Part shown: in pieces, positions 1-64,000 of the stretch
How positions within the stretch are numbered: the first letter of the stretch is position 1
Layout of the letters: the number at the start of each line of letters is the position of its first letter
Assembly (NCBI GenBank): GCA_964561855.1
Contig: CAZLQP010000004.1
Span: forward strand, 1,341 to 65,340
Direction of reading: 5' to 3'
DNA: 64,000 nt
Origin: an uncultured Burkholderiales bacterium
GTDB taxonomy: Bacteria > Actinomycetota > Acidimicrobiia > IMCC26256 > JAGPDB01
The notes under the pieces: model-generated
Databases searched by the model: none
Seen by the model: only the letters and a program-made list of their open reading frames with translations
What the model was told of the DNA's origin: nothing
Made by a program: the position numbers and the translations under genes

Positions 1-872
1 GTTGATGTACCTCCAATAAATACAGGTCCTGCTCCAAGTGCCAAAACTCCTTTGGAGATATTTCCGGAGAGCCCATTTACGTCAGCTGCTTGAGGAGTAA
101 GATCAGTAACACCATCTTTGCCTAGCCCAACAATATTTCCAAAAACGCTAACGTTTGTTCCTGCAATGTTTATACCGCCAGTCGTTGTGTTGTCCGGACC
201 TTCTGCACCGACGACATTTCTATCAGCTGGGTTTGTTCCACCGATTAGGATATTGTCAGCATCAGGATGAACGCTAATACCTACGTCGGTAAGTCCACCA
301 CCGATAGATAAGCCTGTAGGCTCAACTCCAACATAGTTTCCTTGGAATACTCCATTATCGAAATTCGTTTGGATACAAGCAAGCGAACATTCTGTAATCG
401 AAAGTCCTTTAATCGTCACATCATCTGCGCCTACATCAAGAACGTTAGATGAAATATTTGTAGCAACAATATGAATAAGAATGGTTCCATTCATTGGATT
501 TGGGGCAACAGCGGTGTTGGCGCTTGCACCTGGATTGTTAGTGTATCCATCGATTATAAGTGCTTCACTTATTGTCGGTAAGTCCGTTCCAGGGGTAATC
601 GTTTGAACTCCGCCACTGGGGATTGTGAATTCGATTGTGTCTGCGCCTTCATTTGCGTTGGCTTCTTCGATTGCAGCTCTTAATGTGCACTCGCCACTGT
701 TGGCGGTTTCGCATATTCCATCGCCTTGGTTGGCGTCGGATTCATCTGTTGTTACATTTACTGTAAAAGTCGCTGGCGCTGCTTGCGCTTGGGGTGTTGT
801 TGAGAACGTTATTAGGCCAATAAGTAAAACTAGAGCTATGTTTATTATTAACTTTGTGAATAGTTGTTTCAT
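1..872 (-). CDS. Secreted parallel-beta-helix surface protein, N-terminal part only (gene continues past window start); tandem paralog of 869..3250
   Basis: Absent from the ORF track because it runs off the edge. ATG at 872..870 (minus) overlaps the TGA of the upstream paralog (ATGA junction 869..872). My translation is open to position 1. It starts MKQLFTKLIINIALVLLIGLITFSTTPQAQA/APATFTVNVTTDESDANQGDGICETANSGECTLRAAIEEANANEGADTIEFTIP: a signal peptide, then the same Cys-containing N-domain, then G/N/V-rich beta-helix-like repeats. Confidence 0.75.
   Translation of the reverse strand, partial: MKQLFTKLIINIALVLLIGLITFSTTPQAQAAPATFTVNVTTDESDANQGDGICETANSGECTLRAAIEEANANEGADTIEFTIPSGGVQTITPGTDLPTISEALIIDGYTNNPGASANTAVAPNPMNGTILIHIVATNISSNVLDVGADDVTIKGLSITECSLACIQTNFDNGVFQGNYVGVEPTGLSIGGGLTDVGISVHPDADNILIGGTNPADRNVVGAEGPDNTTTGGINIAGTNVSVFGNIVGLGKDGVTDLTPQAADVNGLSGNISKGVLALGAGPVFIGGTS
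619..788. repeat. 170-bp near-identical tract shared with 2997..3166 (N-domain coding region of tandem paralogs)
   Basis: Hand alignment of 619..788 to 2997..3166 gives 3 mismatches. Flanking signal-peptide and downstream coding DNA is clearly diverged. The plus-strand ORFs 625..915 and 3003..3299 are antisense shadows of this tract. Confidence 0.9.
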
Positions 873-3250
873 TTTAAGGTCGCTTTTCTTGTTGGCCTCC
901 GTGCTGATCTGGTGATTATGGTTCCTATTAAAAGTGTAATTATTGTAAATGATAAGAGTGTTTGAATGTTATTGGCTCCGGTCGCAGGTAAAGTTCCTGT
1001 GACTGTGGTTGGATTTGAACCTGTTGGTGGTGAATCAGGGTTGTTTACTGGAGGTGAGCTTGAAGTAAATACTGCTGCGAGTCCGACTGGGTCGACGATT
1101 ATTCCGTTAGCAATACCATCATCATCGTATTCTCCGCCGTCCTCGATTGAGTATTGCATCAGGATCGCTGGGTTGCCGCTAATATCAACTTTTTCTACTG
1201 TTGCTTCTTCTACTACTTCAAAAGTTTCAGTGTTTGGTCGGTATTTGTGTACTTCGAAGTCGCTTATTTCTACATCAGCAAATACGTATTTAGATATTTC
1301 TACAGTGTCGCCAACTGAACAATTCAAAACAAAATCAGTTAATCCAAATGGGTATGTAAATCCTTCGTCTACTACGCCTAGAGAATCTTCTGTTAGAGAA
1401 GAAACTGAACCGTTAGCAGAACATCCTTGTGTGACAAATGTTACGTATGTTGAACCTATTATGTAAGTCGAAACTGTTGGTTGTAGTCGATCAGGAATCC
1501 CATCGTTATTACCATCTCCATTATTTGGCCCAGCATCTTCCACTTCATCAGTAATACCATCTGCATCGAAGTCAGTTACTGAGCCGATCTCGATGTTTGT
1601 CGAAAATTCTGACGTGCCGCCAAAACCTCCAACACCTGCTGAATTTAATGGTGTAACAGTTGCTGAAAGTGCTTTGTTGGTTATGTCGGATGCTGAGCTT
1701 AATGTTAGATCGAATTGTGTATTTCCAGTATCGACTGTAGTGCTACCAAGATAATTTTGTCCGGGACCAGATCCAAACACTGTAGATGCATCGTTTGCAA
1801 AAAATTCAACACGGTATTGATTGCTGTCAGAGCCTATTACATCTAAATCAAAATTGATGGAGAGTTGATCCCCGTCTTGAACCGCAGAATTTAGAACAGG
1901 TGCGCGAAGATAACTATTAGTCCTATTAACGTCGTTTCCAATGTTTGTTGGATTAGGTCCAGTGTCGAAGAAATTCTCAGGAGGACCTGAGGGTGCTCCA
2001 TCATATGAGCTGTGTAGTAAATCAATACCGATATTTGAATCACCAAAATCGTAATAGTCGAGAATTCCTACTTCGAAAATACTATTTCCTAATATTGCGA
2101 CATTTTGTCCTATCAGGCTCATCTCAAAGAGAGGGATGTCTACCCCGAGGTTTCCAATAGCGGCACCTTTAGTTCCTACGATTATGTTTCCTTCGTTTTC
2201 GCCTGTGCCCCCAATTAGGGTATTGGAAGCTCCACCATAGAGAGATATCCCAGCGCCAGAATTGAGGTTTGCATTTTCAGAACCTGTGTAATCTCCACCA
2301 ATGATATTGCCCTGGACAATATTTTGGACTCCAGCGATTACTAATTGAGTACCAGGAATACCTGAAATAACATTTGCCTGACCTAATGATGGCCCACCTA
2401 CAATAAGGTTTGATCTTGGAGGACCTTGATTGAGTGGCTGAACTACACCAGCTCCACCTGTTTCTAGAGTTTCACCAACAATGCTGTTGACTCCGTTTCG
2501 ACCTATACCAATATAATTACCGTAAATTGAAACATTAGAACATAGTATTTCAATTGATGTGTTGCTTCCAACAACAATATTTCTATCACTTGGATCTGTT
2601 CCTCCTATAGTGATGTTTGAACAGTTATTTTCTAAGCCGATACCGCGGTATTCAAGTAATGAATTGGGTGATTGGCCAGTCGCGTCTGTACCAAGATAGT
2701 TTCCTTCGATCGATATATTATTCGCACTACCCAAGCTTCCGTCTACATAGATCGCATTTACAAATCCATCGATTGCCAATCCTCGGATAGTCACATCATC
2801 AGCTCTTACTTGGAGACCGTCCCAGAATTGCCCAGAAGCATTATCGATTTCTATATTGATCACACTATTAATAGGATCAGGGCTTACTGCAGAATTTTCA
2901 GTCGCGCCAGGATTGTTGGAATAGCCATCAATGGTAAGTGCTTCAGTAATAGCTGGCAATATCGAACCAGGCTGAATAAGGTGAACTCCTGATCCTGGGA
3001 TTGTGAATTCGATTGTGTCTGCCCCTTCATTTGCGTTGGCTTCTTCGATTGCAGCTCTTAATGTGCACTCGCCACTGTTGGCGGTTTCGCATATTCCATC
3101 GCCTTGGTTGGCGTCGGATTCATCTGTTGTTACATTTACGCTAAAAGTCGCTGGCGCTGCTTGCGCACTGTTTGTATTAACAAAAGAGCTCAATCCCACT
3201 AGAGCAATTAGAGCAAAATTGATCATTAGAGTTTTCAAAATTTTCACCAC
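869..3250 (-). CDS. LPXTG-anchored cell-surface protein with parallel beta-helix repeats
   Basis: 793-aa ORF with signal peptide (MVKILKTLMINFALIALVGLSSFVNTNSAQA) and N-domain GDGICETANSGECTLRAAIEEANANEGADTIEFTIPG. Many G/N/I-rich repeats follow (NISIEGNYLGTD, NVSIYGNYIGIG, NIVQGNIIGGD), then a D-rich segment DFDADGITDEVEDAGPNNGDGNNDGIPD. The C-terminus has LPATG, a hydrophobic helix and an RRPTRK tail, which is a sortase sorting signal. Confidence 0.85.
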   Translation of the reverse strand: MVKILKTLMINFALIALVGLSSFVNTNSAQAAPATFSVNVTTDESDANQGDGICETANSGECTLRAAIEEANANEGADTIEFTIPGSGVHLIQPGSILPAITEALTIDGYSNNPGATENSAVSPDPINSVINIEIDNASGQFWDGLQVRADDVTIRGLAIDGFVNAIYVDGSLGSANNISIEGNYLGTDATGQSPNSLLEYRGIGLENNCSNITIGGTDPSDRNIVVGSNTSIEILCSNVSIYGNYIGIGRNGVNSIVGETLETGGAGVVQPLNQGPPRSNLIVGGPSLGQANVISGIPGTQLVIAGVQNIVQGNIIGGDYTGSENANLNSGAGISLYGGASNTLIGGTGENEGNIIVGTKGAAIGNLGVDIPLFEMSLIGQNVAILGNSIFEVGILDYYDFGDSNIGIDLLHSSYDGAPSGPPENFFDTGPNPTNIGNDVNRTNSYLRAPVLNSAVQDGDQLSINFDLDVIGSDSNQYRVEFFANDASTVFGSGPGQNYLGSTTVDTGNTQFDLTLSSASDITNKALSATVTPLNSAGVGGFGGTSEFSTNIEIGSVTDFDADGITDEVEDAGPNNGDGNNDGIPDRLQPTVSTYIIGSTYVTFVTQGCSANGSVSSLTEDSLGVVDEGFTYPFGLTDFVLNCSVGDTVEISKYVFADVEISDFEVHKYRPNTETFEVVEEATVEKVDISGNPAILMQYSIEDGGEYDDDGIANGIIVDPVGLAAVFTSSSPPVNNPDSPPTGSNPTTVTGTLPATGANNIQTLLSFTIITLLIGTIITRSARRPTRKATLK
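2997..3166. repeat. Second copy of the 170-bp near-identical tract (see 619..788)
   Basis: Same alignment as above. Encodes APATF(S/T)VNVTTDESDANQGDGICETANSGECTLRAAIEEANANEGADTIEFTIP. Confidence 0.9.
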
Positions 3251-3378
3251 TAGATACAGCCTTTCAAGACATATATTGTTTCGGCACTCTACTGCTTAGC
3301 CTATACAGTCCATTTGGCTCATTTATTGATTCCGTTCGTCGACAACAGGTATCGATAGATGTCCGAATTGACCGAAAA

Positions 3379-3396
3379 GGAGGGTCAGTCCTCCGG
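3379..3396. repeat. Single REP core, family A (GGAGGGTCAGTCCTCCGG)
   Basis: Exact match to the core found at 25601..25618, 37340..37357 and 58080..58097. Lies in the intergenic region between the surface-protein gene start and the rpf leader. Confidence 0.8.
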
Positions 3397-3584
3397 AAGG
3401 GTAGTTTATAGTTAGCACTTAGAGTTGCGATAACTTGTCTTAAATGAACTAACTTCCGACTTTTTTCAAAATTTTTATAATCCCAGGTAGATCCACAGAT
3501 AGTATCTATCTCTCGGGGTTCATACGAGGTCAAAACGGACAATATGGTACATCAGTAAGCTTGAAATGTTTGAAAAAAGCAAAC

Positions 3585-3710
3585 TAGCTTGATTCTCCGT
3601 CGCTTTTGTAGACAAGCCCGGACCCGGTGAGTTCAGTTAAGGGGAACTGAACCCAGGCACGGAGACAAAAGAGGCCCGCTGCCCACTTACTGCAGCGTAA
3701 TACCCACACT
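3585..3710 (+). promoter_or_regulatory. GC-rich structured leader; candidate c-di-AMP (ydaO-yuaA class) riboswitch upstream of the Rpf-domain gene
   Basis: Locally GC-rich in an AT-rich genome. Contains GAUUC, CCGGUGAGUUC (cf. GGGGUGAAUC), an 8-bp hairpin GUUCAGUU/AACUGAAC, ACGGAGAC, and CCCGCUGCCCACUUACUGCAGCG (cf. CCCGA-CCGACAGCU(A/C)ACCUCGUA-GCG). The match to the consensus recalled from memory is only partial. Confidence 0.35.
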
Positions 3711-3774
3711 TCCTTAGCACTCGTGCATGCCTATGTCTGCATGCGTGTCTATGGAAACAGAAAGGAATAGCCCT

Positions 3775-5082
3775 ATGTATGTAACAAAGCATGGAGTTAA
3801 AAAAGAAAAAGAGAGACCTAGCCAGCAGATTGACCCTTGGGGTAAACCCATGGGACAAAGTGCGTCATCCCCACGTAGTTTGTCCCGCATCCAATTAGCT
3901 GTATCTCGTATAAACGGATTTATGTCAGCAGTGATTATCGCAGTTCTTGTAGTTTCTACAGGTCTGACAATGGTAATTACTGATTACGCTGAAGCTGCGC
4001 GACCAAATGTCGCAATCAAAAGCTTTGGAGCCGCTCAGGAGCTCGGAGTTCCTAGCGTTCCGACAAAAGACGAAGCAATAGCAATTGCCTCAGCACAACC
4101 GGTAGAAGGGTACTGGATTGCCACAAAGCGTGGTGAGGTATTCCCGTTCGGAGAAGCTGAAGACTTTGGCGGCTTGCCAGAGGGTGAACGAAACGATGTT
4201 GTAGACATTGCTTCAACACCTAGCGGTAAAGGCTACTGGCTATTAGCTGAAACTGGTGCCGTGTACACATATGGTGATGCACAGTACTTTGGTGGTGTTG
4301 AATCATCACCTGAAGATGAAAATAAGTTCGTATCTCTAGTTCCAACCCGAAGCGGTCAAGGCTATTTACTCGTAGACAACAAAGGTAACGTTGTTGTCTT
4401 TGGTGATGGCGAAAACTTCGGTCGAGCTGGAATCCTTCAAGAAGGCGAAGAGATCGTTGACGCTGTCCTTTCTTATGACGGCGAAGGCTATCTTATGGTT
4501 TCCCAATTTGGGTCAGTGTTTGTATTTGGAAACACTCGCTTTCATGGAGCAGCGCATCCAGGAATGCTAAGCGCTCCTGCGACTGCTATCTCTCCAACAT
4601 CTGATGGCGAAGGCTATTGGATCTTGGCTCAAGATGGAGGAGTGTTTACATTTGGTGACGCTAACTTCTTTGGTTCAGCAGTTCCAGATGGTGAAAAACT
4701 TCCTTCAATTGATATTGCAATCTATGGAAATGGCGAAGGCTATTGGATTGCAAAAGGTAAATCAAATGAAGTTACCCAAGTTAAGAATACAGATGGACCT
4801 GCACCTGTTCGAGTAGCCGGAGAGCGTGTTGAACGTGCCGGAGATGATGTATGGGCTGCACTTCGTAACTGCGAAGCTGGTGGTAACTATGCAACAAATA
4901 CCGGTAATGGATATTACGGTGCATATCAGTTCCACAAACGCACTTGGGACTCAATGAATACTGGATATGAATGGCCACATGAAGCTCCACCAGAGGTTCA
5001 AGACGACGCAGCACGTCGTTTGCAAGAACGCTCAGGTTGGGGACAATGGCCAGCATGTTCTAGAAAGATTGGAGTTAGGTAA
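3775..5082 (+). CDS. Membrane-anchored Rpf (resuscitation-promoting factor, lysozyme-like transglycosylase) domain protein with six GYW/FG beta-propeller-like repeats
   Basis: C-terminus DVWAALRNCEAGGNYATNTGNGYYGAYQFHKRTW...GWGQWPACSRKIG matches the Rpf domain (CESGGNW...NTGNGYYGG.QF...GWGAWP.C). An N-terminal TM helix (FMSAVIIAVLVVSTGLTMVI) is followed by repeats such as EGYWIATKRGEVFPFGEAEDFG, KGYWLLAETGAVYTYGDAQYFG and EGYWILAQDGGVFTFGDANFFG. Start is ambiguous (ORF opens at 3727). I chose ATG 3775, preceded by AAGGA. Confidence 0.85.
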   Translation: MYVTKHGVKKEKERPSQQIDPWGKPMGQSASSPRSLSRIQLAVSRINGFMSAVIIAVLVVSTGLTMVITDYAEAARPNVAIKSFGAAQELGVPSVPTKDEAIAIASAQPVEGYWIATKRGEVFPFGEAEDFGGLPEGERNDVVDIASTPSGKGYWLLAETGAVYTYGDAQYFGGVESSPEDENKFVSLVPTRSGQGYLLVDNKGNVVVFGDGENFGRAGILQEGEEIVDAVLSYDGEGYLMVSQFGSVFVFGNTRFHGAAHPGMLSAPATAISPTSDGEGYWILAQDGGVFTFGDANFFGSAVPDGEKLPSIDIAIYGNGEGYWIAKGKSNEVTQVKNTDGPAPVRVAGERVERAGDDVWAALRNCEAGGNYATNTGNGYYGAYQFHKRTWDSMNTGYEWPHEAPPEVQDDAARRLQERSGWGQWPACSRKIGVR

Positions 5083-5125
5083 AAATCTAACGATGATCGC
5101 GCAGGCTTAAAGCCTCGCATTAGAT

Positions 5126-5181
5126 CGCGTCGTGTGGTGTTCTTCTTCTTGAGGGTGTGATCACTACACGGCGCGTTTTTT
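5126..5181 (+). terminator. Intrinsic terminator between convergent genes
   Basis: Imperfect stem CGCGTCGTGTGGTG (5126..5139) / CACTACACGGCGCG (5162..5175) followed by TTTTTT. Confidence 0.55.
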
Positions 5182-5659
5182 ATGAAATCAAAAACTTCGC
5201 GTCAGCAAGATTGCTGAAATTATTTAGCTTAGGTTTAGTCCATCGTTGAGCTTGAGCGATTTGTGAACACACTTCGCTCCATGAAGAGTAACTAAATCCA
5301 TCTGCCAAAAATGCAACGGTCGTGTCTTGTCTTATATATACAAGACTTGGGGCATGAGAGATACCCAAAGATTTGCAGATACTAAAATCTGGATCCACGA
5401 AACATTGTGTAGGGATTGTAGTGTTCTCCATGATCCGTTTTGCGGCTTCAACATCGCCAGGGATTAGATATGCACATCTTGCATCGGAATCGCCAAAAGT
5501 CTTAAATATCTGCTCGGAAACTCCGATATAATCAATTGCTTCTAACTTTGAAGGTAACACTACCCAGCACTGTGCAAAAACTGTAGTCCAATCGTCTAAA
5601 GTTCTAGTTGTGCCATCTATAGTACTAACGGAGATTGTAGGATTTGGAGCAGTTGTCAT
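5180..5659 (-). CDS. Hypothetical protein (possibly thioredoxin-like fold, no CXXC)
   Basis: ORF 5180..5734. I prefer the internal ATG at 5659 (MTTAPNPTISV...) because the longer form overlaps the divergent gene start. No motif I can name with confidence. Confidence 0.45.
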   Translation of the reverse strand: MTTAPNPTISVSTIDGTTRTLDDWTTVFAQCWVVLPSKLEAIDYIGVSEQIFKTFGDSDARCAYLIPGDVEAAKRIMENTTIPTQCFVDPDFSICKSLGISHAPSLVYIRQDTTVAFLADGFSYSSWSEVCSQIAQAQRWTKPKLNNFSNLADAKFLIS

Positions 5660-5692
5660 GGGTATAAAGAGTAGCGCATTGGAAGGCTTTAA

Positions 5693-6781
5693 ATGAAAAA
5701 TTATGACGTGGCAGTCATCGGTGGTGGCGTTCATGGCCTTTTTAGCGCTTATGCACTATCGAAACGTAACTTAAATGTTGTCGTCTGCGAACAGTTCGAA
5801 TTCGGACACCTTCGAGGATCATCTCATGGTGCTGTAAGGATTTTCTCGCTTTCAAATGAAGATCCAGATTATGTGAAGCTGGCATTAAACTCAAGAGCGC
5901 TTTGGAGACAACTCGAAGATGACGCACAAGTATCTTTAATTGAACCTAACGGTTGTATCGATCAAGGACTCCCCGAAAAAGTAAGTTCTCGAATTTCTGC
6001 TATGGATCAACATTCAATAGCGAGTGAAGTTTTATCAAAAGACGAAGCACAATACCGTTGGCCGAATATTGAATTTCAAGAAAGTGTTGTATATCACCCC
6101 GGAGGTGGAAGAATTTATGCTCGTGCAACACTTGAAGCATTACACGAAAGATGTTTATCGGCAGGAGTAGATTTAAAAGAGTTTTTTGGAATTAAGAAAA
6201 TCACTCAGGTTGCAAAGAACAACGTTATATTAGAAAGTGAAAACGAAACAATTTCAGCTGATGTCGTTGTATGTGCTGCAGGCGCTTGGACACCGGGGCT
6301 TCTAGAAGGTTTAGTTGATATTCCTAAGCCCAAAATTTCTCAAGAACAATCGCTTTATTTTATGAGTAAAGATCCAGGCGCTATTTGGCCAAACATGTAC
6401 CACCATTTTGATGACTTCACTTTTTATTCACAAGAAGCTCCAGGAGTTGGCGTACTAGTAAGTGGAATACGAATGGGTACATATATCGACAAAGTCCAAG
6501 ATCGAGATTTTGTTGTTGATCCCTTGGTTGCGATTAAAGTTTGTGATTATGTCTCAAACTATTTGCCTGGGCTAGATCCAAAGCCGATTCAGAGCGATAC
6601 TTGCGTGGCAACTTTTTTTAAGAACGGAAACTTTGTTTTGGACAGAGTCGGCGACATCGTGATTCTGATGGCATGTCAGCAGCAGGCATTTACTTTTTCT
6701 CCAGCTCTAGCAAAGGCCGCTGCAGATTTAGTAGTCAATAAGCAGTTTCCACCTCTTAGATTTCGATTGCCGAATTCTTGA
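5693..6781 (+). CDS. FAD-dependent oxidoreductase, sarcosine oxidase / N-methyl-amino-acid oxidase-like (DAO family)
   Basis: N-terminal dinucleotide fold YDVAVIGGGVHGLFSAYALSKRNLNVVVCEQ. Length about 360 aa and VVCAAGAWTP are typical of monomeric sarcosine-oxidase-like enzymes. Confidence 0.7.
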   Translation: MKNYDVAVIGGGVHGLFSAYALSKRNLNVVVCEQFEFGHLRGSSHGAVRIFSLSNEDPDYVKLALNSRALWRQLEDDAQVSLIEPNGCIDQGLPEKVSSRISAMDQHSIASEVLSKDEAQYRWPNIEFQESVVYHPGGGRIYARATLEALHERCLSAGVDLKEFFGIKKITQVAKNNVILESENETISADVVVCAAGAWTPGLLEGLVDIPKPKISQEQSLYFMSKDPGAIWPNMYHHFDDFTFYSQEAPGVGVLVSGIRMGTYIDKVQDRDFVVDPLVAIKVCDYVSNYLPGLDPKPIQSDTCVATFFKNGNFVLDRVGDIVILMACQQQAFTFSPALAKAAADLVVNKQFPPLRFRLPNS

Positions 6782-6794
6782 TAACCCAATAAAA

Positions 6795-6824
6795 AAGAGG
6801 ACCGAAGGGAGACCCAGTCCTCTT
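6795..6824. terminator. Hairpin between convergent genes
   Basis: AAGAGGAC (6795..6802) pairs with GTCCTCTT (6817..6824), followed by a T-rich run. The right arm CAGTCCTC resembles the family A REP core. Confidence 0.45.
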
Positions 6825-6960
6825 AGTTTTCGTCCTACGGCGATGGGGTGGGAGAAAGGCGCCGAGAACGTATTTGCTTATATATTCGGCCATAATTGTC
6901 TTTATATCCATAGGCCTAACGGATTAAAAATTTTCAGCTATTGGCGCAAATGGCGAATAT

Positions 6961-8133
6961 TTAGATTTCTGAATCTTCTTGCGGAGCTTCGGTTGATTCA
7001 GGTGTTGTATTTTCAACGGTTGAAGTATCTGGTGGGGTGCTGGTAGTAGTAGAAGTGCTAGAAGTCGATTGAGTTTTGACACTTGGTCTTGTAGAGCTCG
7101 TTGTTGTATTTCGTCTAATTGTTGATCCCCAACCTTTAGCTTTAATTGGAGTTATGGCTTTTGCGAGAGGGTCAGGTTGAATTCTAAAAGCATTAAGAAG
7201 TGCTGCGTATATTTGATTACTAACTGCCTTTCCTCCGGTCCCTGTAATGTGAACGCCATCGGCTGTCCTTATGGTTTTATTTGATCCACTCAATCTAAGA
7301 GTGGAAACAAACTTGTTATCTGGACTTAAAATTTGTCCCATGTCAATAACGTATGCTTGATTCTTTTCAGCGGTTGATTTTATAACCTGATTAAGTTTCT
7401 GAAGGTTGCTATTAAGTTTTGAATCCCGCATGGCTGGAGCTAGAACAAAGTAAAGTGTGCGTTCATTTGTTTCAACAATGTCGATAATATTTTCGACTAG
7501 CTTGCCATATTGTTCTTCGTAATTTCTGCGATCAGTTGATACAATCGAAGCATCATTGGTTCCAAGGCTTAGAAAAAGAACTTCAGGATCGTAAGTAGAT
7601 AGGACTTCTCGAGAATGCTTTTCCCAATCAAAGAAATCTGGATTTGTGAGTCCACTGCTAGGTCTTGAATCATATACTGGCTCGATCAAACCTGTTTTGC
7701 CTAATTGTGTAGCTAAATTAAAGCCATATGATCCTGCAAGTGAATCTCCTCCAATATATACCCTTAACGGATCATCAGTAGTTGGAGTTCGAATATTTGT
7801 AGCTTCTATCCCAGCAACTTCTACAGGTAGTGCTGGATCTGCAGAAATTGAACTTTCGCTTTGTAGACTTGGCTGAGGACCAGTACCGAGTTTCAAAGTA
7901 TCGGTTGCGATAAGTGCCATGAGTAAACCTAGGATTACAGATATCGCGATCAATATATTTCTTCTTAGCTGTGCTCGTTTCATCCGAGCTAAGCGTCTAG
8001 AAGATGCAACTGGACCGCCTGCGACAATTCTTTTTTTATTCGAGTTACCTTGGACAGGGTACTGAGCTGGTTCGTAAGGATTTTGGTTGTTATTTTGCCC
8101 AAAAGGTGATTGAGGATATCTTGGGTCAGTCAT
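6961..8133 (-). CDS. Membrane-anchored SGNH/GDSL-family hydrolase with S/T/P-rich C-terminal tail
   Basis: Pro/Gln-rich N-terminus, TM helix (ILIAISVILGLLMALIA), block I YIGGDSLAGSYG, block V DGVHITGTGG, and C-terminal STSSTSTTTSTPPDTS low-complexity region. Confidence 0.7.
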   Translation of the reverse strand: MTDPRYPQSPFGQNNNQNPYEPAQYPVQGNSNKKRIVAGGPVASSRRLARMKRAQLRRNILIAISVILGLLMALIATDTLKLGTGPQPSLQSESSISADPALPVEVAGIEATNIRTPTTDDPLRVYIGGDSLAGSYGFNLATQLGKTGLIEPVYDSRPSSGLTNPDFFDWEKHSREVLSTYDPEVLFLSLGTNDASIVSTDRRNYEEQYGKLVENIIDIVETNERTLYFVLAPAMRDSKLNSNLQKLNQVIKSTAEKNQAYVIDMGQILSPDNKFVSTLRLSGSNKTIRTADGVHITGTGGKAVSNQIYAALLNAFRIQPDPLAKAITPIKAKGWGSTIRRNTTTSSTRPSVKTQSTSSTSTTTSTPPDTSTVENTTPESTEAPQEDSEI

Positions 8134-8185
8134 AACTACTCTATTCTAGATCATTAAGCTATTTTTGTCTCTACCCAATATCGTC

Positions 8186-10066
8186 TCAGAGTTCAATTGT
8201 TGTTAGAGAATTTTGGGTTTCGTAGAGTTCGCTGTATAGGCCTTTGGATTTTAAAAGCTCTGAATGCGTGCCCGATTCCACTATTTCACCTTGTTTGAGA
8301 ACGATAATCTTGTCGACATTTTTTATGGTAGATAATCTATGGGCAATTATTAAAGCAGTTCGCTTTTCTAGTGCTGCATCAAAAGCTTTTTGAATCAGCG
8401 TTTCAGTCTCGGAATCAAGATGTGATGTAGCTTCATCTAAAATCACAACAGCTGGATTTTTAAGCAAAACTCGAGCAATTGCTACTCTTTGCTTTTCTCC
8501 ACCAGAGAGACGGTATCCACGTTCACCAACAACAGTTTCATATTTATCTGGTAGTGAATCAATCATGTCGTGGATTTGTGCCCGTTTAGCTGCATCGATA
8601 ATTTCTTCGATTGTTGCATCCGGCTTGGCATAACGAAGATTTTGCGCAATTGAGTCATGGAATAGATGTGGATCTTGAGTTACGACGCCAATGCTTTGTT
8701 TTAGTGAATCGAAAGTAACATCTTTTACATTTTGACCATCTAGAAGAACTTCTCCATTAGTCGGATCAAAAATTCTCGCCAGCATCATTGCAGTTGTTGT
8801 TTTTCCTGCGCCTGAAGGTCCAACCAATGCAATCTTTTCTCCTACTTCTGCAGTGAAACTAATGTTCTTTAAAATTTGCTCCTCTTTAGCAGCAGCTGTT
8901 GTAGCCGCTTTTTCCTCTAGCGATTCAAGCGTGATTTGTTCTTTAGGAAGATGAGTAAAGTTGACGTTTTTGAATTCAACTTTTCCTTTAACGTTTTTGA
9001 GTTCAACCGCATTCGGAGATTCTTTTAATGCTGGTTCGAAATCTAGAACTTCAAATACTCGATCGAAACTCACCAACGCGGTCAAAACATCAACTCGAGC
9101 ATTTGTGAGTTGCGCTAGGGGTTCATATACTCGACCTACATAGAATACAAATGCACCAATTGTTCCAGCAGTAATGGTTCCATTGATAGCAAACGAACCA
9201 CCGACATAGTAAACAACTGCCGTTCCAATAGCTGCTATTAGACCAAGTGCAGCAAAGAGCGTTCTTGTATACATCGCACTTTGAATACCAATATCAGCAA
9301 CTCTTCTGGCGCGTTGAGCAAAATAGTCTTTTTCTTCATTTGGGCGACCGAATAGTTTTACGATCAAAGCACCAGATACGTTGAACCTTTCGACAACGGT
9401 TGCATTCATAGAAGCATTTAGGTTCATTGATTCTCTCGTTGCAGCTTGAAGTTTTGATCCGACTTTGCGCGCCAGGAAAACGAATGGGGGTAACACGATG
9501 AGAGTGATCAGAGTTAGTTTCCATTCGAGTGTGAGCATTACTGACAATGTGATTACTAACGTGATGATGTTACTGACAACTGTCCCTATAGTTGAAGTGA
9601 CAGCTGTTTGAGCGCCGATTACATCGTTATTAAGTCGACTTAAAATAGAACCAGTCTGGGTGCGTGTAAAAAAAGCCAAGGGTTGTCTTTGAATGTGATC
9701 AAATAACGCAACTCGAAGGTCATAGATTAGGCCTTCACCAATTGATGCAGAATAATAACGTTGAGCAATGTTGAGCGCTGCTTCGATGATAGCTACAAAC
9801 ACGCCAGCGATTGCTAGCCAGGTGATAACTCCTAGATCTCCCTCGGTGGTTTGTGTAGGAAGTCCGTTGTCTAATAATTCCCTAAATAGAAGTGGGGGGA
9901 TAGCTCCCACTCCAGCTGCGAGGAACAAAACTCCCAAGAATAGAAGTATTGCTTTTTTGTATGGTTTAGCAAAACGCCAGACTCGCTTTATCTTGACGCG
10001 TTCTATCTTTTGTCCTTTTATAGAGCTCGAGTCATTTCTGAAGCTGCTTATTGTTTGCCAACTCAT
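8186..10066 (-). CDS. ABC exporter, fused permease/ATPase (MsbA/multidrug-type)
   Basis: N-terminal 6-TM domain. NBD with Walker A GPSGAGKTT, signature LSGGEKQR, Walker B VVILDEATS and H-loop IIAHRL. Confidence 0.9.
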   Translation of the reverse strand: MSWQTISSFRNDSSSIKGQKIERVKIKRVWRFAKPYKKAILLFLGVLFLAAGVGAIPPLLFRELLDNGLPTQTTEGDLGVITWLAIAGVFVAIIEAALNIAQRYYSASIGEGLIYDLRVALFDHIQRQPLAFFTRTQTGSILSRLNNDVIGAQTAVTSTIGTVVSNIITLVITLSVMLTLEWKLTLITLIVLPPFVFLARKVGSKLQAATRESMNLNASMNATVVERFNVSGALIVKLFGRPNEEKDYFAQRARRVADIGIQSAMYTRTLFAALGLIAAIGTAVVYYVGGSFAINGTITAGTIGAFVFYVGRVYEPLAQLTNARVDVLTALVSFDRVFEVLDFEPALKESPNAVELKNVKGKVEFKNVNFTHLPKEQITLESLEEKAATTAAAKEEQILKNISFTAEVGEKIALVGPSGAGKTTTAMMLARIFDPTNGEVLLDGQNVKDVTFDSLKQSIGVVTQDPHLFHDSIAQNLRYAKPDATIEEIIDAAKRAQIHDMIDSLPDKYETVVGERGYRLSGGEKQRVAIARVLLKNPAVVILDEATSHLDSETETLIQKAFDAALEKRTALIIAHRLSTIKNVDKIIVLKQGEIVESGTHSELLKSKGLYSELYETQNSLTTIEL

Positions 10067-10085
10067 ATATTTTTCCTAATTTCTT

Positions 10086-10622
10086 GTGTTCCTAACATAC
10101 AATAGTTTCGTGGACTTACAGAACTTTGCTTCGCAAATGATATATGCCATCGCGGCGGTGTTTTTTATTAGTTCTGTATCGAAACTAATTGATCTGCCTA
10201 AACCGAAGTTCTTGGATTTCCCTATGGACAACGCGTTTTTAGGCAAAATTAATTCAATCACAGCAAACAAAATCATTATTTTTGTTTTAGTGATCATCGA
10301 GATGCTTTTGGCCGTTACCTTGATAATTTTCAGTAATTCTGATTCAGCATTTCGTAGTGTGAGTCTTGCACTTTCAGCAATTTTGCTTGGATTCTTCACA
10401 ATCTGGACATTCCTTTTGTTTATTTTCAAGAGCGGACAGCCTTGTTTGTGTTTTGGTGCGTTATCTAAGAAAAAAGTTAGGCTCAATACAGTTATACGAA
10501 ACACCATATTGACCTCGATGGCTATTTTTGCAATATTTTCTGAACCCCAAAGACTGAGCTTTATAGGTTTGGCTTTAAGTGTGGTTGTTCTCAGTATCAT
10601 TTTGATAGAAGAAATCAGATAA
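10086..10622 (+). CDS. Integral membrane protein, MauE/DoxX-like (tentative)
   Basis: Four predicted TM helices with a GQPCLCFG motif reminiscent of MauE-type redox-associated membrane proteins. It sits upstream of ccdA. The antisense ORF 10076..10600 is judged spurious. Confidence 0.45.
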   Translation: MFLTYNSFVDLQNFASQMIYAIAAVFFISSVSKLIDLPKPKFLDFPMDNAFLGKINSITANKIIIFVLVIIEMLLAVTLIIFSNSDSAFRSVSLALSAILLGFFTIWTFLLFIFKSGQPCLCFGALSKKKVRLNTVIRNTILTSMAIFAIFSEPQRLSFIGLALSVVVLSIILIEEIR

Positions 10623-10632
10623 CCTTTAGGTC

Positions 10633-11202
10633 ATGGCAACAATAGAAAAATCTGACGAAATCCAAGATATCTTGATTATTACACCTGACGTATTTGGTGA
10701 TGAACGAGGAATGTTTGTTGAAACTTTTAGACAAGAGTGGCTTCCAGAGAACGCTCCGATGATGGTTCAAGGAAATAGGGCTACTCGCAAAAAAGGTTCT
10801 TTGGTAGGGATGCATTATCATTTACATCAAGAAGACTTTTGGTATGTGCCATTTGGAACATGTCTAGTTGCACTTCATGATTTACGCGAAGGCTCCCCAA
10901 CAAATGGTAAGAGTCAAACAATAGAAATTAGTGGTGAGAACCATAAAGGTGTATATATTCCTCGAGGGATAGCACATGGATTTTTGGCGCTGACTGATAT
11001 GACTATCACCTATCTAGTTGACAACTATTACAATGGAAGCGATGAGCTTGGTGTGCTCTATGCGGATCCAGCGCTTGGTTTCGAATGGCCATTAGATGAC
11101 CTGACGGTTTCTGAGAGAGATAATAAGAATCCGATGAGGAAAGATATAGAAGATCACTTACGTCCTGTTGCTTATGATCTTTACGATGTAGTGCCTAGAT
11201 AA
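10633..11202 (+). CDS. rmlC: dTDP-4-dehydrorhamnose 3,5-epimerase family (RmlC-like cupin)
   Basis: PDVFGDERGMFVETF, QGN..T.KKGSLVGMHYH, GVYIPRGIAHGF and ADPALGFEWP follow the RmlC pattern. No rmlABD genes are nearby. Confidence 0.65.
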   Translation: MATIEKSDEIQDILIITPDVFGDERGMFVETFRQEWLPENAPMMVQGNRATRKKGSLVGMHYHLHQEDFWYVPFGTCLVALHDLREGSPTNGKSQTIEISGENHKGVYIPRGIAHGFLALTDMTITYLVDNYYNGSDELGVLYADPALGFEWPLDDLTVSERDNKNPMRKDIEDHLRPVAYDLYDVVPR

Positions 11203-11215
11203 ACAGAGACAATAG

Positions 11216-11980
11216 ATGTTTGAAACAGATGTTACAGCCGAGCCGATTGGACTGTTCATCGCATTTGTTGGTGGAGTAGTTTCAATCCTTTCTCCTTGTG
11301 TATTGCCAATATTGCCAGGATTGTTTTCCATGGTTTCTGGAATGAGTGCTGAAGAGCTTAGAGGAGACAATCAACTTGGTCGACGTGTTTTAATACTCTG
11401 TGCATTGTTCTCCGCCGGTTTTAGTTCAGTATTCATCGTGATTGGATTAACAGCTACTGAACTCAACAGGGTATTTTTAGAAAATTCTGAGACTGCGACA
11501 AGGATTGGCGGAGTAGTGTTGATCTTTTTGGCATTGTTTTTATTGATTGGCCATCATACTAATTATCGGTTTTTTATGATTGAAAATCGGCCATTCTTAA
11601 GAGAGGGGATTACTGATTCGGGGGCTTTCATTACTGGAGCTGCATTTGGTTTCGGTTGGTCTCCGTGTATAGGTCCGATTTTGGCAGGAGTGTTGACTTA
11701 CGCTGCAATCGCAGATTCGCTCATGGCAGCAGTGTTGGTTATTTTGGCTTATTGTTTAGGGTTATCGATTGCGCTTAGTGTTGTGGTGTATAGTTCGTTT
11801 CGATATGAGCGCTTTACCAACTTTTTGAAAAGGCACTTAGATGTTTTTATTGCTTTAACAATTTCAATCATGTTGTTTTTCGGAGTTATTTTGGCAACTA
11901 ATCAGATGACATGGCTAACGAATAAGTTGATTTTGTTTTTAGATTCTGTAGGTTTAGATTCTTTAATCACGATCGGGTAG
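11216..11980 (+). CDS. ccdA: Cytochrome c-type biogenesis / thiol-disulfide electron transfer protein CcdA (DsbD family)
   Basis: Six TM helices with the two conserved Cys motifs SILSPCVLPILPG and WSPCIGPILAG. Confidence 0.85.
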   Translation: MFETDVTAEPIGLFIAFVGGVVSILSPCVLPILPGLFSMVSGMSAEELRGDNQLGRRVLILCALFSAGFSSVFIVIGLTATELNRVFLENSETATRIGGVVLIFLALFLLIGHHTNYRFFMIENRPFLREGITDSGAFITGAAFGFGWSPCIGPILAGVLTYAAIADSLMAAVLVILAYCLGLSIALSVVVYSSFRYERFTNFLKRHLDVFIALTISIMLFFGVILATNQMTWLTNKLILFLDSVGLDSLITIG

Positions 11981-11989
11981 TGTGAAATT

Positions 11990-12688
11990 ATGACGACGAT
12001 TCGGCTTGCAACTTTTAATATGCATCATGGCAAAGTCGATTTAGTTCCTTATACTCATCAAGCAATGGTTGCATCAGTTGCGGAACTTGGTGCAGATGTA
12101 GTTTGTTTGCAAGAGACAGATGTTTATTCGCTTAGAACAAGGTTGGCGCATCAACCGAGATTAGTTGGTCGAAAGCTCGACTATTTTTGGAAGTCGGGAT
12201 TCATAAGATATTTTGGAATCGGTTTTCAACACAATGCAATATTGAGTAAATTTCCAATAGTTTCTTACGAAAATATTTCGCTTCCATCTAAACAAGGACA
12301 ACAAAAACGAAAAGCTCTCATTGCTGAGATCGATGTTGAAGGCAAAATGATTAAGGTGCTGTGTACTCATCTGCATGCGATTAAAGGAATAGAAAACCAT
12401 AACCAACATGGTATAGATCAGCTTAGATTTGTTTATGAATATGCGCGTGATAAAGATATTGAGATCGTAGCTGGAGATTTCAATCAGCTCGATGATGTTG
12501 TCAAAGAAGTGTCGCAAGAGTTTGGTTTCATTGCCCCAAATGGATATCCAACGTCACCTGCAAAGAATCCTCGATACCAGATCGACTGGATTTCTTCGAG
12601 AAAATTTGGGTTGGAAAACTTAGAGGTATCGTCGATGCTTACGAGCGACCATCGGGCCTTGAGCGCCGATGTGGTGATATCTGAGTAG
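11990..12688 (+). CDS. Endonuclease/exonuclease/phosphatase (EEP) family protein
   Basis: RLATFNMHHG, VVCLQETD, VAGDFN and SDHRAL motifs in the canonical EEP order. Confidence 0.75.
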   Translation: MTTIRLATFNMHHGKVDLVPYTHQAMVASVAELGADVVCLQETDVYSLRTRLAHQPRLVGRKLDYFWKSGFIRYFGIGFQHNAILSKFPIVSYENISLPSKQGQQKRKALIAEIDVEGKMIKVLCTHLHAIKGIENHNQHGIDQLRFVYEYARDKDIEIVAGDFNQLDDVVKEVSQEFGFIAPNGYPTSPAKNPRYQIDWISSRKFGLENLEVSSMLTSDHRALSADVVISE

Positions 12689-12784
12689 TATTTTTGGTTA
12701 ATTTTGCATAATAGGTGCGACAATTTGCTTGAAGGTTTTAAGTCCTGTATCTTGAAAGACTGTCCTTTTCTAGGAAAAGCTCGC

Positions 12785-12861
<77 letters not shown>

Positions 12862-12867
12862 ATTAAA

Positions 12868-12893
12868 CCAGGTCTTCGGACCTGGCTTTTTTT
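12868..12893 (+). terminator. Intrinsic terminator after tRNA-fMet
   Basis: CCAGGTC-TTCG-GACCTGG followed by a T-run. Confidence 0.7.
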
Positions 12894-13006
12894 CCAATGT
12901 CTGATGTTTTAGATCTTCTATATACTTAGGTTGACCACACAATCGTCATTCTGAAAGATGCAAAGAATCTTAAGACATCTATTTGTGGAATGAAGAACTT
13001 GTGTTA

Positions 13007-13324
13007 TTAATGCAATTCTGCCATAAGAGCAATGATGTTAACAAAAATGAAAATTGCAACTAATAAGATATTTAGTGAATTAATTGTAATACGTGTCTTC
13101 TTGTTTTTTGCTTTGCTTGCACTTGTGATTAGCAAGATGAATAGGATCATTGGGATCAGATGAAAAATTGCGATAATTAGAATTGATGACATCGAAAGAC
13201 CCATTGGATCATCCACTACATCTACCAAGTTTGCAATAAACATGAAAGATACAAGAGTCAAGACTATGAGAACCTGAATGAATGCAGGGCGCACTTCTGA
13301 GTTGAGTCGATTATGCTTTTTCAT
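13007..13324 (-). CDS. Small membrane protein (3 TM), only gene inside the tRNA-repeat-bounded mini-island
   Basis: 105-aa ORF, very hydrophobic (FIQVLIVLTLVSFMFIANLV, ILIIAIFHLIPMILFILLI, ILLVAIFIFVNIIALM). AT-rich surroundings. Confidence 0.5.
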   Translation of the reverse strand: MKKHNRLNSEVRPAFIQVLIVLTLVSFMFIANLVDVVDDPMGLSMSSILIIAIFHLIPMILFILLITSASKAKNKKTRITINSLNILLVAIFIFVNIIALMAELH

Positions 13325-13460
13325 AGTGCAGTTCTCCGGTCTTTTACTATTCAGTGTTTACATTATTTGAATCAGCCAAAGAGCTAGTTTAGAGACTAAT
13401 TTTTGCTTGGTTTTCTCTGAAATCTAAGGAAACTGACCTAAATCAGATTTATTATTGGTG

Positions 13461-13521
13461 TCGTCGGGCTTATAACCCGAAGGTCGTTGGTTCAAATCCA
13501 ACCCCCGCCACCAATTAAACC
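13461..13521 (+). repeat. Duplicated 3' portion of the tRNA-fMet gene (att-like direct repeat of 12809..12869)
   Basis: 61 nt identical to 12809..12869 except one base in the anticodon loop (CTCATAA vs CTTATAA). There is no 5' acceptor/D-arm, so it is not a functional tRNA. It is followed by its own hairpin ACCGCAC..GTGCGGT plus a T-run (13519..13546). Confidence 0.85.
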
Positions 13522-13654
13522 GCACTCATAATGGGTGCGGTTTTTTCATTTATTTGATTTCTAAACGTATTCAAAATAAGCAATTTGACCCATATAGAAG
13601 GGTTGATAGCGGCCGAAATAATTATAGATTACAAAAAAGGTGGAATGATTTCTC

Positions 13655-16600
13655 GTGACTCTTATTCGGCGTTTGATGGTTGGCTTAATTGTTGTAGCAT
13701 TGTTCTCTTTTTCTGCTCAACTTTTTACAATAAAAGAAGCATCAGCATTGACCTTTACCGTCACCAACACAAACTCTACGGGTCCAGGATCATTTGTTCA
13801 AGCGGTACTTGATGCCAATGCTTCTGCTGGAGATGATACCATCGCATTCGATATTCCAGGTCCGGGGCCTCATATTATTTCAATGACGTCAGTTCTATCT
13901 ATTACAGATACACTCACTATCGATGCTACAGGAACTGGTGGTTCTGTTTGTGCCACGAACGAAACTCCGGCATCATGGAATGTGCAGTTGGATTTTAACT
14001 TAGGCGTAAATGCTCGCTTACATTTCGAGACTGGTTCGGATAACTCATTGGTTCGAGGACTAAGTCTCGTTGATAATGCAGATACTCCAGCCTTTATTTA
14101 TTCAGACAATGTTGGATTTGAATGTAATGCTTTTCAATTGAATCCAGATGGAACAGAAGTTTCAACCGGAAGTGGATACGTATACTTCAACCCAACTGCC
14201 AGCGGATACGTAGGAGGCCCAGATGTCTCTAATCGAAACTATTTCTTTGTTATTAGTGGGGTTCTAATCGATGGGGACGGTGGAGTCAACGTAGAGAATA
14301 ATTATTTCGGTCTGTCACTTGATGGATCATCTTCATCGAACATTGTGAATACATCTCCACATGTGAATCTTCGAAACGGTGGTACAAATGTCATCGTCGA
14401 GGATAATGTTTTTGGTGGAGGTTATCAAGCTATTGGAGGTTTCAACCTTACAGGAGATGTAAATCTTACTGCTCGTGGCAACAAAATAGGTACTACATCA
14501 TCTGGCTTAACGGGTCTTGGTCTCACTTCCACCGGAATTTATTTACATGGATCACTAGGAAACATCGCTATAGGTGGACCAACAGTTGACGATCGAAATG
14601 TCATTGCATCCAATAGTGGACATGGAATTTCCGTTATTGGCGAATCTGGAACGAGAGATTTTACGATTGAAAACAACTACATTGGTGTTTTAGCAGACGG
14701 AACAGGAGATGGTAACGGTTCTAACGGTATAGAAGTTACTTCAAGCAATCTAACTGTTGTCGACAATGTAATTTCAGACAATGGTGGTACGGGAATTGTT
14801 GGTTATGGGCCAAATGCAACTGTCCAAGGTAACAAAATTGGTACAGATCCTACAGGTGCGACAGGACTTGCTAATTCGCAAGGAGGAGTGCATCTATATC
14901 ATGGCGCATCAAATACAAACTGGACAGTTGGTGGAAGTATCGATACAGGTAATCTGATTGTAAATAATGGTGACGGTCCTGGAGTAAGAATTTATCCATC
15001 AAATGGGTATGAATCAACTGTAGATATTTCGTACAATACGCTCACTGGCAATAACGGAAATATCACATTAGATAATGGGAACGCCCAAAATATTTCTGGG
15101 TCGATTACTAACAATGTTATTGATGAATCTAGAGCACACGGGATTTTGGCATATTCGATCGGTGAACTAATGATTCAAGAAAACACAATTTCTAATTCTG
15201 ACTTGGCTGCAATTTCCTTAATCGGAGGCGATCACACAATTCAAGATAATACGATTTCTGACTCAACAACCTATGGAATTTCTTATGCGGCTGATTCAAC
15301 GGCTTCGGTAATTGATGGCAATGATATTTCCAACAGCGTTTTAGACGGAATTTATCTCACAGGCGGAATCGATGGAGATGTTCTCAACAATACAGTGACT
15401 AACTCAACGTTAGTTGGAATGAGAATTCATGGCGCGAATGTCAAAGTTGCAGGAAATACAGTCACTGAATCTGGTGAAGATGGAATAATTCTTGCATCTA
15501 GCAGTCAGTTCGATGTTCATGACAACATTGTGACAGATAATGTTAATAATGGTATTGAAACCGAGAATGGTTCAACTGGTCCGATATATAACAACATTAT
15601 TCACTCGAATGGAAACTTCAATCTTGATATCGGAAATGATGGGGTGAATAGCAATGACAATGGTGATCTCAATGATCCATTAAATCATCCATTAATTCGA
15701 GGTTTGAATGTCAATGGTGGAAATACGACCGTCATCTTTACTCTTGATGGCAGGGCGGGAGATTACCGTTTTGATATTTGTAATAACCCAAGCGGTAATC
15801 CTTCGGGGGGTGCATGTGAAGTCTTTTTAGCTACACAAACATTTAATGATGTTTCATCGGGAAATAATCAGTTTGAAATTGTTGTTTCAGGAACAGGGTT
15901 TGACCCTGAATTACTTTCTATTCAAAGTGTTAGACGAGAAGGTGGAGTAAACGTTCAGTCAAGTGAATACGGTGGATATCAACAATATGGTGTTGATTTA
16001 CAAGTCAACTACATACAAGCTGGTTCGACATTTGGAAACATAACCCATGTAGGTCCTGGAGATGAATTCGGTGTGCCCGGCGGGGTAAAACCTTATAGCA
16101 TGATGGTCCAGTTCTGTCATGTAAATGGAGAAACAGTCACTTCATTTAGTGTAAGTACATCCACAGTCAGATTTTTGATTTCTGATTTGGTTCTTTTTGA
16201 GGATTATTCCTCTGTCACCAATTTAGGATCAATTGATGACGAAGGTCTTTGGCAAGGTGAAATGCAATCTGGGGATTGTATCGTAATGTTAGTAATAGGA
16301 GAAGTGACGGGTGCTGCAGGTACTGATATTTCTTTGACTTTTGATGTGGAAATGCAAACCCTTGCCGGCGGAATCTCAGGTGAGGAATTAGATCCATCAA
16401 ATAACACAGGAACTATCACTTTACCTATCACTGATCAGCCGGACATCGTCATGGAATCAAGACTTTTGACAGAAGGCGAAATTGTTCCTGGTACGGAAGT
16501 TGAATACGAACTTCAAATCACCAACCTAGGGCCAGGTTCGTCGAATGCAGGTTTCCTCATGCTTGCATTTTTGTTGCCTGATGGAGCTGTTTTCAATGGT

Positions 16601-17455
16601 GTCGGTGATCCAGTCCCTGGTGACGGAGTGGGATTGATGGATGGAACAATGTTTGGTCTTGATCCTAGTGGGTGTACAGAACCTGTTATTGCGAGTTCTG
16701 TTGCTCCTGGCTTGGCTGCTTATGATGGCCAACTAGTTCGGTGTGTGATTAGTGTTCCGACGCCTGCTGAGCCCGGATTTTCTGCGAGACTCAATTTGGA
16801 AATGACAGCAGGGTCAGGTTTTGTTTCTGGATCGACACGAGCAATTGCAGTAGTTATTGCCTTTGATGAGTCGGAATCCATAAGTTTCATAAATCTATTT
16901 AGTGCTGGACAAGATGGTTTTGTTCTTGGATTAAACAATATCGCTTGGCTGACCTATGACGCAGACCCTTTGACTGTTACTATCAATCGTTGTAGTGGAA
17001 TTTCCGCAGTCGTACTTATTAACGATGCATGTTTCACCATTACATTTAACAAAGAAATCTATGCGCCTTCGTTCACAGTAGACGATCTAGTCCTCGAAGG
17101 TGGCGGAACTATCTACTCGTTTGTTCAAAATTCTTCGACACAATGGACTGTAAGACTTACTGGTATGACACCAGGTGGTCAAGTTCGTCTTTTGCTTGGA
17201 CCAGCTAGCGTAATTGATTATTCAGCCATTACAAATGGATCACAAGTGCTCGGAGAAAATGTTGTGCGATTTGGCACAACAGATAGTAGCTCTGGAGAAG
17301 GTAGCTCTGAAGGAAGTTTGGAAGGTACATCAAATCAACTTCCAGCGACTGGTTTTGGCACAGATATCATCACACCAATTTTAATGTTAGCCCTAGGACT
17401 TATGCTTACAAGACGATTTCGACCACGAACTAATCAAGTCACCAATAGCCCATAA
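13655..17455 (+). CDS. Giant LPXTG-anchored surface protein with parallel beta-helix (PbH1-like) repeats
   Basis: 1266 aa with GTG start and a signal peptide. The N-domain GPGSFVQAVLDANASAGDDTIAFDIPGPGPHII is related to the other two surface proteins. Dozens of repeats of type NNxIxxNxxxGI follow (NTISDSTTYGISY, NDISNSVLDGIYL, NTVTNSTLVGMRI, NIVTDNVNNGIE). The C-terminus has LPATG, a hydrophobic helix and RRFRPR. Confidence 0.85.
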   Translation: MTLIRRLMVGLIVVALFSFSAQLFTIKEASALTFTVTNTNSTGPGSFVQAVLDANASAGDDTIAFDIPGPGPHIISMTSVLSITDTLTIDATGTGGSVCATNETPASWNVQLDFNLGVNARLHFETGSDNSLVRGLSLVDNADTPAFIYSDNVGFECNAFQLNPDGTEVSTGSGYVYFNPTASGYVGGPDVSNRNYFFVISGVLIDGDGGVNVENNYFGLSLDGSSSSNIVNTSPHVNLRNGGTNVIVEDNVFGGGYQAIGGFNLTGDVNLTARGNKIGTTSSGLTGLGLTSTGIYLHGSLGNIAIGGPTVDDRNVIASNSGHGISVIGESGTRDFTIENNYIGVLADGTGDGNGSNGIEVTSSNLTVVDNVISDNGGTGIVGYGPNATVQGNKIGTDPTGATGLANSQGGVHLYHGASNTNWTVGGSIDTGNLIVNNGDGPGVRIYPSNGYESTVDISYNTLTGNNGNITLDNGNAQNISGSITNNVIDESRAHGILAYSIGELMIQENTISNSDLAAISLIGGDHTIQDNTISDSTTYGISYAADSTASVIDGNDISNSVLDGIYLTGGIDGDVLNNTVTNSTLVGMRIHGANVKVAGNTVTESGEDGIILASSSQFDVHDNIVTDNVNNGIETENGSTGPIYNNIIHSNGNFNLDIGNDGVNSNDNGDLNDPLNHPLIRGLNVNGGNTTVIFTLDGRAGDYRFDICNNPSGNPSGGACEVFLATQTFNDVSSGNNQFEIVVSGTGFDPELLSIQSVRREGGVNVQSSEYGGYQQYGVDLQVNYIQAGSTFGNITHVGPGDEFGVPGGVKPYSMMVQFCHVNGETVTSFSVSTSTVRFLISDLVLFEDYSSVTNLGSIDDEGLWQGEMQSGDCIVMLVIGEVTGAAGTDISLTFDVEMQTLAGGISGEELDPSNNTGTITLPITDQPDIVMESRLLTEGEIVPGTEVEYELQITNLGPGSSNAGFLMLAFLLPDGAVFNGVGDPVPGDGVGLMDGTMFGLDPSGCTEPVIASSVAPGLAAYDGQLVRCVISVPTPAEPGFSARLNLEMTAGSGFVSGSTRAIAVVIAFDESESISFINLFSAGQDGFVLGLNNIAWLTYDADPLTVTINRCSGISAVVLINDACFTITFNKEIYAPSFTVDDLVLEGGGTIYSFVQNSSTQWTVRLTGMTPGGQVRLLLGPASVIDYSAITNGSQVLGENVVRFGTTDSSSGEGSSEGSLEGTSNQLPATGFGTDIITPILMLALGLMLTRRFRPRTNQVTNSP

Positions 17456-17546
17456 GTTGAATTGATCTTTGGTGTGAACATTGCAATCGAAGAAACCATC
17501 AATAAAATCATTTGCTGCTGGTGAATAATCTAATTCTTTCTATTGT

Positions 17547-17996
17547 CTAAGAACTTCTAAAACTGCGTTGTGGGCCGACAGGCTGTTTGCGGGCCCATTT
17601 CATTAGACCGAAAAATATTCCTATAAGAAATACACCGAGAGGTATATGGATGCCCATGTTTCGATCTAGCCCAGTGCTTAATTGGTAGCCTTCTAAGCTA
17701 ACTACTACCAAAACGATAGGTATAACAGCAATTGGCCAACGTGCGAACCACCAGGTGAATACTGACGCGATGAGAAGTAAAGTACCGACTGCCATAATTC
17801 CAATTCCTGTATCGTAGTGATGTTTAAGCCATTCGGAACGCCCGTCTAAGAATTGACCAATCAATATTGGCTGGATCAAAAGCATAAACAAATTGATCGA
17901 CATAAGAGCCATGAAAGCTTTTACGCTATATTTTTCAATCCATTTAGGTTGTGTTTGTTCGTCTTTAACTTCTGATTTTGTCGTCATAGTAGCCAA
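17547..17996 (-). CDS. Integral membrane protein (4 TM), unknown function
   Basis: 149-aa hydrophobic ORF; no recognisable motif. Confidence 0.5.
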   Translation of the reverse strand: MATMTTKSEVKDEQTQPKWIEKYSVKAFMALMSINLFMLLIQPILIGQFLDGRSEWLKHHYDTGIGIMAVGTLLLIASVFTWWFARWPIAVIPIVLVVVSLEGYQLSTGLDRNMGIHIPLGVFLIGIFFGLMKWARKQPVGPQRSFRSS

Positions 17997-18008
17997 TCTT
18001 ATATTTAA

Positions 18009-18326
18009 CTAGGTGAGAGCAATGATATCGCGGATAATAAGCACCACGAGCAGTGCGATTACAGAGATAGAGATTACAGAAAAGTACCAACGATATCGAT
18101 GTGAGATTGAAAAGAGTTGACGCATAGCTTGAACGTTGAAACCTATTGCAATAATGCTAATTGTAATTCCGATTACAGGTTCAATCTCGCGAATGAATGT
18201 TATGGAGGGCAGAATGAATGGAAATATAACGTAGCTGAGTAGGCATCGCGTAGCCGATATTGCCAATGATTTATTTATAGTGTTATAAACATTTGGGTTC
18301 TTTGTTTCAGCTTGTTTGGTAGCCAT
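18009..18326 (-). CDS. Small integral membrane protein, unknown function
   Basis: 105-aa ORF with 3 hydrophobic segments, 12 bp upstream spacing to 17547..17996 (likely co-transcribed). Confidence 0.45.
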   Translation of the reverse strand: MATKQAETKNPNVYNTINKSLAISATRCLLSYVIFPFILPSITFIREIEPVIGITISIIAIGFNVQAMRQLFSISHRYRWYFSVISISVIALLVVLIIRDIIALT

Positions 18327-18418
18327 TCATTAATCTTAGGTATTGTTTCTGGTAATTCAACCATTGAAGGTACCTGACACTCGTTCGATTTAGTTGCAAA
18401 CCTTAGTTTTGGGATCCG

Positions 18419-18856
18419 TTATGCACACCAATCAATAGTTGTGCTAGCTCGTAGGGTTGAGCTGTTGAAATCAACTCGCCCAAAAGCTTGAAAACATTGC
18501 GTATTTGAAGGGTTGCGTAGTAGATAGGTAACTGACTGAAATCTTCCAGAAATCTGTGGATACATGATTCTATATACTGCTTCTCTGCTGCTATTTCTTC
18601 TAATGCTGACGTATGTTCCACTCGCTTTACTTCCAGTGGCATTGTTTACTTGAGCGAAGAAGTGGCCATTGCTGCAGTTAAACACTCTTAAAGTTCCGAC
18701 AGTAGCGCCGTTGCGAACAATATTTTTAGTTCTATAAGTTGTTCGTCCGCTGCAATCGGTATAGCTTGATCCGTCTGCTGCGCTTGCTGGCATTGCTGTC
18801 ATGATAAGCGAGATTATGACAAGTGCGGATATTAAAAAGATATGTTTGAATTTCAT
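18419..18856 (-). CDS. Small secreted cysteine-containing protein, unknown function
   Basis: Signal peptide MKFKHIFLISALVIISLIMTAMPASA. The mature part is about 119 aa with 4 Cys (C..C..C..C, the last being penultimate). The overlapping ORF 18403..18642 is judged spurious. Confidence 0.55.
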   Translation of the reverse strand: MKFKHIFLISALVIISLIMTAMPASAADGSSYTDCSGRTTYRTKNIVRNGATVGTLRVFNCSNGHFFAQVNNATGSKASGTYVSIRRNSSREAVYRIMYPQISGRFQSVTYLLRNPSNTQCFQAFGRVDFNSSTLRASTTIDWCA

Positions 18857-18937
18857 TTAGTTCCCCTATCTAAAAGAATGCGCAAATTCTATGAAGAAAT
18901 GGAATTTCAGTCAATTCAGCTTATATAGAATGAAGTT

Positions 18938-19576
18938 ATGACTTTAAAGGTTATCTCTAAGATTTGGTTCTCAATCCTTGCTCTTTCTGTTGCATGGGTG
19001 ATACCGGTCCAGGCGGTGTTGAATTTCCAGGAAGAAACCGGGATGTTTGCTGAGAATTATGCTCGGGTGTTTAATATGTTTTGGTTCTTTACAATTCTGT
19101 CTAATATCTTGGTGGGCTACGTAAGTTATCGAATTGTATTAAGTGGGGTCGAACAAGGTGCGAGGTTCAATGTTGCAAAGCACACTGCTTTAGTTGCTAT
19201 AACTGTTACGGGAATTGTTTATCATTTGCTCTTAGCTGCAGATGCGAATCTCAGTGGCCTAAATGTCGTTACCGACTTTTTCTTACATACTTTTATTCCG
19301 CTTGGTTATGTACTTGGCTGGATAATCTTCAACAATCGTGGTCAAGTGAATGCGAAGGTTGCAGGAAAGTCTTTGTTGTTTCCTATTATTTGGGCAGTGG
19401 CTGTCATGATTCGCGGACCGATTGTTGATTATTATCCATACAATTTTATGGATGTAAGAGATCTTGGGTATGCAGAGGCGCTTATAACCATGGGATTTGT
19501 AACTTTGTTTTTTGTAGCCTTAGCCTTCGGCTACTTTCTTCTCGACAAACTCTTAGAGAAAAGGTCCGTCCTCTGA
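18938..19576 (+). CDS. Integral membrane protein (FAR-17a/AIG1-like / Pr6Pr-like, tentative)
   Basis: Six hydrophobic helices. FWFFTILSN and DYYPYNFMD resemble that family as I recall it. The stop codon TGA (19574..19576) lies inside the left arm of the 19557..19645 palindrome. Confidence 0.55.
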   Translation: MTLKVISKIWFSILALSVAWVIPVQAVLNFQEETGMFAENYARVFNMFWFFTILSNILVGYVSYRIVLSGVEQGARFNVAKHTALVAITVTGIVYHLLLAADANLSGLNVVTDFFLHTFIPLGYVLGWIIFNNRGQVNAKVAGKSLLFPIIWAVAVMIRGPIVDYYPYNFMDVRDLGYAEALITMGFVTLFFVALAFGYFLLDKLLEKRSVL

Positions 19577-19645
19577 ATCTTGCGATAAATTGCACTAATG
19601 TCGCTAATACAAGTTATCGCAAGATTCAGAGGACGGACCTTTTCT
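19557..19645. repeat. Perfect 31-bp inverted repeat (family D, GGTCCGTCC core) acting as bidirectional terminator between convergent genes
   Basis: AGAAAAGGTCCGTCCTCTGAATCTTGCGATA (19557..19587) is the exact reverse complement of 19615..19645, with a 27-nt spacer. It overlaps the stop codons of both flanking genes. Confidence 0.85.
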
Positions 19646-20691
19646 CAGTCGTCGGATTTGGTCATGTGGAAGATGCCGGTTGCATTGCCTGCATCAAAAG
19701 CTAGATCGACGCTACCATCTTCTTTGTTTTTTCTAGTGATGAATTCAAAGAATGAGCCTGGAACTTCTTTATGCACAATCTCATTGTCATCTAATCTGAA
19801 ACTTCTAGTGATCGGATCTGCTTTGTATGCGGTCTGCATTATATTTCCTGTCTTAGAAACCTCGACAGTATCTTTCATTGGATAACCGAGTTGTTTTTGT
19901 TCTTCAGATAATGCCATTACGTCAGCAACTCTATCTGTCGCATGGTTAAAAGCATTTCCTTCAGTTGCAATCCAAGCCATTTCTGCAGAATGCTGTAACA
20001 GCTCGTTATAATCTGACAAAAGTGGTACAGGATGTTGACGATCAAAAGCGCGAGCGATGTTTTGTAAAAGATTCCCACATTTATTTCGTGGAAGGTATCC
20101 GTTTTCACCAATGAAACTCAGATCATCAAGAGTCTCTTGGTTAAGAGGATCGATTGATTCTTCAACAACATCAATTACAGCTTTTTCAAAATCATCATTT
20201 TCGAACTTGTCAGGATGAAGTTCACTCACAAAATATTGAGGTATCACTTGAGGATAATCAGCATGAGTGTAACTTCTACCTGTCATCTTGAGTTTTGTTA
20301 AAGGATATGTCTCATTGTGGAAATATCCGAGTGGAATTAAGATTCGCGTAAGCGATTCCTCTCCTACAGGTAAATCTCCGTTTCGTAGATGGTCTACTGT
20401 TCTCACTGCGCCGTGATCCAAAAAAATTGTTTCTCCCTCAGAGTGTTTTTGCTCAAAGTACTTCTGTGCATGAGGTACACGTTCGAGCAAATCAGCATAC
20501 AAAACTAGAAACAAAGAAAATGCGATATGGGCCCTTGAAACGTTCTCATCTCCGAAAGTACCAAGAGGTTCAGGGATCAGAATCGTTTGAGAGAATTCGT
20601 CGACTCTTTTGCCGCCAATTATTTCTCGGATGATATTAAAAACTGTAATGTCAGTGCTAAATAATGACATTTCGTTGGAACTGTTTTCCAT
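19645..20691 (-). CDS. hglS: DUF1338-family protein, 2-oxoadipate dioxygenase/decarboxylase (HglS)-like
   Basis: About 350 aa with the FLDHGAVRT metal-binding motif characteristic of DUF1338/HglS. Genomic context is other lysine-catabolism genes. Confidence 0.6.
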   Translation of the reverse strand: MENSSNEMSLFSTDITVFNIIREIIGGKRVDEFSQTILIPEPLGTFGDENVSRAHIAFSLFLVLYADLLERVPHAQKYFEQKHSEGETIFLDHGAVRTVDHLRNGDLPVGEESLTRILIPLGYFHNETYPLTKLKMTGRSYTHADYPQVIPQYFVSELHPDKFENDDFEKAVIDVVEESIDPLNQETLDDLSFIGENGYLPRNKCGNLLQNIARAFDRQHPVPLLSDYNELLQHSAEMAWIATEGNAFNHATDRVADVMALSEEQKQLGYPMKDTVEVSKTGNIMQTAYKADPITRSFRLDDNEIVHKEVPGSFFEFITRKNKEDGSVDLAFDAGNATGIFHMTKSDD

Positions 20692-20699
20692 GTTGATTC

Positions 20700-21797
20700 C
20701 TATTCGTCAGATGAATGAGATACAGCAACGCCATCTACATAGTAGCGACCAAATGTCGTGTTGATGAGTTCTTTATAAGGTATGTCCTCTTGTCTGATGT
20801 AGCCCTTATTGGGCAGAACTCCTTTAGAAACAAGCTCTATAACCGCGCAGGCACTTGCTGCTGTTGTCCAGCTAATTGCTCGCCAAGATTTACCGTGGAT
20901 TTCTCGAGCATGATATGCGCGAACAAAAGTATCGCGAAGAAGTTCTCCGTTGCGATGTCCTTCAACTGCAGAGTAAATGTAAACGACATCATCGGTGGTC
21001 TGTGGTTTTGAATTTAGAAGTATTTCTGCTACAAGTTCGCGTTTGTCTCTAAGAAGTAGTTCATCAAATAAAAACTCCATTTGCTTTGCATGACCAGGAT
21101 AGCGAAGTGTTTTATAGTCAAGACGATTGACTCTACCCTCATAGGTGTCGGTCATAGTTCCCAGACCGCCAGAAGTTGTGAATGCTTCGAGCTTGATACC
21201 GTTGATAATTACTGTTTCAATTTCTTGTAGCGAAGGAATAGTTTTCTTTTTACCGTCCCTTATAGCTTCAGCATCATTTAGATATTCGTTAACAATCCCT
21301 TCGGCGGACCAGTTAATTGCGTAACCTAACAATCCATGTGGTGCGCGAGGAAGAGCGCCTACTCTTAATTCGAGTGAACGTACATCATCGAATTCTCGCA
21401 TCATTGATGCACCGATAATTCCAATAAGTCCTGGAGCTAATCCGCATTGAGGTACAAGCGCAATAGGTGAAGATTTCGAGTTTTCAATTATGAATTTCGT
21501 ATGAGGTACATCCTCAGTCAAGTCGAAGTAATGTATTTTGTTAGCCATTGCTATCTTGGCGACTTCTGTATTTAGAAAATAAGGAAGACAAGAAATGACA
21601 GCGTCAAAGTCTTTTAAGTTTTTCTTCAAAGCCTTCGCATCTGTAACATCTACAGATTTTGTTTCAAAATAGAAATCCTCGCGTGGAGATTGATCGAAGC
21701 CAGTCACTTTAACGCCATTGAAGTGAAGAAGCTCTGCGATTAAAGAACCCACTTTTCCAAGGCCTACTACAGCCACATGTTGGATATTACCTTCCAC
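20700..21797 (-). CDS. Saccharopine dehydrogenase-family enzyme, likely L-lysine 6-dehydrogenase
   Basis: Rossmann motif VAVVGLGKVGSLIAELL and a length of about 365 aa. PQCGLAPGLIG and the C-terminal SDH-like domain are present. It is adjacent to an ALDH7-type dehydrogenase. Confidence 0.7.
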   Translation of the reverse strand: MEGNIQHVAVVGLGKVGSLIAELLHFNGVKVTGFDQSPREDFYFETKSVDVTDAKALKKNLKDFDAVISCLPYFLNTEVAKIAMANKIHYFDLTEDVPHTKFIIENSKSSPIALVPQCGLAPGLIGIIGASMMREFDDVRSLELRVGALPRAPHGLLGYAINWSAEGIVNEYLNDAEAIRDGKKKTIPSLQEIETVIINGIKLEAFTTSGGLGTMTDTYEGRVNRLDYKTLRYPGHAKQMEFLFDELLLRDKRELVAEILLNSKPQTTDDVVYIYSAVEGHRNGELLRDTFVRAYHAREIHGKSWRAISWTTAASACAVIELVSKGVLPNKGYIRQEDIPYKELINTTFGRYYVDGVAVSHSSDE

Positions 21798-21895
21798 AAA
21801 TACCTCTCTTACCTGGGATTACTACTAGGTGTCGTCCATAAAAGATAAGAGCTTTAGACTCTTTATTTAGTCCTGTAATATGACGAAAGTACACT

Positions 21896-23314
21896 ATGAT
21901 CTCTGATATTGCCACCATTTATGCCGAGCTAGATGCTCTATGTGGTCGCAAGCTCGACAATCAAGGCAATATTGAAGATCGATACTTAATCCCTTGGCGG
22001 GGTAGTAAGGGTTCTGCCTTGGCAGTTGTCGCGCCAAAATCGATAGATCAAGTTAAAGCCCTGATTCGTCTAGCAAAAAAACATGGATTGAAAATAGTTC
22101 CACAAGGAGCACGAACATCTCTTGTTGGCGGAGCGGTACCACCAGAAGATGGGACAGATTCACATCTGATTTTGTCGATGGAAAATTTTCGAGATGTATT
22201 GCGCTTTGATTCTGTTGAGAAAAAAGTTGTCGTCAGCTCAGGATATTTTTTGAGCGAGATCAACGAATATCTTGAGACTTACGGAGTCGAGGTTCCTATA
22301 AATGTAAGTTCTGATCCAATGGTTGGTGCAATGGCTGCAACAAACATTGCGGGCGCAAGAGTAATGCGATATGGGGATTTTAGAAAACTTTGTTCGGGAA
22401 TTGAAGTGGTCCTTGCTGACGAAAATGAAAGCATCTTCTCTTCTATTTCTAAGCCGGTGAAAGATAATTCTCATTTAAGTTTTACGTCTTTGTTTGTAGG
22501 CTCTTTTGGTCAATGTGGAGTAATAACAAAAGTTGAACTCGATGTTGTGCCCAAAGTTAATGAAACATTAACTGCTTGGTTGCAACTGTCAGATGAATGT
22601 GATCTATCTGAGTTAATCTCAATTTTGGAAGAAGATACTCAGGATTCTTTACTAGCAGTCGAATTGGTTTCAGCAAATGCCCTGACTGCTTTGAAAGATT
22701 CAGAGTTACACTCAAATTCAAATACGGTGATACCATTCGACGGGCAAAGTGATCTAGTCATGATCGAAGTTGGTGGAAGTGGTTACCAGAAATTTCTCGA
22801 AGAGATTTTAGAAACCAAAATATCTGAAGTCATGCAAGCACACTTAGTAGCTGATGCCCAAATAGTACCTTCAGATAAATCTTGGGAACTTCGGCATAAC
22901 ATTTCTGAAGCAGTGCAAAAGTCAGGAAAACTTGTCGGTTGCGATATTTCTGTGACGAAAGATAAATTTAATCAACTCAGAAATAGCGCTACCAAATTAA
23001 TACAAGAGATCGATCCTCAATATAGAGTTTGTGATTTTGGACACCTTGGCGATGGTGGTGTGCATATGAATGTTGTTATTCCATTTGGTCATGATAATGA
23101 GAATGACATCGAAAAACAACAAGAACTTCGTGGAGCTATTTCAAAAGTAGCAGTTGATCTTGGGGGCAGCTTTTCTGCTGAGCATGGCATTGGTTTGTTT
23201 AACATCGGTTTATATGATGAGTTTATTGAAGAGTCTGTCAAGTATCTATCTAAAGGTTTCAAATTAAGATGTGATCCAGAAAATGTATTAGGAATAAAAC
23301 AAGTCGAGTTGTAA
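21896..23314 (+). CDS. FAD-linked oxidase (GlcD / D-2-hydroxyacid dehydrogenase family)
   Basis: FAD_binding_4-type N-domain (VVAPKSIDQVKALIRLAKKHGLKIVPQGARTSLVGGAVP) and a C-terminal FAD-oxidase domain ending SAEHGIG. Confidence 0.8.
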   Translation: MISDIATIYAELDALCGRKLDNQGNIEDRYLIPWRGSKGSALAVVAPKSIDQVKALIRLAKKHGLKIVPQGARTSLVGGAVPPEDGTDSHLILSMENFRDVLRFDSVEKKVVVSSGYFLSEINEYLETYGVEVPINVSSDPMVGAMAATNIAGARVMRYGDFRKLCSGIEVVLADENESIFSSISKPVKDNSHLSFTSLFVGSFGQCGVITKVELDVVPKVNETLTAWLQLSDECDLSELISILEEDTQDSLLAVELVSANALTALKDSELHSNSNTVIPFDGQSDLVMIEVGGSGYQKFLEEILETKISEVMQAHLVADAQIVPSDKSWELRHNISEAVQKSGKLVGCDISVTKDKFNQLRNSATKLIQEIDPQYRVCDFGHLGDGGVHMNVVIPFGHDNENDIEKQQELRGAISKVAVDLGGSFSAEHGIGLFNIGLYDEFIEESVKYLSKGFKLRCDPENVLGIKQVEL

Positions 23315-23323
23315 GAGGGCAAT

Positions 23324-24913
23324 ATGAGTTACACAATACCTACAAGTCTAAAAACAAAGACACCGCCATCGACTTCTGCGATTGCAGATGAGGTGTTGGT
23401 AGTGCTCAAGAAGTTAGATATCGATCTAGCTGCATATGGATTTGAGATGCTAAAAGTACCTAATGCTAATCTTGGAACAAGTGACGGTAAAGTGTCTTTG
23501 CGTACGCCTATAACTGGTCAGGCCTATGCAACCATTAGTGCAACGACATCAACTGATATCGATTTGGCACTTAATGATTCTGGCAACGCATTTAAAGATT
23601 TCCGAGCACTCCCTGCTCCTGTAAGAGGAGAGTTCGTGCGTGTACTTGGAACATTGCTGCGTGAATATAAATCAGAACTTGGTTTTTTGGTATCTATTGA
23701 AGCTGGGAAGATAGTTTCTGAAGGACTAGGTGAAGTCCAAGAAATGATCGACATTGCCGATTTCGCTGTTGGACTATCACGTCAACTTTATGGCAAAACA
23801 ATAGCTTCAGAACGACCACAACATGCGATGCGTGAAACTTGGCATCCATTAGGGCCAGTAGGTGTGATCACTGCATTCAATTTTCCAGTAGCGGTTTGGG
23901 CATGGAATGCATGTATTGCATTTGTCTGTGGAGATAGTGTCGTATTCAAACCCTCAGACAAGACTGCAGTTTCCTCGATCGTGATTCATGAATTGGCAAA
24001 ACGTGCAGCCGCACAGTGTGGGATAAGTCAAGATGTGTCTCAATTAATACTAGGTGGGGTTGAACCTGCAGTTTTACTGGCAGAAGATGACAGGATTTCG
24101 TTGTTGAGTGTGACTGGTTCAGTTGCAGCTGGCGCTGCTTTGGCTCCGATTGTTAGCGCGCGTTTTGGGAAATCCCTATTGGAGCTCGGTGGAAACAATG
24201 CAATGATAGTAACTCCCAGTGCAGATCTTGATTTGGCTTTGAGAGCTATAACATTTTCGGCTGCAGGTACAGCAGGTCAGCGATGCACAACATTGCGCAG
24301 ACTTATTGTGCATAAGTCAGTTAAAGAACAACTAGTTGCAAAGTTGCAAAGTGCATATGACTCTCTTGAAGTAGGCAACCCACTTTGCGATTCGGTTTTA
24401 GTAGGTCCATTGATAGAAGAAAAATCACATAATGCTTTGACTGTTGCGCAAGAAAAACTTGGAGTTGAATCAAAAAGAGAATTCTTTGGTGATTTTGATA
24501 ATGCTTACTATCACCGTCCGACAATTTCTTTTGTTGATAAGAATGAAGAGTTGCTACAACATGAAACTTTCGCGCCTTTGCTTCATGTTGTTGAATATGA
24601 AGAGATTGAAGAAGCGATTGAAATTAACAATAGTGTTCCGCAAGGGTTGTCATCTTCGATCTTTACAAATGATGTGAGAGAAGCAGAATTATTTCTATCT
24701 GCTGTAGGTTCAGACTGCGGTATTGCAAATGTGAATATTGGGCCGTCGGGTGCAGAAATCGGCGGAGCGTTTGGTGGAGAGAAACAAACTGGTGGCGGAA
24801 GAGAATCTGGATCCGATGCTTGGAAAGCATATATGCGCAGAGCGACAAACACTGTCAACTACGGAACTGAACTCCCCCTAGCCCAAGGCGTCCAATTCAC
24901 TCCGGAGGACTGA
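23324..24913 (+). CDS. pcd: ALDH7-type aldehyde dehydrogenase (alpha-aminoadipic semialdehyde / piperideine-6-carboxylate dehydrogenase)
   Basis: ELGGNN and catalytic Cys GQRCT. The C-terminal [45 protein letters not shown] is nearly identical to the antiquitin terminus (...[43 protein letters not shown]). The last codons CCG GAG GAC TGA are REP sequence. Confidence 0.9.
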   Translation: [529 protein letters not shown]

Positions 24914-25618
24914 CCCTCCAAAAGGTTTAAAAGGGACTAATTATCCCTTGATCCACTTAGTTAGATTGCATAATCTTTTAATATGCCATCTAGAAATGCA
25001 ATTAAGTGTTATTCTTCGTATAGTTATTACCATATTTACAATAGAGGAATCGAAAAAAAGAACATATTCGAAAGCGCCGAAAATAAAGAAAAATTTCTCC
25101 GACTGGTTTCTAGATACTTGGACACCGAAAATACTGAATGTGATCGCGACGGTGTTCCGTACAGAAAGTTTAATGATCAAATTGAATTACTTAGCTATTG
25201 CATAATGGACAATCATTTTCACTTTTTAATTTGGGTAGCAGATGATGCTAGATCGCTAAGCGAATTCATGAGGAGTCTTGGAAGCGCCTATACGATGTAT
25301 TTCAACAAAAGATATGATCGTGTCGGTCCACTTTTTCAAAGTCGATATAAAGCCGTGACAATAGGGAATGACAGTCAGCTGCTTCATATAACGCGATATA
25401 TTCACTTAAATCCTGGCCCGTCTTCGTTCGAATATGCTTACTCAAGTCTCGGTCGCTATCTTCAGAAGAGTTCTAACGACGATGTGTTGAACTGCTTAAA
25501 TCCAAAAAGAATCTTGGAGTTGTTTGAAATTGGAAGCTACGAGGATTTTTTAAGAAGTGAATTGAACACTGAATCTACTTGAGTGTGAAATGTACCTTTT
25601 GGAGGGTCAGTCCTCCGG
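24902..25618 (+). mobile_element. RAYT unit: REP-associated tyrosine transposase gene flanked by inverted REPs (family A)
   Basis: CCGGAGGACTGACCCTCCAAAAGG at 24902..24925 and its exact reverse complement at 25595..25618 bracket the 199-aa Y1/HUH transposase ORF. Confidence 0.85.
24983..25582 (+). CDS. REP-associated tyrosine transposase (RAYT; IS200/IS605-like Y1 HUH transposase, COG1943 type)
   Basis: YHIYNRGIEKKNIF, HUH motif in LLSYCIMDNHFHFLIW, FMRSLGSAYTMYFNKRYDRVGPLFQSRYKA, and catalytic Tyr motif RYIHLNP. This is the canonical RAYT motif order. Confidence 0.88.
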   Translation: MPSRNAIKCYSSYSYYHIYNRGIEKKNIFESAENKEKFLRLVSRYLDTENTECDRDGVPYRKFNDQIELLSYCIMDNHFHFLIWVADDARSLSEFMRSLGSAYTMYFNKRYDRVGPLFQSRYKAVTIGNDSQLLHITRYIHLNPGPSSFEYAYSSLGRYLQKSSNDDVLNCLNPKRILELFEIGSYEDFLRSELNTEST

Positions 25619-26989
25619 GGCCTCCGGGAGGGTGGAGAGGATTAGGGTTATGTCTTGAAGGGTTGTTGTTGGGTTGATGATGCAGAATCGGATTACGGTT
25701 TCACCTTTGTGGGTTGTTGGTACGATAAAGGCAAATTCTTTTTGCATTAAACTTTCACACCAGTTTTTATAGTCTTTGGTATCAAAACCTTTTACTTTAA
25801 AAAGTATGACGCTCAACTCAGGTTCTATAACAAGTTCGAGTCTCTCATCGTTTTGAATAAGCTCGGCAGCTTGTCGAGATACATCAATGCATTGTGTGAC
25901 GGCTTGCTTAATTGCATTAGTGCCATGGACTGCCAGTGTAAACCAAAGGGTAAGTCCTCTAGCTCGTCTTGTTAAATGATGTGCATAGTCCGATGGATTC
26001 CAATCAGGAGTTTCGTGAATTGCATCAAGGTATTCTGCATCTTGAGCATGAGCTTTTCGCGCAACTTTGGGATCTTTGTATATCAGTGCTGCGCAATCGA
26101 AAGGGGAGAACAACCATTTGTGGGGATCAATAACGAATGAGTCAGCATTTTCCACACCTTTGAATAAATGCCTTGTCTTATCACACAAGATTGCTGCGCC
26201 ACCATAGGCTCCATCGACATGAAACCAAAAATCATGGTCTTTACATATTTCTGATGTCATATCTAAGTCATCAACATAGCCAGTATTGGTTGCACCTGCA
26301 GATGCAACAACTGCAAAAACTCTATCTAATTCTTCAGGATCAAGATTTTTTATAGTCTTTTGTAATTCTTCGCCAGTTAGGCGAAAGTTTTCATCGCCTT
26401 TTACTTTGATGACATCGATGTCCATTGCTTTAGCAGCTAGGCGAATAGATGAATGTACGCTAGGTGTCGCCAATATAGCAAGGCGCTTTTTCTTGTACTG
26501 AGGTTTTGCTTTTCTAAATCTATATCTTGCAGCAATTAAACCTGATAGATTCGCAGCTGTTCCTCCTGAGACGAATACTCCTCCAGATGTTTTGGGAAAG
26601 CCAATCATGTCAGAGATAAATCTCAAAGCCTGATTTTCAGCAGCGACAACTCCAGCGCCTTCGAGCCAAGTGCCTCCAAACATTGAACTTGCAGAAACCA
26701 CAAGGTCGATTAACGAAGCGGCATTTGCTGGGGCATTGGGTACAAAAGCTAGATAGCGTGGATGGTCAGTAGAAAGTGTTGCGGGAGCGACTATGTTTTC
26801 AAATACATCAAACGCTTTTTGTGGACCTAAACCGTCTTCGTTAATGACGCCTTCGAGTTTGGGTAGAAGCTCCTCTGCAGATACTGGAGTATCTAAAGTG
26901 GGTGGATCTTCTTTTAATCTTTCAATTGAATATTTAGCAATGCGTTCAGCAAGCTCATTAGCTTCATCGTCGAAATGATGTAAATCCAC
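25607..26989 (-). CDS. Group II pyridoxal-phosphate-dependent amino-acid decarboxylase
   Basis: 460 aa with GTG start. Motifs: SGGTAANL, HVDGAYGG, DPHKWL (PLP-lysine). The C-terminal ...EAPED* is encoded by the REP at 25595..25618. Confidence 0.85.
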   Translation of the reverse strand: MDLHHFDDEANELAERIAKYSIERLKEDPPTLDTPVSAEELLPKLEGVINEDGLGPQKAFDVFENIVAPATLSTDHPRYLAFVPNAPANAASLIDLVVSASSMFGGTWLEGAGVVAAENQALRFISDMIGFPKTSGGVFVSGGTAANLSGLIAARYRFRKAKPQYKKKRLAILATPSVHSSIRLAAKAMDIDVIKVKGDENFRLTGEELQKTIKNLDPEELDRVFAVVASAGATNTGYVDDLDMTSEICKDHDFWFHVDGAYGGAAILCDKTRHLFKGVENADSFVIDPHKWLFSPFDCAALIYKDPKVARKAHAQDAEYLDAIHETPDWNPSDYAHHLTRRARGLTLWFTLAVHGTNAIKQAVTQCIDVSRQAAELIQNDERLELVIEPELSVILFKVKGFDTKDYKNWCESLMQKEFAFIVPTTHKGETVIRFCIINPTTTLQDITLILSTLPEAPED

Positions 26990-28041
26990 TACTGACCTTT
27001 GGTGTCACGCTTTTTTGCTGCCAATCCAGAAAGAACTTCCCAGACAATTCGATGGGCGACGTTAATAGTCGTATCAGCAACGTCGTATGCTGGAGAGACT
27101 TCTACAATATCCATTCCGACCAGATTTGTTTCTTGAGCAATTCGCCTGACACTTCTCAAAATGTCATGAGGTGTAAGTCCTCCTGGTTCTGGTGTTCCAG
27201 TACCTGGGGCAAATCCAGGATCGACGGAATCAATATCTACTGAGAGATACAAATAGTCAGTCCCTTCTTTGGCTTGTGTAATAGCGGTCTCGAGAACTTC
27301 TTTTATTCCTTTATCCCAGATGTCTTGCATTGTGTGCCAACGCATTCCTTGATCTTTCATCCATTGGAATTCTTTTTCTCCAGGCCAGTAGCCCCGTAAA
27401 CCAACTTGAATAAAATTCTCACCTTTAACGACACCTGATTCAATTAGCCTACGCATAGGCGTTCCGTGACTGTAAAGGTTGCCGTCAATAATATTTCCTG
27501 TATCAGCATGTGCATCAAAATGAATCATGCCGACTTTGCCTTCGCCATATTTTCGTGCAACAGCTGTAACAGAAGGAACGGCCACTGAATGATCTCCTCC
27601 TAAAGTAACTGGAAAAATTCCACGTGAGGCTACTTCGTAGACACGATTTTCGATTGCTTGTCTAGACTCTTCCCACATTCCTGCAAAACATATTGCATCT
27701 GCAAAATCAACACACTTTAAATAATCGAAGATTTCTATTTCGAGATCAATATTGTATGTGCCTGGATGATAAGCGCTGGCTCTTAGAGCTTGGGGTCCAA
27801 ATCTCGCGCCTGGACGGTTTGAAACATTTGCGTCATAGGGTGCACCTACGATTGCGACGTCTGGAGTAAAACTGTCGAGATCTTCGCTCTCAGTCAGATA
27901 AGGAAATTTTCCGAAACTCAACATACCTTGATAGCTTGGAGCATCCAATTGGGCTTGCATGCCAGGCTTTATTAGTTTCTCGAAATCTGGAGATATGTTT
28001 TGTTGACCATTTTCGTTGGCATCAAATTCTTCTGCTGTCAT
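26989..28041 (-). CDS. speB: Agmatinase / guanidino-acid ureohydrolase (arginase family)
   Basis: Mn-binding motifs GGDHSV, DAHADT, SVDIDSVDPGFAPGTG. The stop overlaps the GTG start of the downstream decarboxylase by 1 nt. Substrate (agmatine vs another guanidino compound) cannot be decided from sequence. Confidence 0.8.
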   Translation of the reverse strand: MTAEEFDANENGQQNISPDFEKLIKPGMQAQLDAPSYQGMLSFGKFPYLTESEDLDSFTPDVAIVGAPYDANVSNRPGARFGPQALRASAYHPGTYNIDLEIEIFDYLKCVDFADAICFAGMWEESRQAIENRVYEVASRGIFPVTLGGDHSVAVPSVTAVARKYGEGKVGMIHFDAHADTGNIIDGNLYSHGTPMRRLIESGVVKGENFIQVGLRGYWPGEKEFQWMKDQGMRWHTMQDIWDKGIKEVLETAITQAKEGTDYLYLSVDIDSVDPGFAPGTGTPEPGGLTPHDILRSVRRIAQETNLVGMDIVEVSPAYDVADTTINVAHRIVWEVLSGLAAKKRDTKGQ

Positions 28042-28097
28042 AGATATAGATTATTCGACAATTTACAGGGCAAAGTGAACCATTAAAAACAGAAGTT

Positions 28098-30734
28098 TTA
28101 TATGGAAACTACCTTGGTTCCAGGCAGTTCAGCCAAGATATCACGGGTTTTTTCATGGCAAGTAAAGTAAAAAATCTGACGATCGAAAGAGATATCTCTA
28201 ATTAAACTCGCAATGGCTGAAAATCTTTCGATATCAAAATTCACTCCAATGTCATCGAGCAGTACTGGAACATGCTGTCCTTTAACTGACGTCTGCATAA
28301 GTGCAAATCTCAATGCCAAATAGAGTTGCTCTTGTGCTCCACGAGATAATTGTGTCGCCAAGATCGAATGGCCGTTACTAGAATTCGAAACCTGTATCTG
28401 ACCTAGCGGGCCTCGCTTTGATTGTTCAGAATAAACAATGCTTACTTGGTCCCATGCTCCAATCGTTGCTTGTCTTAACATCCATGAAGCAGTTCGCAAT
28501 ACAGAAGGCTGATTTTCTCTTTGGCATTTTTCGAAAGCGATTTCAGCTAATTCTGCAGCCTTATAGCGAATTAGATATTCATTGCTCTCGCTTCGTAAGT
28601 CTTCTATTAATTCATTCTTGTGTTGTATCGCTTCGATAAGTTCAGTTGATTGACTAGCTAAATCTATTTGATGTCTTAGCGAACCGATCTGTTGGTTGAT
28701 ATCATCTCGTTGAGATACAAGGCTGGTTTTTTGTTCCAATAGCGATTCAATTTCAGCTTCCAAAGTTTCAGGGGAAGTAGAAGTGAATATTTCTTTTGCT
28801 TTATCAACACTAGAGAATTTTTCGGTCAGACTCTCTTCTAAGTCTTCTATTTTTTGTTGTCTTTTCTTCTCTAACTCTTCATTTGATCTAAAAATATTTG
28901 ATGCTTCCAATAAAGATCCGAGCCAAGTAGTTGCCGTTGCAAGGGTTTCTAGCTCAATATCTATTTGCGCATCACTGTTTTTTGCATACTCGATTAGAGA
29001 ATTTGTTCTTTTGAGAAGTGAATTAATTGTTTCATCATCTCTTTCGAACTTACTTTTTAGTTCGTTAATGCGATGTATCCGAGCTTTATATTCGGTAAAA
29101 GCTCCAAGGTAGATATCTATCAAATTTGGATCAAAATATTGTTTAAAGCCGGCTCTATCTAAAGAATCTACATAGTCAGTTTTCTTTGACTCAAGGTCTT
29201 TTTCTATTTTGCTTTGGGTTTCGAGTAGATCACTTATTATTGATTCAAAGTGTTCTATACGGGACTGATTTTCTCGTAAACGGTTTTTTAGCGGCTTGAT
29301 TTCGAGAGTTTTATCGGGAATTAGCAGTGGAGTCTCAACCGTTTTTTGTTTCGTAAAAAACAACGGAAACAAACCAATGAAAGCAACTACTAAACCTAAA
29401 CCTGCGACTATAACATTCGATATTGAAATACCAACACCTAGTGCAATTCCACCACCAATAATCCCGATGGCGGATAGTAGTTTTGTGAAAGAAACTTTCT
29501 TCCTTGGATTGGAAGCTAAAAAGTCTTCATTAGGACTTTCGATCGGTATTTGCGGTTGAACTTGATCTAGCTCATCAATCTCTTCTTGTATATTTTCTGA
29601 AAGTTCTGTTACGTACGAAAGCTCTTTTGTGTTCTCTCTTATTTTTTCTTGAGTAGTTAAAAGCGACTGAGTAAGTTCTTGCAATGACTTCTCATACCTT
29701 TTTACGCTACTAATAAAATCAGGTGTCCCGGCGTATTCTTCTAGCTCGTCAGGATCTAAAGTCTGGATCAAAAGTTTTCTTTGTTCTTCATGTTCATCGT
29801 TCAAATTAGAAAGTTGACTTTGCAGAAGTTCTCTTTCATGTTCTTTTGATAATGAACTCTTTACTTCCTCTAAGAGTATTTCGATCTCTGTATACTTCTT
29901 AGCTAATTCAGGATTAAGGTTTTGAGGCTCAACTGTTACTGCTTCTTGATAAGCAGTGAATCTTTCAAACCATTGGATAAGATCCTTCTTTTCTTTAAGA
30001 TAGGTATCTATTTCGTTGATCTCTAGAGCAAATTCATTACTTTGTTCTGTAAGCAGCTTTAATTCTTGTTCTAGATGTGGAAACTCATTTTCCAGTCTTT
30101 TTAGACGACTTATTTCCTTATTTATTTCTTGTAACTGTCTTAAAGTTTTGTTGATGTTTTTATTTCGAGTATTGCCCGACTGAGAAAAAAGATCGTCTCT
30201 TTGATTTTTTAATGCAGATACCAAAGAAGAAAGCGAAACTCCCGATCCTGTTTGCGATGCGTTTAGAAATATCTCAGCAAGTTCATCTTCATTTAAAAGT
30301 TTGTTAGATCTATTGAAACTAAGTTCGTCTAGCGATAGTGAGAAAATATCTTTGTAGTGACTTCTCGACATATTATCGGTAAGAGCAGTTGCAATGTCCG
30401 ACAAAGAAAAGTCCGGATTCTCAATTTTCACTTCAGATAGAGTCGAGTCCCTGCTTAGATGAATAGAAACATTTTTGTTTGATATTTCTGCTGTAATTCG
30501 TCCTGAGATGCCAGGGATAAGATGGTTAAATGCATTTTTTCGCGCTAAGGGCTTTAAGTCTTCGTGTTCTGATTCGTAAACGAACATCGCCCATTCAATA
30601 AAATCACGAATTCTGCTTTTTCCTGCTTCATTAGGGCCATAGATTACGTTCAATCCCGCGCTGAGATCACTGCAGTTCAGTGGGGAAAGTGAAGGAAAAC
30701 TGATTGATAATGAACTTATATATGGATGGTTCAT
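28098..30734 (-). CDS. SMC/Rad50-like AAA ATPase with long coiled coils and a central double-TM hairpin (YhaN-like)
   Basis: Walker A GPNEAGKS near the N-terminus; signature-like LSRGAQEQLYLAL and Walker B VPVLLDD near the C-terminus. The heptad-rich middle is interrupted by LLSAIGIIGGGIALGVGISISNVIVAGLGLVVAFIGLFPLFF. 4-bp overlap with the upstream nuclease gene. Confidence 0.75.
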   Translation of the reverse strand: MNHPYISSLSISFPSLSPLNCSDLSAGLNVIYGPNEAGKSRIRDFIEWAMFVYESEHEDLKPLARKNAFNHLIPGISGRITAEISNKNVSIHLSRDSTLSEVKIENPDFSLSDIATALTDNMSRSHYKDIFSLSLDELSFNRSNKLLNEDELAEIFLNASQTGSGVSLSSLVSALKNQRDDLFSQSGNTRNKNINKTLRQLQEINKEISRLKRLENEFPHLEQELKLLTEQSNEFALEINEIDTYLKEKKDLIQWFERFTAYQEAVTVEPQNLNPELAKKYTEIEILLEEVKSSLSKEHERELLQSQLSNLNDEHEEQRKLLIQTLDPDELEEYAGTPDFISSVKRYEKSLQELTQSLLTTQEKIRENTKELSYVTELSENIQEEIDELDQVQPQIPIESPNEDFLASNPRKKVSFTKLLSAIGIIGGGIALGVGISISNVIVAGLGLVVAFIGLFPLFFTKQKTVETPLLIPDKTLEIKPLKNRLRENQSRIEHFESIISDLLETQSKIEKDLESKKTDYVDSLDRAGFKQYFDPNLIDIYLGAFTEYKARIHRINELKSKFERDDETINSLLKRTNSLIEYAKNSDAQIDIELETLATATTWLGSLLEASNIFRSNEELEKKRQQKIEDLEESLTEKFSSVDKAKEIFTSTSPETLEAEIESLLEQKTSLVSQRDDINQQIGSLRHQIDLASQSTELIEAIQHKNELIEDLRSESNEYLIRYKAAELAEIAFEKCQRENQPSVLRTASWMLRQATIGAWDQVSIVYSEQSKRGPLGQIQVSNSSNGHSILATQLSRGAQEQLYLALRFALMQTSVKGQHVPVLLDDIGVNFDIERFSAIASLIRDISFDRQIFYFTCHEKTRDILAELPGTKVVSI

Positions 30735-32038
30735 TTTTTACTCTTCAATTTGGTGTGAGTTGCAAGTACGTATTGAACAATATCTTCTTTGTCAATATTT
30801 TTGTTTAGATCGTCTCCCAACGACAAAGTAATATTTGTTGCTTTAGAACCATAAACAGTTTCGTAGTCAATTTCAGAGGTATCGGCAATCAATTGATCGA
30901 ACTCTGCAAAAAATGGGTCGGTATCGACTAGCTCATCCCATTTGTTATCCGTTATTTCAACCTTTAGTCGAGTAATGATCGTTCGGTTACGAGAATCATT
31001 AATAGCTAATCTAAGGGCATCTATATCTAAATTAGATATCTCCATGTCTAGCTGAATGTTTACTCTTGATAGATAAAGAACATTCTCGTTATTTATATCG
31101 TTAAGAGTTTCATTTATTTCGTTGATCAGCTCTTCTGTACTATCAATATTTTCAAAGCTAAATGAATGCTCAGTGAATCTGACCGTGTCACATGACAAAA
31201 ACTTTGTAATTACTTCTGATCCTGCATCATTTATTGTTATAAGTACACAGCCTTTGGGTTCTTGTTCTGCTGGCTTTGCGCTCAACCCTTGAGCATTTCC
31301 ACTGTAGGCAACCATTGGGTGCATACTCAAAATCTCTCGTTTATGAATATGTCCTAAGCCAAAATAGTCGTAACCGAAAGATGTCAATTTTTCTAAACTG
31401 CTTGGAGCATAATTAGAGTGATTCGAATTCGAGCCAACATTTGTATGAAGCACTCCTATATTTATTGAGCCAGAAACTTTTTGTGGAAATAGCGAAGCGA
31501 GGTCTCTGCTTTCATCAGAACTCTTATAGCTAACTCCATGAAATGCAACCTTGTGTTCACCGAATACTTTCGATATTGTCTCGGGAGCAGAAGAACTAAA
31601 CACATGTGTGTTTTTTGGCCAAGAGACTCTTAACTCATTTATTGAATCGAGCGGGTCATGGTTGCCCAGTGCGATCAATACTTCGATAGCGTTTTCATCA
31701 AGCTTTTCCAGAAAGTTTGCGAATCTACTTCGAGCTCGCAAATTTGTAGTGGTGTTCTCCTTTTTGTCAAAAATGTCTCCAGCGATTATCACTGCATCTA
31801 CTTTGTTTTCAATAGCATGCTGAGAGATAGATTCAAGTGTATTTAGCGGCGCATCACGCATTTTTTGGATTTCAACACTAGATAGTTCATCGTGATCGCT
31901 CGCTCTATGAGCATTTCGAAGCACAGCATCTAGGTGAAGATCTGCACAATGTATGAATTTGAAAACCACAAATATAAGAGTATCAGCGATATGTGACAAA
32001 AAACACTTTGAGATATTAGTATCATGAATAATTAACAT
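30731..32038 (-). CDS. Metallophosphoesterase, SbcD/Mre11-like DNA repair exonuclease (YhaO-like)
   Basis: FIHCADLHLD, IIAGDIFD, ALGNHD, GLGHIH motifs. The true start is probably the GTG at 31969 (VVFKFIHCADLH) rather than 32038, which would abut the divergent ferredoxin gene. Confidence 0.8.
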   Translation of the reverse strand: MLIIHDTNISKCFLSHIADTLIFVVFKFIHCADLHLDAVLRNAHRASDHDELSSVEIQKMRDAPLNTLESISQHAIENKVDAVIIAGDIFDKKENTTTNLRARSRFANFLEKLDENAIEVLIALGNHDPLDSINELRVSWPKNTHVFSSSAPETISKVFGEHKVAFHGVSYKSSDESRDLASLFPQKVSGSINIGVLHTNVGSNSNHSNYAPSSLEKLTSFGYDYFGLGHIHKREILSMHPMVAYSGNAQGLSAKPAEQEPKGCVLITINDAGSEVITKFLSCDTVRFTEHSFSFENIDSTEELINEINETLNDINNENVLYLSRVNIQLDMEISNLDIDALRLAINDSRNRTIITRLKVEITDNKWDELVDTDPFFAEFDQLIADTSEIDYETVYGSKATNITLSLGDDLNKNIDKEDIVQYVLATHTKLKSKK

Positions 32039-32378
32039 GGCTTTAGGGGGAACTATGGCTACACCGGCACAAGCAAATGGAGAGGGAACAAAAGAAGCAC
32101 TAGCAAATGTGCGTCGAGTATGGATAGATCAAGATCTCTGTACAGGAGATGGATTATGCACAGAAATTGCTCCACCAATGTTTGAAATGGGATCTGACGG
32201 CGTTGCTTATGTTAATGAGGACGGGGTGATGTTGGATTCTCCAGGCGGATCTGAACAATTAGCAAATATTCCAGAATCATTAAGATCTGATGTGGTAGAT
32301 GCTGCACTTGAGTGTCCAGGTGAATGCATTTTCATCGAAGATGGACAAGGTAACCAACTTGACCTCGGAGGCTTTTAA
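32037..32378 (+). CDS. Small single-cluster ferredoxin (Cys-x2-Asp-x2-Cys...Cys-Pro type)
   Basis: IDQDLCTGDGLCTEIAPPMFE...AALECPGECIFIE. The start may be 32055 (MATPAQ). Confidence 0.7.
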   Translation: MALGGTMATPAQANGEGTKEALANVRRVWIDQDLCTGDGLCTEIAPPMFEMGSDGVAYVNEDGVMLDSPGGSEQLANIPESLRSDVVDAALECPGECIFIEDGQGNQLDLGGF

Positions 32379-32461
32379 CAATCAATGTTAAATGCACGTT
32401 TTGTGTGTATTTGTGATGGATTCAACAACCAGATCTTATTTTCAGACTAACCTGATATGTA

Positions 32462-33565
32462 GTGAGTCCTCAGCCGATTATTGAAATTAAAAACGTAACT
32501 AAAGAATTCGACGACTTAGTTGTGGTCAATAGTGCGAATTTTGATATCAAAGAAGGTGAGTTCTTCTCGCTTCTGGGCCCTTCAGGATGTGGTAAGACTA
32601 CTACTTTAAGAATGATTGCCGGCTTTGATCGGCCTAGCGAAGGTCAAATAAAACTCGCAGGTGAAGATGTCTCAAACACTCCTCCATATAAGCGAGATGT
32701 GAATACAGTCTTTCAACAATATGCACTGTTCCCGCATATGTCTTTATTAAAAAATGTCATGTTTGGTTTGACGATGAAGGGTGTTAAAAAATCTGAAGCA
32801 AGAACTCGCTCAATGGAGATGCTAGAAATCGTCCAGCTTGCCGATTACGCAGATCGAAAACCGCAACAACTTTCGGGTGGTCAGCAACAGCGTGTTGCGT
32901 TAGCTCGAGCATTGGTAAATAAACCAAAAGCTCTTTTGTTAGATGAACCACTTTCCGCTTTAGATCTAAAGTTACGCCAAGCTATGCAGTTAGAGCTAAA
33001 GCGTATTCAGCGTGAAGTTGGAATTACATTTATTTTCGTAACGCACGATCAAACCGAAGCATTAACTATGAGCGATCGAATTGCTGTGATGAGTAAAGGA
33101 AATGTCGAACAGATTGGTACTCCTGAAGAAATTTATAATGTTCCTGCAACCAAATTCGTCGCGGGTTTTATTGGTGATGCGAACTTAATCCAGGCAGAAG
33201 TCCAAAGTGTTGACGAAGAGGGCTTAGATCTTAGAGTCGGTGCAGATGTAATCCGTTCAGAATCTTTAGCAGGAACTTTCGAACCAGGAGATCGAGTAGT
33301 TGCCATGATTAGGCCTGAACGTATTATTTTAAAACCTGAAAATGATCCAGCAAAACCGACTGAGAATTACATTACCTGTGAAGTTTTATCACATTCTTTC
33401 CAAGGAGCAGAATCTCGATATTCACTTATGACAAAATCAGGACAAGAAATGTTTGCCTACATTGACTGGACTGACGAATTACCAAATCAAGAAACAGGAG
33501 CAACAGTTAGATTAACTTGCGACCGCAAGGTCGTTCGAACATTCTCAACCAAGGGGGAAAAATGA
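32462..33565 (+). CDS. potA: Spermidine/putrescine ABC transporter ATP-binding protein
   Basis: Walker A GPSGCGKTT, LSGGQQQR, LLLDEPLSALD, HDQTEAL, C-terminal TOBE-like domain, GTG start. Confidence 0.88.
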   Translation: MSPQPIIEIKNVTKEFDDLVVVNSANFDIKEGEFFSLLGPSGCGKTTTLRMIAGFDRPSEGQIKLAGEDVSNTPPYKRDVNTVFQQYALFPHMSLLKNVMFGLTMKGVKKSEARTRSMEMLEIVQLADYADRKPQQLSGGQQQRVALARALVNKPKALLLDEPLSALDLKLRQAMQLELKRIQREVGITFIFVTHDQTEALTMSDRIAVMSKGNVEQIGTPEEIYNVPATKFVAGFIGDANLIQAEVQSVDEEGLDLRVGADVIRSESLAGTFEPGDRVVAMIRPERIILKPENDPAKPTENYITCEVLSHSFQGAESRYSLMTKSGQEMFAYIDWTDELPNQETGATVRLTCDRKVVRTFSTKGEK

Positions 33566-34710
33566 AAAAAGAAAATCCAACCAACAGTGGATCGTATCGC
33601 GTAAATAGGCGAAACTTTTTGAAAAGTATAGGTGTCTTGGGAGGTGCAGTAGCAGTATCACCTGCGCTTTTGGCAGCGTGTTCTTCGGATGATTCTTCAT
33701 CCGCGAATTCAGTTCACATTTCTAACTGGACTGCATATATTGCTGATGCACTTAAATCAGATTTCGAAAGAGAAACCGGAATTAGTCTTACTTATACTGA
33801 AGACATCAGTGACAATATAGAATACTTTGCAAAAATTCAACCTGTATTGAGTAGAAATAATTCAATTGATCGTGATGGAATTGTGCTCACTGACTGGATG
33901 TGTAGTCGTTTAATTAACCAACTCGAATGGACTCAGCCACTAGACAAAGACGTATTTACTAACTTCTCAAATCTGCAACCTGCACTAGCTGATCCCGCAT
34001 TTGATCCAGGACGTGAACAGAGCGTTCCATGGGCAAGCGGTATTGCAGGTATTGCATACAACATTTCTTTGACTGGTGGAGAAATTAGAACTTATGAAGA
34101 GTTCTTGGCTGTTGAAGGCCGTACAACAGTTCTTACGGAAATGAGAGACACATTGGGTATCGTGATGATGGCCGATGGCGTGAACATTGAAACTGTTACT
34201 CGTGCTCAACTCGATGCAGGTTTTGATGCATTGCAAGAGGCTTTCGATTCTGGACAAATAAATGGTGCGAACGGAAACGAATATGTTACAGATCTAGAAG
34301 GCGGAAACATAGCTGCATGTTTCGCTTGGTCTGGAGATGTGGCACAGGCTTCTGTCGATAATCCTGATATTCGATTTGTTGTTCCTGAATCAGGCGGAAC
34401 GCTATGGTCAGATAACTTTATGATTCCGATTTCTTCAGATAAGCCAGATCTTGCTACAGAGTTTATAAATTACTTTTATGATCCAGCAGTATCTGCAAAA
34501 TGGGTCGAGTTTGTGCAATTTATTTCTCCTGTAGTTGGAGTTGAAGATGAGCTCACAAAGCTTGGTGGTGAAGCGGCTGCACTCGTGGACAACCCTCTTG
34601 TGGTTCCGACAGAAGAAATCCTAAGTAACCTTCAAATCTTTGGTCCTTTATCTGAAGAAGATGAAGAAGCATTTGATCAAAGAACTGCTGAAGTTCTTGG
34701 TGCTGGTTAA
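33562..34710 (+). CDS. potD: Polyamine ABC transporter substrate-binding lipoprotein (PotD/PotF family)
   Basis: ATG 33562 overlaps the potA stop (ATGA). RRNFLKSIGVLGGAVAVSPALLAAC gives a Tat-like motif plus lipobox. The size and W/Y/D-rich pocket pattern match PotD-like proteins. Confidence 0.8.
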   Translation: MKKENPTNSGSYRVNRRNFLKSIGVLGGAVAVSPALLAACSSDDSSSANSVHISNWTAYIADALKSDFERETGISLTYTEDISDNIEYFAKIQPVLSRNNSIDRDGIVLTDWMCSRLINQLEWTQPLDKDVFTNFSNLQPALADPAFDPGREQSVPWASGIAGIAYNISLTGGEIRTYEEFLAVEGRTTVLTEMRDTLGIVMMADGVNIETVTRAQLDAGFDALQEAFDSGQINGANGNEYVTDLEGGNIAACFAWSGDVAQASVDNPDIRFVVPESGGTLWSDNFMIPISSDKPDLATEFINYFYDPAVSAKWVEFVQFISPVVGVEDELTKLGGEAAALVDNPLVVPTEEILSNLQIFGPLSEEDEEAFDQRTAEVLGAG

Positions 34711-34724
34711 TCTAGGAACATTAA

Positions 34725-35606
34725 ATGAAATCTAAATCATCGGCAAGAAAGAAGCGCTTCGTTCCTGTTGCGCTTCTTTCGCCGGGGATGATTTGGTTAG
34801 GGCTTTTCTTTTTTGTACCCCTAACAATGCTTTTTATCGAGTCACTCTCATCTAAGGAATCTCGGTTTGCTCAAACTTCTTTTTCTTGGGAATGGGCTAA
34901 TTATTCTCAAGCTTTTACTCAATTTGGTGAACAGTTTCAGCGTTCGTTCGTCTATGCAGGTATTGCTACTGTTGTTGCTCTATTGTTGGCCTTTCCGCTT
35001 GCCTATGTAATCGCTTTTAGAGGAGGCAGATGGAAAAACTTTTGGATGGCGTTGGTGATGGTTCCATTTTTTACAAATTTTCTTATAAGAACTTTGGCAT
35101 GGAAAACGCTGCTTGGTGCTAATGGCCCGATTGGTTTTATATTCAATCGTGAGATTGATTTGTTTTTATTCACTATTGAAACTCCCAATCAGTTTTTATT
35201 CACGCCAGCGGCAGTGATTGGTGGTTTGGTATATAACTTTTTGCCATTTATGGTATTGCCAATTTACGTGGCTTTAGAAAAAATAGATCCTGGTTTGATC
35301 GATGCAGCGCGTGATTTATATGCAAATACTTTTACTGCATTTCGAAAAGTAATTGTCCCCTTGGCAATGCCTGGTATTTTTGCCGGAAGTTTATTGGTTT
35401 TCATTCCAGCTGCAGGAGATTTTGTAAATGCAGAATATCTCGGTGGAATTCAAACAAAGATGATTGGAAATGTGGTTCAAGAACAGTTCTTGGGTCTGAA
35501 TAACTATCCAGTGGCTGCTGCATTGTCATTTGTTTTCATGTTGATTGTGCTGGTTCTCTTTTCGATATACAGTGCAATATTTGATGCAGAAGATTTAGCG
35601 GGTTAA
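34725..35606 (+). CDS. potB: Polyamine ABC transporter permease
   Basis: 6 TM; EAA-type loop IDAARDLYANTFTAFRKVIVPLAMPG. Confidence 0.85.
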   Translation: MKSKSSARKKRFVPVALLSPGMIWLGLFFFVPLTMLFIESLSSKESRFAQTSFSWEWANYSQAFTQFGEQFQRSFVYAGIATVVALLLAFPLAYVIAFRGGRWKNFWMALVMVPFFTNFLIRTLAWKTLLGANGPIGFIFNREIDLFLFTIETPNQFLFTPAAVIGGLVYNFLPFMVLPIYVALEKIDPGLIDAARDLYANTFTAFRKVIVPLAMPGIFAGSLLVFIPAAGDFVNAEYLGGIQTKMIGNVVQEQFLGLNNYPVAAALSFVFMLIVLVLFSIYSAIFDAEDLAG

Positions 35607-35608
35607 TT

Positions 35609-36496
35609 ATGGCGAAGAACGAAACTTATGTATCATCAAAATCAGGAAGAGTAGGCAAATGGTTTATAAATGTCTGGGCAACATTGACTATGTTTTATTT
35701 GTTTTTGCCAATTTTTGTGATCGTAGTTTTTAGTTTTAATGACCCCGTTTCTAAGAATAACTTCACATGGTCTGGTGTGACTCTGAAACATTGGAGAAAA
35801 ACTATTTTTGGTGGTGAACCAGACCGATACTTTTTCCCTGAATTAAATGAAGCTCTAATTCGCAGCATCTACATTGGTGCAATAACTGCGATTGTCGCAA
35901 CTGCGTTAGGGACCTTGATGGCTTTAGCTTTAACGCGTTATAAGCCAAAAAGATCTGGCGCATTATCGACGTTGTTGGTTTTGCCGCTGACAACTCCAGA
36001 GATAGTTTTAGGTGCTTCACTATTTACTTTGTTTCTTGATTTCTCGTTGAATTTGGGTGCGAGTCAATTTACAATTCCTTTTGGTCCTATTGCAATTGTT
36101 TTAGCTCATGTAATGTTCTGTATGAGCTATGTGACGTTGACAATCAAAGCTCGTATGCGCGGTTTTCCTTGGATGCTTGAAGATGCTGCACAAGATTTAG
36201 GTGCGACTCCAAGAAAAGCATTTTGGAAAGTAACTTTGCCTTTAATTTTGCCAGGTGTATTTGCGGCCGCTTTATTGTCGTTTGCGCTTTCATTTGATGA
36301 TTTCATTATCACTTTGTTTACTAATGGAGACTTTGAGACATTTCCGGTGCGGGTATATAATCAATCTCGAACTTCGGTTCCTCCGCAAGTGAATATTCTC
36401 TCGACAATATTATTGGTTGTGACTACGGTATTATTCATCGTTCCAACGTTGATTTCTATAAGAAAAAGCAAAAAAGCTGGTATTTTGGCGAAATAA
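35609..36496 (+). CDS. potC: Polyamine ABC transporter permease
   Basis: 6 TM; EAA-type loop LEDAAQDLGATPRKAFWKVTLPLILPG. Confidence 0.85.
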   Translation: MAKNETYVSSKSGRVGKWFINVWATLTMFYLFLPIFVIVVFSFNDPVSKNNFTWSGVTLKHWRKTIFGGEPDRYFFPELNEALIRSIYIGAITAIVATALGTLMALALTRYKPKRSGALSTLLVLPLTTPEIVLGASLFTLFLDFSLNLGASQFTIPFGPIAIVLAHVMFCMSYVTLTIKARMRGFPWMLEDAAQDLGATPRKAFWKVTLPLILPGVFAAALLSFALSFDDFIITLFTNGDFETFPVRVYNQSRTSVPPQVNILSTILLVVTTVLFIVPTLISIRKSKKAGILAK

Positions 36497-36535
36497 TCCT
36501 CTTGAGTAGGTCATTTTTATGGCCGATTAAATGGT

Positions 36536-37285
36536 ATGAAACCTAGGATTTTGGTTACTTCGCGTCCAAGTGACAATGCAGCGCCGATTGGCGAGTCTCC
36601 ATATCGAGAATATGTTTACCAAAGCTATGTAAATGCTTTGCGACATCAAGGTGCGATTGTGACGATTGCTCCGATTACAGAACCTGGTGATGTATCTGTG
36701 TTGTTATCAGCTGTTGATGGACTTGTTGTTACAGGTGGGCGAGACTTTAACCCTCAGTGTTATGGGCAAGATAAGATCGATGAAACGAGCGAACCTCATG
36801 ACGATTTGGATCGCAGTGATCTAGCTTTTTTAAAACATGCTAAAAAAATGAAACTTCCTACTTTAGGAGTTTGTCGGGGAATGCAAGGATTGAATATTGC
36901 CTGTGGTGGTACTTTGGAACAACACATCGCCGGTAAACGTGCACATCATCCGGTTGAGCCAGAAACTTTTGCAGAAAAAGTTGCATATCGACATATGGTG
37001 ACTCTTGATGCAACTTCGTGGTTAGCAAATACTTATATGACGAATAGGGTTGAGACAAACTCGATTCACCATCAGTGTGTAGATAAGTTAGGCGATGGTC
37101 TAAGTATTGTTGGTCGTGCTGACGATGGGACAGTTGAAGCGATTGAATCTACAACGGATTGGTTTGCAATCGGTACGCAGTGGCATCCCGAATTAATGGA
37201 TAATGCAGAGCTGCTCTTTGGAAGATTTGTAGAGGACGTATACAAACACCGCTCCCTCAACGATCGCCGCGACCTCGCCTCTTAA
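36536..37285 (+). CDS. puuD: Class-I glutamine amidotransferase, gamma-glutamyl-GABA hydrolase (PuuD / peptidase C26)-like
   Basis: GLVVTGGRD, nucleophile elbow LGVCRGMQ, and GTQWHPE histidine motif. Its own TAA stop abuts the REPIN at 37286. Confidence 0.75.
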   Translation: MKPRILVTSRPSDNAAPIGESPYREYVYQSYVNALRHQGAIVTIAPITEPGDVSVLLSAVDGLVVTGGRDFNPQCYGQDKIDETSEPHDDLDRSDLAFLKHAKKMKLPTLGVCRGMQGLNIACGGTLEQHIAGKRAHHPVEPETFAEKVAYRHMVTLDATSWLANTYMTNRVETNSIHHQCVDKLGDGLSIVGRADDGTVEAIESTTDWFAIGTQWHPELMDNAELLFGRFVEDVYKHRSLNDRRDLAS

Positions 37286-37357
37286 CCGGAGGACTGACCC
37301 TCCAAAAGGGACGAATCGCCTGAGCGATTAGTCCCTTTTGGAGGGTCAGTCCTCCGG
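37286..37357. repeat. REPIN (inverted REP doublet), family A
   Basis: CCGGAGGACTGACCCTCCAAAAGGGACGAATCGC-CTGA-GCGATTAGTCCCTTTTGGAGGGTCAGTCCTCCGG. 72 bp, with one mismatch in a stem of about 34 bp. Confidence 0.9.
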
Positions 37358-37366
37358 TAGGATGTA

Positions 37367-38635
37367 GTGGTGAAGAAGTATATTTTATGTGCCGTTGTGG
37401 TCCTGTCAGTTGTAATTGCGGGATGCTCCTCATCTGAAGATACCGAACCAATGGTGTTAGGCGTACAAGCCGGTCAAAGTATCCAAGAAGTTATCAATGC
37501 TGCAAAACCGGGAGACGTAATTCTTATTGACCCAGGGACCTATGAAGGTGAGATTGTAGTAAATACTGAAGATATTACTATCCGAGGTAAAGACCGAAAC
37601 AATGTAGTAATCGATGGTGAGTACGAACAAGACAATGGAATTGTCGTTGCAGCAGATGGTGTGCGAATTGAAAATCTCACAGTGCAACGTTTTCGCACAA
37701 ATGGTGTACTCGTCGCAGGTGGATATAATGATGAAGTTCTAGAGGCTAATGAAGATTCTGTAGTCTCGAGATTCCTGGTTGAATACGTTAATGCTATGAA
37801 CAACGGACTCTATGGAATCTACGCTTTTTCTGCAACTGAAGGAACCATTGCAAATACATTTACTCGAGCAAATGCTGATGCTGGCATTTATGTTGGTCAA
37901 TGTAAACCTTGCAATACACAGGTGTACAACAACATTGCATATGTAAATGGAATCGGATTCCAAGGTGCTAATAACAGCGAAGGTATGTATATCTTCAACA
38001 ATAATTTCTCAAACAATAGAACCGGTATTCAAATATTAAGTGAAACCAAAGAACGACTCTCGCCACAAACAAGCGCGAACATAGTTGGCAATAGAACGGA
38101 TTCAAATAATAATGCCGATGCTCCTACAACTACTTCAGATATTTTTGGCTTTGGAATAATAATTGTCGGCGGTGAAAATAATTTCATCGAAAGGAACAAA
38201 GCTGACAGTAATGTGCAGGCCGGAATCCTAATTATTTCAACAGAAGACTTTTCCGCCAAAAATAACACAATAGATTCAAACTCTGCTCTAGGAAATGGAA
38301 GCCCATTTGGTTTCGACATCGGTTATCTTTTTGAAGGTAGAACAGAGGTTCAAAAACTCGGCAATTGTTTCAAGAACAATACTTTTGCTTCTTCATCCAT
38401 AGAAAGGATCCAACAGGTGCTTTCTTGCGATGCAGACTCAAACGAGCTGATTAGATTCAAACCATTGCGTCCATATGATGTACCACAAGCGCCAAACTAT
38501 AACGATATAGGAATCGAAGTTCAATCTCGAGAAGGTAAGCCTGGAGACATTACTGCAATTCCTAAAAAGCTTGAAAAAGTTGAATTTATAGATCTAAAAG
38601 AATTGAAGCTCCCAAATGGCAATACAGGTATTTAA
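37367..38635 (+). CDS. Lipoprotein with right-handed parallel beta-helix repeats (NosD/pectate-lyase-fold-like)
   Basis: GTG start and lipobox VVIAGCSS. PGDVILIDPGTYEGEIVVNTEDITIRGKDRNNVVIDGE is the typical N-cap of such beta-helix proteins, followed by repeated N/G-rich turns. Confidence 0.65.
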   Translation: MVKKYILCAVVVLSVVIAGCSSSEDTEPMVLGVQAGQSIQEVINAAKPGDVILIDPGTYEGEIVVNTEDITIRGKDRNNVVIDGEYEQDNGIVVAADGVRIENLTVQRFRTNGVLVAGGYNDEVLEANEDSVVSRFLVEYVNAMNNGLYGIYAFSATEGTIANTFTRANADAGIYVGQCKPCNTQVYNNIAYVNGIGFQGANNSEGMYIFNNNFSNNRTGIQILSETKERLSPQTSANIVGNRTDSNNNADAPTTTSDIFGFGIIIVGGENNFIERNKADSNVQAGILIISTEDFSAKNNTIDSNSALGNGSPFGFDIGYLFEGRTEVQKLGNCFKNNTFASSSIERIQQVLSCDADSNELIRFKPLRPYDVPQAPNYNDIGIEVQSREGKPGDITAIPKKLEKVEFIDLKELKLPNGNTGI

Positions 38636-39368
38636 ATCCAAAGCACTGACTCTGTTTTTAATTGTTGCGATTACTTTTTTGAGCGCATGCACAACGTCTT
38701 CCAAAGATGAAGAACCAACTACAACTTCAGATTCTGTTCCCAGGACTGTCAACAATGAAGAAGCACAATTACTTTCTAGAGTTCTTTATGAAAATCATTT
38801 GGCAAAGAATGCATCGTTTGTTGCTCGTTCGGGAGATCTTTCAACTGAAGGTTTTATTGCTCAAGGAAAAGTCGATTGGGAATCGAAAACGGTATCAATG
38901 CAAGTCTCTCTAGCCGATCCTTCAATAGTTGATTTAACATCAGTTAGTACTGAAGTGAATGTTCTGGAAAATTACCTAGGATTAGATCCAGCGATTCCTT
39001 GGGTGCGTAGAAGTCTTGATCCGCAGACTTTCGGGATAGATGCACTTTCATTATTCGTTATCAAACTTGCCTCTGAATCTGCAGATAATCCATTGTTGAT
39101 AAGACAAGATGGAGCCCAATTTTTGGGAGTAGAAACCACTTCAGGTGTAGATACTTTGATGTTGAAAAGTCCTGGTGGAATTACGTTTTATGTAACCGTA
39201 GAAGGGGAGTTGAAGAAGGTAAAAGCACAAATAAAAGGCTTTGCGAATGATGTCAGCTTTCTATTAAGTGCCTTTTCTCAGACTCAAATCGAGGTCCCTT
39301 CAGATGAAGACATTGTTGAGCTAGATGATGTCAGGACCTTTTATTTGGCGAATCGGCCTAAATTTTGA
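38616..39368 (+). CDS. Lipoprotein, unknown function
   Basis: Lipobox FLSACTTSS. Overlaps the upstream gene by 20 nt (probably co-transcribed). Confidence 0.55.
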   Translation: MAIQVFKSKALTLFLIVAITFLSACTTSSKDEEPTTTSDSVPRTVNNEEAQLLSRVLYENHLAKNASFVARSGDLSTEGFIAQGKVDWESKTVSMQVSLADPSIVDLTSVSTEVNVLENYLGLDPAIPWVRRSLDPQTFGIDALSLFVIKLASESADNPLLIRQDGAQFLGVETTSGVDTLMLKSPGGITFYVTVEGELKKVKAQIKGFANDVSFLLSAFSQTQIEVPSDEDIVELDDVRTFYLANRPKF

Positions 39369-39467
39369 TCAGGAAAAATTTTTAGAAAAAGTGCTTTAAA
39401 TACCGTATTTGTTGATTCAAATGTGCAAGTATTTCTATACAACCACAAATCCATTGGAGGATATAAA

Positions 39468-39923
39468 GTGAATAGAAAAGAACTAGTTGCAGAAATCGCA
39501 GAACGCGCCGAACTAGAAAAGAAAAAAGCAGATGAAGTTTTACAACATGTTGTAGAAATCATCACAGCAAAAGTTGCTAAAGGTGAAAACGTTGCGATTC
39601 CTGGATTCGCAAAGTTCGCACGTGTAGATCGTAAAGCTCGCATGGGCCGTAACCCAGCAACAGGTGAAACAATAAAAATCAAAGCTTCACGTAAAGCTCG
39701 AATCACACCGCTAAAGGCTTTTAAAGATGCAGTTCTAACTGGAAAAGCTCCAGCAACAAAGGTTGCAAAACCAGCTGCTAAAAAAGCTGCGGCTAAAAAA
39801 CCAGCTGCAAAGAAAGCTCCAGCTAAAAAAGCAACAGCTAAGAAAGCTCCAGCAAAGAAAGCTCCAGCTAAAAAAGCAACAGCTCGTAAATCAGCTGCAA
39901 AGAAAACAGCGAAAAAACGCTAA
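39468..39923 (+). CDS. hup: HU-family nucleoid protein with C-terminal Lys/Ala/Pro repeat tail (actinobacterial HupB/Hlp type)
   Basis: GTG at 39468 is preceded by GGAGGA. The HU fold is (V)NRKELVAEIAERAEL...FARVDRKARMGRNPATGETIKIKAS, followed by an (P)AAKKA / APAKKA repeat tail. The ORF-track start 39423 is judged over-extended. Confidence 0.9.
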   Translation: MNRKELVAEIAERAELEKKKADEVLQHVVEIITAKVAKGENVAIPGFAKFARVDRKARMGRNPATGETIKIKASRKARITPLKAFKDAVLTGKAPATKVAKPAAKKAAAKKPAAKKAPAKKATAKKAPAKKAPAKKATARKSAAKKTAKKR

Positions 39924-39954
39924 CCTTTTTCTGGGGGTCTGATCCCCCAAAAGG
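39924..39954. repeat. Single REP, family B (GGGGGTCTGATCCCCC) nested in a CCTTTT/AAAAGG stem
   Basis: CCTTTTTCTGGGGGTCTGATCCCCCAAAAGG directly after the hup stop. Same core as 59039..59054. Confidence 0.8.
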
Positions 39955-39960
39955 TATATA

Positions 39961-39998
39961 AGGTCCGCCCTTTTCGAGAGAAAAGGACGGACTTTTTT
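39961..39998 (+). terminator. Intrinsic terminator after hup (family D-like GGTCCGCCC hairpin)
   Basis: AGGTCCGCCCTTTT-CGAGAG-AAAAGGACGGACT followed by TTTTTT. Confidence 0.7.
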
Positions 39999-40094
39999 AT
40001 TTCTAAATAAGAGTTGAGTAATAGTCGATGCTAACAATAACAAGCAATCAGGGCTGGTGGCGTTTAAGCTATTAGCTCCTGAACAAAAGGAGAA

Positions 40095-41312
40095 ATGATG
40101 TCAGGTTTTACACTCGATCTAACAGATGAACAATTGCAGATTAAAGATTGGGTTCATGAGTTTTCGGAGAACGTCATTCGCCCTGTTGCACATGAATATG
40201 ACGAAAAAGAAGAGACCCCTTGGCCAGTCATCGAAGAAGCAGCAAAGACTGGTTTGTATTCACTAGATTTTCTTGCACAAGCTTTTGCTGACCCTACAGG
40301 TATTACTTTACCGATTGCAATGGAAGAACTTTTCTGGGGTGATGCAGGTATTGGTCTTTCAATCATGGGAACAGCTCTAGGTGTTTCTGGAATTATGGGT
40401 AACGGCACTCCAGAACAAATCGGTGAATGGTTGCCACAATGTTTCGGTACACCTGACAAAGTCGCATTGGCAGCATTTGCAGTTTCTGAACCTGATGCTG
40501 GTTCAGATGTGAGTTCACTTCGCACTCGCGCTGTATATGATGAAGCAAAAGATGAATGGGTTTTAAACGGAACTAAAACTTGGATAACGAATGGTGGTAT
40601 TGCTGACATTCATGTTGTTGTTGCGAGCGTTGAGCCAGAATTAAAAGCTCGAGGACATGCAAGCTTTGTTATTCCAAAAGGAACACCGGGACTTTCCCAA
40701 GGACAGAAATTTCAAAAACACGGTATCCGTGCAAGCCACACTGCAGAAGTAGTCTTAGAGGATGTGCGTGTACCAGGATCATGTTTATTAGGTGGCAAAG
40801 AAAAACTCGATGAGCGTTTAGCAAAAGCTAAAGAAGGAAAATCGACTTCTAACCAAGCAGCGATGAGTACCTTTGAAGCGTCGCGTCCGTTAGTTGGAGC
40901 ACAAGCGATTGGAATTGCGAGAGCAGCATATGAGTACGCATTGCAATATGCGAAAGAGCGTGTACAGTTTGGCAGACCAATAATCCAAAACCAATCAATT
41001 GCGTTTTCACTGTCTGATATGGTGACCGAAATCGATGCAGCGAGACTTTTGGTGTGGCGCGCATGTTGGATGGCAGCAAATGGAAAACGTTTTGTTGCAG
41101 GTGAAGGTTCAATGAGTAAATTAAAAGCCGGTGAAGTAGCAGTTGACGTTACCGAAAAAGCGATTCAAATTCTTGGTGGTTATGGTTATACAAGAGAATA
41201 TCCTGTAGAGCGCTGGCATCGAGATGCAAAAATATACACAATTTTCGAAGGAACATCAGAAATTCAAAGGCTAGTAGTTGCTCGTGCGATCAGCGGTGAG
41301 AAGATTTCTTAG
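40095..41312 (+). CDS. Acyl-CoA dehydrogenase
   Basis: 405 aa: [16 protein letters not shown], catalytic-base region [19 protein letters not shown]. Confidence 0.9.
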
Positions 41313-41492
41313 GTTCTCGGTTGAAAGATATATATTGAATTAAGCGAATAACTCTATATTTCGCGTCTACCTATTCTTTTTGTCTTTAATTAGTTCTAAA
41401 GCACTATTGAATTTTCGCATGGATGAGCCGACAATATAAGCATCTGGCTTGCAACCATTGTCGGATGAGTAAATGATATATAAGGATAAAAG

Positions 41493-42944
41493 TTGAGCTT
41501 GAAAAGAAACTTTCTTAAGCATTTTATGCCACTCTTATTAGTGGTTGCTGTTTTGATTTCTGTATTTACTACTGCGACCAATGTATCTGTAGAAAATGAT
41601 GAAGAGCTAGTGAAGAATGAGTTAGAGATTAAACCGGCTAGTGTTTCTAGGCCGATGGCTCCCGTTGCTAACCCAGCGACCCGTTGTGGTCCTCGCGGTG
41701 TAACTAGGTTGTTCATTATGGTGGATAGGTCTCACTCTGTTATGAACTTTGCTAGTGGAACATTTTCGAATGTGAATGCAACCAAAATTGCATTACAAAT
41801 TCTCGTTGATACAATTGGAATGCAAGCGCAGGCTAATGGAACTGAGGCATATATTTATATAACAGCTTTTGCAGATACAGCTGTTTGGCAAAATGGTCCA
41901 GATCGATACGGGAATGATTTCTTCAGCTGGATCAATAACACAAATATTGCCAATCCGGCAGTAAGAGAACATGTAAAAAGGGACGTGATCGGTTCTAATG
42001 ACGATGGTATTTATTTCAGACGTTCATATACCCAGCCTGCCTACAAAGTGGTGCCAGGTAATCCTGTAGCTACTAATCAAAATAGGATACGTGGATATCA
42101 AGACCGACCAGGTAACGGCGGATATACTAATTTCCAAGCTGCGCTTGAAGCCGGACAAAACTATGCGAGATTGTTTTCGACTTCTTCAGCTGGACCAGAT
42201 GATGATGTAGATCTTTATTACATGATCACTGACGGGTTTCCTACCAGCAACTTTTTAGATCCACGTGGTGGAAGCACAACTGTTTCAGACTTTAATGACA
42301 TTATGACAGGGCAAGGTGCTGCAAACGGACTCAAACTAGGAGCTTTTGGAACAATAGCTCCAGGACCCGTGAAGGCAATTCTTGTAGGGAATATGGCTTC
42401 AGACGGAACTTCAAATAGCCATATGAACACAGTATTTGGGCCAGGAAATTTTAGGTCCGTCCCGAACTACGCAAACTTAGTCTCTGAAATTTCAGGACAA
42501 ATTAGGGATAATCTTTGTTCAAGCAGGCCTGTCCCAGTAAATCCTTCTATCCAAGTCGTGTCTGCAAGACCGGTACCCTCTGCTGTCGAGGAAGGTAGAC
42601 AAGGGTCTATTGAAGTTACAGTTCGAAATAACGGTGATGTCGATTTAACACATGTTACGGCGCGTATTCAAAGACTGGTAGGAAGTACTGCAACTAATTA
42701 TTCTCCAGAATTGTGGTTAATACCTTTTCCTGGACGTTTTAGTGTAGGAGAAACTAGAACATTTAGACTAACCCATCCAATCGATGTACCTTTTGGTGTA
42801 TTAGATCCTTTGACATTCAGAATTAGTATTAATAGTACAGCAATACTTGGACCTTCTAACGTTGTCGTCTCGGGAAGTCCGAACCCATCTACAACTAGTG
42901 AGATCGTGCGGTTCGACGTGATTAGAATTCCACTACCGTCCTAA
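41493..42944 (+). CDS. Membrane-anchored/secreted von Willebrand factor A (vWA) domain protein with C-terminal CARDB/Ig-like domain; paralog of 54900..56438
   Basis: TTG start (alternative ATG 41526) and an N-terminal TM helix. MIDAS-like IMVDRSHSV, then YIYITAFADTAVWQNGPD, MITDGFPT and a beta-sandwich-like GSIEVTVRNNGDVDLTHV. Ends ...IRIPLPS. Confidence 0.65.
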   Translation: MSLKRNFLKHFMPLLLVVAVLISVFTTATNVSVENDEELVKNELEIKPASVSRPMAPVANPATRCGPRGVTRLFIMVDRSHSVMNFASGTFSNVNATKIALQILVDTIGMQAQANGTEAYIYITAFADTAVWQNGPDRYGNDFFSWINNTNIANPAVREHVKRDVIGSNDDGIYFRRSYTQPAYKVVPGNPVATNQNRIRGYQDRPGNGGYTNFQAALEAGQNYARLFSTSSAGPDDDVDLYYMITDGFPTSNFLDPRGGSTTVSDFNDIMTGQGAANGLKLGAFGTIAPGPVKAILVGNMASDGTSNSHMNTVFGPGNFRSVPNYANLVSEISGQIRDNLCSSRPVPVNPSIQVVSARPVPSAVEEGRQGSIEVTVRNNGDVDLTHVTARIQRLVGSTATNYSPELWLIPFPGRFSVGETRTFRLTHPIDVPFGVLDPLTFRISINSTAILGPSNVVVSGSPNPSTTSEIVRFDVIRIPLPS

Positions 42945-42959
42945 GCTTGAACAGGAACG

Positions 42960-43565
42960 CTAGTCTGAAATACCTCTTAAGCCCTTCCATGCAAGATCTC
43001 CAACCCACTGGTGGAGTTCATCGTCGCTGATTTTCTTTTCACCTGATAGGTAATTGAATCTTGCAGCAGATTCCGCCATTCCTATTAAGGCGTGTGCGAT
43101 TAGTCGTCGTTCCTCTGATGGAAGGTTTTCGATGATCAACGAAGTTACAGCATCGGCGAAACGATCGAGCACGTTGTTGGTCACTTCTGCAAAGTCGGTG
43201 TCATTACGTGCTGAGGTACCAAAAAGTAATCTGAAGCTTGAGTCATCGTTACGCACAAAATCAAAGTATGCAATAAAGCCCTTAGTCATTTGTTCTCTAA
43301 GAGTCTCGCCTTGTTTTGTTGCTTCTATGATCGAGTTAATTAGTCGCTCACCAGAGTCTTCGAGTACGGCAATAAACAATGACCTCTTTGAGGTGAAGTG
43401 TTGGTATAGGACTGGTTTGGTGACTCCTGCTGCATAGGCAATATCATCCATGATTGTGGCGGAAAATCCGCGATCGGCAAATACTCCACAAGCCGTATCA
43501 AGTAATTGCCTTCGTCTGTCGTGGCTTCGCATTCGGGTTCCGGATTTTTTTACCATATTGGCCAT
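42960..43565 (-). CDS. TetR/AcrR-family transcriptional regulator
   Basis: N-terminal HTH RRRQLLDTACGVFADRGFSATIMDDIAYAAGVTKPVLYQHFTSKRSLF. Confidence 0.85.
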   Translation of the reverse strand: MANMVKKSGTRMRSHDRRRQLLDTACGVFADRGFSATIMDDIAYAAGVTKPVLYQHFTSKRSLFIAVLEDSGERLINSIIEATKQGETLREQMTKGFIAYFDFVRNDDSSFRLLFGTSARNDTDFAEVTNNVLDRFADAVTSLIIENLPSEERRLIAHALIGMAESAARFNYLSGEKKISDDELHQWVGDLAWKGLRGISD

Positions 43566-43642
43566 CCTAGTAACTTACTTGTTGGAAACACAATTGAAGA
43601 CTACTTGACAGCGTATTATACAGCCTGTATAATACAGGGTGT

Positions 43643-44014
43643 ATGAAACGTTATGAAGAAAAGCTTTTAGACGACTGGGAATCGGTATTTCGCCAGGGAT
43701 TATTGAGTTTCTGGACATTCTTAGCTATAGAAGATGAGGAAAAGACAGTAGCTGAGATAAGAGAACGAATCTTGGAACTTACCAATAACACTTACCAAAC
43801 TTCTGAACAAGCGCTATATAGAAGTCTTAGAAAATTCTATGACCTAGAGCTGGTGGATTATCGCGAGATTGATACACCAGGTGCCCCAAAGCGCAAGCTC
43901 TATGTGCTCTCAGATGTAGGCAAACAAGTATTCGCCGATTTCTGTAAACGAAATATCTCTCTTTTTTTGAACGAGGACGTAACAAAACATGTCTCAGGAA
44001 AGGACACCAAATGA
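43643..44014 (+). CDS. PadR-family transcriptional regulator
   Basis: Winged-helix pattern GLLSFWTFLAIEDEEKTVAEI...EQALYRSLRKFYDLELVDY...KRKLYVLSDVG. Confidence 0.8.
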   Translation: MKRYEEKLLDDWESVFRQGLLSFWTFLAIEDEEKTVAEIRERILELTNNTYQTSEQALYRSLRKFYDLELVDYREIDTPGAPKRKLYVLSDVGKQVFADFCKRNISLFLNEDVTKHVSGKDTK

Positions 44015-44427
44015 AACTGACAAGAAACTTAATCGCGTTTTTAGTATTAAACATATTCACAACAATTATCTTTGTTACTTCAATGAAGTATGGCTGGGGT
44101 GTGACAAAGATTGAAGAAGGTGACACTGTTATTTATGAAACATGGACGCCACTAGTTTACGGAGCTGTGCTGGTAATCAGTGCATATTTATTTCAAAAGT
44201 TTGATCCAATTAGAGAATCTCGCCTTAACCTTGAATTCTTTTACCATGCATCAATCTATGTAATCGCACTTGTAGGAGCAATTTACGCAGCGATAATTAT
44301 GGAAGCATTTCGTACACCGATGTTCGTTGTAGGGATCTCACTTGTATCAGTATTTACTTTGACTATCCATTTTTTCACAACGAAAAATCGACCAAAAGGA
44401 TTAGATTCGAAATCGGCATTTAAATAA
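44011..44427 (+). CDS. Integral membrane protein co-transcribed with the PadR regulator
   Basis: 4-bp overlap with the padR stop; four hydrophobic helices. Confidence 0.55.
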   Translation: MKLTRNLIAFLVLNIFTTIIFVTSMKYGWGVTKIEEGDTVIYETWTPLVYGAVLVISAYLFQKFDPIRESRLNLEFFYHASIYVIALVGAIYAAIIMEAFRTPMFVVGISLVSVFTLTIHFFTTKNRPKGLDSKSAFK

Positions 44428-44441
44428 GACTTTAATGAGGA

Positions 44442-45458
44442 TCACTCAGAGGATCGAAGCTCCATATCGAAGCGATTTTCAATACCGAAATTGTTCTCGT
44501 AAAGCTCCCACATTTGCTTTGCTTCGTCATCACTCAAGGGGTTGTCGTTTGCTTTAGCGTATTCGCGAACTTCATCGACTGTTAAACAAGTAGGGAACAC
44601 CGTTGCAAAACTTGGCTCTGCCAAAATTCCAGCAATCGCTGCTTGACCGATTGTGCGTCCAGTCTCAGAAGCCCAAAGAAAGCTGAGTGTATCTGCCTTA
44701 TCAAGATTGTCGAGCATATTGTCTTTGACTCGATAAGAACGGTGATCTCCGCTAGCGAGCATTTCATCTAGTGTTTCGTGTGTTACTTTACCTGACAGAG
44801 CATCCGAAGCATGAGGTACGCGAGCCATTTGCGATACATTTCCTGTCGTGCAAGCTTGGTGTTTTGCAAATGTTTTTCCAGGTTCTTGTTCAAGTAAGTT
44901 GTAAACAGTCTGCAGGGAAACAATGTTTCGTTTATCTAAAGATTCGATGCCTTCTTGCTCCCAACCAATTGCAGGTCCTAAAGCGACTCCCAAATAGCGA
45001 ATCTTACCTTGGCTAATTAACATCTCAAAAGTTTCAAATAACTCATCATTTTGTACAGCATCAATACGAACGTTATGTAATTGCATAAGATCAATTGTTT
45101 CTAAACCTAAACGCGAAAGTGACTCTTCTGTTTGTTGAATGATTGATTCGCGAGTCCAGTTGTGTGGACGCTCTGAATGTTCTTTGGGTCGCTCGGCGTG
45201 AATATCGTATCCACATTTTGTGGTAACAATTATTTCATCTTTGTGTTCTTTAATGAACTCAGCCATGATTGATTCGCCAAGACCATTTTCTCCATATGCA
45301 GGCGCAGTGTCGTAAAAATTGATTCCGCTATCGAAAGCTGTTTTGAGCATGTCTGATGCATCATCTGCTTGACCCCACCAATTAGTGGATATCGTCCAAG
45401 TTCCGAATCCGATTTCTGATACTTCGAGGTCGCTTTTACCTAGTTTTCGTGTCTTCAT
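44442..45458 (-). CDS. Aldo/keto reductase
   Basis: MKTRKLGKSDLEVSEIGFGTW, FYDTAPAYG, ...LQLHN. The start is set at ATG 45458. The ORF-track extension to 45650 overlaps pyrB and encodes no AKR-like sequence. Confidence 0.85.
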   Translation of the reverse strand: MKTRKLGKSDLEVSEIGFGTWTISTNWWGQADDASDMLKTAFDSGINFYDTAPAYGENGLGESIMAEFIKEHKDEIIVTTKCGYDIHAERPKEHSERPHNWTRESIIQQTEESLSRLGLETIDLMQLHNVRIDAVQNDELFETFEMLISQGKIRYLGVALGPAIGWEQEGIESLDKRNIVSLQTVYNLLEQEPGKTFAKHQACTTGNVSQMARVPHASDALSGKVTHETLDEMLASGDHRSYRVKDNMLDNLDKADTLSFLWASETGRTIGQAAIAGILAEPSFATVFPTCLTVDEVREYAKANDNPLSDDEAKQMWELYENNFGIENRFDMELRSSE

Positions 45459-45504
45459 GACCTCTATTCTACGCATGCTGCACTTACTAGCTAGAATTGC
45501 GTAA

Positions 45505-46431
45505 ATGACCATTACAGGAGAAAATCCAAGATTTGTACTTAGTGTAGATGACCTAAGTTCCGCCGAAGTTAGAGCAATTTTTGAAAGAGCTTCGCAACTA
45601 AAAGTTAAGGGTTTTACTGATAGTGCAATGATGAATCTTGAGCCAGGCAATGCACCAATGGTGGCTTTGGCATTTTTCGAACCATCTACTAGAACGAAGC
45701 TTTCATTCGATGCTGCTGCGCAAAGACTGGGTTGTAAAACAATTGGTTTTGATAATCCTCAAGCGACTTCTTCTGCAAAAGGAGAGCAACTTGAAGACAC
45801 AATCAAGGTAGTTGAAAAATATGCTGACGTGATTGTGATTCGTCGCAAAGATGAAGACACTCCAAAGATCATTCGAGAAATTGCTACAAAGCCTGTAATA
45901 AGTGCAGGTGTCGGAGCGGTCGAACATCCTACACAAGCATTATTGGATGTTTTCACTATTCAAGAACAGCGAGATATTTCAAGCATCAATCATGTTGTAT
46001 CTTATGGTGATCTCCTAAATTCTCGAACAATGGTTTCGCAAGTAAAGCTATTGGCTCGAGATGGTATTTCATTTTCTTTTGTTGCTGATGACGATATGCA
46101 GATTACAACTGAATTGCATGAAGATTTAGTTTCTCGAGGTGCGAGCGTTTATAAGACAAACAATCTTGATGAAGTTATTGAAGAAGCTGATGTGTTACAT
46201 GTGATTCGACCTCAACGTGAACGTTGGGAAGGAAAAGAACATGGTGCATATAAAGCAATTGATATGCAAATGATTTCTCGGATGAAACAAGATGCATTGG
46301 TAATGCATGCACTTCCTAGAACTGGTGAGCTTGATCCGCAAACTGATTCAGATCCTCGAAGTGTGATTTGGGAACAAGTCAACAATGGTATTTTTGTGCG
46401 AGCCGCGCTCCTAGAATGGATCCTCTCCTAA
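45505..46431 (+). CDS. pyrB: Aspartate carbamoyltransferase catalytic chain
   Basis: FFEPSTRTKLSFDAAAQRLG, EHPTQALLD, PQRERW, MHALPR, and RAALLEWIL at the C-terminus. About 308 aa. Confidence 0.8.
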   Translation: MTITGENPRFVLSVDDLSSAEVRAIFERASQLKVKGFTDSAMMNLEPGNAPMVALAFFEPSTRTKLSFDAAAQRLGCKTIGFDNPQATSSAKGEQLEDTIKVVEKYADVIVIRRKDEDTPKIIREIATKPVISAGVGAVEHPTQALLDVFTIQEQRDISSINHVVSYGDLLNSRTMVSQVKLLARDGISFSFVADDDMQITTELHEDLVSRGASVYKTNNLDEVIEEADVLHVIRPQRERWEGKEHGAYKAIDMQMISRMKQDALVMHALPRTGELDPQTDSDPRSVIWEQVNNGIFVRAALLEWILS

Positions 46432-46438
46432 TTTATTT

Positions 46439-46482
46439 CTATAGGGTCTGACCCTATTTACATATAGGGTCAGACCCTATAG
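46439..46482. repeat. REPIN-like doublet, family C (ATAGGGTCTGACCCTAT)
   Basis: CTATAGGGTCTGACCCTAT-TTACAT-ATAGGGTCAGACCCTATAG, between convergent pyrB and a small membrane gene. Near-identical to 52573..52616. Confidence 0.88.
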
Positions 46483-46485
46483 AAA

Positions 46486-46746
46486 TTAGTAGCCGAGCTT
46501 GCGGTCTTCTTTTTCGGCAGCTGTTATTGCGTAGCCAAAAATTATGGGTAGTGGCAAGATGATGCAGCTTGCAGTAAAGCTGATAATCGACACCCAGGTA
46601 AGCCAGACTGGCCAACCAGTTGCTAAGCAAACGAAAAAAGCGACTATCGATATAACCATCAGACCATAGCCAATGCGCTTAAAGAAGCTGACTTTTTGCC
46701 TTATAGCTTCACGTTTTTCTAAGACCGGATCATCCATTAGCCTCAA
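46486..46746 (-). CDS. Small membrane protein (2 TM)
   Basis: 86-aa ORF with two long hydrophobic helices. Confidence 0.5.
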   Translation of the reverse strand: MRLMDDPVLEKREAIRQKVSFFKRIGYGLMVISIVAFFVCLATGWPVWLTWVSIISFTASCIILPLPIIFGYAITAAEKEDRKLGY

Positions 46747-46795
46747 TTCTAAACGTAAACACCACTAGATTGCCTAGTCAAGATAAGATACTTTC

Positions 46796-47305
46796 ATGAA
46801 TATATCTAAAAAACAAGGTATCATCGGAGCAGTCATTGTAGCGGCGATTATCGCTTTTATTCTCATTTACTTTCAGCCTCAAACTCTTTTCATTAACACA
46901 ACAGCTGAAGAATCTCAACAAGGTCAAATCGTAGTTAGGTCAGCTCCAGATTCCGACACAGTCGATGTTGTTGAAGACGAAGAAATGATGGAAGCAGCTA
47001 AATCCACTTGGCGTTCTCGTGATAAGGAAACTACAGGTGAAGTATTTTTAACACAAGAAGGTGAGAAATTATTTGTTCGTTTCGAAAATCTAAACACATC
47101 AAATGGTCCGGATCTTTTTGTATATCTTGCCAAAGATTTGGAAGACAATGGCCGTCCAATTGACTTTGTAAATCTAGGATCCTTAAAAGCCAACAAAGGT
47201 GATTCAAACTATGAAGTGCCTTCAGATGTAGACATCAATGAGTATAACTATGTCGTTATTTGGTGTGAAAGATTTTCGGTATCGTTTGCTGACGCTGCGA
47301 TATAA
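46796..47305 (+). CDS. DM13 domain protein with N-terminal membrane anchor
   Basis: TM helix, then GEVFLTQEGEKLFVRFENLNTSNGPDLFVYL...LGSLKANKGDSNYEVPSDVDINEYNYVVIWCERFSVSFADAAI, which matches the DM13 pattern (GPDL.VYL ... G.Q.Y.VP ... VVIWC..F.V.FG.A). Confidence 0.75.
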   Translation: MNISKKQGIIGAVIVAAIIAFILIYFQPQTLFINTTAEESQQGQIVVRSAPDSDTVDVVEDEEMMEAAKSTWRSRDKETTGEVFLTQEGEKLFVRFENLNTSNGPDLFVYLAKDLEDNGRPIDFVNLGSLKANKGDSNYEVPSDVDINEYNYVVIWCERFSVSFADAAI

Positions 47306-47313
47306 GTAGTTAA

Positions 47314-48006
47314 TTAGTATTGCTGGTTTACCAGCATCATCAATCGACGGTTAGTAGAGTCAAGCACAGCGCGCGCAATTGCGTCCGCTTCGTTTCCTTG
47401 ACGAACGATTGCAGAACCAGAAACTATTTGTTCTTCAGGTGGAACAACAAAAATGATTGTCACGACTGCAACGTCGCTTCCGCCAATGCGAGTAACCAAT
47501 GCGGAGTCAACATCAAGAGATTCTGCTAATGGCTCGAGCTGGCGAAGAGCATCGAGTGTAGCTTGTGCAATCAAGCGATGCCGTGCAGCTGATGCAACAG
47601 AACCTTCTGCAAAACCTAAAGCTTGTGTTTCGTTGTGTTCTAAGGAAACTTTTACAGTAGAGCGCAGTCCTGTAGATTCAGAAGTGATGGAAAGAATTTT
47701 CGGTCGGAAATCTTTATCGAATAGAAATTCTGTTTCAGGTGAATCGATTTGCACGATAGAAATTCGGCGTCGATCAATGTCATAACCGAAACTCGCAATT
47801 GCAACAGATTGGATATCTCGAACTAATTGCTTGGGCGCCTTATTTGGAGCTGCAACGATGTGTACTTCACTTGGCTCGCCATCATATCCTGCAACAATTC
47901 GAGCAGCCTTAATGTCTGGAAGTCTGCGCAGTTCTTTTTCTAGCAAAATTATTGGATCGTTACCTTCGTATTCTGCTACTGAGATAACGTTGTTTTGCTC
48001 TTCCAT
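47314..48006 (-). CDS. Conserved hypothetical cytoplasmic protein
   Basis: 230-aa ORF with good coding character; no motif I can name. Confidence 0.5.
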   Translation of the reverse strand: MEEQNNVISVAEYEGNDPIILLEKELRRLPDIKAARIVAGYDGEPSEVHIVAAPNKAPKQLVRDIQSVAIASFGYDIDRRRISIVQIDSPETEFLFDKDFRPKILSITSESTGLRSTVKVSLEHNETQALGFAEGSVASAARHRLIAQATLDALRQLEPLAESLDVDSALVTRIGGSDVAVVTIIFVVPPEEQIVSGSAIVRQGNEADAIARAVLDSTNRRLMMLVNQQY

Positions 48007-48189
48007 GTGCTTCCCCTCAAACCGATTGCTAATTAGTACATTCTACACCAAAGTGGTACAACTATGTAAGAGTTTTCTTCAGTTATCCCTCATAATCGCC
48101 CATTTTTGCCGGTTTGATAACGACTCTAGCTGAACTTGAACCAAAATTCCATCTCTGAAAACGTCGTATTTATATCTAGTTCCGTTATC

Positions 48190-48307
48190 GAGTCTTGGCT
48201 GTGGTTGTGTCTCGAATTGTGTTTCGCGCAGCTTCGCTGACGAGACGAGCCTAAGGTCTCGACTCTCGCTGCAAATGCAATTCGAGACACAACCACAGCC
48301 AAGACTC
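48190..48307. repeat. Perfect 30-bp inverted repeat with structured 58-nt spacer in the ileS upstream region
   Basis: GAGTCTTGGCTGTGGTTGTGTCTCGAATTG (48190..48219) is the exact reverse complement of 48278..48307. The spacer contains CGAGAC..GTCTCG and GCAGC..GCTGC sub-hairpins. GC-rich relative to its flanks. Confidence 0.85.
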
Positions 48308-48362
48308 TCGTTACTGAATATCAATAGGAAAGTAAACAACTAAGTAACTAGACTTGGTACTT

Positions 48363-51300
48363 ATGTCATCTAACGCAAAACAAAACAATATCTATCCTGA
48401 GGTCACTTCTTCTCCAAATATTCCTGCGATAGAAGAAAGCATTATTGAGTTTTGGAATGACAACAAAATATTTCAAGCATCTGTCGAAGGTAAGAAGAAC
48501 AATCCTAAAGACGAAAAAGATCAAGGTGAATATGTTTTTTATGACGGACCTCCATTCGCAAATGGGCTCCCGCACTATGGTCACTTGATTACAAGTTTTG
48601 TTAAAGACACAGTTCCTAGATATCAAACAATGAAAGGTAAACGTGTTCCACGTCGTTTCGGATGGGACTGTCATGGTTTGCCTGCAGAGATGTTAACTGA
48701 AAAAGAACTTGGAGTTTCTGGTCATATTGCGATCAACGAGTATGGCATCGATAAGTTTAACGATGCTTGTCGAACTTCAGTATTACAGTTCACGAATGAA
48801 TGGCGTCACTATGTAACACGAATGGCGCGTTGGGTTGATTTTGATAATGACTACAAGACACTCGACATAGATTATATGGAAAGTGTTATTTGGGCTTTTA
48901 AACAACTCCATGAAAAAGGTCTGGTCTACGAAGGTATGCGCGTGTTGCCTTATTCTTGGGCTGCAGAAACAGTGTTATCGAATCATGAGACCAAACTCGA
49001 TGATTCATATCGTGAACGCGACGATCCAGCGTTGACTGTCGGATTTAAAGTTCGAGAGTTTTCAAAAGAAGCGCAAAAAAAGATCGACATTGTTCCACAA
49101 GGGATGTTAGATGGTGCTGAGATAAATATTCTCGCATGGACAACAACACCTTGGACGTTGCCTTCGAATTTAGCTTTGGCAGTTGGTCCTGAAATCGAAT
49201 ATAGCGTCGTTGTTGGTGAAGACAATGAAAATCCAACTGCATTTATTTTGGCAACGGCAATGCTTGAAAAATATGAGAAAGAATTGCAGGGATTCAAGCC
49301 AGTTACTACCTTGCAAGGTTCAGATCTTGTAGGGACAACCTATGTGCCGATGTTTGATTACTTTGCTGATACTCAAAATGCTTTCCAGGTCTTTGGTCCA
49401 GATTTTGTAACAACTGAAGATGGAACTGGTATTGTACACCTAGCTCCTTATGGTGAAGATGACTTTGCATTATTAACTGCAAATGATATTGAAATTCCTG
49501 TAGCAGTAGATGCTAAAGGCGAATTCGATTCAAGAGTTCCAGACTATCAAGGTCAACTTGTTTTTGATGCTAATGCAAATATTGTGCGCGACTTAAAAGA
49601 GCGTGGGGTAGTACTTCGTCATGATACATATCGCCACTCTTATCCTCACTGTTGGCGTACTGATCAGCCATTGATCTATCGCCCAATGAGCTCTTGGTTT
49701 GTTGAAGTAACGAAAATCAAAGATCGAATGTTGGAACTCAACAAAGATATCAAGTGGATACCCGATCATGTTCAAGAAGGTGCGTTCGGGATGTGGCTTG
49801 AAGGTGCTCGTGATTGGTCGATTTCTCGGAACCGTTTTTGGGGTTCACCAATTCCTGTCTGGAAATCTGATGACCCCAATTATCCACGAATGGACGTCTA
49901 TGGTTCCCTCGATGAAATCGAACGCGATTTTGGTAAACGTCCAACAGATCTACACCGTCCGGAAATAGATACTTTTACTAGACCTAATCCAGATGATCCG
50001 ACTGGAAAATCAACAATGCGCCGAGTTGAGGAAGTGTTTGACTGTTGGTTCGAATCAGGATCGATGCCATTTGCGCAAGTGCATTATCCATTTGAAAACA
50101 AAGAGTGGTTTGATACTCATTTCCCAGGAGATTTTATTGTTGAATACATCGGCCAGACGCGCGGATGGTTTTATACTTTGCATGTTTTAGCAACAGCTTT
50201 GTTTGATCGAGCAGCGTTTAAAGAATGTGTATCTCATGGAATTGTTTTGGGTTCTGATGGAAGAAAAATTTCTAAACGTTTAAAGAACTATCCAGATCCT
50301 CTAGAGATGTTTGACGAGTTTGGATCTGATGCTATGCGCTGGTTATTGCAAAGCTCAGCTATATTGCGCGGTCAAAATCTGATTGTTGATCGAGATTCAT
50401 TTGCGACTGCTACTCGAAAAGCTATCTTGCCTTTATGGAACTCTTATTACTTCTTTACGTTATATGCCAATAGCGATGGAATAGAGGCGAAACACATAAC
50501 TCAGTCTTCCAATATTTTGGATACTTACATTTTGGCAAAGACACGTAAATATATTGAAGAGTTAACTGTGTCGATGGATGCAAATGATATGTTCAAAGCA
50601 AGTGAACTTACGGAATCTCATTTTGATGTTTTAACGAACTGGTTTATTCGTAGAAGTCGTGAACGTTTTTGGCGACATGAAAAAGATCAAGACAAACAAG
50701 ATGCCTATGACACTTTGTTTACTGTATTGAATCTGATCTGTCGTGCAGTAGCGCCATTGTTGCCCTTGGTGTCAGAGAGTATATGGCGTGGTCTCAATGC
50801 ACAAGATGTTGAGCAGAACAATGGATTGAGCGTTCATCTCGAGACTTGGCCTCTAGAAGATGCACAAGCAATTGCGGAAGATGACGAGTTGATCGCTGCA
50901 ATGGATATGGCGCAAGAAATTTGTTCGAACGCATTATCTATCCGACGTGCAAATAATTTACGTACTCGACTTCCATTAAGCGAGGTTGTCATTTCAGGTC
51001 CGAATGCAAAACGTGCGGAGCGATTTTCCGACATCATCCGTGATGAAGTAAATGTGAAAAATGTGGTTGTTCAACTTGATGCAACAGAGCATGGAAAACA
51101 AAAACTGAATTTGGTGCCAAGTGTTATGGCTCCACGTCATGGTGAAAATGCAAAGAAAGTATTTGCCGGATACAAAAAGGGTGACTGGCAATTAGTTGAT
51201 AGCGTGATGACTGTTGGAGGAATAGAACTTCGGCCTGATGAATATGCTTTGGTGTTAGAACCAGAAAATGCTGATAGCTCTAGAGCATTAGATGACCGCG

Positions 51301-51620
51301 AGACAATTGTTACCTTGAATCTTGAAGTGACAAGTGAGCTTGAACTCGAGGGAATAGCTAGAGACGTTATTCGAGCTACGCAAGAGGCAAGAAAGACTGC
51401 GGATCTCAACATTACCGACCGAATTGTTTTGGAAGTTCAAGGCAACGAAAAAGCAGTCCAAGCAGTCGAAAAATTCGAAAACCTAATTTCCAAAGAAATC
51501 CTCGCCAACTCCATCTCCGCAATCTCCGGAGGACTGACCCTCCAAAACGGACAAAACGGAGAAGGTATAGTTGAAGTGGATGGAGCAGTCTTTAGTGTAA
51601 ATGTTGCCGTGAGTAAATAG
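48363..51620 (+). CDS. ileS: Isoleucyl-tRNA synthetase
   Basis: About 1085 aa with HIGH-type GLPHYGHL and KMSKS-type GRKISKRL; editing-domain and anticodon-binding regions of the expected length. ATG 48363 is preferred to TTG 48354. Confidence 0.95.
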   Translation: MSSNAKQNNIYPEVTSSPNIPAIEESIIEFWNDNKIFQASVEGKKNNPKDEKDQGEYVFYDGPPFANGLPHYGHLITSFVKDTVPRYQTMKGKRVPRRFGWDCHGLPAEMLTEKELGVSGHIAINEYGIDKFNDACRTSVLQFTNEWRHYVTRMARWVDFDNDYKTLDIDYMESVIWAFKQLHEKGLVYEGMRVLPYSWAAETVLSNHETKLDDSYRERDDPALTVGFKVREFSKEAQKKIDIVPQGMLDGAEINILAWTTTPWTLPSNLALAVGPEIEYSVVVGEDNENPTAFILATAMLEKYEKELQGFKPVTTLQGSDLVGTTYVPMFDYFADTQNAFQVFGPDFVTTEDGTGIVHLAPYGEDDFALLTANDIEIPVAVDAKGEFDSRVPDYQGQLVFDANANIVRDLKERGVVLRHDTYRHSYPHCWRTDQPLIYRPMSSWFVEVTKIKDRMLELNKDIKWIPDHVQEGAFGMWLEGARDWSISRNRFWGSPIPVWKSDDPNYPRMDVYGSLDEIERDFGKRPTDLHRPEIDTFTRPNPDDPTGKSTMRRVEEVFDCWFESGSMPFAQVHYPFENKEWFDTHFPGDFIVEYIGQTRGWFYTLHVLATALFDRAAFKECVSHGIVLGSDGRKISKRLKNYPDPLEMFDEFGSDAMRWLLQSSAILRGQNLIVDRDSFATATRKAILPLWNSYYFFTLYANSDGIEAKHITQSSNILDTYILAKTRKYIEELTVSMDANDMFKASELTESHFDVLTNWFIRRSRERFWRHEKDQDKQDAYDTLFTVLNLICRAVAPLLPLVSESIWRGLNAQDVEQNNGLSVHLETWPLEDAQAIAEDDELIAAMDMAQEICSNALSIRRANNLRTRLPLSEVVISGPNAKRAERFSDIIRDEVNVKNVVVQLDATEHGKQKLNLVPSVMAPRHGENAKKVFAGYKKGDWQLVDSVMTVGGIELRPDEYALVLEPENADSSRALDDRETIVTLNLEVTSELELEGIARDVIRATQEARKTADLNITDRIVLEVQGNEKAVQAVEKFENLISKEILANSISAISGGLTLQNGQNGEGIVEVDGAVFSVNVAVSK
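51526..51558 (+). repeat. Family A REP arm embedded in frame within the ileS coding sequence
   Basis: CCGGAGGACTGACCCTCCAAAACGGACAAAACGGA matches the 33-nt left REPIN arm (58026..58058) with about 4 mismatches. It is read as S-G-G-L-T-L-Q-N-G-Q-N-G. No right arm is present. Confidence 0.8.
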
Positions 51621-52130
51621 ATGCAAAGCGGCATTAGATTTCGCGAAGCTGATGAAGCGGATGTGAACACTATCGCTACTTTGCTTCAAGAACACTACGA
51701 GTTTATGCGTGAGACTTTTTCCCATACGAGGCATATTATTAGTTGGCCTCATTCGGACGTAGGTTTAGAGTTTGTTTCTAAATTTGTACCTGGAGATGAG
51801 TTGCATAAAAGTTGGATTGCTGAGGATGCTCAAGGCGCGGCTATTGGTTATTTGTTAGGAAAGATATATTCAACGGCTCATCGATCAGATAATCCAATTT
51901 CGGAAATAGATAATATTTTCATCACCAAAGCAGCTCGCGGGAAAGGCGTCGCAAAAAAACTTGTAAATCTTTTCAACGAATGGTCCTTGAAAAATAATGT
52001 TAAGCGAATGAAGGCACAAACTTACGCCGACAATTTTGATGCACATCAGTTCTATGAATCGTTGGGAATGAAGCAAATAGAAGTTATTTATGAAATACCA
52101 AAGTTTGAACTAGAAAGTCAGGTTAAATAA
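51621..52130 (+). CDS. GNAT-family N-acetyltransferase
   Basis: IFITKAARGKGVAKKLV (acetyl-CoA binding R/Q-x-x-G-x-G/A motif), about 169 aa. The start abuts the ileS stop. Confidence 0.8.
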   Translation: MQSGIRFREADEADVNTIATLLQEHYEFMRETFSHTRHIISWPHSDVGLEFVSKFVPGDELHKSWIAEDAQGAAIGYLLGKIYSTAHRSDNPISEIDNIFITKAARGKGVAKKLVNLFNEWSLKNNVKRMKAQTYADNFDAHQFYESLGMKQIEVIYEIPKFELESQVK

Positions 52131-52585
52131 TGAAACGAATTTCAGACTTCTTTGTCTTGTTGGCACAAGTGATAATCGGTTTTATATATGTTTCCTTCGC
52201 AGGTCCTTGGTCGGAAAATATAGTGATACTCCTAGTAGGTACAGTATTGATCGGTACTGGGATCGCATTGGGTATTCGCGGGATTTATGATCTACGTAAA
52301 AGTTTCGCTGTGCATCCCAAGCCTCACGAAAAAGCTGAGTTCATACAGACTGGGATCTATTCCTATGTAAGGCATCCAATGTATAGCGGTTTGATTTTGG
52401 TAGCGATTGGGTTCTTACTTGTTCGCTATAGTCAAGATCTACTCGTGATGTTTTTCTTTGCAATAGGATATTTAGCAATAAAAATCTATATTGAAGAGAG
52501 GTTTTTAAACTCATTCTTTGAAGATTACCGAGAATATTCAAAGAAAACTGGATGTATCTTTCCAAAACGCCTCTATAGGGTCTGA
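52130..52585 (+). CDS. Isoprenylcysteine carboxyl methyltransferase (ICMT)/phospholipid methyltransferase-family membrane protein
   Basis: 4 TM; GIYSYVRHPMYSGLIL and EERFL motifs. The stop TGA lies in the loop of the family C REP. Confidence 0.75.
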   Translation: MKRISDFFVLLAQVIIGFIYVSFAGPWSENIVILLVGTVLIGTGIALGIRGIYDLRKSFAVHPKPHEKAEFIQTGIYSYVRHPMYSGLILVAIGFLLVRYSQDLLVMFFFAIGYLAIKIYIEERFLNSFFEDYREYSKKTGCIFPKRLYRV

Positions 52586-52616
52586 CCCTATTTACAAATA
52601 GGGTCAGACCCTATAG
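52573..52616. repeat. REPIN-like doublet, family C
   Basis: CTATAGGGTCTGACCCTAT-TTACAA-ATAGGGTCAGACCCTATAG. Pairing extends to GCCTC/GAGGC (52569..52620). Confidence 0.88.
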
Positions 52617-52647
52617 AGGCGCTGTAGCTTCGACTAGTATTTAAGCC

Positions 52648-53649
52648 GTGACTCAACGAAAAAAGGCTTTAACTGGTGTAAAACCTACAGGAACACCCCA
52701 TCTTGGAAATATTATCGGCGCTATTCGGCCTGCAATTGCTTTGGCGGAAAAATATGACACCAATTACTTTATTGCAGATGCTCACGCGTTGACAACGGTG
52801 ACTGACCCGCAAGTTTTACGTGATCAAACATTTGAAGTAGCAGCGACTTGGATTGCCTGTGGACTTGATCCAGAACAATCTACTTTTTATAAGCAAAGCG
52901 ACATCATCGATGTCTACGAGTTGTCTTGGATTTTTCATTGCCTTTCTCCAAAGGGCCTTATGAATCGTGCTCACGCTTATAAAGCAATTGTCGATGCGGC
53001 TATTGAAGCTGGAGATAGCGATGCTGATTCGTCTGTAAATATGGGGTTGTTTAGTTATCCGATTCTTATGGCAGCCGACATCATAATGTATTCTGCAAAC
53101 TTTGTTCCTGTTGGACAAGATCAGAAACAACATGTAGAAATCGCTCGTGATATTGCACTTAAATTTAACAATACCTACGGCGAACTGCTGACTGTACCTG
53201 AGCCGCTGATCGAAAAAGATGTTGCTACACTTCCAGGTTTGGACTGGAGAAAAATGTCGAAGAGTTACAACAATACTATTTCGATATTTGTATCCGATGA
53301 TGAATTATTAAAACAAGTCAAAAAGTTTAAAACAGATTCAGTTCAACCCGGTGAGACGAGAAATCCTCAAGAAGTCCCAATTTTTAAACTTCTAGAGGTT
53401 GTAGGTAGCGAATCGGCTATTTCTGAAGTTAAAAATAACCTAGAAAATGGCAATATTCGCTGGGGAGATATTAAAGAACTTTTATTTGAGGAAATAAAAA
53501 GGGAATTCGCATCAGCGCGAGCAAAGTATCAAGAATTACAGTCTGATCCTGGTTTTGTCGATAACGTTTTGGCTCAAGGAGCAAAAAAGGCACAAGAACA
53601 GGCAGGGACGTTAATGGAACAGGTTAGAAAAGCCGTGGGTCTTCGATAA
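52648..53649 (+). CDS. trpS: Tryptophanyl-tRNA synthetase
   Basis: GVKPTGTPHLGNIIGA (HIGH region), GQDQKQH, KMSKS. 333 aa, GTG start. Confidence 0.93.
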   Translation: MTQRKKALTGVKPTGTPHLGNIIGAIRPAIALAEKYDTNYFIADAHALTTVTDPQVLRDQTFEVAATWIACGLDPEQSTFYKQSDIIDVYELSWIFHCLSPKGLMNRAHAYKAIVDAAIEAGDSDADSSVNMGLFSYPILMAADIIMYSANFVPVGQDQKQHVEIARDIALKFNNTYGELLTVPEPLIEKDVATLPGLDWRKMSKSYNNTISIFVSDDELLKQVKKFKTDSVQPGETRNPQEVPIFKLLEVVGSESAISEVKNNLENGNIRWGDIKELLFEEIKREFASARAKYQELQSDPGFVDNVLAQGAKKAQEQAGTLMEQVRKAVGLR

Positions 53650-54744
53650 ATGCAAGTTGATCTGCTGGAAGAATTAGATAATGCAAATAGCGACAAAGAA
53701 CTATTTGATGCCGCATCAAAAATAGTTGTAGTCCCAAAAGTTCAAGGCGAGACTTTTGAAGATAGAAGTTTTATTCTTCACGCACCTTTAGAGCTCTGCG
53801 CTCGATACTTTTTATTGCCTCTAGTTGACGACACTCATGTGCAGTCGGCACGGGCACAGATAAGAAGGCTCGCTCGTCGTTATCACGATTACGAAAATGC
53901 TGAAGTTAAAATCGCAGATGTTCCTTTCAACCCTCTAACTATTGATGTAAACAAATGGTCTTCAACATTATTGTTTGCAAGCCACCCATCTATCCTGCTT
54001 GCATTACATACTTTATTGGGTGACACAAATGAAGAAATACATAATGTGTTAGCGAGATTCGATTACGACATAATGACATCACCCAGTGAGCAACTGAAGT
54101 TCGTGATTCAAGGAATTGAACCAAAAGAGCTAACTGCTGAATTGGTAGCGCATCCAGAAGATTTTTTTATTGATCATGTTGGAAACATCGAACAAATTAT
54201 GGGTGAAACAGACACGATCAAAGGATTGGTTTGTACTGCTCAAAACTCTGGTCTACTTGACGATCTGATTTCAAAAATAGAAGGCATTGCTAGTTTTTCT
54301 TCTCGGAGTGATTTTGATATCCCGTTTAAAATCTTGCTTCGAATTGCGGTCCTTTCAATGGTGATAGAAGAGAACGATCATGCAAAATATGGCTGGACAC
54401 ATTGTGCAACTATTCCGCATTCCCATTGGGCGCTAAATCAAATAGGGGATTCTGGCTATCTGATAAAGTCTGCAGCAACGTTTGTCTCAGCATTTCGGTC
54501 ATTAATGGGTACACATAAAATATCGAAAGAAGATTTCGAGCCTTACTACGAAGAAGATGAAGAATCTGTTTTTGCTGAACATTATGTAAGGATGACCGAT
54601 ATTATTTCTCGAGCATGTACTTTGGAAGACGGACATCTAGTCAAGCATGTCTATACATGTTTTGATTTAATGAAACGTGATCCGCAATATTCAAAACTTT
54701 ATATCGAAGCAAGCTCTAAACTTTTAGGGATTTGGGAAAATTAG
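53650..54744 (+). CDS. Hypothetical protein, start codon adjacent to the trpS stop
   Basis: 364-aa ORF whose ATG immediately follows the trpS TAA. His-rich motifs (HAPLE, KYGWTHCATIPHSHW, GHLVKHVY) hint at a metal site. No family assignment possible. Confidence 0.55.
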   Translation: MQVDLLEELDNANSDKELFDAASKIVVVPKVQGETFEDRSFILHAPLELCARYFLLPLVDDTHVQSARAQIRRLARRYHDYENAEVKIADVPFNPLTIDVNKWSSTLLFASHPSILLALHTLLGDTNEEIHNVLARFDYDIMTSPSEQLKFVIQGIEPKELTAELVAHPEDFFIDHVGNIEQIMGETDTIKGLVCTAQNSGLLDDLISKIEGIASFSSRSDFDIPFKILLRIAVLSMVIEENDHAKYGWTHCATIPHSHWALNQIGDSGYLIKSAATFVSAFRSLMGTHKISKEDFEPYYEEDEESVFAEHYVRMTDIISRACTLEDGHLVKHVYTCFDLMKRDPQYSKLYIEASSKLLGIWEN

Positions 54745-54899
54745 TTCAGCTTTATAAATAGTTTTTGTATCGCGTTACTTTCATGCGCTAATTCAATGAC
54801 ATTTCGTTATATGCGCTTTCGACTGAGATCCTTTAAAGCTCTTTTTGTTGCATTTTGCGCGAAATCAATGATAATAGGAGATATACGCAAGGAGTGGTG

Positions 54900-56438
54900 A
54901 TGACTGACGTGAGTTTGTCTAGATCTAAACGGAGTCGGAAGGCTAACCCATCTTGGGTTTTGTCTGTGTTGGTTGTAGTCTCTATTGCAGCCTCTGTTCT
55001 GGCGGGCAGTGGAGCGCCTTTGGAATCTAATTCAGAAATAAAGGTAGCAAATCCCAATGCTGTCTTCCCTGTTTTACCTGTAGTGGCCAATCCTGGTTTG
55101 CATCCTGATGCTTGCAAACCTCACACCGCATCTGGTTCACAAACCGCACCTTATTCCGTTACTATATTGCTCGACCGTTCATCTAGCGTTGCTCCTCATG
55201 ATGTTCCAGCATATAAAAGTGCGGTTAATAGTTTTCTGGCTGATCTATCTAATCGCGCTAGACAAGAGAATACTCAAGCTTATGTAAATATCTTTGCTTT
55301 TGCGACATATGCCATTTGGCAAAATAATCCAGATTGGCTTCCAGTATTGAGTCCTTTTAGGAACATTGCTGATCCTACGCCAGGGCCATTTGGATTAAAT
55401 GCGCTTCAACTGCATCAACTTTTAGTGAATGATATATTTTTCTCCCAAAATAGAAATATCCCTTATGCAAATCCTTCAACTGCATATAGAGGCTATAGGG
55501 CGGTTCCTAACTCTACTTTGTACTCACTTGCCACTAACTGGCATGACGCTTTTTCAAACTCTGCCAGAATGGTAAGGTTTTGGGAAGGTGCAACTCAAGG
55601 TCCCGGACGGAGTTTAACAGTGATGTTCACTGATGGTGTGCCAACTGTAAACAATGACCGGAATCATATTGCAGACAACCATAATACTCTTGCAACTACT
55701 CAGACAGTGTCAAACTTTGCTGACTTCATATCTGCTAGATATGGTGTTAACAGGCTTCGAACTGGCGCGGAATATAGAGACCAAAACAACAATATTCCTT
55801 ACTTAAACCCACAATATGATTTGAATTCTAGAAAACAAAACAATGTATTTGGAATTCTGGTTACTCCTGGTACGGACATAAACGGAGTAAATGCAGATAA
55901 TGTTATGGATGCTGTCTTTGGAGCAAGAAATGCCGATTGGTGGAGAGTCCCAGATTACAACAACAATGTACTTAATGGAATCACTACAGGAATTTTAGAT
56001 AGATTCAAATGTGATCAGGTCATACCTATTATCTACACTCCAGGTCTAGAGATAGTATCAATTTCTACAAACCCTGCAAACCGTGTCGTGGAAGAATTGC
56101 AGGGAGGATCATTGAGCGTTACTGTTAGAAATACAACGACATATTCGGGACCTGCTGGATCACCACCTCCGCAGCCCATGAGAGTTACGTTGACAATCAA
56201 TGGTAGTACCCAAATATTTAACTTAAGTCATGGTGCCACGGCATCACGTACACATACGTTTAGTGTCGACTTAGGGCAAATCGGGAACTACTCGCCAGAC
56301 GTGATGAGATTTGATGTAACTGCAACTGGAACTTTCAACCTAGGTTCTCCTTATCAGCTAGCTCCGAATGCATCGAATACAGTCACCAAGACAGGTAGAG
56401 TCGATTTCACGATTGAAAGGCTTGAATTGCCGAGCTAG
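54900..56438 (+). CDS. Membrane-anchored/secreted vWA domain protein with C-terminal Ig-like domain; paralog of 41493..42944
   Basis: AAGGAG precedes ATG 54900 and a TM helix follows (WVLSVLVVVSIAASVLAG). MIDAS-like ILLDRSSSV, then YVNIFAFATYAIWQNNPD, MFTDGVPT and GSLSVTVRNTTTY. Ends ...IERLELPS. Confidence 0.65.
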   Translation: MTDVSLSRSKRSRKANPSWVLSVLVVVSIAASVLAGSGAPLESNSEIKVANPNAVFPVLPVVANPGLHPDACKPHTASGSQTAPYSVTILLDRSSSVAPHDVPAYKSAVNSFLADLSNRARQENTQAYVNIFAFATYAIWQNNPDWLPVLSPFRNIADPTPGPFGLNALQLHQLLVNDIFFSQNRNIPYANPSTAYRGYRAVPNSTLYSLATNWHDAFSNSARMVRFWEGATQGPGRSLTVMFTDGVPTVNNDRNHIADNHNTLATTQTVSNFADFISARYGVNRLRTGAEYRDQNNNIPYLNPQYDLNSRKQNNVFGILVTPGTDINGVNADNVMDAVFGARNADWWRVPDYNNNVLNGITTGILDRFKCDQVIPIIYTPGLEIVSISTNPANRVVEELQGGSLSVTVRNTTTYSGPAGSPPPQPMRVTLTINGSTQIFNLSHGATASRTHTFSVDLGQIGNYSPDVMRFDVTATGTFNLGSPYQLAPNASNTVTKTGRVDFTIERLELPS

Positions 56439-56447
56439 TTTGGGAAA

Positions 56448-57986
56448 TTAGCTTGCTGAATAATTTGGCGCCTCATGAGTGATGATTACATCGTGAGGAT
56501 GATTTTCTCGCAGCGCTGCAGGAGTGACGCGAACGAATTGTGCACGTAAATTCATTTCTGCAACGTCTCCAGCACCAATATAGCCCATGCCGGATCGAAG
56601 ACCACCCGCTAGTTGGTATAGTACGGTTGAAACATCGCCCTTAAATGGAACCATTCCTTCGACGCCTTCAGGAACAAGCTTGGATTCAAGTTCTTCATCT
56701 GGCGACATATGATCTTGAAAGTATCGGTCACGCGATCCGCGTTTCATTGCACCGAGAGAACCCATCCCGCGGAAAGATTTGTAGAGGTGACCGTCGCGCA
56801 TAATCTGTTCTCCTGGAGATTCTTTGCAGCCAGCAACCATTGTTCCGAGCATTACGGTTGAAGCACCTGCTGCTAAAGCTTTTACGGCATCTCCACTGTG
56901 ACGGATACCGCCATCGGCAATAATAGGAACTTGAGTTGTTCGCGTAACAGAAAATACATCCATTACTGCAGTGAGTTGAGGGGCGCCTACACCAGCTACA
57001 ACTCTTGTTGTACAAATCGATCCTGGACCAATTCCAACCTTAATAGCATCTACGCCTAAATCAACTAGATCTTTTGCAGCTGATGCAGTTGCAATATTTC
57101 CAACGATGAGTTGGATTTCTGGATGGTCTTTTCGGATACGTGTAGCTGTATCAATTACTCGTGAACTATGTCCATGGGCAGTGTCTACAACAATTGCATC
57201 GACGCCTGCATCGACGAGCGCTTCGACTCTTTCTTCAGTGATGTTGTCAGTACCTACTGCTGCAGCGACTTGTAAATGTCCAGCTTTGTCGGTATTGGCT
57301 AATGGAAATAGTTTTGTTTGGTTAATGTCTCGAAGAGTCATTAATCCACTCAATCGACCTTCAATCAACAGCGGAAGTTTTTCGATCTTGTTTTGCGCCA
57401 TTAATTCGCGTGCAGTTTCAGGATCTATAGGTTCTTCGGCTTTGATTACATTTGCAGTCATCGCAGATTGGACTTCTGAATCATCATCGTTGGTTGCTCG
57501 TATATCTCGAGAAGTTATTATTCCTACGAGCGCGCCATGTTCGTCAATGACGGGTAAGCCGCTAATGTTGTTTTTTCTCATAGTGGTCTTTGCAAAAGAG
57601 ATTGAGTCATCTGCTCTAACGGTTAAAGGATCTCGAATTATTAGTGAAGATGCTCGTTTAACTTTTCGAACTTCATCTGCTTGTTCGTTTGGCGCAAGAC
57701 TTCGATGGATTACACCAATTCCACCTGATTTAGCCATGGCTATTGCCATTTCGCTTTCGGTTACTGTATCCATTGCGGCACTTACGAATGGAATATTTAC
57801 AGAAATCGATTTTGTGAATTTAGATGTTGTTGCAATTGATGCTGGAGCTACGTCGCTAGGTTGAGGTAAAAGTAATACATCATCGAAAGTTAAATATTGA
57901 GGAATTGAAGCGATTGCATCAATAGTAGATTTTGAAAAAACTATTGGATTGGGATTTTCTTCGTTAGTTTCGAAAGGGTGATCCAT
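56448..57986 (-). CDS. guaB: Inosine-5'-monophosphate dehydrogenase
   Basis: TIM barrel with inserted CBS pair. Catalytic loop VGIGPGSICTTR, then ADGGIRHSGD and GSLGAM. Confidence 0.95.
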   Translation of the reverse strand: MDHPFETNEENPNPIVFSKSTIDAIASIPQYLTFDDVLLLPQPSDVAPASIATTSKFTKSISVNIPFVSAAMDTVTESEMAIAMAKSGGIGVIHRSLAPNEQADEVRKVKRASSLIIRDPLTVRADDSISFAKTTMRKNNISGLPVIDEHGALVGIITSRDIRATNDDDSEVQSAMTANVIKAEEPIDPETARELMAQNKIEKLPLLIEGRLSGLMTLRDINQTKLFPLANTDKAGHLQVAAAVGTDNITEERVEALVDAGVDAIVVDTAHGHSSRVIDTATRIRKDHPEIQLIVGNIATASAAKDLVDLGVDAIKVGIGPGSICTTRVVAGVGAPQLTAVMDVFSVTRTTQVPIIADGGIRHSGDAVKALAAGASTVMLGTMVAGCKESPGEQIMRDGHLYKSFRGMGSLGAMKRGSRDRYFQDHMSPDEELESKLVPEGVEGMVPFKGDVSTVLYQLAGGLRSGMGYIGAGDVAEMNLRAQFVRVTPAALRENHPHDVIITHEAPNYSAS

Positions 57987-58025
57987 GTATAAATAATAGT
58001 ACGTTTAAACCCTTTTGTTCCACTG

Positions 58026-58097
58026 CCGGAGGACTGACCCTCCAAAAGGGACGAATCGCATGAACGATTCGTCCCTTTTGGAGGGTCAGTCCTCCGG
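58026..58097. repeat. REPIN, family A (perfect 33-bp stem)
   Basis: CCGGAGGACTGACCCTCCAAAAGGGACGAATCG-CATGAA-CGATTCGTCCCTTTTGGAGGGTCAGTCCTCCGG, located between divergent guaB and argF. Confidence 0.92.
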
Positions 58098-58107
58098 TGA
58101 AATGAGA

Positions 58108-58135
58108 TTGACATTATTTGTTATTGAGATATAAG
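58108..58135 (+). promoter_or_regulatory. Candidate sigma-70-type promoter for argF
   Basis: TTGACA (58108..58113), 16-nt spacer, TATAAG (58130..58135). The GGGGGA Shine-Dalgarno precedes ATG 58161. Confidence 0.4.
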
Positions 58136-58160
58136 GTCTATGGAAATCATTGGGGGAAAC

Positions 58161-59048
58161 ATGGTTAAACATTTGCTAGATATTGACGATTTGTCGATCG
58201 ATGAAGTCAATCAGGTTTTAGATTTTGCATTGAATCCTGACGAGTCTAAGCCATTGAAAGATAAAGGCGTTGCGCTAATTTTTCAAAAGCCATCTTTACG
58301 CACACGCAACTCAATGGAAATGGCAGTGGTCCAATTAGGCGGACATCCCGTCTACATTCAAGATATGGAAGTTGGAATTGATTCACGTGAAAGTATTGAA
58401 GATGTAGTGATGTCTATGGCGCAATATCATGAGATTATTTGTGCGCGAGTTTTTGATCACCTAGTGCTCGAGAGAATGGCAAGCGTTGATGTTGCTCCCA
58501 TCGTTAATTTGCTGTCTGATTCCTCGCATCCGATGCAGGCACTAGCTGATCTATTGACAATGAAACAAGAATTCGGCGACTTGAAAAATAAGCGTGTTGC
58601 ATATATTGGAGATCCAAATAATGTTGCTAGATCACTAGCGATTATCGCAAAAATGTTTGGTATGGAATTTACGATTGCTACGCCAAATGAATATCGTTTT
58701 AGCGAAGATGATTGCAGAGTAATTGATAAATATGGAGGCATCGATTTAACAACTGACGATCCTAAAATCGCCGCGAAAAATGCTGACGTTTTGTACACCG
58801 ATGTTTGGGTGTCAATGGGTGATGAAGAAGAATCAGATATTCGCAAAAGAATGTTCGATGGCTATTGTATCGACTCACAATTGATGTCTGTCGCGAATGA
58901 AAATGCGATCGTGATGCATTGTCTTCCTGCTCATCGAGGACAAGAAATTACTGATGAAGTAATGAGATCAACGCAATCAAGAATTTTTCTTCAAGCACAA
59001 AATCGCATGCACTCGGCCAGAGGCCTCCTCCGCCTTCTGGGGGTCTGA
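58161..59048 (+). CDS. argF: Ornithine carbamoyltransferase
   Basis: KPSLRTRNSME, HPMQALADLLT, DVWVSMG, HCLPAHRGQEI. ATG 58161 is preferred to 58140 given the promoter/SD geometry. The last codons CTG GGG GTC TGA are family B REP sequence. Confidence 0.85.
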   Translation: MVKHLLDIDDLSIDEVNQVLDFALNPDESKPLKDKGVALIFQKPSLRTRNSMEMAVVQLGGHPVYIQDMEVGIDSRESIEDVVMSMAQYHEIICARVFDHLVLERMASVDVAPIVNLLSDSSHPMQALADLLTMKQEFGDLKNKRVAYIGDPNNVARSLAIIAKMFGMEFTIATPNEYRFSEDDCRVIDKYGGIDLTTDDPKIAAKNADVLYTDVWVSMGDEEESDIRKRMFDGYCIDSQLMSVANENAIVMHCLPAHRGQEITDEVMRSTQSRIFLQAQNRMHSARGLLRLLGV

Positions 59049-59099
59049 TCCCCCAAAACAGACAAATCGCATTTGCACCTTTTGGGGAATCAGACCCCC
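59039..59099. repeat. REPIN-like doublet, family B, spanning the stop codons of both convergent genes
   Basis: GGGGGTCTGATCCCCCAAAA-(21 nt)-TTTTGGGGAATCAGACCCCC, with one mismatch between the arms. Confidence 0.88.
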
Positions 59100-59908
59100 A
59101 GATCAAAGGATTGGATTAGGGTGAGGACTTGATCGATCGAATCCGGGTGAGCACAAACTAGCGAGGTGGGGCAGAGCTCGCCTGTGTCGGGGTCGATATC
59201 GAGAGATTCGAATTTGTCGCCATTAGGTTTTCTTATTTCTGCTCCGGCAGCTATTGCACAAGCAGTTCCGGCAGCTATTTCAGCGCCATAATCATTGTGA
59301 ACAATCATTGCTTGGACTCCACCTTTTGCAAAAGAGACCCAGTCCGCAGTTGGCGCCCATGTAGAAAGTACTCGTCCAGTATTTCTTACTAAGTATTCCC
59401 GAAACCTAAGGGCCTCTTCTTGCTCATCATCTTTTAGATAGCCAATCGACATACCAAAAGTGCTTTTGAGTAAATCAACGACAGGGGTAACGGCAGTGTT
59501 TTGTTCTTCACCAACTACACCACAGTGAAAAGTTTTTAACTGGCCTTGTCCGATAACTCCCAAAACAGGTTTGTTATTTTTTGTGAGTGCAATACAACTT
59601 CCATACAGAGGCATTGCATAGGCGAAATTATTTGTTCCATCTAACGGGTCGATATGCCATGCATAATCAGAATTTTGTTGGTAGGTTTCGAGTTCCTCGC
59701 CAAAGATAGTTATATCTGAAAAATTTTCTATCAAAATATCACGAATTATCTTTTCGGCTTCGATGTCGGCATCAGTGGTGACATCGTGGCCTTGTTCGGC
59801 AATGTTTTTTTCTAACAAAGTGCCAAAGCGTGAATCTAGGTATTCAATTGCATGGTCGATAGCTTCACAGGCCACTTTTTTTGCTTGTTCAATGTCGATG
59901 TCAGTCAC
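59090..59908 (-). CDS. Inositol monophosphatase family protein (SuhB/ImpA/HisN-like)
   Basis: EELE..., WHIDPLDGTNNF, and a WAPTADW region, 272 aa. The C-terminal ...DLGV* is encoded by the REP arm. Confidence 0.82.
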   Translation of the reverse strand: MTDIDIEQAKKVACEAIDHAIEYLDSRFGTLLEKNIAEQGHDVTTDADIEAEKIIRDILIENFSDITIFGEELETYQQNSDYAWHIDPLDGTNNFAYAMPLYGSCIALTKNNKPVLGVIGQGQLKTFHCGVVGEEQNTAVTPVVDLLKSTFGMSIGYLKDDEQEEALRFREYLVRNTGRVLSTWAPTADWVSFAKGGVQAMIVHNDYGAEIAAGTACAIAAGAEIRKPNGDKFESLDIDPDTGELCPTSLVCAHPDSIDQVLTLIQSFDLGV

Positions 59909-59926
59909 AGTTGATTATTCTAGAGC

Positions 59927-59963
59927 AAGGGTCCGTCCTTTTCCTTGAAAAGGACGGACCCTT
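59927..59963 (-). terminator. Hairpin terminator after aroA (family D core GGGTCCGTCC)
   Basis: AAGGGTCCGTCCTTTT-CCTTG-AAAAGGACGGACCCTT, immediately 3' of the aroA stop on the minus strand. Confidence 0.7.
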
Positions 59964-59964
59964 T

Positions 59965-61236
59965 TCAATTGAGTTGTTCAATCAGTTCAAAGAAATTCGG
60001 GCAAGTCTTTTTGACACAGTCTGGATTTTGGATTTCGACTTGTCCTGTCGCTAATCCCAAAACTGTAAAGGACATCGCGATTCGGTGATCTTCGAAAGTG
60101 TCAATACTGGCGAACTTCGGAGATCCCGGATGTATTATCAGCCAATCGTTGCCTTCTTCAACTTTGATTCCAAGAGTGCTTAGTCCTTTAACTACAGCAT
60201 CGATGCGATCTGATTCTTTATATCGAGCGTGTCCTACATTATGTATTCGAGTAGGCGTTTTTGCCAGTGGCGCAACGCAAGCTAGTGTCATCATTACATC
60301 GGTGATGTCATTCATATCAACATCAACACCCGTGAATTCTTTTGGTCCGATAAGAGTGACACCATCGTCATCATCAATGATTTGTGCTCCCATCAACTCG
60401 AAAATGTCTAGAAGTCTAATGTCTCCTTGAAGCGAATCCCGACAAATATTGGAAACAGTAATTTTCGATCCTGTAACTAAAGCTGCTGCGAAAAAGTAAC
60501 TTGCTGTCGATGCATCTGCCTCAACGTTATATCCAAGTTCTGGAGCAATATATCTTCCTTGGTTTTCAATTTCGATTTTCTTATAACCTTCACGATTTAT
60601 AGCAGCTCCAAATTCATGCATCATCGAAAGTGTTAAATCTACATATGGTTTTGAAATCAAGTCAGTTACATGAAAAGTGGTCTTTTTACGAGCTAAAGGA
60701 CTTGCCATTAAAAGACCAGAGAGAAACTGGCTAGATATATTTCCTGCAATTTCTAAATCTCCACCTTTTAGTCCGGTTGAACTAATAGTGAAAGGTAAAT
60801 GAGTTGCATCTTTAGGTTCTGTACTTGCGCCTTGGCTTCGAAGAGCAATCAATAGATCTTGCATTGGGCGAGCGCGAAGTTGTTCTGAAGCGTCAAAAGC
60901 GACTTGGGATGAAAGTGTCGCAGCAATTGGTGGAAGAAAGCGAGCAGCAGTTCCAGCATCTTTACAATAGACACTCGAAGAATTCTCGATAGGTAAAGGT
61001 TTTACTATCTTGACGTCGCCATTTTCCCATTCAATAATTGCGCCCATATCATTTAGTGCTTTGACAAAAGCTTCAGTGTCGTCGCTTTTAAGCGGATTGT
61101 TAATGATGCTTGGATCATCGCACATCGCAGCCAAAGCTAAAGCGCGATTTGTAATGCTTTTCGATCCCGGAAGAGCTATGACTTTTTCGAAGCCTGAATT
61201 CTTCTCAATTTTTCTAGATATATTTTCAGGCACCAT
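59965..61236 (-). CDS. aroA: 3-phosphoshikimate 1-carboxyvinyltransferase (EPSP synthase)
   Basis: LPGSKSITNRALALAA, ...DHRIAMSF, 423 aa. Confidence 0.93.
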   Translation of the reverse strand: MVPENISRKIEKNSGFEKVIALPGSKSITNRALALAAMCDDPSIINNPLKSDDTEAFVKALNDMGAIIEWENGDVKIVKPLPIENSSSVYCKDAGTAARFLPPIAATLSSQVAFDASEQLRARPMQDLLIALRSQGASTEPKDATHLPFTISSTGLKGGDLEIAGNISSQFLSGLLMASPLARKKTTFHVTDLISKPYVDLTLSMMHEFGAAINREGYKKIEIENQGRYIAPELGYNVEADASTASYFFAAALVTGSKITVSNICRDSLQGDIRLLDIFELMGAQIIDDDDGVTLIGPKEFTGVDVDMNDITDVMMTLACVAPLAKTPTRIHNVGHARYKESDRIDAVVKGLSTLGIKVEEGNDWLIIHPGSPKFASIDTFEDHRIAMSFTVLGLATGQVEIQNPDCVKKTCPNFFELIEQLN

Positions 61237-61275
61237 TAAATCTTACTATCAACAGCAAAGGTATTATTTCGGAAT

Positions 61276-61626
61276 TTAAATCGACAGTGAAGGTACTCTG
61301 GTCTTGGGTTTCGCAACTTCAGCCCGTGTCAGACCTCTTGAGTGGTCGAATTGATTTCTATATCCAGTAGATGTACCGATTGAGTCAGGAAGACTCATGT
61401 CGATCTCAAACTCCACGCAAGCACCAGTTAATTGAGAAATGATTTTACCGTTATTGCCATCTAAAATTGCTCGGACGTCTTTTGTTGTAACTGGACCTTT
61501 AGGTTTTCGCCCAAGTAGCGCTTGAGCTTCTTTGTTAGTAATGCGGACAGTGTATGAGTCATCAACAACTGCGATTGCTCGGTCTGGAGCCGGAGTATTA
61601 GACTTCTTATTGCTGATAATTATCAT
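61276..61626 (-). CDS. Hypothetical protein
   Basis: 116-aa ORF with no recognisable motif. Coding status is supported only by length and position upstream of aroA. Confidence 0.4.
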   Translation of the reverse strand: MIIISNKKSNTPAPDRAIAVVDDSYTVRITNKEAQALLGRKPKGPVTTKDVRAILDGNNGKIISQLTGACVEFEIDMSLPDSIGTSTGYRNQFDHSRGLTRAEVAKPKTRVPSLSI

Positions 61627-61724
61627 TGGTTCCCCTCAATTGTTAATTATTCAAAAAGAAGGGTATCATGTCAAAATCCCTTTGGCAAAGCATATTCTCT
61701 TAAAAGTCAGGATAAGTTGAAAAA

Positions 61725-62588
61725 ATGGAACAAAATAGTATAAATTCGACACTCCGCCTCGAGTCTCTAATGCAGGCTTTGCCTTATATTAAAGAATTCA
61801 AAGACACAGTAGTTGTTGTGAAATTCGGCGGTAGTCAACTTAGGCTCGGTAAAGAACTCGATTCTTTTGCAGATGACATGGTGTTGCTCAGATCGTTGGG
61901 TATAAATGTTGTTGTGGTGCACGGTGGTGGCCCTCAAGTAGATGAAGTTCTAAAAGTTTATAACAAAGAAGCAGTTTTTAAAGATGGTCTGCGAGTAACT
62001 GATCGAGAGACTCTCGATATTGCGCGAATGGTGTTAGTCGGTAAAGTCGGTAGAGACATTGTTGCTGCTATCAACCGCCACGGTGGTTATGCAGTTGGTG
62101 CCACTGGAGAAGATGGCCGATTAATGATTGCAGAAAAAAGAGATCCAGAACTTGGATATGTTGGAACGGTTGTAGAAGTCCAGGCGGCGATTATCGAGCG
62201 TTTATATCATGAACAATTGATCCCTGTTATTTCAACAATTGGGGTAACAAAAGATGGCGAATCGTTGAATATCAATGCTGATGAAGCTGCATCTGCAATT
62301 GCTATTGGTCTTAACGCAAAGAAATTGATAGTGATGTCGAATGTACCAGGAGTATTAACAGATATTAATGATATGGATTCAGTGATAAGTGAAATGACTG
62401 TTGTTGAAGCGCGAGAGCTGATGAAGAGTGACGAGATATCACACGGTATGATTCCAAAGATAGAGTCATGTGTCCAAGCAGTAGAAAAAGGTGTGGACAA
62501 AGCTCATATTATCGACGGTAGGGTTGAACACTCAATCTTGTTGGAACTATTTACCGAAGATGGTATCGGAACCATGATCACTCATTGA
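61725..62588 (+). CDS. argB: Acetylglutamate kinase
   Basis: VVVKFGGS, VVVHGGGPQ, NINADEAASAIA, and GIGTMI at the C-terminus. Confidence 0.93.
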   Translation: MEQNSINSTLRLESLMQALPYIKEFKDTVVVVKFGGSQLRLGKELDSFADDMVLLRSLGINVVVVHGGGPQVDEVLKVYNKEAVFKDGLRVTDRETLDIARMVLVGKVGRDIVAAINRHGGYAVGATGEDGRLMIAEKRDPELGYVGTVVEVQAAIIERLYHEQLIPVISTIGVTKDGESLNINADEAASAIAIGLNAKKLIVMSNVPGVLTDINDMDSVISEMTVVEARELMKSDEISHGMIPKIESCVQAVEKGVDKAHIIDGRVEHSILLELFTEDGIGTMITH

Positions 62589-63785
62589 TTGGCTATGGAA
62601 GATACTCACTTACTGCAGACATATCCTCAATTTCAGAGGAAGTTTGTAAAAGGACAGGGTGTACACCTTTTCGACGATCAAGGAAATCAATACTTGGATT
62701 TCTTGGCTGGGATAGCAGTGGTGAATCTTGGGCATGCAAATAGAGCCATTGCAGATGCCATAAAAGATCAAGTAGACAAACTTCAACATGTGTCTAACTA
62801 CTTTGAAAACGAATATACCCAACAGGTCTCATCGACTATCGACGAGAAGATAACCCTTAAAAACAAAAGCGAATCTGGAAAAGTATTCTTTTCAAATTCC
62901 GGAGCTGAAGCAAACGAATGCGCAATAAAAGTTGCAAAGAAATTTGGTGATCACAAAAGATTTAAAACGTTAACTGCATTTAACTCTTTTCACGGAAGGA
63001 CAATTGCGACTTTGAGTGCAACCGGACAGCCAGAGAAGCATAAACCTTTTGCGCCATTATTGGATCAGTTCAATTACTTTGAATTTGGAAATGCTGTTTC
63101 GCTGAAAGAAAACTACGACGATGAGTGCGTTGCGGTGATGATCGAAATTGTGCAAGGAGAGGGCGGAGTTAACGTTGCCGAGGACTCTTTCTATTCCGAA
63201 GTGCAGAATTTCTGCGAAGAAAAAGACCTGTTACTAATTGTCGATGAAGTGCAGACGGGAATGTGTAGAACTGGTAGTTGGTTTGCATTTCAACACTTTG
63301 ATTTGAATCCCGATATTGTCACGATGGCTAAAGCCTTAGGAAATGGTTTTCCAGTTGGAGCAACTTGGATTAAGGATGAAGTAGCTCAAGTGATGAATGT
63401 GGGAGATCATGGATCAACCTATGGTGGTCAACCGCTGGCATTGCGAGTAGTCAATGAAGTTTTCACACAATTGGATCAAGGTAATTTTATAGATCATGTA
63501 AAACAAGTCGGAGAAGTTTTCACACAAGGCTTATCGGAAGTTGAGTTTCTCACTAACGTGCGAGGTTTGGGCTTGATGATCGGTGTAGATATCGACAGTG
63601 AAGTTTTAAATATGGACGCTCCCACTTTTGTGTCAAAAGCTTTAGACCAGGGTTTGATTTGTAATGCACTTTCAAAAACTTCGATAAGGTTTGTGCCTCC
63701 TTTGATTGTTTCAGAAGAAGATATATCCAATGCGATTTTGATACTAAGGAAAGTAGGTAATCATGGAAGATTACTATCTAGATAA
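62589..63785 (+). CDS. argD: Acetylornithine aminotransferase (class III PLP aminotransferase)
   Basis: SGAEANE, DEVQTGMCRTG, TMAKALGNGFP (PLP-Lys), STYGGQPLA. The start is TTG 62589 or ATG 62595. Confidence 0.9.
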   Translation: MAMEDTHLLQTYPQFQRKFVKGQGVHLFDDQGNQYLDFLAGIAVVNLGHANRAIADAIKDQVDKLQHVSNYFENEYTQQVSSTIDEKITLKNKSESGKVFFSNSGAEANECAIKVAKKFGDHKRFKTLTAFNSFHGRTIATLSATGQPEKHKPFAPLLDQFNYFEFGNAVSLKENYDDECVAVMIEIVQGEGGVNVAEDSFYSEVQNFCEEKDLLLIVDEVQTGMCRTGSWFAFQHFDLNPDIVTMAKALGNGFPVGATWIKDEVAQVMNVGDHGSTYGGQPLALRVVNEVFTQLDQGNFIDHVKQVGEVFTQGLSEVEFLTNVRGLGLMIGVDIDSEVLNMDAPTFVSKALDQGLICNALSKTSIRFVPPLIVSEEDISNAILILRKVGNHGRLLSR

Positions 63786-64000
63786 GCTCGTTTCTGTTGA
63801 CAGATCTGGTCTTCATGTGGTTGTAAAAACTTTTGATCATTACGCCAAGATGGTTGCTAATGCGATTAGTCAGTCAGAAGACTCAAAGCATTTTTTGACC
63901 GCAATACCTGGAAAGAATACAATTTTATTCATTGCTACAAAAGCAGAAGGGGCAAAAGCTTTAGAGAAGTCTTTGAATTCGCAGTTTCGTGACTATCTGG
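63763..64000 (+). CDS. ArgR C-terminal-domain-like protein lacking the N-terminal DNA-binding domain (partial, runs off window end)
   Basis: My translation is MEDYYLDKLVSVDRSGLHVVVKTFDHYAKMVANAISQSEDSKHFLTAIPGKNTILFIATKAEGAKALEKSL. It aligns to the ArgR C-domain (LLVS.D.SGNL.VL.T.PG.A...A.AID...V.GTIAGDDTILVV). An in-frame TAG at 63754..63756 excludes an upstream extension. It occupies the usual argR position after argD. Confidence 0.5.
   Translation, partial: MEDYYLDKLVSVDRSGLHVVVKTFDHYAKMVANAISQSEDSKHFLTAIPGKNTILFIATKAEGAKALEKSLNSQFRDYL

Follow-up and report, generated by a model that had tools for sequence, protein, structure and literature searches.

We found four adjacent genes that probably form one catabolic unit, arranged as two divergent two-gene operons, which would convert L-lysine to 2-oxoglutarate. 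They lie in a 64-kb stretch of DNA (the window) and encode a saccharopine dehydrogenase (SDH)-family enzyme, a DUF1338 protein, a GlcD-type FAD-linked oxidase and an ALDH7/antiquitin-type aldehyde dehydrogenase. This reading is carried by the order of the genes, the families to which they belong, the catalytic residues that are kept and co-occurrence across lineages, and from these we infer the substrate of every enzyme. The same pathway had been proposed in a sequence-only reading of this DNA and is largely supported: the SDH-family protein did not rank with carboxyspermidine-type enzymes, the DUF1338 protein keeps its catalytic residues, and the genes recur together in other genomes. However, the equations of two of the proteins with HglS (PP_5260) and with D2HGDH are looser than had been proposed.

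Layout and origin of the cluster

An open reading frame check of the window bore out the claim of four adjacent genes in two tight divergent pairs, with coordinates and domains as first read (Table 1). The intergenic region shared by the two pairs suggests that they are co-regulated. A consensus promoter scan of this region gave nothing convincing, and no regulator gene lies within the four-gene cluster.

The GC content of the window is about 41%, and MAGs of marine Acidimicrobiia are the nearest relatives. The source is an uncultured, low-GC marine Acidimicrobiia-like MAG; the label actinobacterial, used earlier, holds with respect to these relatives but not in the sense of the classical high-GC type. 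The ALDH7 gene adjoins genes for an agmatinase (TIGR01230, 207 bits, cut-off 174) and a group II decarboxylase, and this synteny is kept in all close relatives. Positions 32462-37285 of the window carry a PuuD-like gene and genes for a PotA/D/B/C-like transporter.

Table 1. Features of the cluster and its 3' edge, in window coordinates.
Feature	Position	Strand	Remarks
DUF1338 (PF07063) protein, 3IUZ subfamily	19645-20691	-	348 aa; separated by 8 nt from the SDH-family gene upstream (gap of the minus-strand pair)
SDH-family NAD(P) dehydrogenase	20700-21797	-	365 aa, GTG start; first gene of the minus-strand pair
Divergent intergenic region	21798-21895	.	98 nt; must house promoters for both gene pairs
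GlcD-type FAD-linked 2-hydroxyacid dehydrogenase	21896-23314	+	472 aa; PF01565 + PF02913
ALDH7/antiquitin-type aldehyde dehydrogenase	23324-24913	+	529 aa; separated by 9 nt from the oxidase gene upstream (gap of the plus-strand pair)
Left REP-like arm	24902-24926	+	perfect 25-nt inverted repeat; overlaps ALDH7 stop codon
RAYT-like Y1 (IS200-type) transposase	24983-25582	+	199 aa; PF01797, 46.4 bits
Right REP-like arm	25594-25618	-	perfect 25-nt inverted repeat; overlaps PLP-decarboxylase stop codon

The RAYT that had been noticed at the 3' edge of the cluster is real and is flanked by inverted REPs. This RAYT-like ORF scored 48.3 bits against NCBIfam REP_Tyr_transpos, below the cut-off of 80, and contains an HUH motif (HFH, residues 78-80) and the motif RYIHLNP (138-144). 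It sits where the ALDH7 and PLP-decarboxylase genes converge, in a slot that in relatives holds other genes or is empty. The repeat core GGACTGACCCTCCAAAAGG is present in 8 copies in the window versus 0 expected. The RAYT-like transposase is an insertion and no part of the pathway.

Family membership and catalytic residues

The SDH-family protein carries the domains PF03435 (Sacchrp_dh_NADP) and PF16653 (Sacchrp_dh_C). Its top match in a PDB sequence search was P. horikoshii L-lysine dehydrogenase (3abi, E 1e-25), an L-lysine 6-dehydrogenase (PMC10413350), whereas saccharopine-type matches reached 3e-10 or worse and no carboxyspermidine dehydrogenase structure in the PDB was matched at E <= 0.01. 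When an AlphaFold model (pLDDT 85.5) was searched with Foldseek, 3abi was again on top with a TM of 0.83/0.86 (the second value is target-normalised) and an rmsd of 2.3 Å. Saccharopine dehydrogenases gave a TM of 0.77/0.64 with an rmsd of 5 Å, and carboxyspermidine dehydrogenases 0.73/0.68. Saccharopine reductase and the SDH domain of AASS were next-best in both sequence and fold. The protein is predicted to be an L-lysine 6-dehydrogenase (L-lysine -> 2-aminoadipate 6-semialdehyde / P6C + NH3), as had been claimed, and not a dehydrogenase of the homospermidine or carboxy(nor)spermidine type.

The ALDH7/antiquitin-type assignment of the second dehydrogenase also stands. The protein contains an Aldedh domain (367 bits) and scored 718.6 bits against the NCBIfam model pip_6_carb_DH (L-piperideine-6-carboxylate dehydrogenase), just under the cut-off of 730; the next-best family reached 231 bits, nearly 500 bits lower. 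PDB matches included 6dbb (E 2e-180), Pcd (6rtr, 6e-167) and human ALDH7A1 (about 1e-129), and the catalytic motifs ELGGNN (287-292) and GQRCT, with C321, are present. We predict from its family and motifs that it is a 2-aminoadipate semialdehyde / L-piperideine-6-carboxylate dehydrogenase with 2-aminoadipate as product.

The DUF1338 protein (HGLS/DUF1338 domain PF07063, 79.4 bits) has the expected DHGAVRT motif at residues 92-98. It had been equated with HglS, and here only part of the claim held. The protein matched PDB 3iuz with an E of 1e-88, whereas HglS (6w1g) was matched at 0.47 with the single sequence and at 4.5e-9 as a profile, and the NCBIfam HglS equivalog, which has a cut-off of 600, gave 19.6 bits. 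We therefore rejected a PP_5260/YdcJ-type orthologue on these values and place the protein in the 3IUZ subfamily, whose kinship with HglS, YdcJ and FLO7, all of them assayed, is remote; the literature that we searched contained no biochemical assay of this subfamily. The catalytic residues are nevertheless kept, as the His-His-Glu metal triad (H93, H250, E316) and an arginine (R97) are invariant in 14 homologues. In this signature the arginine binds the distal carboxylate of 2-oxoadipate, and Thompson et al. predicted that all DUF1338 proteins bearing it convert 2-oxoadipate to D-2-hydroxyglutarate (PMC7286885). Because the four residues match the signature, the protein is predicted to be an Fe(II)-dependent 2-oxoadipate dioxygenase/decarboxylase (2-oxoadipate + O2 -> D-2-hydroxyglutarate + CO2).

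The GlcD-type oxidase contains FAD_binding_4 and FAD-oxidase_C domains. Its top PDB matches were 3pm9 (3.5e-47) and human D2HGDH (6lpn, 7.6e-35), with lactate and glycolate enzymes behind. Residues R333, S337, H383, H390, N392, E429 and H430 correspond to human R386, T390, H434, H441, N443, E475 and H476, so that the Zn ligands, the catalytic His and the equivalents of Arg386 and Asn443 are kept. Human Lys401 binds the C5-carboxylate of D-2-hydroxyglutarate, and its mutation abolishes activity; Lys401 is strictly conserved among D2HGDH orthologues and Asn443 is D2HGDH-specific (PMC7801405). The oxidase has G348 at the Lys401 position, and Gly or Ala is found there in 13 of 14 GlcD-type homologues linked to DUF1338 genes; one canonical Lys-bearing D2HGDH-type oxidase is that of locus L052. 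The claim of an FAD-linked D-2-hydroxyglutarate dehydrogenase is supported by the nearest solved relatives, which are of the D2HGDH group, but not by this essential lysine. We predict that the enzyme is a D-2-hydroxyglutarate dehydrogenase (D-2-hydroxyglutarate -> 2-oxoglutarate) from a clade without the canonical Lys401.

Neighbourhoods in other genomes

Using the DUF1338 protein we retrieved 80 loci that carry a DUF1338 gene of the 3IUZ type; their neighbourhoods are rich in genes of the 2-aminoadipate pathway. All four genes were found together in 7 of these, in two different gene orders, which argues that the arrangement is not due to chance. Three of the seven are close relatives with the same divergent layout; the other four are colinear sets in different orders from Burkholderiales (three loci from Inhella species and one from a Burkholderiales MAG), so the anticipated co-occurrence extends to distant genomes. 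The four-gene core was also kept in five further relatives. An ALDH7 homologue of at least 50% identity lay within 10 kb of DUF1338 in 50/80 loci and a class-I aminotransferase gene was near it in 29/80. Tistrella has the arrangement LysR - DUF1338 - ALDH - aminotransferase. The adjoining oxidase was GlcD-type in 17 loci and a homologue of the YdiJ-like D-2-hydroxyglutarate dehydrogenase in 10, and the two were together in none. In other DUF1338 loci there is a gene that resembles pipecolate oxidase (194 bits, cut-off 600) or one for a P2C reductase (above cut-off).

An SDH-family homologue was present in 11 of the 80 loci, all 11 with an ALDH7 gene. Orthologues in the 56-59% identity range are followed directly by an ALDH7 gene in Aeromicrobium, and one in a Rickettsiales MAG shows translational coupling to a DUF1338 gene of the long-form HglS/YdcJ type. 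In Ruegeria, a lysDH-like gene has an ALDH7 gene directly downstream; its product shares 42% identity with the SDH-family protein over the full length, and 80% with the R. pomeroyi protein in PDB entry 3ic5. The pair resembles SPO0234/SPO0235 of R. pomeroyi, for which the annotation lysdh/aasadh comes from experiment (PMC4334477), and 3ic5 probably corresponds to SPO0234.

The proposed route and its alternatives

In the proposed route the compact SDH-family enzyme would act as an NAD(P)-dependent L-lysine 6-dehydrogenase and form 2-aminoadipate 6-semialdehyde, in equilibrium with piperideine-6-carboxylate, which the ALDH7-type enzyme would oxidise to L-2-aminoadipate. An aminotransferase encoded elsewhere would yield 2-oxoadipate, with 2-oxoglutarate as acceptor. 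The 3IUZ-type DUF1338 enzyme, dependent on Fe(II) and O2, would then decarboxylate and hydroxylate 2-oxoadipate to D-2-hydroxyglutarate like HglS, and the GlcD-type FAD/metal enzyme would convert this to 2-oxoglutarate. The operons would be lysDH-hglS and d2hgdh-amaB; each would combine an early with a late step, and therefore the two halves would be useful only together. As had been noted, the transaminase is not encoded in the cluster. We found no 2-aminoadipate aminotransferase gene in the 64-kb window, where the only aminotransferase found is ArgD-type, adjoins argB and lies 38 kb from the cluster.

It is unlikely that the front end is as proposed while the DUF1338 protein and the Lys401-less oxidase use a different 2-oxo/2-hydroxy acid pair, giving another end product or a route without a classical transaminase. 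The loss of Lys401 in nearly all DUF1338-linked GlcD-type oxidases, the distance of the 3IUZ subfamily from assayed HglS, and the mutual exclusion of SDH-family and aminotransferase genes across the 80 loci would fit such a pair. However, the arginine that fixes 2-oxoadipate is invariant, the D2HGDH-specific asparagine is kept, and an SDH-family orthologue is coupled to canonical long-form HglS in another lineage. Moreover, the YdiJ-like and L052 oxidases stand in their neighbourhoods at the place that the Lys-less clade takes in others, which argues that this clade shares the D-2-hydroxyglutarate function. The transaminase gene of P. putida is presumably unlinked too (PP_4108 versus PP_5257-5260). 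Quite unlikely is a glutamate-forming saccharopine dehydrogenase, with lysine entering via a lysine-ketoglutarate reductase encoded elsewhere and the remaining steps unchanged. Both Pfam domains are those of saccharopine dehydrogenases, the next-best matches are of this type, and R. pomeroyi possesses both routes (PMC4334477), but 3abi is ahead in E value, target-normalised TM and rmsd, the 365-aa architecture is that of lysine dehydrogenases rather than of the ~440-aa saccharopine dehydrogenases, and the window ORFs scanned include no alanine-dehydrogenase-like reductase gene.

We consider it very unlikely that the cluster serves chiefly osmoadaptation, with the two dehydrogenases making 2-aminoadipate (or pipecolate from P6C) as compatible solutes and the other two enzymes clearing the surplus. 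The relatives are marine, the window lacks a dedicated transaminase, and R. pomeroyi favours the lysDH route at high salt, with aminoadipate as osmolyte (PMC4334477; PMC6397837). Yet lysDH is translationally close to the DUF1338 gene and ALDH7 to the oxidase gene, and therefore osmolyte synthesis and degradation would be co-expressed; the scanned neighbours also showed no gene for a P5C/P6C reductase. Such a role would differ from lysine catabolism in purpose, not in enzyme chemistry. A polyamine module, in which the SDH-family protein would work as a dehydrogenase of the carboxy(nor)spermidine/homospermidine type with the agmatinase-family and PLP-decarboxylase genes and the PotABCD-like transporter, is highly improbable. 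The syntenic neighbours of ALDH7 and the nearby transporter and PuuD-like genes point that way, but it is largely refuted by the sequence and fold ranks, in which carboxyspermidine dehydrogenases fall below lysine and saccharopine dehydrogenases, by the P6C-dehydrogenase type of the ALDH and by distant lineages, where the SDH-family gene accompanies ALDH7 and DUF1338 and not agmatinase. Carboxyspermidine decarboxylases are also of another fold.

We favour lysine catabolism to 2-oxoglutarate. The neighbours of DUF1338 match, step by step, the roles in the P. putida route from D-lysine to 2-oxoglutarate (Thompson 2019). Since the lysine route has already been described, the cluster would add one more instance of that pathway rather than a novel type of system.

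The four-gene block

The four open reading frames claimed in the sequence-only reading were reproduced in the window at exactly the same coordinates, and the domain call for each of the four proteins was backed by both Pfam and NCBIfam. All four genes are packed in one 5.3-kb block. On the minus strand the saccharopine dehydrogenase (SDH)-family gene leads and the DUF1338 gene follows after an 8-nt gap, while on the plus strand the FAD-linked oxidase gene leads and the aldehyde dehydrogenase (ALDH) gene follows after 9 nt. A 98-nt intergenic region separates the two divergent pairs. When the cluster was scanned for consensus promoters and terminators, promoter-like sites were fewer than in shuffled sequence and the intergenic region held none. 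The GC content of the window is about 41%, and the DUF1338 and SDH-family proteins have their nearest homologues in marine metagenomes and in MAGs that carry the label Acidimicrobiia or Actinomycetota. The homologue records were named only "saccharopine dehydrogenase family protein" or "DUF1338" and the names gave no functional information.

Features of the four-gene block, its flanks and the corresponding slot in relatives (positions in the window unless a locus is named)
Feature	Position	Strand	Length or remark
Sarcosine-oxidase-like DAO-family flavoprotein gene	5693-6781	+	
Beta-helix/NosD-like repeat protein gene	13655-17455	+	1266 aa
Shorter ORF scanned	17547-17996		no Pfam/NCBIfam family match
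Shorter ORF scanned	18419-18856		no Pfam/NCBIfam family match
Pr6Pr-family membrane protein gene	18938-19576	+	
DUF1338 gene	19645-20691	-	348 aa
SDH-family gene	20700-21797	-	365 aa
FAD-linked oxidase gene	21896-23314	+	472 aa
ALDH7 gene	23324-24913	+	529 aa
REP-like site, inverted repeat arm	24902-24926		25 nt
ALDH7-to-PLP-decarboxylase slot	24914-25606		RAYT
RAYT ORF (shorter ORF scanned)	24983-25582		
REP-like site, inverted repeat arm	25594-25618		25 nt
PLP decarboxylase and ureohydrolase genes	25607-28041	-	
SMC-like ATPase and metallophosphoesterase genes	28098-32038	-	
Pot-like transporter and PuuD-like genes	32462-37285	+	
REP-like site	37291-37352		
Beta-helix/NosD-like repeat protein gene	37367-38635	+	422 aa
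REP-like site	39936-39955		
REP-like site	51531-51550		
REP-like site	58031-58092		
argB-argD pair	61725-63785	+	
argD	62589-63785	+	
Slot in relative L085	3187-3771		RAYT
Slot in relative L002	4090-5439		449-aa DAO-family FAD oxidoreductase
Slot in relative L087	2879-3670		SBP_bac_3 amino-acid-binding protein
Slot in relative L086			empty

Assignment of the four enzymes

The SDH-family protein had been taken for an L-lysine 6-dehydrogenase (LysDH). It contains PF03435 and PF16653 in the compact two-domain form of about 350-385 aa. Among solved structures its best sequence match was 3abi (E 1e-25), which is the Pyrococcus horikoshii L-lysine 6-dehydrogenase (PMC10413350), whereas saccharopine reductases and dehydrogenases matched at E 3e-10 or worse (2axq, 3e-10) and no carboxyspermidine or homospermidine enzyme of solved structure matched at E ≤ 0.01. 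The AlphaFold model (pLDDT 85.5) superposed best on 3abi (TM 0.83/0.86, rmsd 2.3 Å, 351 columns), followed by saccharopine dehydrogenases (TM 0.77/0.64, rmsd about 5 Å) and carboxyspermidine dehydrogenases (TM about 0.73/0.68). Both rankings, by sequence and by fold, thus place the protein on the LysDH side rather than with the homospermidine/carboxynorspermidine-type enzymes. The window protein resembles P. horikoshii PH1688 (3ABI) in length class (365 versus 349-365 aa) and fold as well as in being matched to it first by sequence; however, PH1688 is archaeal and the two are only 24% identical in the structural alignment.

A Ruegeria sp. AD91A protein (WP_117873659) shares 42% identity with the SDH-family protein over its full length and 80% with the crystallised fragment from R. 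pomeroyi deposited as 3ic5. In AD91A the LysDH-like gene is followed directly by an ALDH gene whose product is 58% identical to the window ALDH7. The gene order is that of R. pomeroyi SPO0234 (lysdh) and SPO0235 (aasadh), which were re-annotated from experimental work (PMC4334477), and from this order we infer that 3ic5 is SPO0234. The window resembles the R. pomeroyi pair, in which an SDH-family lysine dehydrogenase adjoins an ALDH7-type semialdehyde dehydrogenase, whereas the Ruegeria locus has neither a DUF1338 gene nor a GlcD-type oxidase gene beside the pair. The 2-aminoadipate made by the pair in Ruegeria has been discussed as an osmolyte (PMC4334477).

SDH-family orthologues 56-59% identical to that of the window were found in Aeromicrobium, where an ALDH7 gene follows directly, and in a Rickettsiales MAG (L090 5727-8065, JANRLM010000003.1). 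In the latter the SDH-family gene (56% identical) and a long-form DUF1338 gene overlap by 4 nt, at the stop codon of the DUF1338 gene, whose 425-aa product is of the HglS/YdcJ type and carries the HglS-like motif ERHGAIRLG. A LysDH-like gene therefore partners both DUF1338 subtypes, in different lineages. A polyamine reading, which would join the SDH-family enzyme with the agmatinase and decarboxylase beyond the block, was rejected because of the sequence and fold rankings together with the cross-lineage context.

The ALDH7-type piperideine-6-carboxylate (P6C) dehydrogenase is the firmest of the four assignments. The protein scored 718.6 bits on the NCBIfam model pip_6_carb_DH, 11 short of the cut-off of 730, while the next family scored 231 bits. 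Solved Pcd and ALDH7A1 structures matched at E 1e-129 to 1e-180 (Pcd 6rtr, 5.7e-167; ALDH7A1, about 1e-129). The catalytic residues are present (C321 within GQRCT, E287 within ELGGNN), and the R-C-T context of the cysteine is presumably the ALDH7 substrate motif.

The DUF1338 protein (PF07063, 79.4 bits, cut-off 25) is about 50% identical over its full length to 3IUZ (E 1e-88) and belongs to the same subfamily. It matched HglS (PP_5260; 6w1g) at E 0.47 as a single sequence and at 4.5e-9 with a 14-sequence profile, matched 6w1k at E 0.007 as a single sequence, and scored 19.6 bits on the NCBIfam HglS equivalog Myco_VOC_HglS (cut-off 600). By these scores orthology to the assayed proteins PP_5260, YdcJ, FLO7 and mycobacterial HglS was not upheld. 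The HglS catalytic residues are kept: H93, H250 and E316, which correspond to the metal triad His70, His226 and Glu294, are invariant in 14 homologues. R97, which corresponds to Arg74, is likewise invariant and lies four residues past H93, as in H70/R74. The motifs DHGAVRT (H93, R97) and NHATDR (H250) align with the HglS motifs RHGAIRVG and NHLT, and FFEFITR (E316) aligns with (Y/F)xEF of 3LHO and FLO7; the H93 match was set by hand, the HMMER alignment being shifted there. In HglS, Arg74 binds the distal carboxylate of 2-oxoadipate and R74A is inactive (PMC7286885). Thompson et al. predict conversion of 2-oxoadipate to D-2-hydroxyglutarate (D-2-HG) for every DUF1338 protein with this triad and arginine, and none of the older deposited structures 3LHO, 3IUZ and 2RJB had been characterised (PMC7286885); our literature search found no later assay of a 3IUZ-type protein. 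While 3IUZ is a structural-genomics DUF1338 entry described as a "putative glyoxalase superfamily protein", the window locus offers a genomic context that yields a functional hypothesis. Judged by its residues, the DUF1338 protein is predicted to convert 2-oxoadipate and O2 to D-2-HG and CO2.

A lysine fitness phenotype of S. meliloti was considered as genetic support for the 3IUZ type and set aside. A plasmid and chromid collection, in which S. meliloti is represented by a 3.7-Mb record under the label pSymB among others, was searched with the 3IUZ-type protein by tblastn (E 1e-5) and gave no S. meliloti match, so a more distant DUF1338 type probably accounts for the phenotype, which is not transferable.

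The oxidase has FAD_binding_4 and FAD-oxidase_C domains. Among solved structures it comes closest to 3pm9 (3.5e-47) and to the human D-2-HG dehydrogenase (D2HGDH; 7.6e-35), with lactate and glycolate enzymes behind. Active-site residues described for human D2HGDH (PMC7801405) were mapped onto it by alignment. The Zn ligands H383, H390 and E429 (human H434, H441 and E475), the catalytic histidine H430 (H476) and the C1-carboxylate arginine R333 (R386) are kept. So is N392, the equivalent of Asn443, which sets D-2-HG dehydrogenases apart from GlcD and D-lactate dehydrogenases (PMC7801405). S337 in place of Thr390 is a conservative change, and F381 in place of Tyr432 is also seen in 3pm9. In the C5-carboxylate pocket of D2HGDH, conservation is strict at Lys401 and Asn443 and high at Thr390 and Tyr432; Lys401 forms a salt bridge to the C5-carboxylate and its mutation abolishes activity (PMC7801405). 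Since Gly348 occupies the Lys401 position, the oxidase departs from the canonical D2HGDH family in one of its defining features. Gly or Ala stands there in 13 of the 14 GlcD-type oxidases found beside 3IUZ-type DUF1338 genes, with Lys only in locus L052; absence of Lys401 is a clade feature of DUF1338-linked oxidases. The oxidase may still work like a D-2-HG dehydrogenase. It shares its domains, Zn ligands, catalytic His, Arg386 and Asn443 with human D2HGDH (6LPN) and R. palustris 3PM9, but differs from both in Lys401 to Gly348, in Glu387 to His334 and in belonging to a separate DUF1338-linked clade.

Gene neighbourhoods and flanking genes

A DUF1338-subfamily profile run against one genome per GTDB species gave at least 565 loci, of which the best 80 were kept with flanks of up to 10 kb on each side. 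Within these flanks an ALDH7-type gene (at least 50% identical to that of the window) was present at 50 loci, a class-I aminotransferase with a MocR-like domain at 29, a GlcD-type oxidase at 17, and an SDH-family homologue at 11, always with ALDH7 as well. Ten loci had a YdiJ-like oxidase, which scored 473 bits against a cut-off of 1350 on the YdiJ model. The complete four-gene set recurred at 7 of these best 80 of at least 565 loci, which bears out the proposed co-occurrence. Three of the seven are close relatives with the divergent layout of the window; the other four are from Burkholderiales (three from Inhella species and one from a Burkholderiales MAG) with the genes colinear, in the order SDH-ALDH7-DUF1338-oxidase or SDH-DUF1338-ALDH7-oxidase. 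One carrier of the colinear set is Inhella gelatinilytica (L037), and Cupriavidus carries the DUF1338 and oxidase genes. The four-gene core is kept in five further close relatives.

Clustering of the neighbours at the same 80 loci also gave LysR regulators, a P2C/Pyr2C reductase above cut-off and a pipecolate-oxidase-like DAO gene, which reached 194 bits with the AmaA model against a cut-off of 600. In Tistrella the order is LysR - DUF1338 - ALDH - aminotransferase. Taken one by one, the neighbours match the steps of the D-lysine route in P. putida, namely P2C reductase, pipecolate oxidase, AmaB, the transaminase, HglS and YdiJ, with the 3IUZ-type protein standing in the position of HglS. Such DUF1338 neighbourhoods have already been remarked on in general terms (Thompson et al. 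2019, bioRxiv 10.1101/450254). GlcD-type and YdiJ-like oxidases occurred together at none of the best 80 loci, kept from at least 565, which looks like non-orthologous replacement.

The sequence-only reading had placed the 2-aminoadipate transaminase outside the cluster. Consistent with this, Pfam and NCBIfam scans of 38 window ORFs, nearly all of those of at least 200 aa plus three shorter ones, found no aminotransferase near the cluster. The sole aminotransferase found in the window is the class III, ArgD-type protein (acetylornithine aminotransferase family, above the subfamily cut-off) encoded beside argB (acetylglutamate kinase). A tblastn search with a Burkholderia-type aminotransferase gave no match in the window. 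Elsewhere in the window, a gene encodes a monomeric sarcosine-oxidase-like DAO-family flavoprotein (soxA_mon/N-methyltryptophan oxidase family, below cut-offs) and is syntenic in relative L086. Because the family of soxA_mon-like flavoproteins includes pipecolate oxidases, this putative enzyme could feed P6C into the cluster.

The RAYT reported at the 3' edge of the cluster was also recovered. Its ORF has a Y1 transposase domain (PF01797, 46.4 bits) with HUH and Tyr motifs (HFH, residues 78-80; RYIHLNP, 138-144), and scored only 48.3 bits on the NCBIfam RAYT equivalog (cut-off 80). On either side of the gene lies one arm of a perfect 25-nt inverted repeat, and each arm overlaps the stop codon of the convergent neighbour there; both neighbours end in PED. 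The REP-like core GGACTGACCCTCCAAAAGG is present 8 times in the 64-kb window, where 0 copies are expected. Among them are the two arms beside the RAYT gene and two REPIN-like inverted pairs, about 42 nt apart. The presence of a REP/RAYT system in an Acidimicrobiia-like genome may be interesting by itself. The idea that the RAYT replaced an original fifth gene of the lineage was rejected, as L002 has a DAO-family gene at this place and others have SBP_bac_3, a RAYT or nothing. Since the contents differ among relatives, the slot is simply variable.

Beyond the slot lie genes for a group II PLP decarboxylase (nearest diaminobutyrate decarboxylase, far below cut-off) and an agmatinase-family ureohydrolase (TIGR01230, above cut-off), which overlap by 1 nt. 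An SMC-like ATPase gene and a metallophosphoesterase gene (SbcCD-like) come next. In every close relative, but not in distant lineages, the four-gene core is in synteny with the genes for the decarboxylase, the ureohydrolase and the SMC-like ATPase, which are treated as neighbours by descent. Farther on, 7.5 kb from the cluster, are a PotA/PotD/PotB/PotC-like ABC transporter and a peptidase C26 homologue of PuuD-like gamma-glutamyl-GABA hydrolases, a possible polyamine uptake and utilisation module in which every score was well under the equivalog cut-offs.

On the other side, the Pr6Pr-family gene (NF038065, 107 bits, cut-off 30) is convergent with the DUF1338 gene. By tblastn a homologue lies no more than about 2 kb downstream of DUF1338 in relatives L002 and L003 and directly adjoins it in L004, while in L086 and L087 its place is occupied by an unannotated gene of 209 aa. 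The L002 contig (CAYMMG010000006.1) bears the label "uncultured Burkholderiales"; its proteins are 70-80% identical to those of the window and of the Acidimicrobiia MAG L003 with complete synteny, and the label of this bin is probably wrong. Two proteins of the window with right-handed beta-helix/NosD-like repeats are probably secreted or surface proteins.

The proposed route and known systems

Our data suggest that the whole chain of the sequence-only reading, from lysine to 2-oxoglutarate, is the best explanation of the block, and we regard it as probable with real room for doubt. We hold the ALDH7 and LysDH steps with more confidence than the chain as a whole and the last two steps with less. 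Alternatively, DUF1338 proteins of the 3IUZ type and the GlcD-type partners that lack Lys401 could form a distinct enzyme pair and, in LysDH-type clusters, also serve a variant, non-classical route from 2-aminoadipate to central metabolism, which we consider unlikely. There is a slim chance that such a pair differs from HglS and D2HGDH in substrate recognition, or even in substrates, and it is similarly improbable that LysDH-type clusters bypass the sequence of 2-aminoadipate transaminase, 2-oxoadipate and D-2-HG. This alternative is kept mainly because an SDH-family gene and a class-I aminotransferase gene never co-occurred among the best 80 loci, kept from at least 565, an exclusion that may be only a lineage effect between the pipecolate-type clusters of Burkholderiaceae and the LysDH-type clusters.

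The pathway is already known and similar DUF1338 neighbourhoods are already published. Of moderate interest are the unassayed 3IUZ-type DUF1338 protein, the linked clade of Lys401-less oxidases and the occurrence of this route among uncultured marine Acidimicrobiia. If the whole chain holds, a context-based function would be gained for an orphan of structural genomics, the DUF1338 branch of 3IUZ. The HglS lysine route, known from Pseudomonas and plants, would run with a LysDH entry in abundant uncultured marine Acidimicrobiia and would bear on their use of dissolved amino acids. A D2HGDH-like clade lacking the supposedly essential Lys401 would be a clean target for work on alternative recognition of the distal carboxylate of D-2-HG, and the compact block would be a handy cassette for engineering lysine conversion to 2-oxoglutarate or D-2-HG. 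None of these points overturns current understanding.

In P. putida KT2440 the route uses AmaB, the PP_4108 transaminase, HglS (PP_5260) and YdiJ (PP_4493) (bioRxiv 10.1101/450254; PMC7286885). The predicted route in the window shares with it the intermediates from P6C on, an ALDH7/AmaB-type dehydrogenase, a DUF1338 protein with His-His-Glu and Arg, and a D-2-HG-oxidising flavoenzyme. We take the P. putida transaminase gene to be unlinked too, as in the window. Unlike P. putida, where D-lysine passes through P2C and pipecolate to P6C, the window has a predicted entry by a lysine 6-dehydrogenase acting on L-lysine. Its DUF1338 protein is of the short, 348-aa 3IUZ type and not the 464-aa HglS type, its candidate D-2-HG dehydrogenase is GlcD-type rather than YdiJ-type, and all four genes lie in one block.

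Follow-up and report, generated by a model that had tools for sequence, protein, structure and literature searches.

REPIN-RAYT systems are known from Enterobacteria and Pseudomonas (Nunvar 2010, PMC2817692; Bertels and Rainey 2011, PMC3116915; Bertels 2017, PMC5581495), and the enzyme of Escherichia coli, RayT or TnpA-REP, is represented by PDB entry 4ER8. A RAYT gene is recognised by a flanking REP from a family that is dispersed over the genome, often in more than 100 copies (Nunvar 2010, Bertels 2017). The locus described here raises the question of whether the same partnership of transposase and repeat operates in an actinobacterium. It lies in a 64-kb stretch of DNA, referred to below as the window, with a G+C content of 41%. 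The host genome is compact, has the same G+C content and probably belongs to an actinobacterium of the Acidimicrobiia, in agreement with the AT-rich actinobacterial host proposed in the first-pass annotation; a look-up of P0001 returned a 6.2-kb Logan contig from the same organism. Full-text searches of a literature library found no paper that links RAYTs with Actinobacteria or Patescibacteria; the annotation had remarked that such systems are little characterised in the actinobacterial lineage.

The RAYT-like gene (24983..25582, + strand) encodes a single-domain Y1/HUH enzyme of 199 aa. The product matches the Pfam family Y1_Tnp, 'Transposase IS200 like', with E=5e-12 and 46 bits against a gathering score of 23, so that the Y1/HUH assignment, for which an HMM search had been proposed, holds. 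The HUH motif is H78-F-H80 within NHFHFL, the catalytic tyrosine is Y139 in RYIHLNP, and the motif YHIYNRG is also present. In an alignment of 40 homologues, H78, H80 and Y139 are among 26 invariant columns, and the protein keeps the family residue at every one of them. The AlphaFold2 model (pLDDT 93) has as its top PDB match in Foldseek 4ER8_A, TnpA-REP with a REP hairpin (E=5e-6, TM 0.54/0.64), and the TnpA structures of ISDra2 and IS608 rank below it. Fold comparison alone was able to reach a solved structure: phmmer found no matching PDB sequence, and neither did a 40-sequence profile. An hhalign comparison with E. coli RayT lines up both the HUH and the YIxxNP motifs.

Stricter definitions of a RAYT are another matter. 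The sole NCBIfam match of the protein is the RAYT equivalog model NF047646 (REP_Tyr_transpos), and none of the IS200/IS605 models of NCBIfam matches it. The NF047646 score of 48.3 bits is below the 80-bit cut-off; four homologues score 38-47 bits, against 179 bits for E. coli RayT. The motifs held to be RAYT-specific are an N-terminal Thr that is conserved and, following the catalytic Tyr, NP(L/V)(R/K)xG (Nunvar 2010, PMC2817692). Both the Thr and an NPV(K/R)xG sequence are missing from the protein, which reads RYIHLNPGPS after YHIYNRG, and across its clade only N143 and P144 of the second motif are conserved. The 'full RAYT motif set' of the first-pass annotation is thus correct for YHIYNRG, HUH and RYIHLNP, but not for the N-terminal Thr or NP(L/V)(R/K)xG. 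Judged from its sequence, the protein fails the stricter definitions and is not a canonical RAYT. The gene has no tnpB beside it, its neighbours being an aldehyde dehydrogenase (Aldedh) gene and a decarboxylase gene, and tblastn finds a single copy in the 64-kb window, as the claim of a single-copy RAYT would have it.

The ORF is bracketed by a perfect inverted repeat of 25 nt (24902-24926 and 25594-25618), reported earlier as a 24-mer at 24902-24925 with its exact reverse complement at 25595-25618. A sequence scan finds the 24-mer, CCGGAGGACTGACCCTCCAAAAGG, exactly six times in the window: at 24902-24925, 37286-37309 and 58026-58049 on the + strand, and at 25595-25618, 37334-37357 and 58074-58097 on the - strand. 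A seventh copy has one mismatch (51526-51549, +) and an eighth consists of the exact 18-nt core (3379-3396, -). These eight family-1 copies occupy six loci where none is expected by chance (0.00 in 100 shuffles), and an nhmmer profile of the 33-nt arms recovers the same eight and no others (E<=1e-8). Six of the eight agree at all 24 positions, an argument for copying or homogenisation in the recent past. The unit folds as GGAGG-ACTGAC-CCTCC, a 5-bp stem with a 6-nt loop, and its conserved ends are CC(GG) and AAAAGG; bases beyond them vary between copies, and no GTAG or CGTC tag is present at the ends. The left REP of the cassette (24902..24942, +) is CCGGAGGACTGACCCTCCAAAAGG followed by the rest of a 33-nt arm, split by a 9-nt insertion; the right REP (25594..25618, -) is the exact reverse complement of the left 25 nt.

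Two further loci carry the repeat as REPIN-like doublets, with exact 24-mers at the coordinates given for them before. The doublet at 37286..37357 has 33-35-nt arms and a 4-6-nt loop and occupies an 81-nt gap between two co-directional genes, and that at 58026..58097 has perfect 33-nt arms and lies in the divergent intergenic region between an IMPDH gene and an OTCase-family gene. Both are repeated pairs of inverted REPs with a short spacer, their arms 94-100% complementary, and the 72-nt units are near-perfect palindromes with DNA folding energies of -43 and -44 kcal/mol (z = -15 and -16). The remaining copies are single arms. One, at 3364..3396 (-), has an exact 18-nt head and a diverged tail and lies in a divergent intergenic region. 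The other, at 51526..51558 (+), was rightly placed by the first-pass annotation, but it carries the one mismatch, and this 'singlet' sits in frame within the 3' part of the IleRS coding sequence.

Several other sources of such repeats were considered. Segmental duplication, the alternative that the annotation itself had raised, is ruled out because the flanking sequences of the family-1 copies are unrelated. None of the repeats matches an Rfam family, and they lack the regular spacing of a CRISPR array. An 18-mer scan of 185,579 species-representative genomes, a set without the source genome, gave 49 single chance matches in high-G+C genomes and no multi-copy genome; a 22-mer scan of JGI metagenomes, also without the source genome, gave no match.

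Most copies of the repeats lie at gene 3' ends or between convergent genes, and they abut or overlap the 3' ends because so little space separates the genes. At least six genes have a TGA stop codon that falls inside a repeat unit, where a CTGA loop supplies it. The aldehyde dehydrogenase gene 23324..24913 stops at the loop TGA of the left REP (24911-24913); its orthologue in the relative L053 ends 3 codons sooner, immediately ahead of that genome's own REP. The loop TGA of the right REP (25607-25609, - strand) terminates the PLP-dependent decarboxylase gene 25607..26989 (-), and 17 decarboxylase orthologues have their C-terminal end ∼5 residues sooner. Within the IleRS gene (48354..51620), the in-frame arm 51526..51558 encodes SGGLTLQNGQ, an insert missing in orthologues of <=75% identity. 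The IleRS copy belongs to the genome's own repeat family both here and in a 79%-identical relative, in which that family differs. Compared by eye with the family consensuses, the tails of the two in-gene copies fit independent insertion and in-place conversion alike.

Three further palindrome families (2, 3 and 4), related to family 1, are present in the window. Family 2 has the family-1 architecture with the stem altered to GGGGG/CCCCC; it is found as a singlet, CTGGGGGTCTGATCCCCCAAAA, at 39931..39952 (+), and as a doublet at 59036..59102, in which the two loop TGAs are the stops of the convergent genes 58140..59048 (+) and 59090..59908 (-). Family 4 forms two doublets: one of CTATAGGGTCTGACCCTAT and its complement, between convergent genes at 46435..46486, and one at 52568..52621, whose loop TGA ends gene 52130..52585. 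At 19556..19646 lies a palindrome of 91 nt around a GTCCGTCC core; it is assigned with less certainty to family 3 and includes the stop codon of gene 18938..19576. Hairpins related to this palindrome lie at 39959-39995 and 59931-59959, the former followed by a T-run. Neither these families nor the stop codons within repeats, the in-frame position in IleRS and the empty site described below figure in the first-pass annotation.

Comparison with relatives shows a fixed gene and changing repeats. P0002, the best homologue of the protein (52% identity), is found at the equivalent locus, after Sacchrp_dh, FAD-oxidase and Aldedh genes, in three metagenome contigs. The neighbouring Aldedh is 73% identical to that of the relative against 52% for the RAYT, which at a shared site argues for long vertical residence and not for recent transposition. 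The orthologous RAYT also lies between inverted repeats, here of another sequence, GGGGTTCCACCTCCCATTT, and each of the three contigs ends within the right-hand copy. Among relatives at 73-79% protein identity the whole family has been swapped for another sequence, again bracketing the orthologous RAYT, and in a syntenic relative further removed, an SBP gene takes the place of the RAYT and 13 kb contain no palindromes. Three related lineages have different repeat sequences, a different repeat brackets the orthologous RAYT in two, and one outgroup has neither. The synteny comparison proposed earlier also yielded an empty site: the position orthologous to the family-4 doublet 46435-46486 is unoccupied in the relative L051. 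For a second candidate pair (44427-44442 of the window versus 5885-5960 of L051) the alignment is too poor to place boundaries.

The gene accordingly has a single copy (counted in the window), a site shared with relatives, faster evolution than its neighbours and repeats that co-vary with it. It is inherited vertically, its protein evolves fast and its repeats are lineage-specific. One copy in the window and a syntenic, 52%-identical orthologue with its own inverted repeat are the signature of a vertically inherited, domesticated RAYT, as the annotation had suggested.

The association extends beyond the close relatives. Groundwater metagenomes and Saccharimonadales MAGs supply most of the closest homologues of the protein (45-55% identity), and similar short hairpins flank many of these homologues; hairpin repeats flank the RAYT homologues in L052, L056 (a Saccharimonadales MAG) and L057 as well. 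Over 84 homologue loci, the pattern GG[AT]CNGN1-2CC occurs 4.3 times per kb at distances of up to 120 nt from the gene, versus 0.31 times per kb elsewhere. Of 72 loci, 32 have exact inverted flanking repeats of 12 nt or more; in 20 shuffles, 8 of the 72 had a longest match that reached 12 nt. The flanking hairpins are direct in some genes of the clade and inverted in others, and strict automatic criteria left 55 of 85 loci unclassified. Plasmid and phage homologues are rare and distant, one plasmid having a homologue in 3 places.

How far does this resemble the systems already described? Like the REPIN-RAYT systems of Enterobacteria and Pseudomonas, the locus has (i) a gene, placed between two inverted REPs, for a Y1 HUH enzyme whose tyrosine motif is YIxxNP, (ii) REPs scattered both singly and as inverted doublets, the latter forming long hairpins, and (iii) a single gene copy (in the window) at a conserved site, evolving faster than its neighbours, changing together with its REPs and nearly absent from plasmids. 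It differs in its host, a compact-genome actinobacterium, and in repeats that overlap gene ends and are not strictly extragenic. The protein has ∼13% identity to 4ER8 in the structural alignment and, within its 199 aa, an extra C-terminal helical segment, and it departs from canonical RAYTs in the score and the two motifs noted above. The repeats differ from canonical REPs in the 5-bp stem and 6-nt loop and in having no GTAG tag.

Rickettsia palindromic elements (RPEs) were reportedly described in 2000 by Ogata and colleagues as inserted in frame in protein-coding genes. They measure ∼100-150 bp and are not known to have an associated transposase. The IleRS copy is comparable, as a palindromic repeat tolerated in frame in an essential gene of a reduced genome; unlike the RPEs, it is a 33-nt arm and has a cognate Y1 gene. 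RPE-1 of Rickettsia is mentioned in the survey of Di Nocera et al. (2013, PMC3733652), which also records REPs that are occasionally intragenic, sometimes at one site in related species, as here. The unpaired tetranucleotide tag of the GTAG/CGTC REP super-families (Di Nocera 2013) is missing from the repeats of the window. The TIRYT/TIRtron elements of the same report (PMC3733652) have in common with the locus RAYT-like genes with flanking repeats other than GTAG REPs and moderately abundant matching repeat families. Their long TIRs are replaced here by short REP-like hairpins (25-33 nt), the GGGGWSAS motif is absent, and the phylum and the protein clade are different.

It is very unlikely that the cassette is an autonomous IS200/IS605-type insertion sequence that moves itself, with the doublets and singlets as its MITE-like derivatives. 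The enzyme does share its fold, HUH motif and tyrosine with the IS608 (2VJV) and ISDra2 (2XM3) TnpA proteins, as the name of its Pfam family reflects, and may by analogy recognise sub-terminal hairpins on single strands. Some members of its clade have same-strand hairpins on both sides, as at IS200/IS605 ends, and a few distant homologues are on plasmids, including the one with 3 places. But such elements are multicopy, with unlike same-strand sub-terminal hairpins and often a tnpB, whereas this gene has one copy in the 64 kb counted, perfect inverted ends and no tnpB, and the 52% against 73% identity at the shared site speaks for long residence. Its structural match to them is weaker than to TnpA-REP, no NCBIfam IS200/IS605 model recognises it, and its YIxxNP aligns with the E. 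coli RayT tyrosine motif; IS200/IS605 transposases have a Y...Q motif instead.

Nor are the palindromes easily read as host regulatory or structural elements under selection (terminators, mRNA stabilisers, protein-binding sites) between two of which a Y1 gene happened to land. Their position at gene 3' ends and between convergent genes and the T-run after the hairpin 39959-39995 would suit terminators, and REPs serve regulatory and structural roles in E. coli (PMC2817692, PMC3733652). Loci with unrelated flanks, however, share 24-33 nt of identity, far above what a terminator needs, and two divergent promoter regions and a coding sequence also contain copies. With the family replaced around the orthologous RAYT in relatives at 73-79% protein identity, and with the association of gene and hairpin repeated over dozens of unrelated metagenomic loci, this account is highly improbable; a host function of the repeats may have been gained secondarily. 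Somewhat less improbable, but still unlikely, is that a real RAYT and its REPs are now inactive, the identical copies being the product of a recent burst that has ended. The current activity of the RAYT is putative, a simple scan detects no sigma-70-type promoter 5' of the ORF, and the protein has lost a Trp (alignment position W171) that is nearly invariant in the family. Against this, the ORF is intact, the 26 invariant positions, including the catalytic ones, are kept, and six of eight repeat copies are identical over 24 nt.

Very probably, then, the locus represents a REP/RAYT system of the REPIN type, hosted by an Acidimicrobiia-like actinobacterium, with an enzyme at a fixed chromosomal site and repeats that it would move. 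If E. coli TnpA-REP and the IS200/IS605 transposases are taken as analogues, the RAYT would bind single-stranded DNA at the hairpin GGAGG-ACTGAC-CCTCC and its conserved tails, CC and AAAAGG. It would cut beside the hairpin via Tyr139, with a metal ion held by His78 and His80, and then rejoin the strands. The expected outcome is that 72-nt inverted doublets (REPINs) are copied or moved, single arms occasionally being left behind. From the same analogy we infer that the enzyme encoded at 24983..25582 moves the family-1 repeats, and likewise the strand and the cleavage site. The three other palindrome families could be served by this RAYT or by paralogues elsewhere in the genome.

A more ambitious reading is possible, if rather doubtful: that the protein represents a distinct, so far undescribed RAYT clade with minimal-hairpin repeats, which streamlined Acidimicrobiia possess and which abounds in groundwater metagenomes and Saccharimonadales (CPR), and that in this genome one or a few such enzymes keep several sister families built into genes. 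The clade repeats would be those with a stem ending in GG/CC, a 5-6-nt loop and no GTAG tag. If this reading were true, the match of the IleRS copy to the resident family in both genomes would mean that repeat heads are converted in place at fixed sites. Such conversion would be direct evidence for RAYT-driven homogenisation, beyond mere insertion and decay.

The REP/RAYT system at this locus is a real, lineage-new example of one already known from Proteobacteria. Work on REPIN-RAYT systems has been almost wholly proteobacterial, and the locus extends the association of transposase and repeat to an actinobacterium with a compact genome, where the enzyme belongs to a divergent branch of its family and the hairpins are much smaller. 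In practice, the repeats break metagenome assemblies, as in the three contigs of the relative, and can mislead the calling of gene ends. Lineages with different repeats, together with an outgroup, make it a tractable comparative case for the co-evolution of repeat and enzyme. The locus also illustrates how selfish or symbiotic repeats fit into a genome with almost no intergenic space: through overlapping stop codons and variable protein tails.

The RAYT-like ORF at 24983..25582 (+) encodes 199 residues and contains YHIYNRG, NHFHFL and RYIHLNP, the motif set that the first-pass annotation had read from it. In the HMM search suggested there, the protein scores as a Y1 enzyme (Pfam Y1_Tnp, E = 5e-12, 46 bits, gathering score 23). 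Its only NCBIfam match is the RAYT equivalog NF047646, at 48 bits and below the cut-off of 80; on the same model E. coli RayT reaches 179 bits, and the range for four homologues of the window protein is 38-47 bits. Neither phmmer nor a 40-sequence profile gave a match among PDB sequences. The AlphaFold model, built on the 40-sequence alignment, is confident (mean pLDDT 93.3), and a Foldseek search of the PDB with it ranks 4ER8_A first, the REP-associated transposase of E. coli with bound REP hairpin (E = 5e-6, TM 0.54/0.64, 163 columns), followed by the ISDra2, IS608 and IS200 transposases. The catalytic residues are in place: hhalign against E. coli RayT (sequence from NC_000913) pairs NHFHFL with EHMHCI and RYIHLNP with DYIYINP, and H17, R21, G22, N77, H78, H80, Y103, G115, R138, Y139, H141, N143 and P144 are invariant across 40 homologues. 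Among the RAYT-specific features described by Nunvar et al. (PMC2817692), a conserved N-terminal Thr and NP(L/V)(R/K)xG, a search of the window protein found NP alone. The Pfam match, structure and conservation together identify a Y1 HUH enzyme, nearest the RAYTs and on a divergent branch.

The gene is bracketed by inverted REPs of family 1. Sequence matching in the window places exact copies of CCGGAGGACTGACCCTCCAAAAGG at 24902, 37286 and 58026 (+) and at 25595, 37334 and 58074 (-), a copy with one mismatch at 51526 (+), and an exact 18-nt core at 3379-3396 (-), which bears out the doublets and singlets of the earlier reading. No match to CCGGAGGACTGACCCTCCAAAAGG arose across 100 dinucleotide-preserving shuffles, and an arm profile search of the window recovers the eight copies with E-values of 2e-11 to 1e-8. 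The true unit, as seen when the arms are printed with their flanks, is the 33-nt arm CCGGAGGACTGACCCTCCAAAAGGGACGAATCG, with the head hairpin GGAGG-ACTGAC-CCTCC; each of the two doublets folds into a 72-nt hairpin (-43 and -44 kcal/mol; z = -15 and -16). Segmental duplication, raised earlier as another source of the copies, is ruled out because the flanks beyond the arms are unrelated. Just beyond the right-hand REP, CCGGGGCCTCCGGGAGGG (25610-25640) repeats the REP-head CCGGAGG on the opposite strand and contributes coding sequence to the extended decarboxylase tail (PEAPED); this region may be a remnant of an older REP copy.

Three more palindrome families in the window share the family-1 design, with a G-rich stem and a loop that usually contains CTGA, and occur as doublets and a singlet. 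Family 2 (CTGGGGGTCTGATCCCCCAAAA) has the singlet at 39931-39952 and a doublet at 59036-59102, family 4 (CTATAGGGTCTGACCCTAT) has doublets at 46435-46486 and 52568-52621, and a group with the core GTCCGTCC occupies three sites (19556-19646, 39959-39995 and 59931-59959). None of the three flanks a RAYT in the window. Compared with the relative L051, the window carries the 52-nt family-4 doublet at 46435-46486 as a clean insertion (window 46429-46490 against L051 7950-7960): in the window it separates the stop codons of a convergent gene pair, and in L051 these two genes are only a few bases apart. The proposed search for empty sites among relatives thus yielded one, for this doublet.

The RAYT had been proposed to be domesticated and single-copy; domestication is supported by one copy in the window (tblastn) and by an occupied locus in a relative. 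On three metagenome contigs the closest homologue, P0002 (52% identity), occupies the matching locus, downstream of Sacchrp_dh, FAD-oxidase and Aldedh genes. With the adjacent Aldedh 73% identical between the two, these alignments show that the RAYT was inherited in place and evolves more quickly than the gene next to it, a pattern that Nunvar et al. (PMC2817692) describe for RAYTs. The P0002 gene is bracketed by another inverted repeat, GGGGTTCCACCTCCCATTT, unlike that of the window. All three independent contigs (L053, at 5351-5369, L054 and L055) stop inside the right-hand repeat, ~28 nt past the gene, which fits the effect of a dispersed repeat on assembly and suggests that it is multicopy in that genome. 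L051, whose IleRS is 79% identical, carries a further REP variant, TAAGGTCCGTCCTTACAAAAGG, in 3 copies in 16 kb. In the more distant syntenic relative (L139-L141, decarboxylase 69% identical), an SBP_bac_3 gene replaces the RAYT between Aldedh and decarboxylase, and no comparable palindromes occur across 13 kb. Homologues on mobile elements are rare and distant: 16 of 72,556 plasmid records, at identities of at most 40%, and one phage record.

The protein search returned 842 proteins at E<=1e-3. Even the nearest are just 45-55% identical, and the two named proteins among them come from Candidatus Saccharimonadales MAGs. Hairpin repeats stand on either side of the homologue at L052, L056 (GCA_046350615.1, a Saccharimonadales MAG) and L057. 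A flank survey covered 80 further metagenomic loci, 72 with adequate flanks for the inverted-match test; in 32 of the 72, the 250 nt before the gene and the 250 nt after it share an exact inverted stretch of 12 nt or longer, against 8 of the 72 whose best match in 20 shuffles was that long. The strongest hairpins lie ~30-60 nt upstream of the start codon and 0-30 nt downstream of the stop codon, typically with stem ends ..GG/CC.. and a 5-nt loop, inverted in some loci and direct in others. The density of GG[AT]CNGN1-2CC within 120 nt of the gene is 14-fold that elsewhere.

The host signals in the window are a G+C content of ~41% along its whole length, an encoded Rpf-type transglycosylase domain, and IleRS and decarboxylase proteins whose nearest named relatives are Acidimicrobiia MAGs. 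An HU-like protein (39423-39923) has a lysine/alanine-rich repeat tail with 15-nt periodic AAGAAAGCTCCAGCT-type repeats, like actinobacterial HupB, and the same gene with the same repeats is found at L051 124-624. A direct repeat of ~150 bp (97% identity) joins 640-790 and 3018-3168; one copy is in the 5' part of a 793-aa gene without Pfam domain (869..3250, -), the other just past its 3' end, where a tandem paralogue that runs off the window may have its own 5' part, and gene conversion between paralogues could be the cause. A tRNA-Met gene (12785-12861) has GGTTCAAATCCAACC in common with an incomplete tRNA-like copy 650 bp downstream (13445-13502; Rfam 31 bits, no ARAGORN call), which could be a duplicated tRNA end from an integrated element.

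By analogy with TnpA-REP and IS200/IS605 (PMC3333891, PMC3479197, PMC2817692), the enzyme would recognise the REP hairpin on single-stranded DNA, cut beside it via Tyr139 with a metal held by His78 and His80, and rejoin the strands, so propagating doublets. The fold, the catalytic residues, the repeat architecture, vertical inheritance and the presence or absence of repeats between relatives are demonstrated by the analysis; that this enzyme moves the repeats is inferred, as are the strand it acts on, its cut site and its choice among the four families.

In architecture and evolution the locus behaves as REPIN-RAYT systems do. It differs from known ones in that the protein falls short of the narrower sequence definitions used for canonical RAYTs, and the repeats lack the GTAG tag by which classical REPs are defined. 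None of the papers searched connects RAYTs to Actinobacteria or Patescibacteria; RAYT groups span up to 21 bacterial classes (Bertels et al. 2017, PMC5581495), so the window protein may belong to one of them.

The repeats also reach into genes. The TGA stops of six genes fall in repeat units, mostly within the loop CTGA: those of Aldedh (24911-24913), the decarboxylase (25607-25609) and genes 52130..52585 (52583-52585), 58140..59048 (59046-59048), 59090..59908 (59090-59092) and 18938..19576 (19574-19576). Gene pairs consequently share repeat-encoded terminal residues (PED* twice, GV* twice), and relative to orthologues Aldedh is longer by 3 residues (PED) and the decarboxylase by about 5. The REP arm at 51526-51558 is read in frame within the C-terminal region of IleRS, where the protein is variable. 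L051 has its own REP variant at the aligned position (12998-13024), in the same frame, and orthologues at 75% identity or less are without the insert; the site is either an insertion hot spot or one where repeat heads were converted in place. This in-gene copy and the capture of stop codons are the most unusual aspects of the locus.

Follow-up and report, generated by a model that had tools for sequence, protein, structure and literature searches.

A single-copy hairpin with a conserved branched tip upstream of ileS in a narrow clade of Acidimicrobiia

Introduction

Translational T-boxes are the described state of ileS regulation in actinobacteria (PMC1262725), and they are the closest precedent for the locus studied here, which likewise belongs to an actinobacterium and has a structured element directly before ileS. 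This element differs from the translational ileS T-box (RF00230; PMC1262725) in that it gives no covariance-model match at E ≤ 10 and has neither an AUC specifier nor a T-box motif nor a Shine-Dalgarno (SD) sequence that could be sequestered.

Other described systems resemble the element in form. ERIC/IRU, Correia and REP/BIME elements are intergenic palindromic units of ~120 bp that give a long hairpin when transcribed, but our element is single-copy as far as searched, keeps one orthologous position and conserves its interior while its ends have diverged. Perfect stems that are long, richer in G+C and lack T-runs are shared by the U-tract-less “I-shaped” actinobacterial terminators and by other long hairpins of the window (the whole 64,000-nt stretch of DNA analyzed here); however, these hairpins of the window have loops of 2–7 nt, occur in families and lie mostly at gene 3′ ends, whereas the element presents a conserved branched tip of 48–58 nt in a gap between divergent genes. 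RNase III stalks, as in the rRNA precursor and the leaders of E. coli rnc and pnp, are also helices of at least 2 turns that are free in sequence, kept in pairing and present a functional part, though the 57-nt “cargo” of our element matches no known RNA. The inverted repeats that arise by template switching (PMC8794818; PMC13100816) have perfect arms in one lineage that are decayed in relatives, with coordinated changes of both arms, and a symmetric duplication in the related lineage L083 is of this kind; template switching is a mutational mechanism, however, and not a function.

Results and discussion

A perfect inverted repeat in the gap between two divergent genes

A sequence-only reading of the window had drawn attention to a perfect 30-bp inverted repeat with a 58-nt spacer upstream of ileS. 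Both arms and spacer are exactly as described, and the locus is composed as follows:

47314-48006, - strand: divergent gene of a 230-aa conserved hypothetical protein, conserved across Acidimicrobiia
48190-48219, no strand assigned: left arm (outer stalk), GAGTCTTGGCTGTGGTTGTGTCTCGAATTG; pairing kept though unalignable with the arms of relatives
48221-48277, no strand assigned: core GTTTCGC...GCTGCAAATG, the spacer of the repeat, modeled as a three-way junction of P1, P2 and P3; conserved in the relatives L083 and L084
48229-48239, no strand assigned: P2 mini-hairpin CAGC-TTC-GCTG (C-GAA-G on the - strand); stem differs between lineages, loop kept
48242-48265, no strand assigned: P3 hairpin GAGACGAG-CCTAAGGT-CTCGACTC; stem nearly invariant, loop variable
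48278-48307, no strand assigned: right arm, exact reverse complement of the left arm
48363-51620, + strand: ileS, isoleucyl-tRNA synthetase (Pfam tRNA-synt_1, Anticodon_1 and DUF5915)

The repeat extends inward to 35 nt per arm (48190-48224 paired with 48273-48277 plus the right arm; 94%), and on the + strand the 2 additional positions that are not Watson-Crick pairs form G.U wobbles. At a tolerance of up to 3 mismatches, GAGTCTTGGCTGTGGTTGTGTCTCGAATTG and its reverse complement are the only two matches of the arm in the window, and shuffles of the window contained none. RNA folding of a 141-nt stretch gave -80.2 kcal/mol (z = -11.05) for the + strand and -77.6 kcal/mol (z = -10.8) for the - strand, with z = -13 and -11 for the two strands under DNA parameters. 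The spacer alone folds as well, into CAGC-TTC-GCTG (48229-48239) and GAGACGAG...CTCGACTC (48242-48265), and both inner pairings proposed earlier, CGAGAC/GTCTCG and GCAGC/GCTGC, exist. The end of the element is 55 nt away from the ileS ATG (48363), within the 356-nt gap that separates ileS (+) from the divergent 230-aa gene (-). The gap had been described as AT-rich around a GC-rich element, in agreement with a GC content of 0.53 at 48200-48299 versus 0.33–0.42 in the flanks; likewise, no T-run follows the element, as had been remarked, and no terminator-like or sigma-70-like site was called at it.

At least 7 other hairpins with stems of 23–42 bp, mostly at gene 3′ ends and without T-runs, are found in the window, and one of these (58026-58097) also lies between divergent genes. 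The element had been called unrelated in sequence to the REP families, and sequence comparison agrees, with the arm unrelated to the other long hairpins of the window as well; we rejected membership in the REP-like families of the window because the element shares no common sequence with them and has neither their small loop nor their position at a gene 3′ end. While the perfect arms come from one assembly of the source lineage, homologous stalks with imperfect pairing were recovered from relatives in more than one independent assembly. The element is real, single-copy as far as searched (only 64 kb of the source genome were read) and confined to a few related lineages. As a side observation, 4 GANTC sites fall within 200 nt here, a density that ranks within the top 1% of windows, but we dropped this lead because the mirrored arms account for two of the four.

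Distribution of the element among relatives

Orthologous contigs were reached via homologues of the 230-aa protein (L083, L084-89, L090, L091, L092, L093-95, L096/98/99 and L101), while the P0005 and P0008 contigs had no usable upstream DNA. The closest species-representative genome is the Acidimicrobiia metagenome-assembled genome L001, which has the same divergent gene pair and an IleS that is 72% identical over the 400-aa query. By N-terminal IleS identity, the window and L092 form a clade with L083 and L084 (92% within each pair and 84–85% between pairs), with the remaining lineages at 68–82%; an IleS-based protein search for further members of this clade returned distant fragments only.

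Both branches of the clade have the core at this locus, where it is present in the window as well as in L083 and L084, and the base of the stalk lies 55 nt from the ileS start in all three. L092, the closest relative of the window, lacks the core and has a 6-bp hairpin at the site, a distribution that fits vertical inheritance with one loss in L092. A covariance model of the core (CM R1) scored 82–93 bits in the core-bearing loci and found no match elsewhere in the 580 kb searched, which were made up of the window, all relatives and 80 ileS loci from other members of the Actinomycetota. No further copy of the core was found in the window or in viral contigs, and phages and plasmids gave no match when searched by blastn with the full-length element. 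A weak match of the model in L100 (19 bits) is a generic hairpin after a small gene and not a homologue.

Other lineages carry other structures at this site. L001 and L096 have unrelated hairpins in which an outer GTTGGGYG/CRCCCAAC stem is all that is shared, L090 shows a classical succession of A-tract, hairpin and T-tract, and the site hairpins of L092 and L096 have U-rich tails, while no significant structure was found at the site in L091, L093 and L101. Homology of the element to the hairpins of L001, L096, L090 and L092 was considered and rejected as not significant after multiple testing. A hairpin upstream of ileS is frequent at this position but dispensable, because L092 does without the core and L093 and L101 do without any hairpin, and only one sub-clade has the conserved tip.

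Conservation resides in the spacer and not in the arms

The emphasis that had been placed on the arms is reversed by comparison with relatives, since the spacer is ~85% identical in the three lineages and the arms are unalignable. The succession GTTTCGC...TTC...ACGAG-CGAGCC...GGTCTCGACTCT-GCTGCAAATG recurs at the same place in L083 and L084-89, and the core can be written as the pattern GGTCTCGACTCTYGCTGCAAATG. Between the window and L083 or L084, the core is 84–86% identical, other conserved intergenic blocks are 60–84% identical and the stalk columns are 32–38% identical. Because the core retains this identity while four-fold degenerate sites of ileS are saturated (39–45% identical), its sequence is, by this comparison, under purifying selection, and the functional centre of the element is, as judged from conservation, the spacer rather than the arms. 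A coding role is excluded because the core differs in length (57, 54 and 56 nt in the three lineages) and its reading frames are broken; a small open reading frame in the element was rejected on the same grounds, with neither frames nor lengths conserved.

The window, L083 and L084 versions all fold into a stalk with a branched tip, and the folds of the window and L084 have the same P1/P2/P3 architecture. The closing helix P1 consists of a G.U pair, three U-A pairs, a bulged C and then G-C, C-G and G.U or A-U. In P2, the loop is fixed as UUC (GAA on the opposite strand) and the stem shows paired exchanges (CAGC/GCTG in the window, CGGC/GCCG in L084 and CCC/GGG in L083), whereas P3 has a nearly invariant 8-bp stem with a variable loop of 7–8 nt. 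Aligning the relatives for covariation, as had been suggested, bore out that pairing is kept in the stalk but gave no significant covariation in the core: The model-fitted alignment of 3 sequences contains 1 double change, a number reached by 257 of 500 shuffles. RNAalifold moreover prefers a different inner pairing with a GCAGC/GCUGC-type closure. The three-way-junction architecture, a model, is plausible rather than proven because the formal covariation statistics are weak.

Pairing of the stalk persists through sequence turnover

Within each lineage the two arms of the stalk are complementary beyond expectation, with 30 of 31 Watson-Crick pairs in the window, 23 of 35 in L083 (reached by 30 of 2,000 shuffles) and 23 of 36 in L084 (reached by 10 of 2,000). 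Complementarity across lineages and identity of orthologous arms both amount to 14–19 matches, which is the shuffle baseline of ~18. On this comparison, both arms of each lineage change together, a joint change for which selection on pairing, arm-to-arm template switching or the two in combination may be responsible. One template-switching event is enough to generate a perfect stem or to mend an existing one (PMC8794818), and inverted repeats close to promoters are known to be homogenised and expanded by this mechanism (PMC13100816). In L083, both strands of P1 are symmetrically duplicated (TGCTTCGC beside TGTTTCGC and GCTGCAAAT beside GCTGTGCAACAAAT), as template switching predicts, though no single event can be reconstructed because the arms are unalignable between lineages.

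The earlier argument that a mismatch-free stem of this length points to recent origin or strong constraint is borne out by the relatives, whose stalks are imperfect, and by the saturation of neutral sites between lineages, which excludes the 30-bp stem as a neutral relic of great age. The perfect stalk of the window most likely reflects a recent homogenising event by arm-to-arm template switching, as far as its sequence can tell. It should be kept in mind that stalk complementarity is significant within lineages despite sequence turnover and that template switching could mimic covariation.

RNase III substrates have about 20 bp or more of uninterrupted double-stranded RNA. The stalk offers 30 perfect pairs, or 35 with wobbles, and is long enough in this respect provided that it is transcribed.

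The indicators of strand conflict. The G.U wobbles of the window favor the + (ileS-sense) strand by 3:0, and in L083 and L084 each, 2 wobbles fit the + strand and 6 the - strand; pooled, this makes 12 antisense versus 7 sense wobbles, which is not significant. In minimum free energy, the - (antisense) strand has an advantage of 17.8 kcal/mol in L083 and of 10.1 kcal/mol in L084, and the + strand has one of 2.7 kcal/mol in the window, a pattern with which DNA parameters agree; the unrelated hairpin of L096 likewise has its better fold on the antisense strand. In two of the three lineages, the better fit to the structure is given by the strand antisense to ileS.

None of the known families tested accounts for the element

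At gathering score, an Rfam scan of the whole window found tRNAs only, and a permissive scan (E ≤ 10) of 47950-48450 returned nothing beyond a plant microRNA-precursor model at 47 bits versus a threshold of 180, a match owed to the long hairpin. The same permissive scan recovered the ileS T-box of the Mycobacterium locus L045 (35.9 bits, E = 2e-6), and T-boxes directly before ileS were detected in the Acidimicrobiia L004, L009 and L016 (44.6–49.4 bits), where they carry the AUC specifier and the GGGTGGTACCGCG motif in the forms GGTCATCACC and CAGGGTGGTACCGCG. With up to 3 mismatches, GGGTGGTACCGCG is absent from 48007-48362, and no AUC specifier is found upstream of the ileS gene of the window. 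The absence of a T-box consensus from the earlier reading is thereby confirmed with working positive controls. We also found no SD-sequestering helix or terminator beside the ileS start, which has no SD and a TAnnnT 8 nt before the ATG instead, and we rejected a T-box remnant since the element has no similarity to the T-boxes of relatives and no T-box motif.

The element matches none of the SRP/4.5S, 6S, tmRNA or tRNA-like family models. A hammerhead was rejected as well, given that the motif CUGACGA is present only in the window and reads GGGACGA in L083 and CCGACGA in L084. Beyond described RNAs, we searched for 20-mers of the arms in 185,579 species genomes (one per species) and in IMG/VR viral contigs and found none, while 241 million metagenome records contained two chance matches with nothing in common beyond the 20-mer and no partner arm. 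No known family that could be tested explains the element.

The ileS gene appears to be leaderless

The candidate promoter signals that flank the element are the following:

48040-48045, - strand: block A, TAGAAT, putative proximal -10 for the 230-aa gene, with the SD GAGGGGAAG downstream of it
48123-48128, - strand: block B, TAGAGT, probable upstream promoter of the 230-aa gene
48316-48325, + strand: conserved block GAATATCAAT between stalk and ileS promoter, present in the window, L092 and L084 and as a variant in L083; sets the 55-nt distance of the stalk base from the ileS start in all three lineages with the core
48349-48354, + strand: TAGACT, -10-like TAnnnT of a putative leaderless promoter, 8 nt before the ileS ATG

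In mycobacteria, where leaderless mRNAs are common, the prevailing -10 element is TANNNT, centred 7–12 bp before the start site (PMC3898074). All 10 of the 10 low-GC clade lineages have a TAnnnT (TAGACT, TAAACT, TAGAAT, TAATAT or TAAAAT) 6–8 nt before the ATG or GTG of ileS and no Shine-Dalgarno sequence, so ileS looks leaderless in this clade; its T-box-bearing relatives among the Acidimicrobiia have an AGGAGCC ribosome-binding site upstream of ileS. If ileS is leaderless, the hairpin would lie upstream of the promoter and not in a leader, at -57 to -174 relative to the transcription start. On the other side, the block A sequence CTAATTGGTACATTCTACACCAAA is conserved in every lineage, and the aligned position of block B reads TAGAGT, TAGGGT, TAAGGT, TATAGT or TAGGCT across all lineages. 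With promoters assigned from sequence only, the element would thus be placed between two divergent promoter sets.

A candidate structured RNA and its alternatives

The reading that we prefer, with a probability of roughly 40%, is that the element would be a clade-specific structured RNA composed of a stalk conserved in pairing only and a sequence-specific three-way-junction tip, with no role assigned. That it is transcribed and works as RNA, that its tip forms such a junction and that template switching made the arms perfect are inferences on our part. It would be a vertically inherited noncoding RNA or RNA domain of ~120–135 nt encoded in the middle of the divergent gap, a part otherwise free of promoters, 55 nt upstream of a leaderless ileS. 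The 57-nt tip, made of P1, P2 with its fixed UUC/GAA triloop and P3 with its invariant 8-bp stem, would be the working part and could be read sequence-specifically by a protein or RNA partner. The stalk of 30–35 bp may serve as a generic double-stranded handle that closes the molecule and gives protection from nucleases or an entry site for RNase III, which would be why only its pairing is conserved. This pairing would be kept by selection together with arm-to-arm copying through template switching during replication, and a recent event of this kind in the lineage of the window would have made its stalk perfect. Among the four options raised by the sequence-only reading, a stable sRNA gene or an RNase III-processed element appears the most viable. 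Several points speak against an RNA: no conserved promoter or terminator lies beside the element on either strand, covariation in the core is not significant and RNAalifold prefers another inner pairing, the strand indicators conflict, the element is dispensable in view of L092, L093 and L101, and the invariant P3 stem would also fit a DNA palindrome bound by a protein.

This last point leads to the alternative of an element acting as DNA, which is improbable on balance though a serious contender. The core, and especially the palindrome GAGTCGAG-N7/8-CTCGACTC, would then be a regulator-binding site common to both divergent promoters, and the flanking repeat a by-product of repeated expansion and homogenisation through template switching seeded by this palindrome, either near-neutral or a supercoil-responsive cruciform. 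The element does lie between the - strand TAnnnT (48123-48128) and the ileS TAnnnT (48349-48354), outside the predicted transcripts; the P3 stem is conserved in sequence and not just in pairing; neither strand is consistently preferred by the wobbles; the two strands of the window are similar in how well they fold; unrelated palindromes occur at the same site in other lineages; and the expansion and homogenisation of inverted repeats at promoters is documented (PMC13100816). However, P2 and the stalk keep their pairing despite sequence turnover, which a duplex-binding protein would not need, and a second GAGWCGAG-N7/8-CTCGACTC was not found in the window or the loci, giving no sign of an operator regulon. 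The divergent 230-aa protein has no recognizable DNA-binding domain. Extrusion of a cruciform is unlikely for a non-palindromic centre of 48–58 nt such as the one found here, and long palindromes are usually lost, whereas this one has persisted in three lineages past synonymous saturation, which suggests selection on pairing. A stalk that stops divergent or antisense transcripts as a terminator or insulator, shielding the ileS promoter or the 230-aa gene from read-through, is less probable still. Such a function, as a U-less “I-shaped” terminator, is possible for the stalk in view of the long hairpins without T-runs at gene 3′ ends and at 58026-58097 in the window, the unrelated hairpins at the same position in relatives (with A- and T-tracts in L090 and U-rich tails in L092 and L096) and the folding energies that favor the strand antisense to ileS in L083, L084 and L096. 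It would explain the stalk but not a branched 57-nt tip held at ~85% identity; moreover, a T-run is absent after the stalk on both strands of the window, L083 and L084, divergent genes need no terminator unless there are extra promoters (none is conserved), and L093 and L101 have no hairpin at all.

For a cis-acting riboregulator in an ileS 5′ leader, we see very little chance, although the position upstream of ileS is the one that the T-box occupies in other Acidimicrobiia; its loss in this clade makes a replacement plausible, and the three wobbles of the inner stalk and P1 in the window fit the ileS-sense strand. What disfavors this earlier proposal is the leaderless signature of ileS in 10 of 10 lineages, with TAnnnT 6–8 nt before the start and no SD, together with the ileS genes of L092, L093 and L101 that do without the element; in addition, no alternative pairing between element and start region is evident, and L083 and L084 fold 10–18 kcal/mol worse on the ileS-sense strand. 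A MITE-like or REP-like mobile insertion, also proposed earlier, is barely credible. Its size of ~118 bp, perfect terminal inverted repeats, a GC content above that of the flanks, absence from L092 and a TC on each flank would all suit such an insertion, but the 2-bp flank match is trivial as a target-site duplication, and L092 is not a clean empty site since it has a different short hairpin. The idea fails because no second copy was found anywhere we searched (window, species genomes, metagenomes, viral contigs, phages and plasmids), the outcome by which the sequence-only reading itself had proposed to judge it. Three lineages moreover carry the element at one and the same orthologous position, and with arms at shuffle baseline between lineages and a core that is ~85% identical, it shows the opposite of what is expected for a MITE with transposase-bound terminal repeats.

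If the element acts as a structured RNA, as we prefer, it would represent a new structured RNA family of very narrow distribution, from an uncultured lineage of actinobacteria with streamlined genomes; if it proves to be a palindrome in the DNA that grew up around a binding site, it would be ordinary. The locus is one where the ancestral tRNA-sensing T-box was lost and ileS is apparently leaderless, which makes it a case for rewired regulation of an essential synthetase. Furthermore, the pairing of a long helix persists here through complete sequence turnover, with one lineage caught perfectly homogenised, and this bears on how RNA stems are maintained jointly by template switching and selection. 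More speculatively, and in our view improbable, the element might belong to an undescribed class of small RNA, in which a long double-stranded stalk of free sequence presents a conserved three-way-junction tip, that arose after loss of the ileS T-box in streamlined Acidimicrobiia and that would set the output of one or both flanking genes with a dedicated partner (perhaps RNase III or the 230-aa protein, whose predicted fold weakly matches dsRNA-binding and PUR-type domains).

The divergent neighbor

The 230-aa protein has 823 homologue matches and matched no entry of Pfam, NCBIfam or PDB sequences. For a double-stranded RNA-binding nature of this protein there is no more than a lead: Next after the best Foldseek match rank proteins with tandem dsRNA-binding domains or PUR repeats, at a TM of ~0.2, hhalign against the dsRNA-binding domain of E. 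coli RNase III gave a probability of 0.25%, and we rejected the assignment as such a domain given this low TM and the lack of a PDB or Pfam profile match. The AlphaFold model (pLDDT 80, pTM 0.70) predicts an alpha-beta N-domain and two beta-beta-beta-alpha units, with the LeuA regulatory domain as the best Foldseek match (E = 7e-6, TM 0.35).

Start region of ileS

The ileS T-box, which is carried by other Acidimicrobiia (loci L004/L009/L016, 2286-2500) and by Mycobacterium, is lost in the low-GC Acidimicrobiia clade formed by the window and the equivalent regions of its relatives (L001, L083-L101). In 10 of the 10 lineages of this clade, ileS starts without a Shine-Dalgarno (SD) sequence and has a TAnnnT motif 6-8 nt before the start (window 48308-48365 and the equivalents in L001 and L083-L101). 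This SD-less start with its closely spaced TAnnnT, found where the T-box stood, suggests that ileS became leaderless in the low-GC clade. At the relative's locus L090, a 62-aa ORF was called upstream of ileS (region noted, 2242-2430 and ~2200-2240) and is followed by an A-tract, a hairpin and a T-tract directly before the TAAACT of ileS, an arrangement resembling a bidirectional terminator.

The divergent neighbor and its putative promoters

The 230-aa protein encoded divergently from ileS (47314-48006, - strand) has 823 homologues and is conserved across Acidimicrobiia; sequence searches of Pfam, NCBIfam and PDB returned no match. Its AF2 model (pLDDT 80) predicts two beta-beta-beta-alpha units. 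Foldseek gave weak matches only, led by the LeuA regulatory domain and followed by dsRBD and PUR-repeat proteins; hhalign gave no support for a dsRBD. In one MAG (GCA_963169585.1), an identical 230-aa protein is found on two contigs with different neighbors (L096 and L097), the latter with a DUF559/MTES_1575 gene and no ileS nearby, which could reflect duplication, strain mixing or misassembly.

Conserved intergenic blocks beside the 230-aa gene (strong conservation in all relatives)
48030-48053, block A, CTAATTGGTACATTCTACACCAAA, - strand TAGAAT
48100-48129, block B, CCATTTTTGCCGA...CGACTCTAG, - strand TAGAGT

Both - strand motifs fit TAnnnT, and they probably serve the 230-aa gene as tandem promoters. 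Block A may even be a bidirectional promoter, given that its + strand also reads TACATT.

Inverted repeats at the element

A second inverted repeat, this one imperfect (GATAACGACTCTAG / CTAGTTCCGTTATC, 79%; 48116-48129 / 48176-48189), overlaps block B and adjoins the left base of the stalk, the 30-bp arms of the hairpin upstream of ileS; its conservation does not extend to L083, L084 or L092. In L083 (~2200-2300, read in ileS sense), the closing helix is duplicated symmetrically, in each of its two strands (TGCTTCGC/TGTTTCGC left, GCTGCAAAT/GCTGTGCAACAAAT right), which looks like the footprint of palindrome expansion by template switching. One of the L084-L089 assemblies, L089, is broken precisely within the conserved core of the hairpin (position 1). 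The inverted repeat probably interrupted the de Bruijn graph there, which illustrates how short-read assemblies under-represent elements of this kind.

Other long hairpins in the window

19556-19646, long hairpin
37285-37358, long hairpin
46435-46486, long hairpin
52568-52621, long hairpin
58026-58097, long hairpin, between divergent ORFs
59036-59102, long hairpin

These hairpins, often perfect, have 23-42-bp stems and 2-7-nt loops without T-runs, and comprise at least two sequence families (CCGGAGGACTGACCCTCC..., CTATAGGGTCTGACCCTAT...). Most of them lie where terminators would, either at the 3' end of a gene or in the gap between two converging genes. Elsewhere in the window, positions 9-63 of the tRNA model give a partial match (31.2 bits) at 13445-13502, possibly a fragment or pseudogene of a tRNA; a full tRNA (12785-12858) lies 590 nt upstream of it.
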